A stretch of 64,000 nt of DNA from Scyliorhinus canicula. Its lineage: Eukaryota. Positions within the stretch are counted from its first letter, which is position 1, and every line of letters starts with the position of its first letter. The position numbers and the translations under genes are program-made. The DNA lies in NCBI RefSeq assembly GCF_902713615.1, contig NC_052162.1, positions 116,674,085 through 116,738,084 on the forward strand, given 5' to 3'. Positions 1-64,000 of this stretch are shown piece after piece. The notes beneath the pieces are model-generated. The model was given only the letters and a program-made list of their open reading frames with translations, was not told the DNA's origin and did no database searches.

Positions 1-11829: not shown

Positions 11830-14800
11830 TGTATCCACTATCTCTACAGCCGCCTCTTTCAACACTCTGGGATGTAGAGCATCAGCTTTTGGGGATTTAT
11901 TAACTTTCAACCACGTTAATTTCTCCAGTGCTACTTTTTCACTGATACTAATCTCTTTCAGTTCCTCGTGCTCACTGGTCCCTTGGTTCTTTAGAGTGTT
12001 TTTAGGACAATTTCTGTATCTTCCTCCGTGAGGACAGACACACATTGTTTAGTTTCTCTGCCATTTCCTTATTCCCCATTATAAACTCTCCTGTCTCTGC
12101 CTGGAATGGACCCACATTGGTCTTTGCTAATCTTTCCCTTTCACATTCCTATAGGAGCTTTTCCAGTCGGTTTTTATGTTTCTCGCCAGTTTGCTCTCAT
12201 ATTCTATTTTGTCTCATTTTTTAATAAGCATTTTATTGAGGTTTTTTTGGGCATTGAAACAGCAGCAATATAAGCAATGTACATAAAAATATAAACATAG
12301 TGCAAATACCACCTCCCTCCCCCACAGGTCCCACCATTACTTAACCCCCTAATCTACGCTAACTATAGAAATTGTCATAGCTCCCCTCCCCTTTATGCTG
12401 ATGATTCATTCTCCGCAAAGAAGTCGACGAACGGTTGCCACTTCCCAGCAAACCCGAACAGAGACCCTCTCAAGGCGAACTTGATTTTCTCCAGAGAAAG
12501 CCAGTCATGTCCGACAGCCAGGTCTCCGACTTCGGGGGCCTCGAGTCCCTCCATGCCAGTAATATCTGCCTCCGGGCTACCAGGGAAGCAAAGGCCAGAA
12601 CGTCCGCCTCTTTCTCCTCCTGGATTCCCGGATCCTGTGACACGCTGAAAATTGCCACCTCTGGACTCAGTGCCACCCTCGTATTTAATACTGTGGACAT
12701 GGTGTCGGCAAACCCCTGCCAAAATCCCCTCAGCCTTGGGCCTTGGACATGTCCAGAACATGTGGACATGGTTCACTGCCCCCCCCCCCCCCCCCCCCCG
12801 CACATTTCACACACCTGTCCTCCACCCCAAAGAATCTGTCCGGGCCACTGTCATATGAACCCGGTGAATGACCTTAAATTGGATCAAGCTGAGCCTGGCA
12901 CATGTTGCGGTCGCGTTGACCCTACTCAGCTCGTCCGCCCAAAGGCCCTCCTCTAACTCTCCCTCCAGCTCCTCCTCCCACTTTCGCTTCAGCTCCTCGG
13001 TCTGTGTCTCCTCTGAAACCATAACCTCCTTATAAATGTAAGAAACACTCCCCTCACCTATCCAACCTCTGGAGACCACCCTATCCTGAATCCCCCTGAG
13101 TGGCAGGAGTGGGAAGGTTGGTACCTGTCTATGCAGAAATTCCCGCACCTGCAAATATCAAAATTCATTTCCCCCCGCCAATGCAAACTTCTCCTCCAAC
13201 GCCCTCATACTCGGGAAGCTTCCTTCTATAAACAAGTCCCCCATCCTCCCAATCCCTGCTCTCTGCCAAATTCGGAACCCCCGCCGTCCATCCTCCCCGG
13301 GGCAAAGCGGTGATTATCTCAGATTGGGGACCATACCGATGCCCCCTCTGCTCCCACATGTCTCCTCCACTGCCCCTAGACTCTCAGGGCCGCCACAACC
13401 ACGGGGCTGGTGGAGCACCGCACGGCGGGAATGGCAGAGGCGATGTTACCAACGCCCCCAGACTTGTGCCCTTGCAAGAAGCCGCGTCCATGCACACCCA
13501 TGCCGGCTCCCCCCCACCAGCCACCTCCTCACCATGGCTATATTAGCTGCCCAGTAATAATTGCTAAAGTTCGGCAGCGCCAGCCCACCCTCCCCCCCCC
13601 AACTCCGCATAAGCATTGCCCTCTTCACTCACGGAGACTTGCCATCCCATACAAAGCCCACAATAACTTTACTGACCCGCTTAAAAAAGGACCGCGGGAT
13701 GAAGATGGGGAGACATTGAAGAACAATCAGGAATCTCGGGAGGACCATCATTTTCACCGCTTGGACTCTGCCCGCCAGAGACAACGGGAGCGCATCCCAT
13801 CTCCGGAAGTCATCTTCCGTCTGATCCACCAACCGGGCCAAGTTCAATGTATGTAGCCAGCCCCAATCCCACGCCACCTGGATATCTAGGTACCTGAAAA
13901 TGTCCCCCTACTACTCTGAACGGCAGTTCCCCCAGTCGCCTCTCCTGATCCCTCGCCTGGCCTACAAACATCTCGCTCTTCCCCATATTGAGCTTATACC
14001 CCGAAAAGCAGCTGAATTCCCCCACAATTCCCATAATTTCTTCCATCCCCTCAATTGGATTCGAAACATACAAAAGCAGGTAATCCGCATACAGTGCGAT
14101 TCTGTGCTCCCCCTCCCCCGGACGAGCCCCTTCCAGCCCCTTGAAGCCCTCAGAGCAATTGCCAGCGGCTCTATAGCCAGCGCAAACAGCAGTGAGGAGA
14201 GGGGGCATCCCTGTCTCGTCCCCACCCCGGTGCAGTCTAAAATAGTCCGAAGTCGTCCTGTTCGTCTGTACACTTGTCACAGGTGCCGGGTACAGAAACC
14301 TGACCCAGTCAATAAAGTCCCTCCCAAATCCGAACCGCCCCAGGATCTCCCAAAAATAATCCCACTCAACCCGGTCAAAAGCTTTCTCCGCATCCATCAC
14401 GACCACTACCTCCACCTCCCTACTTTCCGGGGGCATCATGATCCTGTTTAACAGCTTTCGTACATTGGCCACGAGCTACCTGCCCTTAACGAACCCCGTC
14501 TGATCTTCCACAATAATGTTCGGCACACAATCCTCAATCCTGGAGGACAAAAGTTTGGCCAGCAGTTTGGCATCTATGTTCAACAGGGAAATCGGCCCGT
14601 AGGACCCACATAGCTCCGGGTTCTTGTCCCATTCCAGGATAAGTGAAATTGTGGCCTGTGACATCGTCTGGGGCAGAACCTCCCCCCCTTTCCCTTGCCT
14701 CATTAAACACCTTCATCAGCACCAGTCCCAATATCCCGGAAAACTTTTTATAGAACTCCGCTGGGTACCCGTCCGGTCCCGGGCCCTTACCTGCCTGCAT

Positions 14801-15945
14801 GGCCTTCAGACCTTCCACTATCTCTTCCAACCCGATCGGGTCTCCCAGTCCTTCTGCCAGCTCCCCATCCACCTTCGGTAAAGTCAGCCCCTCCAGGAAG
14901 TGCCTCATTCCCTCCGGCCCCGCAGAGGGTACTGACTTGTACAACCTGCTGTAAAAATCCCGAAACGTCTTACTAACCCCGACCGAGTCCCCAACTAAGT
15001 TCCCATCCCCGTCGATAAATTTCCCTATTTCTCTAGCTGCCTCCCTCTTTCTGAGCTGCTGTGCAAGCATCATACTGGCCTTCTCACAATGCTCCCCTCG
15101 CCTTTCTGAGCTGTTCCACTGCCCTCCCTGTGGGTAACAAGCCAAACTCCGCCTGTAGTCTCCGTCGTTCCCTTAAATGCCCTTTCTCTGGAGTCTCCAC
15201 GTACCTCCTGTCGACTTGTAGGATCTCTCTCACCAGTCGGTCTGTTTCTGCCCTGTCCATCCTGTCACTGTGAGCCAGGATCGAGATCAGTTCTCCTCTC
15301 ACCACTGCCTTCAGCGCTTCCCAGAGCACTGCTGCTGAGACCTCCCCCGTATCATTCACCTGCGGGTAATGCAGCATGCATTTCCTCAGCCTCTCGCACA
15401 CCGCTTCGTCCGCCAACAGCCCTACATCCAACCTCCATTGCGGGCGCTAATTGCTATCTTTACTCACCTGCAGGTCAACCCAGTGTGGAGCTTGGTCCGA
15501 GATTGTAATCGCCGAATACCCCGTGTCCACCACCCCTGCCAGCAAGGCCCTACCCAAAACAAAGAAATCGATCTGAGAGTATACCTTATGTATGTGGGAG
15601 TAGAAAGAAAACTCCTTCACCGTCGGCTTCCTAAATCTCCATGGATCCACCCCCCTCATCTGCTCCATGAACCCTTTCAGTTCCTTTGCCATTGCTGGTA
15701 CCCTGCCCGTTTTCAAGCATGATTGATCCAGGCCTTGATCAATAACTGTATTAAAGACCCCTCCCATGATCACTTTGTGCGAGTCCAGGTTCTATTTTCT
15801 CTTTATCAGTTTCGTGGTCCTCCATTGCTAAATTCTAAAACAAGTCCTCAGGCTCACTACTATTTTGGCCACTTTATGAGCCTCTTCCTTTGATCTAATA
15901 GAATCTTTTCTTGTTCGCCGCGGTTGCATCACTTCCTGTCTCAGA
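11830..15945 (-). mobile_element. CR1 fragment (11830-12215 and 15790-15945) split by the L1 insertion
   Basis: KVNKSPKADALHPRVLKE. The uninterrupted paralog is at 45755-46035. Confidence 0.75.
12217..15789 (-). mobile_element. L1-clade LINE, 5'-truncated, frameshifted, ~13-bp TSD
   Basis: ORF2 pieces homologous to 7916-11829. TSD is ttctattttgtct (12202-12214) / ttctattttctct (15790-15802). Confidence 0.9.
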
Positions 15946-16034
15946 TTCCCTGAGAGAGAAAGAGAAGAGAGAACGAAATGCAGTCCTGGATGTAATTGAA
16001 GCAGAAACAATAACAGCAGAATCCATCACTGTGA

Positions 16035-17129
16035 TCAACTGTGAACTTGTTGGTGTCTCAGCAGGGACAAGGAAACACAGAATCCTTTCCCACACTGGGA
16101 GCAGGTGAACGGCCTCTCCCCAGTGTGAACTCGCTGGTGTCTCCGCAGGTTGGATAAGTCCGCGAATCCCTTCTCACACTGAGAGCAGGTGAATGGCCTC
16201 TCCCCAGTGTGAACTCGCTGGTGTGTCAGCAGATTGGATAAGTCCATGAATCCCTTCTCACACTGAGAGCAGGTGAACGGCCTCTCCCCAGTGTGAATTT
16301 GCTGGTGTTTCTGCAGGTGGGATGACTGAATGAATCCCTTCCCACACTGAGAGCAGGTGAATGGTCTCTCCCCAGTGTGAATTCGCTGATGTCTCTGAAG
16401 TGTGCTTGAGTGAACGAATCCCTTCCCACACTGAGAGCAGGTGAACGGCCTCTCCCCAGTGTGAACTCGCTGATGTCTCCGCAGGTTGGATAAGTCCATG
16501 AATCCCTTCTCACACTGAGAGCAGATGAACGGCCTCTCCCCAGTGTGAACGTGCTGGTGTTTCTGCAGGTGGGATGACTGAGTGAATCCCTTCCCACACT
16601 GAGAGCAGGTGAATGGTCTCTCCCCAGTGTGAACTCGCTGGTGTGTCTGAAGTTTGCTTGACTGAGCGAATCCCTTCCCACACTGGGAGCATGTGAATGG
16701 CCACTCCCCAGTGTGAATTCGCTGGTGTGACTTCAGGTTTTCTAAACGAGTGAATCCCTTCCCACACTGAGAGCAGGTGAACGGCCTCTCGCCAGTGTGA
16801 ACTCGCTGGTGTCTCTGCAGGGTGGATAAGTCCGTGAATCCCTTCTCACAATGAGAGCAGGTGAACGGCCTCTCCCCAGTGTGAACTTGCTGGTGTGTCT
16901 GCAGGCTGTTTGACTGAGTGAATCCCTTCCCACACTGGGAGCAGGTGAATGGCCACTCCCCAGTGTGAATTCGCTGGTGTGACTTCAGGTTTTCTAAACG
17001 AATGAATCCCTTCCTACACTGAGAGCAGGTGAACGGCCTCTCCCCAGTGTGAATGCGTCGATGAATCTCCAGTTTAGACGGGACTCTGTATCCCTTCCCA
17101 CAGTCCCCACATTTCCACCGTTTCTCCAT
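16035..17129 (-). CDS. C2H2 ZNF copy 2, intact, 13 fingers, no effector domain
   Basis: [13 protein letters not shown]...LLRHQQVHS*. Acceptor at 17468/17467 and exon-1 donor at ~22141. Confidence 0.9.
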
Positions 17130-17952
17130 CTTTTGGGTCAACTCGTGTCTCTCCAGGTTAGACAATCAGTTGAAGCTTCGTCCACACACAGAACACATGT
17201 ACTGTCCCTACCCGCTGTGAATGGTGCGATGTGTTTTCAGGCTGTGTAACTGGTTAAAGCTCTTTCCACAGTCAGTGCTCTGGAACACTCTCACTCAGGT
17301 GTGTGTGTCTCGGTGCTTTTCCAGTCACACTGACGTTTAAACTTTGTTGAAGCCAACAGGTCGGGCAAACATTTCTCATAGATTTAATGGTCGATGAACC
17401 AAGTGACTCTATCAGATCTAGACGTGATGTTTGAGATTTCTGTCTGTAAATCCTATCCTTTCACATCCTGTAAAAGGAGTTTACAAAAGACATCACAGTC
17501 AGTATAGGATAGAAATTCAGAACAGACAATTCTAGTTTCTATGGAACATTCTTTCCTCTCTCATTCCCCAAAAGCTGTAAATCTCCATCCCACACACTCT
17601 CCCTCCATTCTCACTCTGCTGTATCTAATACTCACCCTCCCAATTCCCCTGAAGGTGCTGATTCAGGCTGATTGACAGATCCAAGCTCACTCCTGTCCTG
17701 GACACAGAGACCATAACAAATAGGAGCTGCAGTTGGCCATTCAGCCCATCAAGCCTACTCGACCATTCAATGAGATAATTGGCCAATCTACCTCAGCACC
17801 ATTTTTCCATACTATCCCCCATATCCCTCGATATCTTCAATATAGAGAAACCTATCAATCTCGGTGTAAAAATACTTGATGACTGAGGCTCCAGAGTCCT
17901 CTGGGGTAGGGAATTCCAAAGCTTCAGCACATTGTCTTTAAATTCATTGCCG

Positions 17953-18175
17953 GGGGCAGCACGGTGGCACAGTGGTTAGTACTGCTGCCCCTCAGTGCCG
18001 AGGACCTGGGTTTGATCCCGGCCCCGAGTAACTGTCCACGTGGAGTCTGCACATTCTCCCTGTGCCAGCGTGGGTCTCACCTCCACAATGTAAATCGATG
18101 TGCAGAGTCGGTGAATTGGCCACGCTAAATTGACTCTTAATTGAAAAAAAAGAATTGGTTACTCTAAATTTATTT
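17953..18175 (+). mobile_element. tRNA-derived shark SINE (HE1-like)
   Basis: gggcagcacggtggcacagtggttag A-box, gtttgatcc B-box, conserved gcacattctccc core. Confidence 0.85.
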
Positions 18176-18184
18176 TTTGTTGAA

Positions 18185-19360
18185 GGAAAATTAAGTTTCG
18201 GAGACAGAGGTGTAATTAAAGCATCGTAAAAAGCGTGGGCTAATGAAATGTTGTTTGGATGAAGGGGATTCCCTGTGGAGTTAATTAGATTTCAGCTTGG
18301 TAAGATGATGTCAGTACTGGGAGGAGCCAAGCTTGAATGATGAGGGCCTTGAGCCTTGAGGAAGGTGTTAAACAGCTTAAAGCTAGCACGCATGGCAGAG
18401 GAAGTTAAAAACAATGAGAATGGTTGAAATAGACGAAGATAGAAACAGCTTCACGGTTTTTTAGACTTTGAGCAGAATGCAACACGTGTTTTTTGAAATG
18501 TTTGGCAGTCTTGGGGATGATGCGAAGTCGCGGTTTTTAATGTAACACATCTATTTTGTTAAACATGAGACAATGCTTTGTAATTGACATGCACTGGAGA
18601 GAGGGTTTGAAATGTATAAAGTCTCAGAACGGCAGTTGCAAATAACACAGCAAGAAGTCTTACAACACCAGGTTAAAGTCCAACATGTTTGTTTCAAACA
18701 CGAGCTTTAGGAGCACTGTTCTCCTGAAGAAGGAGCTGTGCTCCGAAAACTAGTGTTTGAAACAAACCTGTTGGACTTTAACCTGGTGTTGTAAGACTTC
18801 TTACTGTGCTCACCCCAGTCCAACGCCGGCACCTCCACATCATGGCAAATAACACAGGTACAAGAGATAAAAGGGGAAGAGACAGGCCGAGCCATTCGGT
18901 TCAAATTTATTCTTCGATTCGATTCGAATCAGCTCATCGCTCCATGGGAATCGGAAGATGCCGGAAGACCGAAGAATGTGAACAACCACAAGCTATCAAG
19001 ATAGAAGCAAAATTGTTCAGAGAGCTCCTGAAGTCTGATCAACTAAAAGAGATTTTGTTAAAGCAAATAAAAATCAGTGTGATTTTAAATTTCAACCTGA
19101 AATAGTAGTTTATTTCAAATCTAAACCTGAAATAGTGGTTTACCCAGAAGACTCACCTATACATCCTCAGCAGATCCAGACCTTTAAAGGACATTGAGTG
19201 GTAAGTGAGTTAGAATTCTTCCTTGTAGATTTGGGATCCTATCACAACTTGAAATATAATTTGAAATAGATTAGTTCCCATCTGGTATCAGCAAGGGAGT
19301 CTAAAGGATAGAAGACCGTAGAGTGGCAACTAGTTAAGAAGTTATAGGATAGAGTAATTC
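18185..19360 (+). mobile_element. Unclassified insertion in ZNF copy 2 intron, possibly LTR-like
   Basis: Absent from paralogous introns; has TATAAA and AATAAA motifs; no ORF recognised. Confidence 0.25.
18651..18844. mobile_element. Short palindromic Penelope-derived element with 13-bp TSD and hammerhead-like core
   Basis: Hairpin arms agaagtcttacaacaccagg.../...cctggtgttgtaagacttct. TSD gcaaataacacag at 18638-18650 and 18845-18857. CTGAAGA a GGAGC tgt GCTCC GAAA at 18724-18748. Confidence 0.8.
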
Positions 19361-19814
19361 AGAAAGGATTAATATCTTTTTTTTTTAAAGAGTATAATTT
19401 TGATATTTTTATTTTCAGAAAGTTCTTAGCAATGCTGATTCATTTTCTAACTTTATTTTTTTTTAAATCCACAGAAAATAAGGCAATGGGTATTAATGAT
19501 ATTTTCAGCATGATCAACAGTACACAACTAGATATCAAGCATCAGTAGTTTTCAGATTTCAAATGTTCATGGTAAACAAAATGTCTCCCCAGTGGTTACC
19601 TGCAATTAGTGAAACTGATGAAGTATTTCACTTTCCAAACACTATCATACTTGGGTTAACACTTATCCAGATGTCATGACAAAATAAAGCTTACAGTTTA
19701 ACTCCTGACCTTTTTTACCTTCAACAAGCAGCTCAAACCAAATGTCTTAAAACGTGTGCAGACTCTAATTGTAAACAAATAACTGCTGTAGTATAGCAAA
19801 GGTTGGAACAGATC

Positions 19815-20255
19815 AGTTTCTTCTGGTCTGAGTTATAAGGAGAGGCTGGATGGGCTGGGACTTTTCCCCCTGGAGTGTAGGAGGCTTCGGTGTAATCTTA
19901 TAGAGGTCAACAAAATAATGAGCATAGATAAGGTCGATAGTCAACATCTTTTCCCTGAGGTAGAGGAGTCTAGAACTAGAGGGCATAGATTTGAGGTGAG
20001 AGAAGAGAGATGCAAAAGAGACCAGAGGGGACATTTCTTCATACAGAGGGTGGTGAACATCTGGAATGGCTGCCAGAGGCAGTGTAGAGGCAGGTACAAT
20101 TTTGTCCTTTAAAAGAGCAGTGGACATGGGCAGGGTGGGTATAGAGGGATATAGTCCAAATGCTGGAAAGTGGGACTAGCTTAGTAATAGAAACTGGGCG
20201 GCATGGACAAGCTGGGCCGAAGAGCCTGGTTCCAAGCTGTAAACATCTATAACTC
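19815..20255 (+). mobile_element. CR1 LINE 3' end
   Basis: SRTRGHRFEV...FFIQRVVNIWN followed by a typical 3' tail. Confidence 0.8.
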
Positions 20256-20504
20256 TACCTGGAACAAAATAAACCTCGCCTCAAGTTTGTTAAGCTCCAA
20301 TCACCAGGAGTTAAGGGAGGGTAAAGTCTCCCACAAATCAGGCTTCATCAATTGGCCTCTCGCCTTAGGTTCATAAGGGATTGGGTTAGGATGGAGCCAA
20401 CATTCATCTGGCTCAGTACAGAAGCAGATTAGTCAGTTCTCCCTCTATCCAAAACTGGCACAGGCTGATTATGGAATGCATCTCCATGCAATTTTTAAAG
20501 TGTG

Positions 20505-20820
20505 AGTCATAGAATTTACAGTGCAGAAGGAGACCATTCGGCCCATCGAGTCTGCACCGGCTCCTGGAAAGATAACCCCACTTAAGCCCACACCTCCACA
20601 CTATCCCCGTAAACTAGTAACCCCACCTAACCCGAGGGCAATTTAGCATGGCCAATCTATCTAACCTGCGCATCTTTCGACTGAGAGGGGAAACTGGAGC
20701 ACCTGGAGGAAACCCACGCAGACACAGTGAGAACGTGCAGACTCCACACAGACAGTGACCCAAGCTGGGAATCGAACCTGGGACCCTGAAGCTGTGAAGC
20801 ATCAGTCTGATGCATTGGGT
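20505..20820 (-). mobile_element. HE1-like SINE
   Basis: Reverse complement of the SINE head/core with a LINE-derived tail. Confidence 0.85.
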
Positions 20821-20934
20821 AGAGTATCGTACTCCTATCACAAATACATAGGCTCCAATTTGACTGACTTGCTCCTCCTGGGCTTCCTCCTGAGCTTTCC
20901 ATGAGTGAATTCAATTTAACTTAGGCCGGGAGTA

Positions 20935-21275
20935 GGGCACAGTGGTTAATGCTGCTACCTCAGCGCGAGGGACCCAGGTTCAATTCTAGCCTTGGGCAGC
21001 TGTCTGTGTGGAGTTTGCATATTCTCCTTGTGTCTTTGCGTGTTTCCTCCGGGTTCTCCAGTTTCCTCCCACTGTCCAAAGATGTGGAGTGAAAGTGGAT
21101 TGGTCACGCTAAATTGCCCCTTGGTGTCCAAGATGTGTAGGTTAGATGGGTTGACCATGATCAATGCACCGGGTTACGAGGATAGGATGGGGAGTGGGCC
21201 TCAGTGAAGTGCTATTTCTGAGGCTTAGTACAGACTTGAGGGGCGAATGGCCTTCTGCACTATAGGAGTTCTATG
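20935..21275 (+). mobile_element. HE1-like SINE
   Basis: ggcacagtggtta...ggttcaattc...gggtttcctccggg-like core. Confidence 0.85.
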
Positions 21276-22141
21276 TCATCTATGTTATGTTATTCATTTT
21301 AATTTGATTTTGCTGTTAGTCTGTTTGTAATATTTTTGGGTTTACAAACTGAATTGTTATCCTCGGTTTTTAGATAATCTCATCCTCTTTCCACACTCAC
21401 TATTTTAATCTGCTGACTGGTTGTTCAATTCATCTGGCATTTCATCTCAAGGCACTGGTTCCTCAAATATCCTGTTCCAAATTAATTCTGCTCCAAATTA
21501 ATTCTGCAATGTGTTGCATGTATTAATGTTGGCAATATCTCTTGTTCCGCTCTGGTGCCCATTTTCCACCATTCTTTCTGTTACTCTGTTGCATTCATTG
21601 TTTAGAACATGATTTAAAACATATCAATTTATTAAAAATCTGTCCAACTAATCCGTGAATATATTCAATGACCCCCACACCCCACTGGTCCCTGTGAAAG
21701 AAATCCAGAGCTAATAACCCTCTGAGGGAAGAAATGACTGGAAATATATAATAGAGCTACATAAGGCTAGGAATAATAATAAATGTACTTTATTATTGAA
21801 CCATAAATATCTCTAATCTGTACCATATAACAACACGAGACAGGTCTCTGTCCGATGTTAATTTACTGTCCCTTAAATGCCAGCCATCTCCTGGGGAAAG
21901 CAGCCCTTTAATTGTGAACATTGGGAAAGAGACCATCCTTTTAGCCAGACAAATAAACGTGTCAAGTTGAGGGAGCAAAATATGTCAATGTCTTTAAGAG
22001 AGAGAGACCTGGGCCAAGCTTTACAGAGTCTGCACCCTCCCTGGATTCACTTCCTTTCCCTTCAGTTGCTGCAAGTAACCAATTGAAGGTGAGAATGAGA
22101 AAAGAAATGGAAAGGGGGAGAAAAGAAAGTGTTTTACTCAC

Positions 22142-22665
22142 AGATGTTGGAGAGAGGAGGAAGTTTCAGTGTGTGTCAGGTCCCAGGTTTCCTCATTGTC
22201 CAGCTTCCGCAATCAGACAACGGAGAAGCTGATTGGATGGGGAAGGGAGTCCTTCCGGTTCACCAACTCTTCCCATTGGTCAAGAACATTCCTGCGCACG
22301 CCGAGGAATCTGCGGTGACATCTAAGGGTTCCAGTGCGCAGGCCCGGCACGCGGACACAGCAGCTCCGCCCACTCATTGTTCCCCCTCCTCCAGACAAGG
22401 TTTCCAGGCAACAGGCTGACAGCTCCGGCCAGAGCAAAAAGCCTCTCGGTGATTTCCCCTCCCCCCGGCCCGGGACTGCGCATGTCCTAGAGAGAGTAGA
22501 GGCGGCGCATGTGCGAGGGAAAGCCCAACCCCTGACCTGTCCTGCTGAGGTGTTGACCAATGGGAAGAGTTAGGACTGGAAGGACTCTGCTCCTCCAGCC
22601 AATCAGCGCGGGCTTTGAAGATTGAGCTTCACACAGACGGAAATCTCTTCCTGTCTCCAACATCT
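22142..22665. promoter_or_regulatory. Quasi-palindromic bidirectional promoter and two non-coding first exons (ZNF copies 2 and 3)
   Basis: Mirror-image donors ccaacatct|GTGAGT (22666+, ~22141-), paired CCAAT boxes on each side, GCGCATG NRF1-like sites (22477, 22505), RFX X-box 22400-22412, locally CpG-rich. Confidence 0.75.
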
Positions 22666-22827
22666 GTGAGTAAAACACTTTCTTTTCTCCCCTTTCCATT
22701 TCTTTTCTCATTCTCACCTTCAATTGGTTACTTGCAGCAACTGAAGGGAAAGGAAGTGAATCCAGGGAGGGTGCAGACTCTGGAAATCTTGGCCCAGATG
22801 TCTCTCTCTCTTTCTTAAAGACATTGA

Positions 22828-23010
22828 GAAGTCTTACAACACCAGGTTAAAGTCCAACAGGTTTGCTTCGAATCACTAGCTTTCAGAGCACAGCACCTTC
22901 CTCAGCGCCTTCCATTCACCTAGTGATTCGAAACAAACCTGTTGGACTTTAACCTGGTGTTGTAAGGCATCTTACTGTGCTCATCCCAGTCCCAGTTCTC
23001 CACATCATGG
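22828..23010. mobile_element. Short palindromic Penelope-derived element with 14-bp TSD
   Basis: TSD cttaaagacattga at 22814-22827 and 23011-23024. The empty site is seen in the paralog at ~48418. Confidence 0.82.
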
Positions 23011-23161
23011 CTTAAAGACATTGACATCCTTTGCTCCCTCAGCTTGACACGTTTATTTGTCTGGCTAAAAGGATGGTCTCTTTCCTAATGTTCACAATTA
23101 AAGGGCTGGTTTTCCCAGGAGATGGCTGACATTTAAGGGGACAGTCAATAAATATTAGGCA

Positions 23162-23385
23162 GTGGGTGGCATGGTTAATCATTGATGCTTCACAGCATCG
23201 AGAACCCGACTTCGATCCAGGCCCCGGGTCGCTGTCCGTGTTGAGTTTGCACATTCTCCCTGTGTCTGCGTGGATCTCACCCGCCACAACCCAAAGATGT
23301 GAAGGGTAGGTGAATTGGCCACATCAAATTGCCTTTTGATTGGAACAAAAGAATTGGGTATTCTAAATTTACTTTTAAAAATAAA
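23162..23385 (+). mobile_element. HE1-like SINE in ZNF copy 3 intron
   Basis: SINE head/core; flanking aggcag is duplicated. Confidence 0.8.
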
Positions 23386-24524
23386 AATTTAAAATCAGGC
23401 AGAGATATGTCTAGTGTTTCTATATGGTACATATTTAATACAGTATTTATGGTTCTGCAAATAAGTACATTTATTAGAATTTCTAGTTGTGTAATAATGC
23501 AGTTACATTATATATTTCCAGTCTTCTCTTCTGTCAGATGATTATTAGTCTCTGGATTTCTCTTCGACAGGGACCAGTGGGGTCTGAGAGTCATTGAATA
23601 TATTCAAGGATGAGTTAGCTAGATTTTTAATTGACAAGGGAGTCAAGGTTTATGGGCAACAAGTAGGAAAATCAAGAGAAAGCTGAGATGAGGAGGAATT
23701 TCTTCACTGGAGGATGGGGTGAAGCTTTGGAATTCTCTACCCCAGAGGACTGGAACCTCAGTCATCAAGTATTATCAGACTGAGATTGACAGGTTTCTCG
23801 ATATTGAACATACCGATGGGGGATAGTGTGGGAAAATGGTGCTGAGGTAGATTGGCCAATTAGCTCATTTAATGGTTGAGCAGGTTCTATGGGCTGAATG
23901 GCTGAATGCAGCTCCTATTCATTATGATCTGTGTTCTGACAGGAAGCGATGATCATGGGTCTGTCAATCAGCCTGAATCAGCACCTTCAGGAGATTTGGG
24001 AGGGTGAATATTAGATACAGCAGAGTGAGAATGGAGGGAGAGTGTGTGGGATGGAGATTTACAGTATTTGGGGAATGAGAGAGGAAAGAATGTTCCAGAG
24101 AAACTAGAATTGTCTGTTCTGAATTTCTATCCTGTACTGACAGTGATTTTTTTGTAAATTGTTTTTCCAGGATATTAGAAGAGGAGGAATCACAGATAAA
24201 AATTGCAAGGGTCAAATCTCGATCTGACAGTCACTCGATTCTTTGGGACCTGAATATCATCGGCCTTTGAATCTGGAAGGAGAAATGTTTCCCGTTCTGT
24301 AGGCGTCGAAATATTTTAAACATCAGTGTGACTGGAAAAGTACCGAGACACACACACCCGAGTGAGAGTGTTCCAGAGCACTGACTGTGGAAAGAGCCTT
24401 AACCAGTTACACAGTCTGAAAGAATATCACGGCATTCACAGGGGGGAGAGACCATACATGTGGGTTCTGTGAAGTCAAGGCTTCAGCTGATTGCCTGACC
24501 CGGAGAGACACAAAGATTCGAAAT

Positions 24525-25283
24525 ATGGACAGACTGTGGAAATGTGAGGACTGTGGGAAGGGATACGGAGCCCCATCTGCACTAGAGGCTCATCGGCGCA
24601 TTCACACTGGGGAGAGGCCATTCAGCTGCTCTCAGTGTGGGAAGTCATTCACTCAGTTATCCCACCTGCGGACACACCAGCGATTTCACACTGGGGAGAG
24701 GCCATTCACATGCTCCCAGTGTGGGAAGGGATTCAGTGATTCCTCCACCCTGCACAGACATCAGGCAGTTCACACTGGCAGGAAGCCGTTCACCTGCGCT
24801 CAGTGTGGGAAGGGATTCACTCAGCTATTCCCGCTGCAGACACACCAGCGAGTTCACACTGGGGAGAAGCCGTTCTCCTGCTCTCAGTGTGGGAAGGGAT
24901 TCAGATATTCATCCAACCTGCAGGCACACCAGAGAGTTCACACTGGGGAGAGGCCATTCAACTGCTCTCAGTGTGGGAAGGGATTTACTCAGTTGTCCAA
25001 CCTGGAGACACACCTGAGAGTTCACACTGGGGAGAAGCCATTCACCTGTTCTCAGTGTGGGAAGGGATTCAGTGTTTTATCCAGCCTTCAGAGGCATCAA
25101 CGGGTTCATACTGGGGAGAAGCCGTTCACCTGCTCTCAGTGTGGGAAGGGATTCATTCAGCAATCCAACCTGCAGAGACACCAGCAAATTCACACTGGGG
25201 AGAGGCTGTTCACCTGTTCTCGATGTGGGAAGGGATTTTGTGTTTCAACACATCTGCTGAGACATCAACAAGTTCACAATTGA
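24525..25283 (+). CDS. C2H2 ZNF copy 3, intact, 9 fingers, no effector domain
   Basis: MDRLWKCEDCGKG...LLRHQQVHN*. Acceptor ttccAG|GATATT at 24170/24171. Confidence 0.9.
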   Translation: MDRLWKCEDCGKGYGAPSALEAHRRIHTGERPFSCSQCGKSFTQLSHLRTHQRFHTGERPFTCSQCGKGFSDSSTLHRHQAVHTGRKPFTCAQCGKGFTQLFPLQTHQRVHTGEKPFSCSQCGKGFRYSSNLQAHQRVHTGERPFNCSQCGKGFTQLSNLETHLRVHTGEKPFTCSQCGKGFSVLSSLQRHQRVHTGEKPFTCSQCGKGFIQQSNLQRHQQIHTGERLFTCSRCGKGFCVSTHLLRHQQVHN

Positions 25284-25736
25284 TGACGGGTTGGATTCTG
25301 CTGTTCTTGTTTCTCCTCTCAATTACCTCGAGGACTGCATTTTGTTCATTCTGGCAGTTGGTCAGTGGGGGTGGTTGGAAGGTTTCTTTCTACTGGACAC
25401 TCCGGTTTTACATCTTTGCCTCCAGTGGGTTGATGATATTCAAAACTTGTTGTGAATACCAGGCTTTAAATTGCACAATAAAAGGATCACAGAGTGAAAG
25501 GGCTTTTGGAAGTTCAAAAATATATAATTCCCATTTCTGTTTGGAATCCCCTAAATCATGCCATGTTGCCATGAAGATGGACTGTGGTGGTTATGTGTCT
25601 CTTTTGTTTAATGTATCTCGGTGCTTCTCACAGAAGAAAACTATCAGGGTATGAGGGGCAAGTTGTCTGAGGTGGACAGGGAAACTGTTGGGAGGTAGGG
25701 AATAGCTAATAGTTAAGGAATTATTACATATTACAA

Positions 25737-25950
25737 GGGCCAGTTAGCTCAGTTAGCTGGATGGCTGGTTTGTGATGCGGAGCGACTCTAACAACATGGA
25801 TTCAACTCCCATATCGGTGGAGGTTATCCATGAACCTTGCCCCTCATCTGAGGTGTGGTGACCCTCAGGTTAAATCACCACCAGTCAGCTCTCTCTCTCT
25901 CTCAAAGGGGAGAGCAGCCTATGGTCCTCTGGGCCATTGGTGACATTCAT
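25737..25950 (+). mobile_element. tRNA-derived SINE, second family (also ~52975-53165, 46085-46300(-), 41630-41760)
   Basis: gttagctcagtt(a/g)gctgg A-box, g(a/g)ttcaa B-box, shared aggtgtggtgaccctcaggttaaatcaccac body. Confidence 0.7.
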
Positions 25951-26130
25951 TTATTTTTTAAAATAAATTTCGAGCACCCAATTTGTTTTTTCCAATTAAG
26001 GGGCAATTTGGCGTGGCCAATTGACCTCCTCTGCATATCTTTTTGGGTTGTGGGAGTGAGACCCAGGCAGACACTGGGAGAATGTTCAACGGTGACTTTC
26101 ATTTCACATGAATGCAACAAATCTCAATTC

Positions 26131-27735
26131 TTTTTTTAAAAAATAATATTTTATTGAGGTTTTTGAAATTTTTTATTACAGCAACAACAGTAACATTAAC
26201 AATGACATCAACATGGTAAAATAAACATCCCCCCCCCCCCCCCCCAGTCATACAACACCCTTGGAATATTGCATCTGCTGACAGTTTAATTTTCCCCGAG
26301 AAAGTCGACAAACGGCTGCCACCTCCGGGTGAACCCTAACATTGACCCTCTTAAGGCAAACTTTATTTTCTCAAGACTGAGAAACCCAGCCATGTCACTA
26401 ACCCAGGTCTCTACACTCAGGGGCTTTGAGTCCGTCCACATTAACAAGATCCGTCTCGGGGCTACCAGGGAGGTAAAGGCCAAGACGTCGGCCTCTTTCA
26501 CTCCCTGAACTCCCGTAACTTCCGACACTCCAAAGATCGCTTCCTCTGGACTCGGCACCACCTGTGTTTTTAGCACCGTGGACGTTGCCTTCACAAAATC
26601 CTGCCAAAACCCTCTAAGCTTCGGGCATGCCCAAAACATGTGGATATCATTTGCTGGGCTTCCTGCCCACCTCGCACACCTATCCTCAACCCCGAAGAAT
26701 TTACTCATCCCAGCCGCTGTCATGTGTGCCCAGTGGACTACCTTAAATTGTATCAGGCTAAGCCTGGCGCACGATGAGGTATTAACCCTGCTTAGGCCAT
26801 CCGCCCATAGCCCCGCCTCTATCTGTCCTCGTAGCTTGTCCTCCCACTTGCCCTTAAGCTCCTCCACCTGAGTTTCCTCCGCCTCCAAAAGCTCCAGGGC
26901 TGGTTTAGCTCACCAGGCTAAATCGCTGGCTTGTAAAGCAGACCAGCAGCACGGTTCGATTCCCGTACCAGCCTCCCTGGACATGCGCCGGAATGTGGCG
27001 ACTAGGGGCTTTTCACAGTAACTTCTTGAAGCCTACTCATGATAATAAGTGATTTTCATTTCATTTCATTCATATCCGATAACTTCCCCTCTCCCACCCA
27101 GGGACTGGAAACTATCCTATATCCCCCGTGGCAGCAGCAGCGGAAAAACCGGCACCTGTTTCCTCAGGAAGTCTCGCACCTGCAAATACCTAAAACCATT
27201 CCTGGTTGGCAATTTAAATTTGTCCTCCAAAGTTTCAATCTGGGGAAGCTTCCGTCTATAAATAGATCCCCCATTCTTCTAATTCCTACCCTCTGCCAAC
27301 TCCGGACGACCTGCCATCTAGCCTACCCGGTACAAACCTGTGGTTATTACAAATTGGGTCCAAATCAATGCTCCCTCCCCTCTCATATCTCCTCCATTGC
27401 TCCCAGATCCTCAGAGCCGCCAATACCACCGGACTTGTGGAGTATCGGGCCGGCGAGAACGTCAGAGATGCTGTTACCAATGCTCCCAGACTGGTGTCTT
27501 TGCATGTCGCTGCTCCATCCACTCCCATGCTGATCCCCCAATACCCACTTCCTAATCATGGCTATTAGTCGCCCAGTAGTAATTGCAGAAGTTCGGCAGC
27601 GCCAATCACCCTCCTCCCGACTGTGCTCCAGCAACACTTTCCTCACTCGCGGGGTTTACTCGCCAAAAACAAAGCCCAAAATAATCTTATTCACCTGCTT
27701 GAAAAAGGCCTTTGGGATGTAGGTGGGGAGGTTGT
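26131..27735 (-). mobile_element. L1-clade LINE 3' fragment containing a SINE (26896-27071)
   Basis: RLSLIQFKVVH...HMFWACP...RWQPFVDF and poly(A) at ~26131. The SINE has a (tttca)n tail. Confidence 0.85.
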
Positions 27736-28014
27736 GGGAATTCCACAAGAATTACTGTCAAAGAAGGAGCCAGAGGGTTATGCTGCTACAGACTGATCAC
27801 CCACATGAAGTTGTAAAAGTCAATGTCTTAAAGTTGTTCAGTAAATCATTTTAATTGAATAAACCTCTTTTTAAATTTACTATCCAGAGAATTCTGCCTT
27901 TGACTTAATTGGTTAAAGTCTAATCTGAACCAAAGTGAATTTATTAAATGGTCAATTGGGGGTGGCTGAAATCTATTAAATTCCAGATAACAAAATCAGA
28001 TAACAGAAATCTTG

Positions 28015-28372
28015 AATTAAAAAACTTGCATTTCTATAGCGCCTTTCACAACCACGAAATGTCCCAAAGTGCTGCAAAGTCCCAAAGCACCCAATGAAGT
28101 TTAGTCATTGTTGTAATGTCGGAAACACAGCACCAATTTACACACAGCAAGATCCCACACACAGCAATGTGATAATGAGCAGATGATTTGTTTTTAGTGA
28201 TGTTGACTGAGGGATAAATATTGACCAGGACACTGGGGAAAACTCTCCTCTTCTTCAAAATAGTGGCTGTGGGAACTTTTACACCCACCTGAGAGGGGCA
28301 GACAGGGCCTCAGTTTAACATCTTATTTGAAAGAAGGCTGTTCTGACCGTGCAGCACTCCCTCAGTGCTGGG
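28015..28372 (-). mobile_element. DeuSINE (SacSINE1/AmnSINE1-related) fragment
   Basis: Minus strand has ctgagggagtgctgcac...gtgtcctggtcaatatttatccctc...gaaaggcgctatagaaatgcaag, recalled as the Deu core and L2-like tail. Confidence 0.75.
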
Positions 28373-29359
28373 ACCAGGAATGTTGGATGTAACAATACAA
28401 ATTTAGAAAGGGAAAGTTACCTTTTAAAATCCCCACCCTTTCCCTCCAGTACCTAAATCTAATAATAAAAACTCAGTATAAATAACATGGGCTTGACTGA
28501 CAAATGTTGAAGACTCAGTTTAGAGCCACAAGTTTTAACTTCCCATTTGAACCTTGGGCATCTTTCTGTGTCTATTGCTCGTGTCAATGACAGCTAGGAG
28601 ACAGAGCTGAGGGCTGAATTTAGCTGAGAATAACGGGGCCTGGGCCCCAGTTGGGAAACTGCCATGGGCATTGCACTAATAGAGACAGGAAGGTGCTGGA
28701 GGACTGACTGGGAAATGGGCCTCCAACCAATTGTTATATTGGCACTCGGACGTAAAGAGAAACCCGTCTCTTTAAATACATATACAGGGAAGAGGCTGCA
28801 ATGAAATCTGTCCCTTTTAACCTGCACAAAAGCAGGAGGCTCAATTCACAAGCTGTAGGAGGAGTCCATTGAGCATATCGTGCCCCTGCTAGCTCATTCA
28901 AAGGATTCTCTGATTCATCCAACTGCTCTGCACTCTCCCCACAGCCCTGCAAATTCCTCCCTTTCAAGTATTTCTCCTTTGGAAAGATACTATTCAATCA
29001 GCTTACAGGCAGATCAGAACTTACTGTGTCAATAAATTAAATTAAATCTCATCTCCCCCTCTGGTTCCTCTGCCAAAATGGATCTCCAACCAATTGTTAT
29101 ATCGGTCAGAGGGACTCACTTTCTGTTAAAGAGCCTGTCAACCCCTCTCACCCACATTCCCTAAAGTGCATCAATTTAATCATGAAAAGTTCAGAAAAAT
29201 CTAATATTTTTACTGATAAAAGTTTGTTAACGAAACAGAACATGGTTAAAAAAACGCATACTGACTTGAGGATCAAAGACAACCAGAGTAAAAGGATGTT
29301 CACAATGTTCTGGATACAAATAGTTTCTCTTTAACTCCTCTGTACCCTGTTCCCTGCCC

Positions 29360-32300
29360 TTTCTTTATACAAAATCTTTATATTGGCATTTTCAATATTG
29401 TACACGTTGCCGTTCGTTTTCATTTATTGCACAGTCACAAAGGTTTCTTCTTGGGTTTCTCTATTTACAGACCGTCGCCGTCTGGCTCAACGTACAATCC
29501 TCCCTACTCACCCCACCTGCTGCCCGCCCAACCAACCCCCAGCTCCCCTCTCCCTGACCCCCCCCTCCCCACAGCACCCCTCTCTCTGACCTGCCGCTCC
29601 CTCGCAGCTCCTCTCCCCCTGACCTCCCCCTCCCTCCCAGCTCCCCTCTCCCTGACCCCTCCCAGCTCCTCTCTCCCTGACCCCTCTCCCTCGCAGCTCC
29701 TCTCCCCCTGACCTCCCCCTTCCTCCCACCTCCCCTCTCCTCGACCCCCCTCCCCTCAGCTCCCCTCTCCCTGACCCCCCTCCCCTCAGCACCCCTCTCC
29801 CTGACCCCCTCCCTCAGCTCCCCTCTCCGAGACCGCCCTCCCCCGGCTCCTCTCTCCCTGACCCGTTCCCCTCAGCTCCCCTCTCCCTGACCCCCCTCCC
29901 CTCAGCTCCCCTCTCTGAGACCCCCCTCACCCAGCTCCTCTCTCCCTGACCCCCCCTCATCCCAGCCCTCCTCTCCCTGACCCCCCTCCCTCCCAGCTCC
30001 CCTCTCCCTGACCCCCTCTCCCTCCCAGCTCCCCTCTCCCTGACCTCCCTCCCAGCTCCCCTCTCCCTGACCCCCCCTCCCAGCTCCCTCTCCCTGACCC
30101 CCCTCCCTCCCAGCACTCCTCTCCGACCCCCCTCCCTCCCAGCTCCCCTCTCCCTGACCCCCCCTCCCTCCCAGCTCTCCTCTCCCTGACCCCCTCCCTC
30201 CCAGCTCCCCTCTCCCTGACCCCCCCCCCTCCCTCCCAGCTCCCCTCTCCCTGACCCCCCTCCATCCCAGCTCCCCTCTCCCTGACCCCCCTCCCCCAGC
30301 TCCCCTCTCCGACCCCCCTCCCTCCCAGCTCCCCTCTCCTTGACCCCCCCTCCCTCCCAGCTCCCCTCTCCCTGACCCCCCCTCCCTCCCAGCTCCCCTC
30401 TCCCTGACCCCCCCTCCCTCCCAGCTCCCCTCTCCCTGACCCCCCCTCCCTCCCAGCTCGCCTCTCCCTGACCCCCCTCCCTCCCAGCTCCCCTCTCCCT
30501 GACCCCCCTCCCTCCCAGCTCCCTCTCCCTGACCCCCTCCCTCCCAGCTCCCCTCTCCCTGACCCCCCTCCCTCCCAGCTCTCCTCTCCCTGACCCCCTC
30601 CCTCCCAGCTCCCCTCTCACTGACCCCCCTCCCTCCTAGCTCCCTTCTCCCTGAGCCCCTTCCCTCCCAGCTCCTCTCTCCCTGACCCCCCTCCCTCCAG
30701 CTCCCCTCTCCCTGACCCCCCTCCCTCCCAGCTCCCCTCTCCCTGACCCCCCTGCCTCCCAGCTCCCCTCTCCCTGACCCCCCCTCCCTCCCAGCTCCCC
30801 TCTCCCTGACCCCCCCCCTCCCAGCTCCCCTCTCCCTGACCCCCTTCCTTCCCAGCTCCCCTCTCCCTGAACTCCCTCCCTCCCAGCTCCCCCTCCCTGA
30901 CCCCCCTCCTCCTCTACCCAGCTCCCCTCTCCCTGCCCCCCTCCCTCCCAGCTCCCCTCTCCCTGACCCCGCTCCTCTCCCCAGCTCCCCTCTCCCTGCC
31001 CCCCCTCCCTCCCAGCTCTCCTCTCCCTGACCCCCCCTCCCTCCCAGCTCCCCTCTCCCTCACCCCCCTCCCTCCCAGCTCCCCTCTCCCCTCACCCTCA
31101 CCCCCCTAGCTAGCTGTGTAACTCCCCCCATTGTACTCCCGTGAGTCAGCTGACACCTGCTGACCCCAGCCTGTCCTGCCACACCATTGACCCCCCCCCC
31201 CAGTGAAACACTGCCCCTCCCCTCCCCGCCCACAAGCTGGCTCACCTTCCCTTTCCGGTCCCAGTGCGGGAAAAAGCCCGCGCTTCCAACTCCAGCCCCG
31301 CCCCCTCCCCTTCAACCCTTAGTGCGGGAAAAAGCCGGCGCTTTCCACTCACCCGGCCCCGCCTCCTCTAGCGCAGCTCCCCTTTCAGGCCCAGTCTCAC
31401 TATCCCCATCCCTGGCCACCCCCCACCCCCCGTGAGGCTCCATCAACCCCTGCCGACCATCAACCCCCCCAGCTATTTGCCTAACCCCCTTCACGAGCCC
31501 ATCTGGCGGGCCTGAACAATGCCCCATCAACCGCCCAAAGAACAACAAAAAAGAACCACCCTCAGAACATAACCCAGCAATCCCCAACCATCCCCCAACC
31601 CTCAGTCAGAGTCCAGTTTTTCGGCCTGAACAAAAGCCCAGGCCTCCTTTGGGGACTCAAAATAATGATGTTGGTCCTTGTGGGTGACGCACAGATGCGC
31701 CGGCTGTAGCCAAACTTCACCCCTCTCCTGTACAGCACCGCCTTCGCCCGGTTGTACCCGGCCGTCTTCTTCACCACCTCCGCACTCCAATCCTGGTAGA
31801 TCCGGACCTCTGCATTCTCTCACCTGCTGCTCCGCTCCTTCTTGGCCCACCTTAGCACACACTCTCGATCAGGAAACCGGTGGAACCGCACCAGCATCGC
31901 CCATGGGCCCCCTCCTGCTCCAAGGGCCCCTGGAAGGCCCCCGCTCCCATCAGCGAATTCAACAGGGTGACCACGTAGGCCCCCATGTCCGATCCCTCCA
32001 GCCCCTCCGGGAGGCCCAGGATCCGCAGATTCTTCCACCTCGACCAGTTCTCCATTTCCTCGAACCTCGCCTGCCATTTCTTGTGGAGCGCCTCGTGCGC
32101 TTCCACCTTCACCGCCAGGCTTAGGATCTCATCCTCGTTCTCCGAGGCCTTTTGCCGGACCTCCCGGATCGCCGCCCCTTGGGCCGTTTGGGTCTCCAGG
32201 AGCTTGTCGAATGAGGCCTTCAGCGGTTCCAGCAGCTCTGCCTTGAGCTCCCTAAAGCAGTGCTGGAGCAGCTCCTGCTGCTCCTGCGGCCATTGCATTC

Positions 32301-32552
32301 ACGCTGCCTGGTCACCGCCCACCGTCATCTTGGTCCTCCTCCCTCGCACCATTCTCTGCACCAATGCCACTTTTTAAATCGTCCCGCTCCTGGTCCAATC
32401 CATACACCAGCAGGGAAATGTTACTGTTCCCTTTCCACACCGGGAAAAGTTGAACAAGCGCCGTAGCGGGCCCTGAAAAGAACCCAAAAGTCCTGTGCTA
32501 GCCGGAGCTGCCGAACGTGCGACTTAGCTCTACATAGCTGCAACCGGAAGTC
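29360..32552 (-). mobile_element. L1-clade element with 5' end, ORF1 and 3' end but no ORF2
   Basis: 5' gacttccggttgcagctatg and ORF1 pieces (NLRILGLPEG, VRFHRF.DRECVLRWA, YNRAKAVLYRRGVKFG) at ~31600-32330. The 3' tail gaaaatgccaatataaag...aaagaa resembles other L1 tails here. Confidence 0.7.
29535..31100 (-). repeat. ~30-bp G-rich minisatellite (~50 copies)
   Basis: Unit ccctcccagctcccctctccctgacccc(c)n, with extreme strand skew. Confidence 0.95.
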
Positions 32553-33264
32553 TTCTATTCACTCCCTCTACAATCGACATACAGTGGGAGCAGTGTGTAC
32601 CATAAACAAGATGCACTGCAACTCGGCCAGGTTCCTTCAACAGCACCTTCCAAACCCCCAACCTCTGCCACTTGGAAGGAAAAGGGCAGTAAATGCACGG
32701 GGGCACCACTGCCTGCAAGTTCCCCTCCAAGCCACACACCATCCTGACTTGGAACTATATCGCAAGACATCCCTCATCACAATGCAGAGAACCTTATTGT
32801 CTGATGTTGCATTCCAGGTGTTTTTCACATCCAACAAACTCTTTCTTCCTCAGCAACCATATGCTGCTTTGTCCATTACCTCTTGTGGGAGGGTTTTTAC
32901 AGTCCCAAAATAGGGAACCCTCCTTGAAGATCTTTTTACAAAAACACCTCTAATTCATCATCAGACAATGAAGGTGCTCTGCATTGTGATCAGGCATGTC
33001 TAGTTCTATGCCCACCAAGAGATAGGAAATCCCCTTAAATACTAACTACAGTCTTTAAAAGCTGGAACAGTCAATTATTTCCTATACCAGTGATCTCGAA
33101 TAACAGTATGCTGGACGTAATTAACATTGGAAGGCCAATGGTGGGCTGCCTCTGCCACCACAAAACACCCGCGGGGGGAGCAGAAAATCCCACCCACTGT
33201 GTCCATAGCTGGAAAATATAGATAGACACTGACCACTCGGTCCCGAGTTACTGACCATGATCCG

Positions 33265-33562
33265 ATCATGGTCTCTGCCACCTCCGCCCAGGCCCGGTTG
33301 ACATCTGTGGGTGACAACCTCCTTCCCACCTCGGGGAACAGCGTGCCCCACCTCTCCTCCATGGCATCCAGTAAAAGCTCGAGCTCTGTATCTGTGAATC
33401 TCGGGGCCTGCTTTGGAATTGCACTAGTGCCACGTGGTGTGAGTGCTGCCACATTAGCATGTCCTAAATGGCTCCGGCAGTCACGCCCCCATCAGGACCG
33501 GGGAACACCTCCCATTCAGTCCTGGTGTCTACACTTAGCCTCTCAAACAGAGAATTCTGCCC
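33265..33562 (-). mobile_element. PIF/Harbinger remnant: TIR plus truncated Myb/SANT-like DNA-binding ORF (second copy ~37600-37897)
   Basis: APRFTDTELELLLDAMEERWGTLF...RAWAEVAE; gggcagaattctc terminus at 33562. Confidence 0.75.
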
Positions 33563-33836
33563 CTTGTTCTTTGCTTCCTGACTTGATTCTCTAAATTGGG
33601 GAATTGTGGTCCCTGTGACATCACACTGTCGGGTATGATGCTATTGTGACAGAGTTCCGTGTTGTCATGGTACCCACCATGTTTGTTTACATCATCCCAC
33701 ATCACCCGTTTCCATAGTTACCCAGTTTAACTCGCTGTTGACAGAATCTTTCCCATTGATTTGGTGTTCTACCTGCCAATTGCTCAGACAGAAAACGATT
33801 GCTAAGAGTGAACATTATATCCAGGCACTCAGAACA

Positions 33837-34572
33837 ATGATCGTGACTACGTGGATTATATATTGTTGGGCAAATGGTAAAATTCATGGAGCAGTTCATT
33901 CTGTTTCTGTCGCAAAGATTGATGAAGTGACTACTGGAGAAATTGAAGAAATTATCTCCGGTGGAGATCAGGAACAATGTGTCAACGGTCAAAATACCTC
34001 AGCTGCTGTTGTGTTTGCAGAGGAGATCGAAGTTGGAACCGAACAGCCAGAAGAGGAGCTGAACCTCCAGGCCCTCGTGACAGAGATCAAAGGTCAGCTG
34101 TTGTGGAGGAGGCTGATCCTGGTACCGAGCGGCCAGAATGACCAGCAGGATCTGGGAGTTTCCCTGGAGATCAGCCAAGGTGTGAGAGACAAGCGGCTCA
34201 CCTGAACCAATGGTTGAATCTCTGACTCCAGCTGTTAATCTTGATGACATTGAACTGCAGGAAGATAGCGTCAATGGCAGTAGTGATGTGGAAGATAGAT
34301 CTGCCGGTGAGGTCTCCTCTGTTGCCATCGATCATCATCCAGAGGACCAAGCCTCACCGCTCAGCAACACTGAGGGAGCCACTGTGGACAATACCCCAGC
34401 TGGAGCCGTTGCAAATTTCATAGATGATGAAGAAATGGACAGTATCGATCTGGAATCCTCGTCGGACACTGGGAGCTTCAGGTCCACCGGATTTTTATTT
34501 GTGCAATTCCCGAGCAGCAGTGAGAATGACTCACTGCTGAACAACATTGAGGGAGCCGTAATGGACAATACC
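33837..34572 (+). pseudogene. Unidentified acidic, coding-like exon (frameshifted; longer copy ~38172-39270)
   Basis: Long stop-poor D/E/S-rich reading in both copies; no family recognised. Confidence 0.4.
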
Positions 34573-35300
34573 TGTGTTACTGACTGTATCTATACTGATG
34601 TTAAATGTTATTCCAGCTTCCTCACACTGTCACTCAGTAACCCCACCCCCCAGCACCCTGTGTTACTGAGTGTATCTCTGCTCATATTAATGGAGCTCCC
34701 TCACACCATCACTGAGTAACCCCACCCCCCAGCACCCTGTGTTACTGACTGTATCTATACTGATATTAATGGAGCTCCCTCACACCGTCACTGAGTAACC
34801 CCACCCCCCAGCACCCTGTGTTACTGAGTGTATCTATACTGATATTAATGGAGCTCCCTCACACCGTCACTCAGTAACCCCACCCCCCAGCACCCTGTGT
34901 TACTGAGTGTATCTATACTGATATTAATGGAGCTCCCTCACACCGTCACTGAGTAACCCCACCCCCCAGCACCCTGTGTTACTGAGTGTATCTGTGCTGA
35001 TATTAATGGAGCTCGCTCACACCATCACTGAGTAACCCCACCCCCCAGCACCCTGTGTTACTGAGTGTATCTATACTGATATTAATGGAGCACCCTCACA
35101 CCGTCACTGAGTAACCCCACCCCCCAGCACCCTGTGTTACTGAGTGTATCTGTGCTGATATTAATGGAGCTCGCTCACACCATCACTGAGTAACCCCACC
35201 CCCCAGCACCCTGTGTTACTGAGTGTATCTGTACTGATATTAATGGAGCTCCCTCACACTGTCACTCAGTAACCCCTCTCCTACAGTGTCCTGTGTTACT
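34572..35300 (+). repeat. 79-bp minisatellite, ~9 copies
   Basis: attaatggagc recurs at 34686, 34765, 34844 and onward. Confidence 0.95.
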
Positions 35301-35589
35301 CAGCATGCCTAATTTTAATGGGACTAATTTTTGTCCCATTGCCCCATACTGCTGGATTTGTTCACTTCCACAAACCAGTTTCTCCAATTAGGGCATCAGC
35401 AGTCACAACTTTAAAACATATATTGAAAGTAAAAGGGTTGAAAAATTGAACAATTACAATAATCTATTCCAATTTAGAAGCAAATTGGATCTGAATAACG
35501 AGTCTGATTCTGTACCTTCAGTGCCCTCTACTGCCCAGTTCCTCAATGTTTCGTCATTCAGTCACTGAAGGTTTGGGTTGCCAAAGGTT

Positions 35590-36000
35590 ATGTTGCTGGG
35601 ACAGTAATTTGGAAAGCACAAATTTATGAGACATGAGTTCACATCCCACCATTGACGGCTACAATTGTGAAAATTACACTCCATTAATTTGTTATAAATT
35701 CTGGTATAAAAAGCTTGTATCAGTCATGGTGCAAAGGAAACTCCTGTTTTGTTAAACTAACACACCTGGTTCACTCATGGTCCTCTGAGGAAGGAAATCT
35801 ACCAGCCTTACCTGGTCTGGCCTGAGTGTGACTTCAAAGCAACAGTAAAGTGCTTGACTTTTAACTGCCCTCTGAAATGGCCGAGCAAGCCACTTAGTTG
35901 CAGGCAAGAAGGTGGCTCAACACCAACTTCTGAAGGGCAAATAGAGATGGGCAATACATATTGACTTTGCCAGTGATATTCATGTTCTGGGAATGAAGGC
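35590..36000 (+). mobile_element. SINE-like repeat (related copy at 55075-55430)
   Basis: Shared ctggttcact...gaaggaaatct...ccttacc...gtctggcc...gtgact body. Confidence 0.6.
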
Positions 36001-36279
36001 AAACAGTGAATTTGCGGGTGCGTTGTTGGTCAAATTGTTGATAGACAAGGCAGTCAAAGGTAATGGGGTGGGGGGTGTATGGCAAAGTGGAGTTAAGACC
36101 ACAACTGGATCAGTCATAGGCTCAAAGGGCTGAATGACCTACTTCTGCTCCTATGATTAGCCATGGTTGATGAACAGAGAGGCTGAATGGCCTATGTCAA
36201 ATTACTGAGAGGAGGGCGAGGAGAAATAATGGAAAAGGTGTCAAGTTTCCTGATTAGATGTTCTTTTTCCTACCGTTAG

Positions 36280-36837
36280 GTTGGGTTTATCGATTTAATT
36301 GTGCATCCTCTCTGGGAGACCTGGGCTGAACTGGTTTATCCTGATGCCAAAGAGATGTTGGCCAACCTGGAGGACAACCGCAAATGGTTTCAGAGCATGA
36401 TCCCTCGCAGCCCACCCTCCCCGGGCTCCCTGGATCTGGGGGAGAGCTCTACAATGGGCCACAATAACCTCCTGCTCAACATCACAACGAACAAGGATGG
36501 GTTGGTCACCCAGAGAATCACTGACAGCTCCGACGAAGAGATGTACAGCTTGAGCAGCTGGGAGACCACAAACACTGACTTTTCGGAGACCATAGACGCC
36601 AGCCAGCCGATGCCACTCAAAACGTCCAAAAGCGAGGTGGACAACTCCTTGGCCGAAGACGACAGCACCAGGGATTCGGAGAGCAGTACACCAGATGGTA
36701 GGTATCAGCCTCTACACCCGTACCCAGGCTCACCGCCGAAGCCCACAGCTGCACAGGGTCAAACCAGTCAAATCCCAGAGGACACTTCGGACGAATCCAG
36801 GCAACTGACAGCACAAAATGCTAGCGGGAGCTGCTGA
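36280..36837 (+). pseudogene. Orphan terminal exon of a cAMP phosphodiesterase 4 (PDE4)-family gene
   Basis: Acceptor ttcctaccgttAG|, then [42 protein letters not shown] (cf. PDE4 [19 protein letters not shown]). No upstream catalytic exons are in the window. Confidence 0.88.
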
Positions 36838-39414
36838 ACGTGCGACTTAGCTCTACATAGCCACAACCGGAAGTCCCCTATTCATTCCCTCTACAATCGA
36901 CATACAGTGGGAGCAGTGTATACCATAAACAAGATGCACTGCAGCAACTCGGCCAGGTTCCTTCAACAGCACCTTCCAACCCCCAACCTCTGCCACTTGG
37001 AAGGAAAAGGGCAGTAAATACATGGGGGCACCACTGCCTGCAAGTTCCCCTCCAAGCCACACACCAGCCTGACTTGGAACTATATCGCAAGACATCCCTC
37101 ATCACAATGCAGAGAACCTTATTGTTTGATGTTGCATTCAAGCTGTTTTTCACATCCAACAAACTCTTTCTTCCTCAGCAACCATATGCTGCTTTGTCCA
37201 TTACCTCTTGTGGGAGGGTTTTTAAAGTCCCAAAATAGGGAACCCTCCTTGATCATCTTTTTACAAAAACACCTCTAATTCATCATCAGACAATGAAGGT
37301 GCTCTGCATTGTGATGAGGCATGTCTAGTTCTATGCTCACCAAGAGTTAGGAAATCCCCTTAAATACTCACTGCAGTCTTTAAAAGCTGTAACAGTCAAT
37401 TATTTCCTTTCCCAGCGATCTCGACTAACAGTATGCTGGACATAATTAACATTGGAAGGGATTGGAAGGCCAATGGTTGGCTGCCTCTGCCACCGCAAAA
37501 CACTCGAGGGGGGAGCAGAAAATCCCACCCACTGTGTCCATAGCTGGAAAATATAGATAGACACTGACCACTCGGTCCCGAGTTACTGACCATGATCCGA
37601 TCATGGCCTCTGCCACCTCCGCCCAGGCCCGGTTGACATCTGTGGGTGACAACCTCCTACCCACCTCGGGGAACAGCGTGCCCCACCTCTCCTCCATGGC
37701 ATCCAGTAAAAGCTCGAGCTCTGTATCTGTGAATCTCGGGGCCTGCTTTGGAATTGCACTAGTGCCACGTGGTGTGAGTGCTGCCACATTAGCATGTCCT
37801 AAATGGCTCCGGCAGTCACACCCCCATCAGGACCGGGGAACACCTCCCATTCAGTCCTGGTGTCTACACTTAGCCTCTCAAACAGAGAATTCTGCCCCTT
37901 GTTCTTTGCTTCCTGACTTGATTCTCTAAATTGGGGAATTGTGGTCCCTGTGACATCACACTGTCGGGTATGATGCTATTGTGACAGAGTTCCGTGTTGT
38001 CATGGTACCCACCATGGTAGTTTATGTCATCCCGCATCACCCGTTTCCATAGTAACTCAGTTTAACTCGCTGTTGACAGAACCTTTACCATTGATTTGGT
38101 GTTCTACCTGCCAATTGCTCAGACAGTAAACGATTGCTCAGAGTGAACATTATATCCAGGCACTCAGAACAATGATCGTGACTACGTGGATTATATATTG
38201 TTGGGCAAATGGTAAAATTCACGGAGCAGTTCGTTCTGTTTCTGTCGCAAAGATTGATGAAGTGACTACTGTAGAAATTGAAGAAATTATCCCCGGTGGA
38301 GATCAGGCACAATGTGCCAACGGTCAAAATACCTCAGCTGCTGTTGTGTTTGCAGAGGAGATCGAAGTTGGAACCGAGCAGCCAGAAGAGGAGCTGAACC
38401 TCCAGGCCCTCGTGTCAGAGATCAAAGTTCAGCTATTGTGGAGGAGGCTGATCCTGGTACCGAGTGGCCAGAATGACCAGCTGGGATCTGGGAGTTTCCC
38501 TGGAGATCAGCCAAGGTGTGAGACACTGTCAGATGATCGAGTGGACAAGCAGCTCACCTGAACCAATGGTTGAATCTCTTACTCCAGCTGTTAATCTTGA
38601 TGACATTGAATGCCACATTGAACTGCAGGAAAATAGCGTCAATGGCAGTAGTGATGTGGAAGATAGATCTGCCGGTGAGGTCTCCTCTGTTGCCATCGAT
38701 CATCATCCAGAGGACCAAGCCTCACTGCTCAGCAACACTGAGGGAGCCACTGTGGACAATACCCCAGCTGGAGCCGTTGCAAATTTCATAGATGATGACG
38801 AAATGGACAGTATCGATCGAGAATCCTCGTCAGACACTGGGAGCTTCAGGTCCACCGGATTTTTATTCGTGCAATTCCCAAGCAGCAGTGAGAATGACTC
38901 ACTGCTGAGCAACATTGAGGGAGCCGTAATGGACAATACCACAGCGAGAGGAATGGACGATAACATCGACCTGGAATTGCTGTTGGACTCAGAGACCTAC
39001 AATTTCGCCGGACATTTACGCTGCAGTTGCCAAGTGTCACTGAGAGGGAGCAGTGTACTCGGAGACCATCACTGACACATTCTGCTGAGAGAATGCAGTC
39101 TTGGTTGGCTGACAAATCAGCTCAAGCGAACAAAGGACTGGAAAAAAGTCAAGTCGCTTCAGACGCCAGGAACATCGTTGAACGCTCGGCTGTTTCGCGT
39201 CAGACGTTGGAAGTCAGAAGTTGAAGAGAAGAACTGCCGTCGTCTGGGAAGAGGACCAAAGAATTAAACTCATCAGAAGCCCAGACTGGAACGGGGAAAA
39301 GCCCAACAGGGAAGTGAATTTTAACTTTTAATATTATTGTTTTATTGTATTTGTAGAGAACATATTGAAATATTGAACATTGAGAATAGTAATAGGTCGT
39401 GTTGTTTTGGATTT

Positions 39415-40141
39415 GGCGAGTTTCTCCCCAGTCTTGCCCACATGTCTAATTTGCTGCAGCCGGTGCCGATCAGTGCTGGTCCACACAAACGTGGACCAGG
39501 CGGAATGGCACCCTGGGGGGGGCCACTGGAGACCCCTGGGAGGTCAGGTAAGTACAGGTGAATCCCTGGCCCTCCCCTGGGACGCAGGCACATTAGCACT
39601 GCCCAGCTGGCACCGCCACCCTGCAGAAGCAGTTAAAGGGTGCCCCGAGTGTGAGTGGCACTGCCAAGGGTCAGGGAGCGAGGGGCCATGCCAATGAAAT
39701 GAGGGTGGAGGGTAGTTTGAAGGGTGGAGGAGTGCAGGGCAGCTACATAGGGACTGATGGGTGGAGGTCACGGAAGGGAAGGGATGTTTTAAGGGGGCTT
39801 GGGGGGACCTAAGCAGGGGAGACCCCCAGCACCCCAGAGTGGGGTGTTTTCACTTGGGGGGATTTGGGGTACTGTCCATGTGTGTGGGGGTTGACATTTC
39901 CCATGAGTGGGGGGTGTGGAGGACCCACAGCTCTCTGAGAGATCAGGGCACCCCTTTAAAATGGCAGCCCGATCTCGGAGTTCAGCTCCCCAGTACTAAA
40001 AACATTCTGCACAGGATTCTCCGTCTGCCAACCAGTCAATGGGGTTTCCCAGTGTGGGCAACCCCACGCCGTCGGGAACTGCCCGGGCACGGGAGCGCTT
40101 CCGGCGTAACGGAGAATCCTTGCAACGGAGAATCCCACCCC
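39415..40141. mobile_element. Non-autonomous Harbinger-like DNA element
   Basis: The right end (40010-40140) is the reverse complement of the MITE at 59357-59475; terminus ggagaatcccaccc. Confidence 0.55.
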
Positions 40142-40184
40142 CTAAGGGCAGGACTCTCTGGCTACGTCTGCCTGGCGACTGGAG

Positions 40185-40922
40185 CATAGAAAATAGAAGC
40201 AGGAGGAGGCCATTCAGCCCTTCGAGCCTGCTCCACCATTTATTATGATCATGGCTGATCATCAAGTTCAATACTCTGATCCCGCCTTCCCCATTTCCCT
40301 TTAGTCCCAAGAGCTGTATCTGATTCCTCTTGAAATTACACAACTACCTTTTGGCCTCAACTAATTTTTGTGGCAGCGAATTCCACAGATTCACCGCTCT
40401 CTGTGTGAAGAAATTTCTCCTCACCTCAGTCCTAAAAGGTTTACCCCTTATCCTCAAACTCTGACCCCTAGTTCTGGACTCGCCCACCATTGGGAACATT
40501 CTTTCTGAATCTACCCTGTCTAATCCTGTTAGAATTAAATGCCAATGAATTTAATCCTAACTGATTTAGTCTCTCCTCATATGACCGTCCCGCCATCCCT
40601 GGATTCGGCCTGGTGAATCTTCACCGCACTCTCTCCACAGCAAGAACATCTTTCCTCAGATAAGGACACCAAAACTGCTCACAATATTCCAGGTGTGGCC
40701 TCAGCAATGCCCTATACAACTGCAGCAAAACATCTCTATTCCAATACTTCAATCCTCTCGCTATGAAGGCCAACATACTATTAGCCTTCTTTACTGCCTT
40801 CTGTACCTGTGCGCTTACTTTCAGCGACTGATGCACGAGGACACCAAGTTCTCGCTGAGTATCCGCCTCTCACAATTTACACCCATTCAAATAATAATCT
40901 GCTTGACTATTTTTGCTGCCAA
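40185..40922 (-). mobile_element. CR1 LINE 3' fragment
   Basis: QVQKAVKKANSMLAFIARG...LYRALLRPHLEYCEQFWCPYLRKD. Confidence 0.9.
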
Positions 40923-41034
40923 AGCTGTAAAAGGAGCATGGAGCTGAATCTGGAACTGAAAGGGGATTTGGATATGAAGGGAGGCAGACTGGTACCGAAT
41001 GAGTATCTGCCTTTACCACAGAACTTGGTGTCCA

Positions 41035-41240
41035 AGGCATTGCTGCCTCATGGCACCGAGGACCCTGGTTCGATCCCAGCCCCGGGTCACTGTCCGTGTG
41101 GTGTTTGCACATTCTCGCAGTGACTGTGTGGGTCCCACCCCCACAACCCAAAAACAGATGTGCAATACAGTTGGATTGGCCGTGCTAAACTGTCCCTTAA
41201 TTGTAAAAAAATAATTGGCTACTCTAAATTTATTTTAAAA
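41035..41240 (+). mobile_element. HE1-like SINE
   Basis: SINE core; flanked by a repeat of agaacttggtgtccaag (possible TSD). Confidence 0.8.
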
Positions 41241-41894
41241 AAGAACTTGGTGTCCAAGCCAGAGTGAAAAAGGAGGTAGTCGAGACACTGATGGGTTAAA
41301 CGTTGACAGTGACGTATTTGATAGGCTGAATTTACTGAAAATCGGTAAGTTGCCAGAACCGGATGAGACAGATTTAAGGATACGGAGTTTATATTAACTA
41401 CAAAGGGGAAGAACACAGCAGGAGAACAGCAGAGGTTACAGAGATAGGGAGGGTCACAGGTGCTGAAGGAGGTTGCAGAATTCAGGAGTGTTGTAGGGGT
41501 AGACAATGTTACAGAGATAGAGAGAGTCATCGGGGCTAAAATACCTTTTACACAGAGAGGGAAACCTATATGGATAGCAGGATGCAGGGGACAGAGGGAG
41601 GGCTGTGGGGGATGTAGGGTTATGCATGAAAGTCCGTCCTTCTCAATGTTGCCCCTCACCTGAGGTATGGTGATCCTCAGGTTAAATCACCACAAGTTAG
41701 CCCTCCCCCTCAAAGGGGAAAGCAGCCTATGATCATCTGCAACCACTGCAACTTACTTTACTGTAGGGGAGGGAACTATCATAGAGATAGGGAAAGTTGT
41801 TGGGGCTGTAGGATGTATGAAAGTTCAGGTGGGGTGTAACGTCTATAGGAGATTTCAAAGATAGGAAGCATTGTAGGGATGGGAGGAAGCGACA

Positions 41895-42550
41895 GAGGGG
41901 CTGGAGGATGTTACAGAGATAGAGAGTGTTGTAGGGGCTGGAGGATGTTACAGAGATAGAGAGTGTTGTAGGGGCTGGAGGATGTTACAGAGATAGAGAG
42001 TGTTGTAGGGGCTGGAGGATGTTACAGAGATAGAGAGTGTTGTAGGGGGCTGGAGGATGTTACAGAGATAGAGAGTGTTGTAGGGGCTGGAGGATGCCAC
42101 AGAGATAGAGAGTGCTGTAGGGGCTGGAGGATGTCACAGAGATAGAGAGTGTTGTAGGGGCTGGAGGAGTCTACAGAGATAGAGAGTGTTGTAGGGGCTG
42201 GAGGATGTTACAGAGATAGAGAGAGTTGTAGGGATGGGAGGAAGCTACAGAGATAGAGAGTGTTGTAGGGGCTGGAGGATGTTACAGAGATAGAGAGTGT
42301 TGTAGGGGCTGGAGGATGTTACAGAGATAGAGAGTGTTGTAGGGGCTGGAGGATGTTACAGAGATAGAGAGTGTTGTAGGGGCTGGAGGATGTTACAGAA
42401 ATAGAGAGTGTTGTAGGGGCTGGAGGATGTTACAGAGATAGAGAGTGTTGTGGGGGCTGGAGGATGTTACAGAGATAGAGAGTGTTGTAGGGGCTGGAGG
42501 ATGTGACAGAGATAGAGAGTGTTGTAGGGGCTGGAGGATGTTATAGAGAC
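41895..42550 (+). repeat. 37-bp minisatellite (~17 copies) within a degenerate halo 41430-43190
   Basis: Unit agagatagagagtgttgtaggggctggaggatgttac. Confidence 0.95.
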
Positions 42551-43452
42551 AGGGAGAATTGTACAGATGAGAAGGTAACAGGCATGGGGGGGTATTAAGA
42601 GTCTCAACACAGTAACTGGGATGGAGAGAGTTTTATGGCTATTGGGATTGTCAGACAAGGGAGCACTGAGGAGATACAGCAGTGGTGAGTATTTTTAGAG
42701 GCTGGGGAAGATTACAGCACTGTGTGCATTGTGGGGGCATCGAGGATTTCACATAAAAAGAGGTTGGAGGGGTTTGAAGAGGTTCCAGGGATAAGGGACG
42801 GTTGCAGGTGCTGTAGAGTTGCAGCATCTGGGGGAGATTGCTGTGATTTGATCTGCTATCTAAGAGTTGAGCTGACGGGTGTTATGGAGGATGGAGGGGA
42901 TGAAGGAACTGTAGAATATTACAACGATAAACAGGGTTATACCTCTTAATGAGGTTAGAGAAATAGGGATAGTTTGGGGATTGGAGGATGTTACAGAGAT
43001 AGGAAGGGTTGTGGGAGCTGGAGGATATCGGATGGAGTCTCTGAATGACAAACTCAGATCGGAAGGGGCGAAGGTTTAGTGGATGGTAAAGAGAACTGGA
43101 GGGTTCTAGTGAGAGGGAAATGTTAGATTGATGGGGAGCGTTGCAGAGATTGGAATTGGTAACAGAGACAGGGAGAGTTAGATGGTCTGGATGTACCAAT
43201 ACAGATCGGGCGTGGGGTTCTGCGGTTCCCCAGCCGGGTGGTTCTCGGCGACGCGCCATTCGCCGGCGGTGGGATTCTTTTTGTTGAAATATTTTATTGG
43301 GGGCATTTTCAAATATATACTTAACAAAGAAGAAAACCAAAAAATAACCATGGCAACAGTGAACAGCCACAACATCCTTACCCCCTCCCCACAATAAATT
43401 TTCCACCCACCCCCACCTCAACTTGGTGCCACCCCGGGGCCTCCCCCCCCAC

Positions 43453-45677
43453 TTTTTTTAAATAAACATTTGATTGAGGTATTTCATTGGCATTGTAACA
43501 GCAACAAAATAAACAATGTACATAACAAGGAAAATATTAACCTCGTGCAAATACCACCTCCATCTCCCACAGGTCCAACAATTACTTACCCCCCTAATCT
43601 ACGCTAGCCTAACCCCCCCCCCCCCCCCCCCGTTCTGCTGACGATTAGTTCTCCGCAAGGAAGTCGATGAACGGTTGCCACCTCTGGGCGAACCCCAGCA
43701 GAGACCCTCTCATGGCGAACTGAATGTTCTCCAGGCAGTGGAAGCTAGCCATGTCCGAAAGCCAGGTCTCCGATTTCAGGGGCTTTGAGTCCCTCCATGC
43801 CAACAATATCCACCTCCGGGCTACCAGGGAAGCAAAGGCCAGAACATCCGCCTCTCTCTCCTCCTGGATTCTGTGACACCCCAACAATCACCACCTCTGG
43901 ACCCATTGCCAGCCTCGTATTTAATACCTTGGACATGACATCAGCAAACCCCTGCCGAAATCCCCTCAGCCTTGGACATGTCCAGAACATGTGGACATGG
44001 TTCACTGGTTCACTGGCTTCCCCCCCCCCCACCCATTTCAGACACCTGTCTTCTACCTCAAAGAATCTGCTCATCCGGGCCACTGTCATATCAGCCCAAT
44101 GAACAACCTTAAATTGGATCAGGCCGAGCCTGGCACATGTTGTGGTTGCATTGACCCACTCAGCACGTCCGCCCAAAGGCTCTCCTCTAACTCTCCCTCC
44201 AGCTCCTCCTCCCACTTTTGCTTTGGCTCCTCGGTCTGCGTCTCCTCCAATCCCATAAGCTCTTTATATATGTCCGAGACGCTCCCCTCTCCTATCCATC
44301 CTCTGGAAACCACCCTATCCTGAATACCCTTAACAGCAGGAGTGGGAAGGTTGGTACCTGCTTCCGCAAAAAGTCCCGTACCTGCAGATATCGAAATACA
44401 TTTCCCCCCTGCCAATGCAAACTTCTCCTCCAGATCCCTCATACTCGGGAAGCTTCTTTCTATGAACAAGTCCCCCATCCTCTCAATCCCCGCTCTCCGC
44501 CAAATTCGGAACCCCCCGTCCATCCTCCTTGGGGCAAAGCGGTGATTATCTCAGATTGGGGACCATATCGATGCCCCCTCTGCTTCCACATGTCTCCTCC
44601 ACTGCCCCCAGACTCTCAAGGCCGCCACCACCACGGGGCTGGTGGAGTACCGTGCCGGCAGGAATGGCAGAGGCGATGTTACCAACGCCCCCAGACTTGT
44701 GCCCTTGCAAGAAGCCGCCTCCATGCGCACTCACGCCGGCTCCCCCCCACCACCCACCTCCTCACCATGGCTATATTCGGCAGCGCCAGCCCACCATCCC
44801 CGCGACTCCGCTCAAGCATTGCCCTCTTCACCACACACACACACACACACACACCACCACCCCCCACAATAACTTTACTGACCCACATAAAAAAGGACCG
44901 CGGGAGGAAGATGGGGAGGCATTGAAAAACGAATAGGAATCTTGGGAGGACCGTCTTTTTTACCGTTTAAACTCTGCCCGCCAGGGACAACGGGAGCACA
45001 TCACATCTCTGGGAATCCTCCTCCATCTGATCCACCAGCCGGGCCAAATTCAATTCATGAAGCCTGTCGCAATCCCTCGCCACTTGGATACCTCGGTCCC
45101 TGAAACTGTCCCCGGCCACTCTGAACGGCAGATCCCCCAGTCGCCTCTCCTGACTTCTCACCTGGACCACAAACATCTCGCTCTTCCTCATAGTGAGCTT
45201 ATACCCCCAAACCGTCCTGGATGACCTGCATCAACTGCTCCGATGGTCGCAGCGTCGCCACCCCAGGGGTCCGGTCCTCGGCCATGCTGTCTCCTGCTGC
45301 AGCTTCAACACAGCTCTTGGCTAACTTTTTATTTCTGCCTTTTCATGCACTTCTGGTTCTTTGCTCCGTACACTAATACGTGGAAACGGTGCCCAATTGC
45401 CTCAACCTTCGAATTCACCGTTTAAAACCAAAAAAAAGTCCAGGGGATAGGTCCAAAGGTCCGACCGGAGCGGGAGCCACCAAATGTGCGACTTACTCCT
45501 TCATAGCTGCCACCGGAAGTCTCCCTCCATAGCCGCCACCGGAAGTCTCCCTCCATAGCCGCCACCGGAAGTCTCCCTCCATAGCCGCCATAGGAAGTCT
45601 CCCTCCATAGCCGCCATAGGAAGTCTCCCTCCATAGTCGCCACCGGAAGTCTCCTTCCATAGCCGCCACCGGAAGTC
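43453..45677 (-). mobile_element. Internally deleted L1-clade LINE (5' UTR joined at ~45210 to late ORF2 and 3' end)
   Basis: ORF2 C-terminal motifs, poly(A) at ~43453, and 5' end gacttccggtggcggctatg. Confidence 0.85.
45496..45676 (-). repeat. 26-bp L1 5'-terminus repeated 7 times
   Basis: Unit ctccctccatagccgccaccggaagt. Confidence 0.95.
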
Positions 45678-45754
45678 CAGGGTAGGTGAATTGGACACTC
45701 TACATTACCCCTTAATTGGAAAGAATGAATTGGGTACTCTAAATTTAAAAAATC

Positions 45755-46035
45755 ACTCCTGTCTCTGCGTGGAATGGACCCACATTGGTCTTTGCTAATC
45801 TTTTCCTTTCACATTCCTATAGGAGCTTTTCAAGTCAGTTTTTATGTTTCTCTCCAGTTTGCTGTCATATTCTATTTTCTCTTTTTCAGTTTCTTGGTCC
45901 TCCTTTGCTGAATTCCAAAACAAGTTCTCAATACTCAGGCTCACTACTATTTTGGCCACTTCATGAGTCTCCTCCATTGATCCAATGGAATCTTTAACAT
46001 TTCTTGTTCGCCACGGTTTCATCACTTTTCCTGTT
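45755..46035 (-). mobile_element. CR1 fragment, paralog of 12085-12215/15790-15945
   Basis: Direct sequence match. Confidence 0.8.
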
Positions 46036-46299
46036 GGGTTTTTACTCCTTAAAGGAATCTATGTTTGTTGTATTTGTGTGAAATAAAAGTCGCCAAAGTC
46101 CCAGAGGACCAGAGTCTGCTTTGCCCTCTGAGAGAGAATGAGAGCTGACTGGTGGTGATTGAATCCGACGGTCACCACAACTCAAGCAAGGGGCAATGCT
46201 GAGAAGGTGAGGCCTTCATGGATAAGCTCAGCCGGTACGGGTGTTGAATCCCCTGATGTTGGAGTCGCTTTGCATCACAAACCAGCCAACTGAGCTAAC

Positions 46300-46962
46300 T
46301 CTCCCTTGTGCAAACTCATTGGTGTTTCCGCAGGTTGGATAACATGGTGATGGCCTTCTCACACTGAGAGCAGGTGAATTGCCTCTCCCCAGTGTGAACT
46401 CGCTGGTGTGTCTGCAGCCTGGACAAATGAATGAATCCCTTCCCACACTGAGAGCAAGTGAACGGCCTCTCCCCAGTGTCAACTCTTTGGTGTTTCCGCA
46501 GGCTAGATAATTGACTGAATCCCTTCCCACACAGAGAGCAGGTGAACGGCTTCTTCCAAGTGTGATCCAACCGGTGTATCTGTCGCTGGGACAAGTGAGT
46601 GAATCCCTTCCCACAAAGACAGTAGGTGAACAGCTTATCCCCAGTGTGAACGCAGGCCAGGTGGATCACTGAATCCCTTCCCACACTGAGAGTAGGTAAA
46701 CGGCTTCTCCCCAGTGTGAACTCGCTGGCGTGTCTTTAGATGGGATAATTGAGTGAATCCCTTCCCACACTGAGCAGTTGAACGGCCTCTCCCCAGTGTG
46801 AACTCGCTGGTGTGTCTGTCGGCAGGATAACACAGTGAATCCCTTCCCACACTGAGCATAGGTGAACGGCCTCTCCCCTGTGTGACTGCATCGATGAATC
46901 TCAAGTTGAGATGGTGCATTGAAACCCTACCCACAGTCCCCACATATCCACGGTTCCTCCAT
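46300..46962 (-). pseudogene. C2H2 ZNF copy 4, frameshifted, ~8 degenerate fingers
   Basis: [11 protein letters not shown] start, multiple indels, C->Y changes, and a TGA at the end. Acceptor at 47273/47272. Confidence 0.85.
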
Positions 46963-47399
46963 ATTTTGTGTCGCCTTCTGTCTCTCCAGGTCAAAAAATT
47001 AGTTGGAAGTCTCGTTCACCCGTGTCACTCCTCGCTGTGAATGGCGCAATGTTATTTCATTCGGGGGCGGCAGAAGGGGGGGGGGGGGTCTCAGTGCTTT
47101 TCAAGTCACAATGATGTTTAAAATCTTTTGAGGCTGTCAGATCGGGCAAACATTTCTCCTTCCCTTCTAGACTCAAAGGCTGATGATAGTCAGATCCCAA
47201 GGAACCTGGTGACTGTCAGATCGAGACGTTACATTTGAGATTTCTGTCTATAATTCCTCCTCTTCTCGTATCCTGTAAAAGGAGTTTACAAAAGGCATCA
47301 CAGTCAGTACAGGATAGAAATTCAGAACAGATAATTCTAGTTTCTGGAGAACATTCTTTCCTCTCTCATTCCCCAATACCGAGTCTCTAATGCCTATTT

Positions 47400-48268
47400 C
47401 TCCCTGTCTTCAGGGAGCGGTCTTGGAGGGGCAGAGTCTGGGAGCAGTCAGTATAAAGACCTTTCCTCGGGAATTCACCGCCAAGTTTCCAGGGAGCGGA
47501 CTGAGGGGTCCGGATTTTCGGAGCTGAAGAAAGAAACCTTTCCTTGGGGATTCACGGCCTACTCGCCAGGGTGTGGATTAGGAGCCGGAATTTTAATACC
47601 TTCCCCCGGGGATCTGCGGCCGAGTCTCCAGGCAACGGAATCGGAGCTGGAGAGCCGCCTGGTCCTCCAGCCAATCAGAGAGAATGAGGGGCGAGGCTGG
47701 AGGACTAAGACAGCCCCCTGGTCCTCCAGCCAATCAGAGTGAATAAGGGGCGGGACTGGAGAACTGAGAGTCGCTTGGTCCTCCAACCAATCAGAGTGAA
47801 TGAAGGGCGGGACTGGAGGACTGAAAGCCGCCTGGTCCTCCAGCCAATCAGAGTAAATGAGGGGCGGGGTCTAACCTTATTATGTTCCCTCCCCATCCTC
47901 CACTCACTCCACAAATATTTTGGGCATTAACTTCAGGTCCTGGGAAAGAACCAGAATCAGGGAGCTGACAACTAATCATCGGGGTTTGCGGCTCCACAGA
48001 GTATTTCCAAATCCTCACACCCACCTCCTTAGTTTCGCTCGGGCTCTCCGAAACGAAGTCCCATTAATCTGAATGCGCATGCTCCAAACACCGACAACCG
48101 GTGATGCGCATGTGCAGAGAAGAGCCCACCCGCCGACTTCCTGTTGAGTATTAACCAATAGAAAGAGTGGGCCCACCGGAAGGACTCTGGTCCTTCAGCC
48201 AATCAGAGCTTTGTGTCATGCAGATTGAGCTTCACACAGACTAATAGTACCTTCTCTGTCCAACATCT
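47400..48268. promoter_or_regulatory. Bidirectional promoter for ZNF copies 4 and 5, including 4 x ~58-bp CCAAT+GC-box repeat
   Basis: CCAAT at 47671, 47730, 47787, 47844, each followed by GGGGCG(G/A)G-like sequence. X-box 47624-47636, TGCGCATG at 48074 and 48105, donor at 48269. Confidence 0.72.
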
Positions 48269-48489
48269 GTGAGTAAAACACTTTCTTTTCTCCCCTTTTC
48301 CATTTCTTTTCTCATTCTCACCTTCAATTGGTCACTTGCAGCAACTGAAGGGAAAGGAAGTGAATCCAGGGAGGGTGCAGACTCTGGAAAGCTTGGCCCA
48401 GGTCTCTCTCTCTCTCTCTTCAAGACATTGACATCCTTTGCTCCCTCAGCTTGACATATTTATTTGTCTGGTTAAAAGGATGGTACCTT

Positions 48490-50853
48490 TTATGATTCAC
48501 CGGACCCGAGAACATGAAGCTCACCTGTCTGCCACACCCAAGAACAAAACCACACAACCTAGTCCCAGACAGATGTGCCCTGTGGACCACCTTGAACTGA
48601 GTCAAGCTACACCGAACACAGGAGGAGGTCGAGTTGACCCTGTACAGTCTCACTCCACACCCCCTCCACAGAAACCAGATCCAATTCCCCCTCCCACTTC
48701 CTCCTCACCTCACCCAGTGGAGCTTGCTTTGCAGACAGGATCTGACTGTAGATATCTGAAATCCTACCCTCACCCACTTCAGCAAGAGATAGAATCCTAA
48801 TCATCAGAGTGGGCGGGGGAGCTAAAGGAAACGCCAAGATCGTCTTATGTAGGAAATCACGCATCTGAGAAAATTAGAGTTCGCGAGTTGTAATTTTTTC
48901 TACCAGTTCATCAAAACCAATAAATCTGCCGTTCACAAACATGTCACCAAACCTCTCCAGCCCTTCCCTCCAGGACCTCAATGGAAATCCGTAGGCACAA
49001 AGCGGTGAGTCCCACAGAGAGGGGCCAAGAACAATATCTCATCCATCGTCGAGTCTGAGTCCATGGCCACCACGCACCCCAACAAAACAGACCAAACAAC
49101 AAGCTGCAGTCACCGTCAATAAACCTTCCCTATCCCCGAGCTCCCCGCCTCTCATTAAAACCACAACCAAAAGCCCGAAGAACACCCCCAAACCCTTAGC
49201 TCAACAATCCTTAACCCCAAACAGAACCAACGCACTCAGCCCATTATCTAAAACCTAGACTATGTTAATGAGCTGCAGTTACCCCCACCACTTCGCTCTC
49301 ATTAACTACCTTCTTCAGCTCGCAGGGCAACTCTCTCCCGGGGCATATAAAACTGAGTAACCATGACCTGCAACCCCTTCTCCCCGCCTGCACCCAACTT
49401 TAAATAAAGGAACCCCCCCCCCCCCACAAAAATAGTAAAATACAAACTGGTACAAGAAACCCCAACAAGACCCCAAAACCACAATCCCTCTCCAATAACA
49501 ACAAGACCCCATATATAATACAAAATATACCCAGCCTGAGCTTCCTCACAAAAGCATCAGCATCATCCAGCGCCTCAGAAGTAGTGATCTTTTGAATTAA
49601 AACTCACTCGGAGGTGTGCGGGTAAACCGCCCCAAACCGAACTCCACGTATGAAAAGTGTAGCCTTGGCCTTGATAAATGCCGCCCTCCTTTTTGGCAGC
49701 TCCGCCCCCTGATGGGGCCTGATGGCACGGCTCTCCCATTTGTAGTTACGGTGATCATTCGCCCACCTCAGGACTCGTTCCTTATCCCGGTAACTGTGGA
49801 ACCTGACGGTTATTGCCCGAGGTGGCTCTCCTGGGTGAGGTTTCTGACAGAGCGAGTGATGGGCCTGATCCACCTCGGGAGGGAACAACTGCCCACCCTC
49901 CCCACCATCTTCCCAAACATCCTGGACGTGTATTCAGTCGGGTCCGGGCTCTCCAATCCCTCCGGCTGCCCCATAACGCGCGAAGAGTTTGTCTCCTGGA
50001 GCGATTCTCTAAGTCGCCTACTTTGGCAGAGATTTGTTATTATCAGCCAACAGACCATCTCAGCCTCTAAAGAGACAATCCGCTCGCTCTTCATCGAAAC
50101 AGCCGCCCGGTGCCCTGCAACCCTTTACTGTTTCGTCCATTTTTGCCAATATCGATCGAATAGGAGCTGGGGGCTCCTCGATTGATATTGGGAGATCCTC
50201 GGAGATAGTCGGCTGTTGCTAAGATGCCCATGAGCATCTCAACTGACAACACTATAACTTTCGCTTCGGCAGCAGCCGCCGCTATTTTGTTTCCAATGAG
50301 CCTGGAAAAGAATCTGAATCGGATGACGATTCTTTGCTCGCTGGCTTCTTCAAACTTGGTTTCTTGGACATTAACACAGTATGGGAGCTTTATCCCATTG
50401 ACAAATTTGAAATATCCCCAAACCCCCTCAAATACCGGGTGAAAACTGGCAGCACCGTAGCATTGTGGATAGCACAAATGCTTCATAGCTCCAGGGTCCC
50501 AGGTTCGATTCTGGCTTGGGTCACTGGGTCACTGTGCGGAGTCTGCACGTCCTCCCCGTGTGTGCGTGGGTTTCCTCCCACAGTCCAAAGATGTGCAGGT
50601 TAGGTGGATTGGCTATGATAAATTGCCATTGGTGTCCAAAATTGCCCTTAGTGTTGGGTGGGGTTACTGGGTTATGGGGGTAGGGTGGAGGTGTTGACCT
50701 TGGGTATGGTACTCTTTCCAAGAGCTGGTGCAGACTCGATGGGCTGAATGGCCTCCATCTGAACTGTAAATTCTATGAAACTATGAAAACAAAGTCCCCG
50801 GATGAGAGCTGCCTCATATGCGGCCGCTCCTGACATGTCGCAACCGGAGACCC
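48490..50853 (-). mobile_element. Degenerate internally deleted L1-clade LINE in ZNF copy 5 intron (contains a SINE at 50448-50785)
   Basis: ORF1 (PPRAITVRFHSYRDKERVLRWA), ORF2 C-term (SLTQFKVVHRAH), 5' end ctccggttgcgacatg. Confidence 0.8.
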
Positions 50854-51265
50854 TGTCTGTTCTGAATTTCTGTCCTGTACTGACACTTATGTCTTTTGTA
50901 AATTGTTTTTACAGGATATTAGAAAAGGAGGACTAACAGACAGAAATCTCAAACTAAACGTCTCGATCAGACTGAGTCACTTGATTCATCAGGGCCTGAA
51001 CATCATCGGACTTTGAATCTAGAAGGAGAAATGTTTGCCTCGTCTGTCAGCTTGAGAAGATTTTAAACATCAGTGTGACTGGAAAAGCACCGAGACACAC
51101 ACACCCGAGTGAGAGTGTTCCAGAGCACTGACTGTGGAAAGAGCTTTAACCAGTTATACAGCCTGAAAAAACATCACACCATTCACAGCAGGAATAGACT
51201 GTTCTGTGTGTGAACAAGGCGTGAACTGATTGTCCGACCTGGAGAGACATAAGGAGACCCAAAAT

Positions 51266-52526
51266 ATGGAGAAACGATGGGAATGTGGGGACTGTGGGAA
51301 GGGATTCAGAGTCCCATCTGCACTGGAGATTCATCGACGCAGTCACACTGGGGAGAGACCATTCACCTGCTCTCAGTGTGAGAAGGGATTCACTCAGTAT
51401 TCTGACCTGCAGACACACCAGCGAGTTCACACCGGGGAGAGGCCGTTCACCTGCTCTCAGTGTGAGAAGGGATTCAGTCAGTTATCCAGTTTGCGGACAC
51501 ATCAGCGAGTTCACACTGGGGAGAGACCGTTCAACTGCTCTCGGTGTGGGAAGGGATTCATTCAGTTAATCAGCCTGCAGATACATGAGCGAGTTCATAC
51601 TGGTGAGTGGCCGTTCACCTGCTCTCAGTGTGGGAAGGGATTCATTTCCTCATCCAACCTGCAGATACACCAGCGACTTCACACTGGGGAGAGGCCGTTT
51701 ACCTGCTCTCAGTGTGGGAAAGGATTCATTTCCTCATCCAACCTGCAGATACACCAGCGAGTTCACACTGGGGAAAGGCCGTTTACCTGCTCTCCATGTG
51801 GGAAGGGATTCACTCAGTTATCCCACCTGCAGATACACCAGCGAGTTCATACTGGGGAAAAACCGTTCACCTGCTCTGTGTGAGAAGGGATTCACTCAGT
51901 TGATCAGCCTGCAGATACACCAGCGAACTCACACTGGGGAGAGGTCGTTCACCTGCTCTCAGTGTGGGAAGGGATTCACTCGGTTAGACAACCTGCAGTC
52001 ACACCAGCGAGTTCACACTGGGGAGAGGCCGTTCACCTGCTCACAGTGTGGGAAGAGATTCACTCGCTTATCCCACCTGCAGAGACACCAAAGAGTTCAC
52101 ACTGGGGAGAAGCCATTCACCTGCTCTCAGTGTGGGAAGGGATTCACTCATATGTCCAGCCTGCAGACACACCAGCGAGTTCACACTGGGGAGAGGCCAT
52201 TCACCTGTTCTCAGTGTGGGAATAGATTCACTTTGTTATCCAACCTGCGGGCACACCGTCGGGTTCACACTGGGGAGAGGCCATTCGCCTGCTCTCAGTG
52301 TGAAAAGGGATTCACTCGGTTATCCAACCTACAGAGACACCAGCGAGTTCACACTGGGGAGAAGCCATTCACCTGCTCTCCATGTGGGAAGGGATTCACT
52401 CAGTTATCCCATTTGCAGGCATATCAGCGAGTTCACATTGGGGAGAGTTTGTTCACCTGTTGTGAATGTGGGAAGGGATTCCGTGATTCATCGCACCTGC
52501 TGAGGCACGAACAAGTTCACAAGTGA
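51266..52526 (+). pseudogene. C2H2 ZNF copy 5, 15 fingers with a 2-bp deletion at ~51877 (truncates to 7 fingers)
   Basis: tgctct--gtgtgagaag versus consensus tgctctcagtgtgagaag. ORFs 51230-51883 and 51585-52526 join across it. Acceptor at 50914/50915. Confidence 0.85.
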
Positions 52527-53170
52527 TTACAGGGGTTGGATTTTGCTGTTATTGTTTATGTTCTGTATTACATCCAGGACTGCATTTTGGTCATTCTGAC
52601 AGTTGGTCAATGGGGATGGTTGGAGAGATTCTTCTGCTGGACTGGCCGGTGTCACGACTTTGACTCCAGTGGGCTGACGTTCTTTGAGCCTTGTTGTGAA
52701 TACCTGGTTTCACATTTCACAAGGATCAGAGATTGAAAGTTGGTTTGGAAGTTGGAAGATGTTTCCTTCCCATTTCTGTTTGGATCCCCCTAAAGCATGC
52801 CACCTTGCCATGGAGATGGGCAATGGAGGGTACATGGTTCTTTTGTTTAATTTATCTCTGTGTTTCTTGCAGAAGAAAATTATCAAGGTATAGGGCAGGT
52901 TATCTGACATGGACTGAGAAACAACATTAAATGGTGTGATGGGAGATGGGCAATAACTAATATTTCTGGGGATTGGTTAGCTCAGTTGGCTGGATGGCTG
53001 GTTTATGATACTGAGCGACACCAACAGCGTGGGTTCACCTGCCGTACCGGCTGAGGTCATCCGTGAAGGCCCTGCCCCCTCAACATTGCCCCTCGAGTGA
53101 GGTGTGGTGACCGTCAGATTAAATCAGCACCAGTCAGCTCTCTCTCTCTCTCACGCAAAGGGGAATGCTC

Positions 53171-53584
53171 TGATGGAATTCTGACAATGTACCAGTCAGT
53201 AACAAGGTTAAGATACGGGAGTTATGTATACACAAGACCCAAGGACGGTCGATGAGGGGATCTGGAAGACATCATGAGTTCATGACTAACCCCCTAGCTG
53301 TCCATGAGCTGATCACGCAGTTCCCTGCTGCCCAGTAACCACTTTCATTGGATCTACCAGTCAATATGTGTCATCTATAATCATTGTGATTGGATCGTGT
53401 CCGGCTGAGTTGGGCTGACTAACTATTTGAAATTGTATAAATGATGATGATTCCCTTTGTTCAGTGGAGATGTATCTGCTTTTACCCAGAGGCTTACTCC
53501 CCGCCGGTGTTACAACAATAAACCATTTGATGTTTGAAGCAGATCTGAATGTCGAGGGATTCTTTTGGATTCTTTCCCGCTCAC
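53171..53584 (+). mobile_element. Probable solo LTR (retroviral/LTR-retrotransposon)
   Basis: TG...CA ends, TATAAA at ~53437, AATAAA at ~53517. No TSD found. Confidence 0.5.
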
Positions 53585-53585
53585 A

Positions 53586-54945
53586 GGAGCATAACCTACT
53601 TTTGTATTCAATTCCCCACAATAAACAATAACATTCTATTAGCTTTCCTAATTACTTGCTGTACCTGTATACTAGCCTTTTGTGATTCATGCTCTTGGAC
53701 ACCCAGATCCCTCTGAGTCTCAGAGCTCTGCAATCTTTCACCATTTAGATAATAAGCTTTTTTATTCTTCTGGCCAACACGGACAATTTCACATTTTCCT
53801 ACATTATTCTCCATTTGGCAGATTTTTTCCCACTCACTTAACCTATCTATATCCCTTTGTAATCTCCTTATGTCCTCTTCACAATTTACTTTCCTCCCTA
53901 TGGGGGCAGCACAAGTGGATAGCACTGTGGCTTCACAGCGCCAGGGTCCCAGGTTCGACTCCCCGCTGGGTCACTCTCTGTGCGGAGTCTGCATGTTCTC
54001 CCCATGTCTGCGTGGGTTTCCTCCGGGTACTCTGGTTTCCTCCCACAGTCCAAAGACATGGTGGTTAGGTGGATTGGCCATGATAAATTGCCCTTAGTGA
54101 CCAAAAAAAGGTTAGATGTGGTTATTGGGATAGGGTAGAAGTGAGGGCTTAAGTGCGTTGGTGCAGACTTGATGAGCCGAATGGCCTCCTGCACTGTGTG
54201 TTCTATCTTTGTATCAGAGAAGCAGGCCATTCAGCTCATCAAACCTACTCTCCCATTCAATACAATCATTCACTTCATTGCCTTTTTCCCCACACTATCC
54301 CCATCTCCTTTTGAAATGAAATGAAAATCACTTATTGTCACAAGTAGGCTTCAATGAAGTTACTGTGAAAAGCCCCTAGTCGCCACATTCTGGCACCTGT
54401 TCAGGGAGGCTGTTATGGGAATCGAACCGTGCTGCTGGCCTGCCTTGGTCTGCTTTTAAAGCCAGCTATTTAGCCCAGTGTGCTAAACCAGCCCCTTGTG
54501 TTATTGGTAGTTAGAAACCTGGCAGTCTCTGCTTTAAACACACTCAATGACTGAGCTCCCACAGCCCTCTGGGGTAGAGAATTCTAAAGATTCACAACCC
54601 TCTGAGTAAAGAAATGTCTCCTCCGAGACCGGTCCTAAGTGGCTTCCTCCTTATTTTGACATTGTGTCCCCTGGTTCCAGACTCTCCAACCAGGGGAAAC
54701 ATCTCACCTGCACCAACCCTGTCTATTCCTTTATGGATTTTGTAAGTTTCAATGAGATCACTTCTCATTATTTGAAACTCTAGAGAATACAGGTCAGGTT
54801 TCCCCAATCTCTCCTCAAAGGGCAGCCCTGCCATCCCTGGAACAAGTCTGGTGAATGTTTGTTGCGCTCCCACTCTGGCGATAAGGGCAGTAAAACTGTA
54901 CTCAGTCCTCCAGCTGCAGTCTGACCAAGGTTCTGCACAACAGGT
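53586..54945 (-). mobile_element. CR1 fragments with nested SINEs (53902-54205 +, 54313-54495 -)
   Basis: RLQRDIDRLSEW...GKCEIV...RDLGV and DLIETYKI...TRGH. Confidence 0.85.
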
Positions 54946-54949
54946 ACAT

Positions 54950-55550
54950 TCTGGTCGGTCTCACCACTTTGCTTCCAGTGGGGCTGATGCTCTTTGAGCT
55001 TTGGTGTGAATGTTGCTGCTGAAATGATCCACAAGAGATAATGAAGGACATTTATTTTGTCCTGGATAGTATGGGGGAGGCGGTGACCTTGTGGTATTGT
55101 TGCTGGATTAGTAATCCAGAGACCCAGGGTAATGCTCTGGGGTCCCAGGTACAAATCCCGTCAGGGCAGATGGTGAAATTTGAATTCAATAAAAATTTGG
55201 AATTAAAAGCCTAATGATGACCATGAAACCATTTTGAACCCATCTGGTTCACTGATATCCCTCAAAGAAGGAAATCTGCCCATCCTTACCCAGTCTGGCC
55301 CACATGTGACTCCAGACCCACACAGATGCGGTTGACTAACTGTCCCTCACTGAAATGACCCAGCATGTTTAAGGGCAATTATGAATGGGCAACAAATGCT
55401 GGCCCAGCCAGCGATACCCACATCCCAAGAAATAATATTTTATCCAACCACGACAGGTAGATCTAAAATAAATACATTTGTCTCTGTTCCATTGAGTCTA
55501 CAGCACAGGGCCAGGCCAGTCGGCTCAATTGGTCTCTGACAGTATTTATA
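54950..55550 (+). pseudogene. Orphan ZNF 3' UTR/flank without fingers
   Basis: Matches 1540-1773 (split by the repeat at 55075-55430). Confidence 0.75.
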
Positions 55551-55619
55551 TCAGCTCCAATAAACACGTGGTGCTGGAGCATCTCGGTGTTGCTCTTTTA
55601 TAACCGCAGTGTGTGCTTA

Positions 55620-56346
55620 CCCCGTATGGTGGACAAATGATCACACAAGTATTTCAGTTCAATCACAGTTTATTTATTAGATACAAGGTTATATACTTAA
55701 GTAATCACGCGTTCGTGCACACTAAGACTATAACTATCAATTTAAATGACCTTGACTTAACTTCCAAATGACCGGCTGGTGTAGGGCAGATATGGCCTTA
55801 TCTGTTTCCTCACTTATGGCGGCTGCAGTTCGAGTAGGTTGCCTGTGCTTGCTGGTCGTCCTACGGTAGATCTCACGGGTCCATGAACTTGGCTGATGTA
55901 AGTAGCTGTACTGCAGTCAGAGGTCAGGTGCAGAGCCGGTCCAAGAGAGAGAGAAATGATGGCCGCACTGCCTTTTAAACAGCTTAAGTTTTCGCCAACC
56001 CTTTCGTGGGTGGTTTCTGGGTCACTGTCCATCAATTCCTCAGGGCTCCACCCTCTGATCGTTCACATCCAATCAGGGGCTGATACATCACTTCTGGGGT
56101 GGCAGTCAGTGGCTAATCCTGGGAGGGCTCCGAGCAGGGCCTTGGTGCCGTTCTGTCTGGAAGATGATGTGATGGACAAGATTGTCCATTGTTCCTTTAA
56201 TTGCCTTTCAATGGCCCATTTGCAGCTGTGAGTTTCTGCATAAGTCTGGGCTGCGGTTTGCAAATATACAAACTGCAGCTTGTCTGTGTCCCAAGCCTGG
56301 CCACACCATCATTCTTTGCGACATTTTAGATGGCCATATAGGTAAC
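55620..56346 (-). mobile_element. Possible LTR
   Basis: TGTTA start on the minus strand and AATAAA near the other end; resembles 5840-6164. Confidence 0.35.
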
Positions 56347-57036
56347 AGTGATCATAATATTATAGGGAAGTCAATGTTTATTCATTTTAATAGCTTTTGT
56401 TAGTTATGTTCAGTTATCACAGAATCATGGTATATGAAACAATTCACTCAATCCGAAATTGCACAATGTGAGTCTCTGTCTTCAGGTGCACTCGTCCTTG
56501 ACAAACGACTTGTGCCATATTGTCTGAGGCCAAAGTAGGTTCAGTTTTATGGTTTTACCACAGGACTAGTGCTGAATGAAAATCTGTTACATTTTATTGC
56601 AGGATTTGGGGATACACGTTTCTTGTAGTTTAATTCTGTCAATGCTGGAGAAATTCTGTGTCTTAAATTGTGTTCACTTTTCAACTTGCAGCAAAGTTGT
56701 CACTTTCCTTCAAATTCGACAACAGATTTTCTCCACTAGTGTGGGTTTTATTCTCAGTTTCTGTAATGGTGTTGTGGTTATGTCATTTCTGTGACTTATT
56801 TCTCAGAAATATGTAATTTATGAATGAAAATGGTATTTTGTAATGTGTGTCTTGTTACTTAAACTTTAACAAACCAATCATCTTTATGGATTTATTTTCT
56901 GTGTTCAGTAGGAATTACTGTATTAGTTTAGGTTTGTGTATCTTGTGTACTTTCAGTTATTTATATTTAAGTAACTTGCTTCAGTCATCAGCAGTCACTA
57001 AGAAGTTACACATGACACCTAAAGATGTATCATCTC

Positions 57037-57320
57037 AGCACGGTGGCACTATGGTTAGCACAGCCTCTTCACAGCGTCAGAGACCCGGGTTCAATTCTGG
57101 CCTTGTGTCACTGTCTGTGTGGAGTTTGCACGTTGTCCCTGTGTCTGCGTGGGTTTCTTCTGGGTGCTCCAGTTTCCTCCAACAGTCCAAAGATGTGCAG
57201 GTTAGGTGGGGTTAGGGTGCGGACTGGGCCTAGATAAGGTGTTCTTTCAGAGGGTCGGTGCAGACTTGATGGGCTGAACGGCCTCTTTCTGCACTGTAGG
57301 GATTCAGTGGTTCTATGGTA
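57037..57320 (+). mobile_element. HE1-like SINE
   Basis: SINE head, core and tail. Confidence 0.85.
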
Positions 57321-57815
57321 TCAGTTAGGATGATGAGCCTGACGAATATTAATCATGAGGAAGTGACACCACAATGAGAAAGTGACATCACACATCAGCA
57401 AGGTGACCGATATCCTTCAGAGTCCAATCAGACATTGATCGTGCCCCATTTAACCAATCAGGAACTGATCATGGGCTGCTTGGGCCAATCAGAACCACAG
57501 GTTCACTACCATCAGACCATGTGTAGAGGTAATTGCTGGAAAGGGTTAATGAGCTACAATTCTCTGGAGCTCGACACGCAACACAACATGAAGTAAGAGG
57601 ATGGACTTCAGTCAACAGAACAAGAGATATCGCCACAGTCACCCAGAAGTCGCGAGCTGGTGATCCAGAGTGAAAGGACTGATCCACTGCCTTGGTTGAG
57701 TATTGTGATTGAATTGGCAAGTCAATTAAAAGTAGAGGTGTCGGTTAAATTTAGGAAGGGACATACATATTATATATTAGTTGAGTGCCTGGGTCTGTTA
57801 TAAACACAGGACAGC

Positions 57816-58035
57816 GGGCAGCACGGTTGTGCAGTGGGTTAGCCCTGCTGCCTCATGGCGCTGTGGTTCCAGGTTTGATCCCAGCCCTGGGTCACTGTCT
57901 GTGTGGTGTATGCACATTCTCCCCGTGTTTGGGTGGGTTTCGCCCCCACAACCCAAAGATGTGCAGGCTAGGTGGACTGGCCATGATAAATTGCCCCTTA
58001 ATTGGAAAAAATGAATTGGGTGTTCTAAAAATGAA
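57816..58035 (+). mobile_element. HE1-like SINE
   Basis: SINE head/core; ataaacacagga is duplicated on the flanks (TSD). Confidence 0.85.
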
Positions 58036-58099
58036 AAAGATAAACACAGGAGAGCTCATGAGCAAGTAGTCCAGGACGTGTAGCACTTTCTGATGGGGA

Positions 58100-60372
58100 C
58101 ACCGGTCTGGAGAGGATTTGGTTGCAGTTTGAGCATGAGAGGGACTTAAAAACATGAAGATGTGGGAAAGGGAAGAAAAGATAGAGAGGGAGAGGAGAAG
58201 TGAGGGAGGGAGAAGAAAGAGAGAGAGAGAGAGAGAGAATTACGGTTGGAGTTAAAGGCAGAAGTGAGGAAAGTTAAAAAGGAGGAGTAACCCTTCCCAG
58301 TCCAAATCCTAATGGGGATATTTTTAAATTTATACAGGCCCTACCAAAATTTGAGGGGAAAGATGTAGAAATATTCTTCATGGCATTTGAGAAAATAGCA
58401 ACTCAAATAGAGTTGATGAAGGAAAAGAGAGCATTCCTCATGCAAAGTAAACTGATGGGGAAGTGCAGGAAGTTTATACTTCCCTGTCAGAGGGGCTGTC
58501 TCACGGTTACAACAAGATAAAGACTATTCTGGGTGTATTTCAATTAGTTTTGGAGGCATTGAGGCAAAAGCTTTGGAATTTAAGGAAACAACAAGGACAG
58601 ACTGAAACTGAATTTGAAAAGGTTAAACAGGACAATTTTAATCAGTGGGTATGAGCATCGGGTGTTGAAACCAGCTATGGTGCTCTCAGTAAAATCATTC
58701 TCCCAGAAGAATTTAAGAATTCAATAACTTCTGTGATAAGAATCCACACTGAAGACCAAAGGGGGATGACCGCTAGACAAGCAGCAATAATGGCTAACCA
58801 TTGTGAGCTGATCCATAAATTTAAATCTTTGTTCCGTCAGCCCCATAATTTGGTTAAGGATAGGAAGTGGGAGAGTGAAAGGAAGAGAGGTAGCCAAGGT
58901 AAAGAATAGATAGCTGGGAATGCTCGGAGGTCGTCTCCTCAGACCAGGAAGGAAGGGACTGAGCGTGGAGGTGAGACTCAAAGGTCTCAGTGTTACCGTT
59001 CCAATAAAGTGGGAAGCATTCGTACAGCCTGTTGGACGTTGTGAGGAAAGCCCATGAGACTTGTTCAGATTCATAAGGAGGATTCTGAACAGGGATCAAA
59101 AGTGGAGAATAGCACAGAGCAGACAGTAGCTCTAAGTGAAATTAGGAGACCTGAGGTAAACTCTGCTGTGGAAGCAGGTGTGGTGAATGAGGTCGATGAG
59201 AGATATGCAGGGCTTTGATCTGAGAGGAAGATCACCCCATTTTCATCAAATGATGGAGCCAAACCCAAAATTATTTCAAGGGTCACAGGTCCTACACAAA
59301 CTCTCTTACTGGAGAGGGATTTGTGTTTTCCTCTGAAGAGTTCAATGAAAGCTAAGGGACTGGATTCTCCGCTGTCGAGATTCTCCGTTTCACCGGCAAC
59401 CCGGGGAATTCCCAATGGCGTGGGGCTGCCCACAATGGGAAACCCCATTGGCCGGCTGGTGAGATGAAGAATCCCGGGGGCCCCCTGCAACATATTTCTG
59501 GTATGGCGGGACAGAGAATCCTGCCCAAGGTATTGGTGAATGGGATAAATGGAGATTATATCCCAGTTCCATTGTATAAAGTACAATTGGAGTGTGATTT
59601 ATTGTCAGGTCATCTGGTTGTCAGAGTGGTTAAGAAGTTGCCTGTAGACAGAATAGACTTACTTTTGGGCAATGATTTGGCAGTTGTGAAGGTTGTAGCT
59701 TCACCCATGATTGCAGAGAGTCTGAGGGAAGAAAAGGAGACAAAACAGTTCCAGGAACAGTTTCCAGATGTTTTTCCGCATTGTGTGGTGACCTGGGCAA
59801 TGGCTAAACAAAGTTCATCACCAGAGATTAAAGTCACGCCACAATCAGATGGTAGAGCAGCCAAAGCTATCCTTGAGAATGAGGATAATTGTGGGGAAGT
59901 ATTTGCTAGGACTTCATTAACTGCGGCCCAGGACGCAGACCCAGAGTTGTGTAGATTAGCACAGTTAGGTCTCATGGAAGTTGAGGCTGAAATGGCTCCA
60001 AAGTGTTATTACATTGAGAACGGAGTTCTGAGGAGGAAGTGGAGACAGCCTCATATACCTGTGGTTGAGGAGTGGATGTTTGTTCATCAGATATCCCAAA
60101 TATTGTGGGAAATACTGCGGGTAGCACGAGATACCAACGGCAGGACTTGTGGAAATTCGGAAAACCCAGGCATCAGTCAACAGGCATTCTTCCTGGCCAG
60201 GACGGCAAAGAATGTAGTGCGATTCTCTCGAATTGGTCGTACCTGTCAGGTAATAGGTAAACCACAACACAGGATTAAACCCGTGCCTTTAATACCCAGA
60301 CCAGTGTTATAAGAACCGTTTATTCGGGTATTGGTGGGCTGCAGAGGATCATTGTGTAAAATGAAGGCAGGG
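58100..60372 (+). mobile_element. Degenerate Gmr1-like Gypsy: SCAN-like gag, zinc knuckle, protease, integrase N-term
   Basis: ALPKFEGKDVEIFF..FEK; EALRQKLWNLRK...IILPEEFKNS; CYRSNKVGSIRTAC; IISRVTG (DTG decayed)...DLLLGNDL; then directly AHEIP...RTCQVIGKP...[10 protein letters not shown], so integrase follows protease. Confidence 0.82.
59357..59526. mobile_element. Harbinger-type MITE (170 bp) with 3-bp TSD AAG, inserted in the Gypsy protease region
   Basis: ggactggattctc...gagaatcctgccc TIRs. Removing it restores atg aaa gct aag gta ttg. Confidence 0.8.
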
Positions 60373-61481
60373 CTGAGCGGCCTCTCCCCTGTGTGAACTC
60401 GCTGATGTCTCTGCAGGTTGGATAATTGAGTGAATCCCTTCCCACACTGAGAGCAGGTGACCGGCCTCTCGCCAGTGTGAACTCGCTGGTGTGTCTGCAG
60501 GATGGATAATTGAGTGAATCCCTTCCCACATTGAGAGCAGGTGAATGGCCTCTCCCCAGAATGTACTCGCTGGTGTCTCTGCAGGGTGGATGTTTGAGTG
60601 AATCCCTTCCCACATTGGCAGCAGGTGAATGGCCTCTCCCCAGTGTGAACCCGCTGATGTTTCTGCAGAGTGGATGAATGACTGAAACCCTTCCCACACT
60701 GCGGGCAGGTGACTGGCCTCTCCCCAGTGTGAACTCGCTGGTGTCTCTGCAGGGTGGATGAATCACTGAATCTCTTCCCACACTGAGAGCAGATAAATGG
60801 CCTCTCGCTGGTGTGAACCCGCTGGTGTGTCTGCAGGGTGGAGGAATCACTGAATCCCTTCCCACACTGAGGGCAGGTGAATGGCCTCTCCCCAGTGTGA
60901 ACTCGTTGATGTCTCTGCAGATTAGACGACTGAGTAAATCGCTTCCCACACTGAGAGCAGGTGAACGGCCTCTCCCCAGTGTGAACTCGCTGATGTGTCT
61001 GCAGGGTGGATGAATCACTGAATCCCTTCCCACACTGAACACAGGTGAACGGTCTCTCCCCAGTGTGAATTCGCTGATGTGACTGCAGGCTGGATAATCG
61101 CATGAATCCCTTCCAACACTGAGGGCAGGTGAACGGTCTCTCCCCAGTGTGAACCCTTTGGTGTATCTGTAGGTTGGATGACTGAATAAATCCCTTCCCA
61201 CACTGAGGGCAGGTGAACGGCTTCACCCCAGTGTGAACTCGCTGATGTCTCTGGAGGTTGGATGAATTACTGAATCCTTTCCCACACTGAGAGCAGGTGA
61301 ATAGTGTTTCCCCCGTGTGAACTCGCTGGTGTGACTGCAGACAGACTAAATGAGTGAATCCCTTCCCACACACAGAGCAGGTGAATGGCCTCTCCCCAGT
61401 GTGAATGCGTCGATGAGTTTCCAGCGCAGATGGGACTCTGTATCCCTTCCCACAGTCCCCACATTTCCAAGGTTTCTCCAT
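60246..61481 (-). CDS. C2H2 ZNF copy 6, 13 intact fingers plus ~43-aa tail from antisense Gypsy integrase DNA
   Basis: [13 protein letters not shown]...HTGERP|[10 protein letters not shown]...LPIT*. Acceptor at 61842/61841 and donor at ~63198. Confidence 0.88.
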
Positions 61482-62609
61482 GTTTTGTTACTCCTTGGGT
61501 CTCTCCAGGTTTCCTGGTCAGTTGAAGCCTCGTCCATACACAGAACACGTGTACAATCTCTCCCCGCTGTGAATGGTGTGATGTTTATTCAAGCTGTGTA
61601 ACTGGTTAAAGCTCTTTCCACAGTCAGTGCTCTGGAACACTCTCATTCGGGTGTGTGTGTGTCTCGGTGCTTTTCCAGTCGCACTGATGTTTAAAATCTT
61701 TTGAAGTCAACAGATCGGTAAACCATTCTCCCTCTGGATTCAAAGACCAATGATATTTAGGCCCCGATAAATTGAGTGAGTCTGTGAGACCGAGACATGA
61801 TGTTTGAGATTTCTGTCTGTAATTCCTCCTCTTCTAATATCCTGTAAAACTGTTTGGAAAAGATATTGCAGTCAGCATAAGATTGAAATTCAGAACAGAC
61901 AATTCTACTTACAATGGAACATTCTTTCCTCGCCCATTCCCCCAAAGCTGTAAATCTCCATCCCACACACTCTCCCTCCATTCTCACTCTGCTGTATCTA
62001 ATATTCGCCCTCCCAATTCTCCTGAAGGTGCTGATTCAGGCTGATTAACAGATCCATGCTCACTGCTTCCTGTCCTGGATACGGAAACCATAACAAATCG
62101 GAGTTGCAGTCGGCCATTCGGCCCATCGAGCCTGCTAACCATTCAATGAGATCATTGGCCAATCTACCTCAGCACCATTTTCTCACACTATCCCCCGTAT
62201 CCTTTGATATCTTCAATATCTAGAAACCTATCAATCTTTGTCTTGGAAAGACTTGATGACTGAGGCTCCACAGTCCTCTGGGGTACAGAATTCCAAAGCT
62301 TCACAACATCCTTGAGTGAAGAAATCCCTCCTCATCTCAGCTTTATTTTCATTTTCCCACCTGTTCCCCATAACCTTCTTCAATCAGAAATCTATCCAAC
62401 TAATCCGTAAAAATATTCAATTACCCTCGCCCTCCCTGTGGAAGAGAAATCCAGAGACTAACAACCATCTGATGGAAGAGATCATTGGAAATATATAACA
62501 GTTATTATACTATATTAAACAGGTAGAAATAATAATAAATGTGCTTTATTACAGAACTCTGAATAATATATCGAATGCATACCATATAACAACACTAGAC
62601 ATATCATAC

Positions 62610-62925
62610 GGGGTGGCACAGTAGCACAGTGTTTGGCACTGTTGCTTCACAGCACCAGGGTCCCAGGTTCGATTCCCAGCTTGGGTCACTGTCTGTGTAG
62701 AGTCTGCACATTCTCGCCATGTCTGTGTGGGTTTCCTCCGGGTGCTCCGGTATCCTCTCACCAGTCCTGAAAGACGTGCTTCTTAGGTAAATTGAACATT
62801 CTGAATTCTCCCTCCGTGAACCCGAACAGGCACCGGACTGTGGCGACAGCGGGCTTTTCACAGTAACTTCATTGCAGTGCTAATGTAAGCCTACTTGTGA
62901 CAATAATAAAGATTATTATTATGAT
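62610..62925 (+). mobile_element. SINE in ZNF copy 6 intron
   Basis: HE1-like head with a gcttttcacagtaacttcattgcagtg...(att)n tail. Confidence 0.85.
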
Positions 62926-63198
62926 TATCTCTGTCCGATATTAATTTACTGTCACCTTAAATGTCAGCCATCTCCTGGGGAAACCAGCCCTTTAATTGTG
63001 AACATGAGGAAAGAGTCCATCCTTTTGGACAGACAAATAAATGTGTCAAGCTGAGGGAGCAAAGGATGAGAGAGAGAGACCCGAGTCTGAACCCTCCCTG
63101 GATTCACTTCCTTTCCCTTCAGTTGCTGCAAGTGACCAATTGAAGGTGAGAATGAGAAAAGAAATGGAAAGGGAGAGAAAAGAAAATGTTTTACTCAC

Positions 63199-63575
63199 AG
63201 ATGTTGGAGACAGGAGGAGGTTTCAGTCTACGTGAAGTCCAATCTTCAATCACTCTCATTGGCTGCAGGACCAGAGTCCTTCCGGTCGTCCAACTCTTTC
63301 CATTGGTCAACACCAATACTGGACGGTCAGGAGGTGGTCTCTCCCTCGCACATGCTCAGTTCACCTTCTCCCTTGGACATGCGCAGTCACTGGCCGGGGG
63401 GAATGAGGTGAGCGGCTTCTCGCTCTCGGCGGAGACGTCAGCCGGTTGCCTGGAAACGTTGTCACGAGGAAGGAGAACAAGAGTGGTGACCCGGCTGGGA
63501 GCCTGCGCCGAGACTGATTCCTATTGGCTGATTCAAGCTCTCACACAATTACAGGTTCTGGTTTCCCCAGTAGGT
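63199..63575. promoter_or_regulatory. Bidirectional promoter for ZNF copies 6 and 7
   Basis: Reverse complement of 22390-22665: ATTGG boxes, CATGCGCA at 63378, GACGTCA, X-box gttgcctggaaac at 63445-63457. Confidence 0.72.
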
Positions 63576-63604
63576 GGCTGACTTTTCAGGAGACAGTAAA
63601 TTAA

Positions 63605-64000
63605 TATCGGCCAGGAAGCAGTGAGCAGGGATCTGTCAATCAGCCTGAATCAGCATCTTCAGGAGAATTGGGAGAGTGAATATTAGATACAGCAGAGTGA
63701 GAATGGAGGGAGAGTGTGTGGGATGGAGATTTACACCTTTTGGGGAATGAGAGAGGAAAGAATGTTCCAGAGAAACTACAATTGTCTGTTCTGAATTTCT
63801 ATCCTGTACTGACAGTGATACATTTTTAAAACTCCTTTTAGAGGATATCAGAAGGAGAGGATTTGCAGACAGAAACCTCACACCAAACATCAGCTGCAGA
63901 TCTGCTCTATTCATTAGCCTTTAATTGTTGGATAACCATTTGTCTATTCTGTCTGCTGCAGAAAATTTTATGAATCAACATGACTGGAAAAGCACCGAGA
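63605..64000 (+). other. 5' part of ZNF copy 7 (intron module and start of fossil-finger UTR), running off the window
   Basis: Conserved intron block, gatatcagaaggagaggatttgcagacagaaa, tgactggaaaagcaccgaga. Confidence 0.8.

Follow-up and report, generated by a model that had tools for sequence, protein, structure and literature searches.

Background

The closest described systems are families of proteins with long series of C2H2 zinc fingers. The KRAB zinc-finger (KZFP) genes of tetrapods are clustered, lineage-amplified poly-C2H2 genes that mostly lie in head-to-tail arrays and encode their fingers in one large exon; the clusters are characterized by birth-and-death turnover, transposon-rich surroundings and diversifying selection at the helix positions -1, 2, 3 and 6. 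KRAB families are absent from cartilaginous fishes (PMC8455134). The FiNZ-ZNF genes of cyprinid fish form an independent, KRAB-less and lineage-specific poly-ZNF expansion with positive selection on the arrays, and carry a conserved N-terminal sequence of 28 aa (PMC10547256). Finally, human ZNF146/OZF ('only zinc fingers') and ZNF507 are made up entirely of C2H2 fingers and have no effector that can be recognised; ZNF146 binds LINE-1 (PMC8896011), which provides a precedent for transposon binding without KRAB, and the lack of a dedicated effector is not unprecedented either.

We analyzed a stretch of 64,000 nucleotides of the catshark Scyliorhinus canicula (the window). The genes found there share with the KZFP clusters all the properties listed above except two: they have no KRAB exon or other N-terminal domain, and they alternate in orientation. 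They share with the FiNZ-ZNF genes the independent KRAB-less expansion and the selection on the arrays, but just four residues precede finger 1 and the lineage is elasmobranch instead of cyprinid. Like ZNF146 and ZNF507 they encode fingers alone; those two, however, are single conserved genes, whereas the catshark genes form an amplified, fast-evolving cluster, and orthology is unlikely. The catshark family is an unusual form of a familiar type of gene family that evolves fast, and not a new system. We found no description of its architecture in the literature that we consulted, where one paper notes only the presence of zinc-finger clusters of recent duplicates on catshark chromosomes 13 and 17 (PMC11979771).

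Seven copies of one gene unit

In the window, one gene unit is present seven times, in the order G0 (+), A1 (-)/A2 (+), B1 (-)/B2 (+) and C1 (-)/C2 (+), the strand alternating strictly across 7/7 copies (chance probability ~0.016). The unit consists of a CCAAT-ETS-CCAAT promoter, a short non-coding exon 1 without usable ATG, an intron (1.4-4.7 kb in the four copies that have both ends inside the window) and one large exon that contains the leader, the ATG, the fingers and the stop. Splice junctions, start sites and expression were inferred from the sequence and from gene models of other species, several of which are chimeric or fuse several genes. The promoter is TATA-less, with two CCAAT boxes on either side of an ETS-like CCGGAAG, and each gene owns such a core.

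The initial annotation had proposed that the intron 3' block and the acceptor are shared between copies. Together with the leader they are indeed homologous in all seven: G0 42-594, A1 17689-17130 (-), A2 23940-24524, B1 47376-~46900 (-), B2 50854-51265, C1 62072-61482 (-) and C2 63612-64000. The window contains exactly seven matches to the acceptor motif TTTT[ACG][CG]AG|GAT[AG][TC], one in each copy; the form AG|GATAT that was initially put forward holds for five copies, but not for A1 (GATGT) and B1 (GATAC). The exon-1 donor, said to be the same in four copies, is an identical 19-mer, CAACATCT|GTGAGTAAAAC, in exactly A1 (22149-22131), A2 (22658-22676), B2 (48261-48279) and C1 (63206-63188). 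Exon 1 of G0 lies beyond the window, that of B1 is lost and the region in C2 is rearranged.

The family turns over by birth and death. Only A1 and A2 are fully intact; the other 5/7 copies are damaged or cut. G0 (42..1449, +; 'class 2' sub-lineage) comprises the 3' block (42-272), the acceptor (272|273), a dead-finger leader (273-594) and an ATG at 595, and its array is ended early by a stop at 1339-1341, beyond which the last finger (1363-1449) is stranded. B1 (46081..47376, -) is a degraded pseudogene with several frameshifts, in which the truncated array is joined to the distal 3' UTR and the intron block is cut at 47376. B2 (48075..52526, +) has a promoter (48075-48206), an exon 1 that ends at 48268, an intron (48269-50914, 5' element 48269-48391), a leader (50915-51265), and from the ATG at 51266 a 14-finger array disrupted near 51880 by a deletion of 2 bp. 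C1 (60246..63321, -) has a promoter (63244-63321), an exon 1 with its 3' end at 63199, an intron (61842-63198; 5' element 63066-63198, 3' block 61842-62072), a leader (61482-61841) and an ORF of 411 aa that encodes 13 fingers and a tail contributed by a Gypsy element, inserted below ~60390, which replaced the 3' end. C2 (63500..64000, +; class 2, sister to G0) retains an exon-1 remnant rearranged at ~63520-63560, a shortened intron, the 3' block (63612-63843) and a leader from 63844 onward that is cut by the window end.

In GCA_902713615.2 the exact product of A1 and the ORF of C1 appear as gene calls, but as bare ORF ranges; since even the Gypsy-chimeric ORF of C1 is called, a gene call is no evidence of expression. 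An exact look-up of six window sequences in a protein collection gave no match, where the queries for G0 and B2 began three codons inside the ORF and were uninformative.

Pair A and the alternating orientation

The pair A1/A2 had been described initially as an inverted duplication around its promoter, and we recovered it as a palindrome from 15971 to 25347 about a unique 270-nt centre (22284-22552). The identity of the arms is 92-97% beside the centre and ~82% in the leader and the arrays; such a maximum beside the centre is also known from palindromes that are homogenised arm-to-arm, and the arms of pair A would likewise have been homogenised near the centre. On the minus strand, A1 comprises a core promoter and exon 1 (22141..22283; exon 3' end 22141, inverted CCAAT boxes at 22232 and 22275, ETS-like CCGGAAG at 22258-22247), an intron (17468..22140; ultra-conserved 5' element ~22020-22140, conserved 3' block 17468-17689) that is lengthened by transposon insertions (~17950-21630), a leader (17130..17467) with three dead fingers, stops and several upstream ATGs, and an intact coding sequence (16035..17129; 364 aa, MEKRW followed by 13 C2H2 fingers). 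The unique spacer of pair A (22284..22552) is mildly CpG-enriched, contains two GCGCATG motifs (22478, 22505) and is homologous to the region upstream of the C1 promoter. On the plus strand, A2 comprises a core promoter and non-coding exon 1 (22553..22665; CCAAT boxes at 22557 and 22599, exon end 22665), an intron (22666..24170; ultra-conserved 5' element 22666-22786, conserved 3' block 23940-24170 with its core at 23980-24059) that contains a hairpin MITE (~22820-23010) and a SINE (~23165-23376), a leader (24171..24524) with dead fingers, all three frames closed and two short upstream ORFs, an intact coding sequence (24525..25283; 252 aa, MDRLW followed by 9 fingers), and a 3' UTR and flank (25284..25911) with an AATAAA 194 nt beyond the stop.

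The exon-1 3' ends lie 524 nt apart in pair A (22141 and 22665) and at ~63199 and ~63560 in pair C, which in both cases places the predicted starts of the opposite-strand genes less than 1 kb apart. The two back-to-back promoters, separated by ~0.5 kb, would likely be active together. The arrangement resembles that of bidirectional NF-Y/ETS-type promoters (divergent genes, CCAAT and ETS-like motifs, mild CpG enrichment), but in pair A, as judged by the sequence, a unidirectional core is present twice in full, the copies being inverted, rather than one core being shared by both genes.

The head-to-head pairs would have arisen by inverted duplication of a complete gene including its promoter, of which pair A is the surviving 9.4-kb palindrome, and the pairs probably spread afterwards by segmental duplication, which would result in the alternating orientation. 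Amplification as pairs was also the initial proposal. It is weakly supported by two trees that separate {A1,B1,C1} from {A2,B2,G0,C2} (support 68/76 and 69/83) and by strand-specific 3' flanks, but the three pair centres differ: the spacer is attached to the plus gene in pair A and to the minus gene in pair C, and the centre of pair B (47650..47868) is formed by 3.8 tandem copies of a 57-nt unit, derived from the proximal promoter CCAAT segment and containing a CCAAT box and a GC box in each copy. A2 and B2 have 630 nt of 3' UTR and flank in common (25284..25911 and 52533-53164), which extends partly to G0; a distal 3' flank that is common to A1 and B1 is absent from A2 and B2. As features are shared between partners as well (the 5' ends of A1 and A2, the first finger of B1 and B2), the history of the pairs is blurred.

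It could be, although we consider it rather unlikely, that the pairing is incidental, i.e. that the duplication unit is the single gene, with occasional independent inverted duplications, own promoters and no selected co-regulation. The recurrence in all copies of one complete single-gene unit with its own CCAAT-ETS-CCAAT core would fit such a scenario, as would the different structures of the three centres, the weakness of the strand split in the tree (A1 and A2 as sisters are not rejected; p-AU 0.18) and the long gene models of Heterodontus and Carcharodon, which join several same-strand units and suggest that same-strand neighbours also exist. The strict alternation over the seven copies, the two 3' flanks that are each restricted to one strand and the position of the minus copies, all on one side in both trees, argue against it and for the spread of pairs.

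The proteins consist of fingers only

The proteins start with MEK(P/R)W or MDRLW, four residues ahead of finger 1, contain 9-14 fingers per copy and stop one residue past the last His. With a TGEKP-like linker consensus, HTGERPF, and more than the five tandem C2H2 fingers that define the class, they are Krueppel-type poly-C2H2 proteins. In the four proteins that were compared to Pfam, zf-C2H2 and zf-H2C2_2 were recovered (E 1e-42 to 1e-111) and no other family, including KRAB (PF01352) and SCAN (PF02023). A FiNZ-like region was not found either: ahead of finger 1 there is just MEK(P/R)W, and none of the three frames stays open downstream of the acceptor; an in-frame stop lies 2-31 codons above the ATG. 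The ATG is located inside a former finger linker and has a strong Kozak context (A at -3, G at +4) in all five complete copies. The leader of ~350 nt represents the remains of three dead N-terminal fingers and contains 1-6 upstream ATGs, which would damp translation. The view expressed initially, that the proteins are fingers only from the first Met, is thus in line with the Pfam result, the closed frames and the absence of a usable ATG in exon 1, insofar as exons can be predicted from sequence.

Relatives in other elasmobranchs emerged solely from a search with residues 1-60 of C1; whole-protein searches and exhaustive searches with the first 60 residues were dominated by generic poly-ZNF matches and are uninformative on N-terminal domains, and a search limited to residues 1-44 gave no candidates. 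The family-specific first finger was found in elasmobranchs only, skates and rays included, and neither KRAB nor SCAN was found among the elasmobranch matches. In RefSeq, the models of four further sharks have this same MEKPW start; in Mustelus asterias, Pristiophorus japonicus and Heterodontus francisci (XP_067869942.1, XP_067870053.1) MEKPW or MEKAW is followed by WKCGDCGK. A locus of the sevengill shark Heptranchias has the same leader, 81-84% identical and sharing two of the stops, which implies that the fingers-only form is ancient, while dead finger 3 is still alive in Heterodontus relatives. No partner gene was found within reach at this one Heptranchias locus, which has a retroviral insertion upstream. 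The family, described initially as a chondrichthyan system, is therefore at least elasmobranch-wide, and by these sequence comparisons it is old and common to sharks and rays.

The fingers could nevertheless be accompanied by a hidden effector, in the form of a short N-terminal peptide or domain that is added via an alternative exon or acceptor, or of a translated dead-finger region. In a model of the skate Rhinoraja, the first finger is preceded in frame by ~110 residues that are not fingers, in part the remains of decayed ones; FiNZ measures just 28 aa and was overlooked for long (PMC10547256); and the ultra-conserved elements of the intron lack an explanation. We hold a hidden effector to be most improbable, as every catshark frame closes after the acceptor (in C1 with an in-frame stop only two codons above the ATG) and the models of four species begin at MEKPW. 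A hidden coding exon in the conserved parts of the intron was rejected because no frame of either element is open in all copies, which differ by 1-nt indels. The proteins would act by occupancy or via finger-binding partners, as proposed for the fingers-only human ZNF146.

Selection on the fingers

Between a first and a last finger with family-specific frameworks that are kept, the helices are variable, as was noted initially. Over 41 internal fingers, dN/dS amounts to 1.73 at the helix positions -1, 2, 3 and 6 versus 0.27 for framework and linker, and entropy peaks at the positions -1, +3 and +6. The check on dN/dS that had been suggested thus pointed to diversifying selection on the contacts, like in the transposon-targeting ZNF families. 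The combination with purifying selection on the framework would make the products sequence-specific DNA binders whose specificity changes quickly, and they probably bind transposon-derived DNA; which sequences an array of 9-14 fingers binds is not reliably predicted by the recognition code. A special role of the terminal fingers, also suggested, did not emerge: the dN/dS of their framework (0.16-0.30) is like that of the internal fingers (0.27), and the contacts of the first finger vary.

The damage to B1, B2, C1 and G0, the leaders full of stops and upstream ATGs, and a Heptranchias copy without start Met behind a retroviral insertion raise the question whether the locus is mostly a graveyard of decaying pseudogenes, in which similarity stems from recent duplication and the slow mutation of sharks and not from function. 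At slow shark rates, a cross-species leader identity of 75-83% could be near neutral. We regard this explanation as very unlikely: the contrast in dN/dS between contacts and framework is the signature of working fingers, the ORFs of A1 and A2 are intact (13 and 9 fingers), the start context is conserved, and divergence in the intron-end elements is 5-10 times lower than at synonymous sites.

Conserved intron ends and a possible control module

An observation that goes beyond the initial annotation is that the two ends of the intron, over ~120 nt each, show 94-99% identity between paralogs, a level far higher than at synonymous sites. Several readings of these elements were considered. The 3' block has no Rfam match in pair A (window 15000-26500) and its stability as a structured RNA is no greater than that of shuffles on either strand; the intron ends are not the terminal inverted repeats of a transposon, since Watson-Crick inverted repeats do not rise above the level of shuffles. 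The pairing of the 5' and 3' elements in RNA has an energy of -83 kcal/mol, which is reached by 1/100 and 5/100 dinucleotide shuffles and is no more than suggestive of RNA-level pairing.

We tentatively put forward, as a rather improbable idea, that the non-coding skeleton may be a shared control module that holds many effector-less ZNF genes under one regime. Its parts would be the dead-finger leader, whose stops predate the split of sevengill shark and catshark, the conserved upstream ATG and the two ~120-nt elements. Possible mechanisms include: translational gating by upstream ORFs; docking of factors with a long footprint, for instance the family's own proteins (autoregulation); and a bridge across an intron that keeps collecting transposons, formed by pairing between its CU-rich 5' and GA-rich 3' elements.

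Conclusions

We consider it likely, taking the preferred explanation as a whole, that the cluster in S. canicula is part of a large cluster of an elasmobranch-wide, Krueppel-type poly-C2H2 family that encodes fingers alone. Families of zinc-finger genes that evolve fast are believed to keep transposons in check by means of a dedicated repressor domain, which is KRAB in tetrapods and FiNZ in the carp-like fishes. The elasmobranch family has the same evolutionary signature without such a domain, in a form that has been kept since before the deepest shark lineages split. With the very strong conservation at both ends of the intron and the persistence of the dead-finger leader, these elements provide concrete, testable candidates for family-wide control and, if it is true that the proteins silence transposons, sharks would constitute a natural test of finger arrays that work without an effector.

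Zinc-finger gene copies and their shared anatomy

A six-frame scan of the window (0 N; transposon-rich vertebrate DNA) located seven C2H2 arrays: G0 (607-1431, +), a three-finger fragment downstream of it (2730-3102, +; 2780-3100 in the array scan), A1 (16041-17117, -), A2 (24537-25277, +), B1 (46394-46462, -), B2 (51278-52520, +) and C1 (60393-61469, -). An eighth, C2 (+), starts at 63612 and is truncated by the window end. The fragment has neither leader nor intron block (see below) and finds its nearest match in G0 fingers 672-1266 (77-80%). The repeated head-to-head, fingers-only ZNF units described in the initial annotation are real, comprising seven copies that alternate in orientation (7/7) and share their anatomy. 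The intact copies are A1, with 13 fingers, and A2, with 9. In B2 (14 fingers) a short TG run near 51880 has lost 2 bp, which disrupts the frame and could be genuine or an assembly error; in G0 one finger carries a Cys-to-Phe change and a premature stop precedes the last finger; B1 carries many frameshifts and is truncated at both ends; and in C1 the last finger and 3' UTR have been replaced by an inserted Gypsy element, the source of the ORF tail. This mix of intact and damaged copies is birth-and-death evolution. The A1 (364 aa) and C1 (411 aa) products are called genes in GCA_902713615.2, the calls being bare ORF ranges and no sign of expression; the public C1 gene is a chimera, as its ORF enters the Gypsy-type element antisense (60246-60400; 58300-60312).

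The shared anatomy was checked by BLAST of pieces of pair A (A1/A2) against the window, by multiple alignment and by exact motif counts. The acceptor TTTT[ACG][CG]AG|GAT[AG][TC] occurs 7 times in the 64 kb, once per copy (exact motif count), and all copies are homologous over ~230 nt of intron 5' and ~350 nt of exon 3' of it, so that the common intron 3' block and acceptor noticed earlier extend to every copy. The exon-1 donor ascribed to four copies is confirmed for those four: the 19-mer CAACATCT|GTGAGTAAAAC is identical across A1, A2, B2 and C1. In C2, exon 1 survives only as a rearranged remnant and the intron is shortened, and the B1 intron is cut 104 nt above the acceptor, with no exon 1 beyond.

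Exon 1 is short and without usable ATG. The large exon opens with a leader of three former fingers, interrupted by stops and frameshifts, several of the stops lying at the same positions across copies, and all three frames meet stops 3' of the acceptor. The working ATG sits in a former linker (…T/Q-x-MEKPW…), and in 5/5 complete copies position -3 is A and position +4 is G. The nearest in-frame stop upstream lies 2 (C1) to 31 (A2) codons away, and therefore no upstream coding exon can be joined in frame via this acceptor. The ORFs terminate 1 residue past the last His and Pfam assigned zinc-finger families and no other domain to the catshark products, in agreement with the idea that the proteins are fingers only from the first Met.

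Other repeats in the window include a C-rich 31-nt tandem repeat (29538-31107; ~50 copies, GC up to 0.68) that gives rise to a 268-aa minus-strand ORF, which is spurious, and an acidic Ser/Asp-rich ORF pair present twice, ~4.4 kb apart (33738-34719 and 38172-39075), with satellites nearby (79-nt units, 34615-35276; 37-nt units, 41896-42563).

Origin and promoters of the divergent pairs

Pair A was earlier taken for an inverted duplication, and indeed forms a palindrome (15971 to 25347) whose arms can be aligned around a unique centre of 270 nt. Identity between the arms is 92-97% in exon 1 and the proximal intron, 92-94% in the intron 3' block and about 82% in leader and arrays; the longer left intron is explained by transposon insertions. 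A MITE-like hairpin element, whose internal inverted arms are long, is present in three copies (18646-18807, 22821-23011 and 7331-7417), one of them inside the A2 intron, where it breaks the palindrome arm. Because the introns of A1, A2, C1 and B2 are homologous end to end except for transposon insertions, the basic unit is one complete gene and the pair is its inverted duplication. Head-to-head spacing is ~0.4-1 kb, while the tail-to-tail gaps measure 8-21 kb and are filled with transposons.

The proposed amplification as pairs is likely, though its support is modest. In favour are the alternating orientation, the strand-specific 3' flanks (a distal flank common to A1 and B1 only; a 630-nt 3' UTR common to A2 and B2) and two trees that both separate all minus copies from all plus copies (support of only 68/76 and 69/83), one built on intron block and leader, the other on these together with both terminal fingers and the 3' UTR; the sub-lineage of G0 and C2 is well supported (97/92-93). 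A simple pair-copying history is opposed by the differing pair centres, by the sister grouping of A1 and A2, which is not rejected (p-AU 0.18), and by local features common to pair partners, such as exchange between the palindrome arms would produce. As to the centres, the pair A spacer and the region upstream of C1 are homologous, but in A the spacer is attached to the plus gene, and between B1 and B2 a 57-nt unit is repeated 3.8 times in tandem (47650-47868). Both a CCAAT box and a GGGCGGG box occur in each unit, which goes back to the proximal promoter segment.

Four promoters can be aligned, with two CCAAT boxes ~43 nt apart and CCGGAAGGACTC in between; farther upstream, A2 and B2 have two GCGCATG motifs and C1 has a single exact copy. 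CpG observed/expected is mildly enriched at the pair centres (0.53-0.64 versus 0.40 window-wide). Since every gene carries a core promoter of its own, 'shared bidirectional promoter' is better replaced by two core promoters in inverted orientation, separated by about 0.3 kb.

Conserved non-coding pieces

Among A1, A2, B2 and C1, mean pairwise identity is 54-80% in column windows of the promoter upstream of exon 1 and 72% in the exon-1 region just before the 5' intron element, and reaches 97-99% over the last few bases of exon 1 and the first ~120 nt of the intron (5' element; 22655-22786 in A2, 22020-22151(-) in A1, 48258-48391 in B2 and 63066-63209(-) in C1). The core of the intron 3' block (23980-24059 in A2) is 94-99% identical across five copies including G0 and C2. 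Dead finger 2 of the leader (24330-24417, with counterparts in A1, B2, C1 and G0; C2 is cut off before it) shows 90-97%, and the rest of the leader 63-76% in the same copies. Synonymous divergence amounts to 0.14-0.17 in the first finger and ~0.28-0.35 in internal fingers, and hence the conserved pieces evolve several-fold slower than silent coding sites.

Gene conversion as the source of this similarity is argued against by the differences among copies, which are scattered singletons without patches. For the intron ends, coding function and inverted repeats at the DNA level were both ruled out. No Rfam family matched the conserved pieces in pair A, and the intron 3' block folds no better than shuffles. 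The 5' element is CU-rich, with an inverted CCAAT and a AGGAAGTG motif, and the 3' block is GA-rich; predicted RNA pairing between them (-83 kcal/mol, reached by 1% and 5% of dinucleotide shuffles) is suggestive only.

Evolution of the fingers

Over 41 internal fingers from A1, A2, B2 and C1 the framework Cys, His, Phe and Leu are invariant and entropy peaks at helix positions -1, +3 and +6. The dN/dS value is 1.73 at helix -1, 2, 3 and 6, versus 0.79 at helix 1, 4 and 5 and 0.27 in framework and linker, the usual signature of DNA-binding arrays with specificity under reshaping. The first and last (…LLRHQQVH-stop) fingers keep position-specific frameworks in every copy, and the contrast seen initially between conserved terminal fingers and variable helices in between is thereby confirmed. 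The suggestion that the proteins act through these terminal fingers finds no pointer in either framework dN/dS (0.16-0.30, no tighter than in internal fingers) or the first-finger contact residues, which vary between copies.

Relatives in other elasmobranchs

General searches were dominated by generic poly-ZNF matches, and relatives were found by a search scored on the first 60 residues of C1. This recovered proteins of sharks, a skate and a stingray that share the first finger, which supports a chondrichthyan family at the elasmobranch level. Models of Mustelus asterias, Pristiophorus japonicus and Heterodontus francisci (two) start MEKPW/MEKAW, directly followed by the first finger; in Carcharodon, Heptranchias, skate (Rhinoraja) and stingray (Hemitrygon) this finger is internal, in long or chimeric models. 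KRAB or SCAN was found in none of these relatives. A public P. japonicus model (P0275) joins histone-fold domains to a family member, a fusion that fits the histone and ZNF clusters reported on the same catshark chromosome. Three Heterodontus proteins begin one finger earlier, with an intact counterpart of catshark dead finger 3, which shows the former nature of the leader.

The single non-catshark locus compared as DNA (L001, Heptranchias perlo) has a leader 81-84% identical to the catshark leaders, and identity is 90.5% in the 3' half of the intron block. Its three dead fingers are all in one frame, and two leader stops (…SV-stop and …GFN-stop) are shared with catshark, so fingers 1 and 3 were dead before the sevengill/catshark split. 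The counterpart of dead finger 2 (15560-15650) can still be read as an intact finger there. This copy has TEK in place of MEK and lies behind a retroviral insertion, which makes it uninformative on pairing. The insertion, an endogenous retrovirus-like element with gag, protease, RT, integrase and env-like ORFs (1597-10795), is immediately upstream of the ZNF unit, and in the public model the finger array is fused with the env-like end of this element.

Place among known zinc-finger families

Cartilaginous fishes are without KRAB families (PMC8455134), and the FiNZ of cyprinid ZNFs is a 28-aa N-terminal sequence (PMC10547256). The fingers-only form is not new, as human ZNF146/OZF and ZNF507 bind LINE-1 without any domain beyond fingers (PMC8896011). 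The catshark genome paper reports clusters of recently duplicated zinc-finger genes on chromosomes 13 and 17 but did not analyse them (PMC11979771), and we found no paper on the architecture of this fingers-only family. The initial reading of a new system is too strong. Co-regulation of the paired genes and transposon targeting may well apply, as might a mode of action without dedicated effector. Within the known fast-evolving poly-ZNF kind, the family forms an old branch that is fingers-only and elasmobranch-wide. Its architecture is unusual in that divergent pairs alternate, the dead-finger leader has been preserved and the intron ends show very strong conservation.

Follow-up and report, generated by a model that had tools for sequence, protein, structure and literature searches.

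A constrained 101-nt core within a probable leader of fossil zinc fingers in a catshark gene cluster

In a cluster of C2H2 zinc-finger genes of the catshark Scyliorhinus canicula, the exons that encode the finger arrays start with the remains of three dead fingers, and a 101-nt core within these remains appears to be a constrained non-coding element that is under selection on its nucleotides. This finger-sized piece of debris has changed very little at any codon position since the shark superorders arose, and it is better kept than the functional finger adjoining it. The core is thereby a compact and testable candidate for a family-wide control element, and it may represent a natural experiment in which finger-coding sequence functions as nucleic acid, comparable to the human ZCRs and ZNF274 sites discussed below.

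Fossil fingers and shared stop codons in the window

The window (the whole stretch of 64,000 nt that was analysed) is a TE-rich cluster of C2H2 zinc-finger genes, whose closest database proteins come from Scyliorhinus and other sharks. An exact look-up of four window ORFs in the protein collection gave no match, and a literature search found no paper on this shark family. A BLAST search with the unit 50860-51300 against the window revealed seven copies (78-84% identity, E-values down to 6e-106) which share one plan. A branch-point-like CTGAC, a pyrimidine run and an AG are followed by about 310-360 nt that hold no open frame, and downstream of this stretch ATG-GAG-AAA..TGG..TGT opens a finger array in each copy.

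The copies are named here after their first exon base. On the plus strand lie copy 273 (fossil leader 273-594, ATG at 595, core 400-494), which is the most diverged full copy, copy 24171 (leader 24171-24524, ATG at 24525, core 24314-24414) with an intact array of 252 codons, copy 50915 (leader 50915-51265), which is the one named in the earlier note, and copy 63844 (leader 63844-64000), which is incomplete with its ATG beyond the window end. The minus strand carries copy 17467 (leader 17130-17467, ATG at 17129, core 17242-17342) with an intact array of 364 codons, the dead copy 47272 (leader 46963-47272, ATG at 46962) and copy 61841 (leader 61482-61841, ATG at 61481, core 61594-61696) with an ORF of 411 codons. 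Half of the window copies are damaged downstream, as the array of 47272 stops at codon 12, 50915 loses its frame after codon 205 and 273 has a broken finger.

In copy 50915 the AG occupies 50913-50914, 50915 is the first base of the exon, and the ATG follows at 51266-51268. The 3′ end of the preceding intron (50855-50914, plus strand), with the branch-point-like CTGAC, the pyrimidine run and the AG acceptor, contains blocks that are invariant in seven of seven copies. This intron end is also kept in the shark Heptranchias, whose version finishes in TTTTGCAG. The 351 nt between acceptor and ATG (50915-51265, plus strand) consist of a decayed coding leader and three dead C2H2 fingers, with the leader part matching the coding N-termini of proteins from Heterodontus (P0284) and S. 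torazame (P0282). Read in the frame of the ATG, the majority sequence of six copies gives the leader LDLTESLDSGPEYHRPLNLEGE and then three units with C2H2 spacing, F*TSV*LEKHRDTH, FQSTDCGKSFNQLHSLKKH.TIH and CSVCGRGFN*LSNLERHK (asterisks mark stops).

Fossil finger A (51034-51102, plus strand) has lost its F..C..C part and contains the first TGA at 51076-51078; its Cys pair is still legible in Heptranchias (FVCSVCGRRF). Fossil finger B (51118-51186, plus strand; FQSTDCGKSFNQLYSLKKHHTIH) exhibits the complete spacing C-x2-C-x12-H-x3-H with the conserved F and L, and its sole change is the replacement of the first Cys by Ser. This codon is AGC (Ser) in five copies, 50915 being one of them, and TGC (Cys) in copy 273 and in Heptranchias. 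Fossil finger C (51195-51262, plus strand) carries the TGA at 51227-51229. In copy 50915 an 8-nt deletion, which is assigned to this unit, shifts the frame between fingers B and C. Fingers A and C retain the spacing F-x5-L-x2-H-x3-H. A live C2H2 domain is not formed by any of these units, as the frame joined to the array is interrupted by the three shared stops and, depending on the copy, by another 0-4 stops and 0-3 frameshifts that are private. Copy 50915 has an array ORF of 205 codons (51266-51883, plus strand) that opens at the linker Met and runs into a premature stop after a 2-nt loss near 51878. The remaining finger array (51884-52526, plus strand) lies in another frame (ORF 51585-52526) and finishes at the usual C-terminus of the family. 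Judged by these lesions, copy 50915 itself appears to be a decaying family member.

The first of the shared stops, a TAA at consensus codon 48, was found in six of six full copies and reads TAT in the incomplete copy 63844. The first TGA (codon 52) is present in six of the seven copies, namely in five of the six full ones and in 63844, with CGA in 61841. The last shared stop (codon 105 of 118, 13 codons upstream of the ATG) occurs in all six copies covered and is TAA in 47272. Private stops and indels in individual copies come in addition to these. The earlier note had described 50915-51265 as three fossil zinc fingers with common stop codons, and this description holds: the coordinates are correct, the majority frame gives the same protein string, both TGA sites show the reported counts, and its deviating "copy 6" and "copy 4" are 61841 and 47272, respectively.

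In copy 50915 the shared TAA (51064-51066) ends a uORF of 11 codons (51031-51066, plus strand; MFASSVSLRRF), whose ATG is the old Met of EGEMF in the dead frame. Each fossil leader contains 1-6 short uORFs that differ in length between copies. Start, length and peptide of this uORF are not conserved in the way expected of a regulatory uORF, as only four of the six full copies share the length of 11 codons, 24171 has a version of 5 codons, 63844 lacks the ATG, and the peptides vary. The K2P distances around it (0.27-0.35) are neutral-like.

Relatives in other sharks and the linker start codon

Proteins of related sharks document the coding ancestry of the fossil. The Heterodontus protein P0284 has RQDLTESLDSSGSEYHRPLNVEGES as protein, and in P0282 from S. 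torazame both the leader and an intact finger C are read in the frame of EEKPWKC. The position of the window's M is taken by T, V or E in other relatives. The gene models P0273 (Pristiophorus), P0277 (Mustelus) and P0303 (Chiloscyllium) begin at MEKPWKC, and the called CDS of the latter two is a single block with exactly the length of the protein. Protein searches with the whole array, and with a 62-residue stop-free piece of the fossil against the full library, were uninformative, as generic multi-finger proteins swamped the output. A word-index protein search with the same 62-residue piece yielded no match and was uninformative as well.

The comparison of DNA between species is based on one outgroup locus (Heptranchias perlo JAYJKY010001828.1, L001) and on five informative sequences. 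Heptranchias perlo is a squalomorph and Scyliorhinus a galeomorph, and the split of these two shark superorders dates back on the order of 200 million years or more. The locus of 26.7 kb contains one copy, of which L001:8269-8860 is 80-81% identical to the window copies over about 595 nt, an alignment that reaches from 140 nt of intron across the acceptor and the entire fossil through the first finger. Its exon (L001:8408-8770) forms a single open frame from the acceptor into the array (120 codons), except for two TGAs that occupy the same codons as the two TGAs of the window. The codon corresponding to the first shared stop, TAA in the window, is CAA (Gln) in Heptranchias, and the start codon in the linker, ATG (Met) in the window, is ACG (Thr) within ACCACGG.

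The presence of the same two TGAs in Heptranchias implies that they are probably at least as old as the deepest node that includes the split of the shark superorders. Yet, both may be parallel hits, which is conceivable because each TGA is a single CpG transition away from CGA, the codon that copy 61841 has at the first site. Judged by the outgroup codons, the TAA and the change from Cys to Ser in finger B are apparently younger than the two TGAs. The Met of the linker likewise appears to be derived, with ACG having become ATG by a C to T change at a CpG. In a tree of eight sequences Heptranchias groups with five copies at 92% support, which fits either root. Dating the duplications by rooting this tree was rejected, since its topology is compatible with both roots.

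Several observations bear on where translation of the arrays begins. The three whole arrays of 364, 252 and 411 codons stand behind fossils with 6, 3 and 1 private disabling lesions, respectively. These 10 lesions in about 1,050 nt of fossil (approximately one per 105 nt) are opposed by none in the 2,978 nt of the arrays, in which about 28 would be expected at that density. Lesion-free arrays behind lesion-rich fossils argue that translation begins at the linker Met, and every main ATG is flanked by A at -3 and G at +4. The window arrays are thus presumably translated from this Met. In Heptranchias the array (exon L001:8408-9670) is open for 300 codons and contains no AUG for 235 codons, so that initiation at ACG or another route must be possible within the family. 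The linker ACG of Heptranchias stands in a perfect initiation context. In the gene model P0275 of this locus, by contrast, an AG just past the second TGA is joined to an upstream exon (L001:3001-3783) that is unrelated.

That the N-terminal fingers were killed once, with the start moving to a Met in the linker, had been proposed from the window sequence. The lesions common by descent among the window copies, the two TGAs of Heptranchias, the relatives with an in-frame leader, the gene models starting at MEKPWKC and the lesion-free arrays are all in line with this scenario. The single killing is less certain, with the TAA being younger than the TGAs and parallel CpG hits being conceivable, and the Met is absent from Heptranchias. 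If the scenario is correct, a block of N-terminal fingers was lost to stop codons without death of the gene, since a single CpG step was enough to create a start codon in the linker. The family would then be a clean example of how finger genes lacking an effector domain shed fingers at their front end.

A slowly changing core between neutral flanks

The fossil does not evolve uniformly. The core (51061-51161 in copy 50915, plus strand), which reaches from the uORF stop as far as the finger B helix, stands out by its K2P distances and in a Fisher test. Among the copies 17467, 24171, 50915 and 61841, K2P amounts to 0.27-0.35 in the first 150 nt of the fossil, to only 0.03-0.05 in the 101-nt core and to 0.21-0.46 in the last 105 nt, as compared to 0.15-0.22 in the coding sequence of the first finger and a dS of 0.17-0.23 in the first two fingers. 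Between Heptranchias and these four copies the corresponding K2P values are 0.25-0.40, 0.05-0.07 and 0.19-0.39 for the three parts of the fossil and 0.22-0.30 for the first finger. The core changes 5-10 times more slowly than the neutrally drifting fossil, and it does so between species too. Twelve of its columns are variable and 89 invariant, whereas the rest of the fossil has 117 variable and 106 invariant columns (Fisher p=8e-13) and the first-finger coding sequence 52 and 98 (Fisher p=5e-5). Even the diverged copy 273 exhibits a K2P of 0.12-0.14 in the core as opposed to 0.32-0.65 in the flanks. In the dead copy 47272 the core is destroyed by a C-run and a loss of 39 nt.

In the finger frame, 11 of the 12 changes within the core are non-synonymous, which rules out coding constraint in this frame, and both CpGs are retained. 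From these rates and changes, the core appears to be a constrained non-coding element with selection acting on its nucleotides. Gene conversion as the sole cause of its conservation was rejected, since the core is kept between species. About 70% of the fossil (about 250 of 351 nt) changes as fast as synonymous sites or faster, and the uORF and the last stop belong to this portion. An exaptation of the dead fingers for control at the RNA level, as had been suggested earlier with divergence at the neutral rate as the refuting outcome, therefore fails for these 250 nt. Exaptation is supported for the 101-nt core only, in which neutral divergence is not observed, and the rates of change are compatible with an action on RNA as well as on DNA.

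By triplet phase the 12 substitutions of the core are distributed 10:1:1 (exact p=0.0016), while the flanks are flat and no frame is open across the block. As this bias derives from 12 events and was noticed post hoc, it could be due to chance or could reflect a reader that recognises the sequence three bases at a time. The phase fits the wobble positions of another sense frame or of an antisense frame, both of which have stops inside the block and no AUG in catshark.

Transcripts, possible roles of the core and related systems

RNA reads from four runs were mapped to 47000-52600. In the stranded oligo-dT run X24 nearly all first mates over the exon map to the minus strand, which corresponds to RNA of the plus strand. 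Sense depth in this run is 42-46 over the fossil (50927-51300), 5-27 over the array, 3 just upstream of the acceptor (50740-50926), 0 in the intron (48496-50365) and 7.9 at 48309-48495. An unspliced contig of 145 nt bridges 51163-51307. Mature poly(A) RNA of the sense strand thus covers the fossil, with the reads stemming mainly from paralogues that are at least 95% alike: 2,186 of 2,508 reads are 95-99% alike and mostly lie only partly on the stretch, and depth is 1-2 at 51214 and 51568. These two observations indicate that the pile-up mostly reflects the conserved cores of paralogues, and copy 50915 may be nearly silent. In sense poly(A) RNA the core is no less abundant than the first finger, and the reads bear only slightly on the expression of copy 50915 itself.

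Splicing at 50915 is favoured by the step in depth at the acceptor, by the conserved branch point and AG and by a candidate first exon at 48418-48482 (plus strand). This exon is a 60-nt element which is conserved upstream of four genes in the alignment, ends in AAAAGGATG and lies within the segment of sense depth 7.9. If its ATG is joined to 50915, the product would read M-DIRRGG, in the frame of DISQG in P0282. Among the joints listed for 47000-52600 in the four runs none leads from an upstream exon into 50915. The idea that the dead fingers persisted as UTR gains from the sense poly(A) coverage of the fossil, in which most reads belong to close paralogues.

Known RNA families did not account for the core, as a search of 44000-64000 against Rfam 15 gave no match at the gathering score, and the top match at E<1, to an lncRNA, scores 18 bits compared to a threshold of 58 bits and is attributed to chance. 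A predicted 10-bp stem (GUGUGACUGG/CCAGUUACAC) encloses the block with z of about -2.7 in two copies and single-sequence z of -1.6 to -2.8. Two of the three natural changes in this stem break it and covariation is absent (RNAalifold term +1.36), values that come from few substitutions only, so that the stem is unsupported but may still form. Long-range pairing of the core with the intron block described below or with the rest of the transcript revealed nothing common to the copies, and a metagenome scan with 30 invariant bases of the core returned 0 hits. The core starts with TTTAAAC (51061-51067), a classical -1 slippery heptamer five bases before the predicted stem, which is probably a coincidence. 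Frameshifting by -1 at UUUAAAC was rejected, since the phase leads only to a frame that has no start and Heptranchias reads UUCAAAC. Likewise rejected was A-to-I editing of UGA to UGG, as the 5′ neighbour is a G and no A to G difference at 51078 is among the RNA differences listed.

The following history would unite these results. The ancestor was presumably a terminal coding exon in a shark ZNF family made up of fingers only, and it would have encoded a leader of about 40 codons and the fingers A, B and C ahead of the constant first finger. Two codons would have turned into TGA early, as both are found in Heptranchias, and the TAA, the change from Cys to Ser and the indels would have accumulated later. 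In the catshark lineage the ACG of the linker would then have become an ATG in strong initiation context, and the array ORF would open at this Met. The fossil was apparently retained as an mRNA leader of about 350 nt that carries 1-6 short uORFs, and the sense reads show this in part. About 250 nt of it would be neutral, and the core, reaching from the finger A helix to that of finger B, would be held by selection on its nucleotides. It would most likely act as a cis-element on the transcript, tentatively by influencing mRNA fate or the behaviour of ribosomes past the uORF stop. As a whole, from the decayed 5′ part of a coding exon and the new linker start to the leader in the mRNA and the core as a cis-element, this account is considered fairly probable.

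The strongest competitor, itself unlikely, is that the core functions as DNA, i.e., as a family-wide docking site for a chromatin or transcription factor, so that a protein would read the DNA of the dead finger as is known for the 29-mer bound by ZNF274 (PMC2999557). Constraint at all codon positions of the old frame, the retention of both CpGs and an RNA fold that shows no covariation would all fit such a site, and a three-base register like the 10:1:1 phase (p=0.0016) is what a DNA-bound zinc-finger array should leave behind. However, 101 bp far exceed the reach of a protein with 7-13 fingers, and the phase bias, besides deriving post hoc from 12 events, is absent in the more diverged copy 273. 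A more specific version, in which the core is a putative recognition site that live poly-zinc-finger proteins read in a three-base register on DNA or mRNA and that has been conserved since the shark crown group, is doubtful, and it is put forward as a speculation of low probability. If true, the core would be a common handle for the co-regulation or silencing of the shark ZNF family and a fossil counterpart, at the 5′ end, of the mammalian ZNF274 site. Of similarly low probability is a fossil that belongs to the intron and not to the leader, with the acceptor just before xEKPWKC or a start further downstream and the core acting in splicing or as an intronic element. The dead fingers are indeed skipped in the Gnomon models of Heptranchias (P0275) and Heterodontus (P0284), the Heptranchias array has no AUG of its own, and TTCCAG followed by AGC inside the core resembles an acceptor. 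Yet the sense poly(A) depth over the core is at least that of the first finger, the contig over 51163-51307 is unspliced, the AG before the Met lies in a purine-rich context, the models from Mustelus, Chiloscyllium and Pristiophorus begin at the Met, and acceptor and branch point of 50915 are kept in Heptranchias.

Very unlikely is the assumption that nothing was exapted and that the fossil is neutral junk carried along by duplication, its core being due to local gene conversion or to a mutational cold spot. Clusters of ZNF genes are prone to conversion, and neutral behaviour is indeed seen in two thirds of the fossil as well as in the stops and the uORF. Conversion cannot cross species, however, and the distance between Heptranchias and catshark is 0.05-0.07 in the core compared to 0.19-0.40 in the flanks; moreover, four dispersed copies in both orientations show identical sharp bounds of the tract, and the core is lost in the dead copy 47272. 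It would be even more surprising if the dead fingers were translated in some lineages by recoding or read-through of UGA, or if a small peptide were made from another frame of the core, and hardly any probability is given to this. The 120-codon frame of Heptranchias that is open save for two TGAs, the lack of an own AUG in its array, and a phase bias resembling wobble in the frame FKHQCDWKSTETHTPE*, for which Heptranchias has an AUG, are in its favour. The catshark copies, on the other hand, contain the TAA, frameshifts and more stops, the alternative frame has no AUG in any of them and is closed three codons upstream in copy 50915, no A to G change is reported at 51078 in the RNA reads, and the sequence after the UGAs is not a read-through context.

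Relic fingers within ZNF transcripts have been described before, mostly as passive debris 3′ of the ORF. In ZNF252 eleven finger motifs follow a stop (PMC2865497), finger remnants in human KRAB-ZNF genes were termed "relatively common", and ZNF12 contains relics in its 3′ UTR and spacer (PMC6242934). As in the shark, fingers inactivated by stops or by loss of Cys or His stay in these human transcripts outside the ORF. The human relics are located 3′ of the ORF or in frame between KRAB and array, whereas the shark relics lie 5′ of the ORF and are in part strongly constrained. Such a position would be open only to a family that, like this one, lacks an N-terminal effector domain which could be lost and has obtained a new start codon in the linker.

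For a role of the core as RNA the ZCRs are the closest precedent. These finger-encoding or degenerate units of about 84 nt, with degenerate ones in a UTR among them, restrict polyadenylation and retain ZNF mRNAs in the nucleus of human cells (PMC6242934), which implies that a dead finger can act as RNA. The origin of the shark core from one finger unit fits this precedent. The activity of ZCRs is a general property of finger-like sequence and has not been mapped to the 5′ UTR; in the shark, by contrast, one fossil unit is conserved and its finger-derived neighbours are not. The ZNF274 29-mer, a protein-binding DNA site that marks ZNF gene 3′ ends and whose sequence codes for linker and H2 helix of C2H2 fingers (PMC2999557), resembles the core in being a specific nucleotide version of finger-coding sequence common to many family members. 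It comprises 29 bp in live coding fingers, whereas the core comprises 101 nt of a dead finger near the 5′ end of the exon. The arrangement of short uORFs before a main AUG in strong context is shared with other uORF-bearing 5′ leaders, although the shark uORFs are accidents of the old frame that vary between copies, and the conserved part starts where the commonest of them stops.

A second block of high similarity was observed in the intron. It comprises about 190 nt, 44-233 nt upstream of the acceptor (17511-17701, 61885-62079, 23940-24128, 63611-63800 and 39-229), and is 91-95% identical in five copies, compared to exons that are 65-83% alike. Heptranchias retains the proximal 140 nt of the block as well (K2P 0.11-0.17). 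The block contains a CCAAT-like box, an ATG and GTGAGT or GTGAAT, and is conserved on both sides of that GT. It is half missing in copy 47272 and missing in copy 50915, in which a SINE-like repeat (50446-50784) is found at its expected site, 130 nt upstream of the acceptor. The repeat has many relatives in the window and a very high read depth. A contig of 582 nt from run X2 joins 50445 to 50785 with the repeat left out, which indicates that an allele or a close paralogue lacks the insertion.

The spacers of head-to-head gene pairs contain a promoter-like block with two CCAAT boxes (21845-23155, 48106-48490 and 62928-63486). Between 17467 on the minus strand and 24171 on the plus strand this block forms a palindrome of 1.3 kb, into which a small palindromic repeat is inserted at 22827-22992. 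A G + C-rich stretch within the cluster contains an element of the LINE type with an ORF of 758 codons (8279-10555, plus strand; RVT_1, E=3e-37), and the segment 30001-32000, with a G + C-content of 0.68 and a GC skew of -0.65, is probably a C-rich simple repeat.
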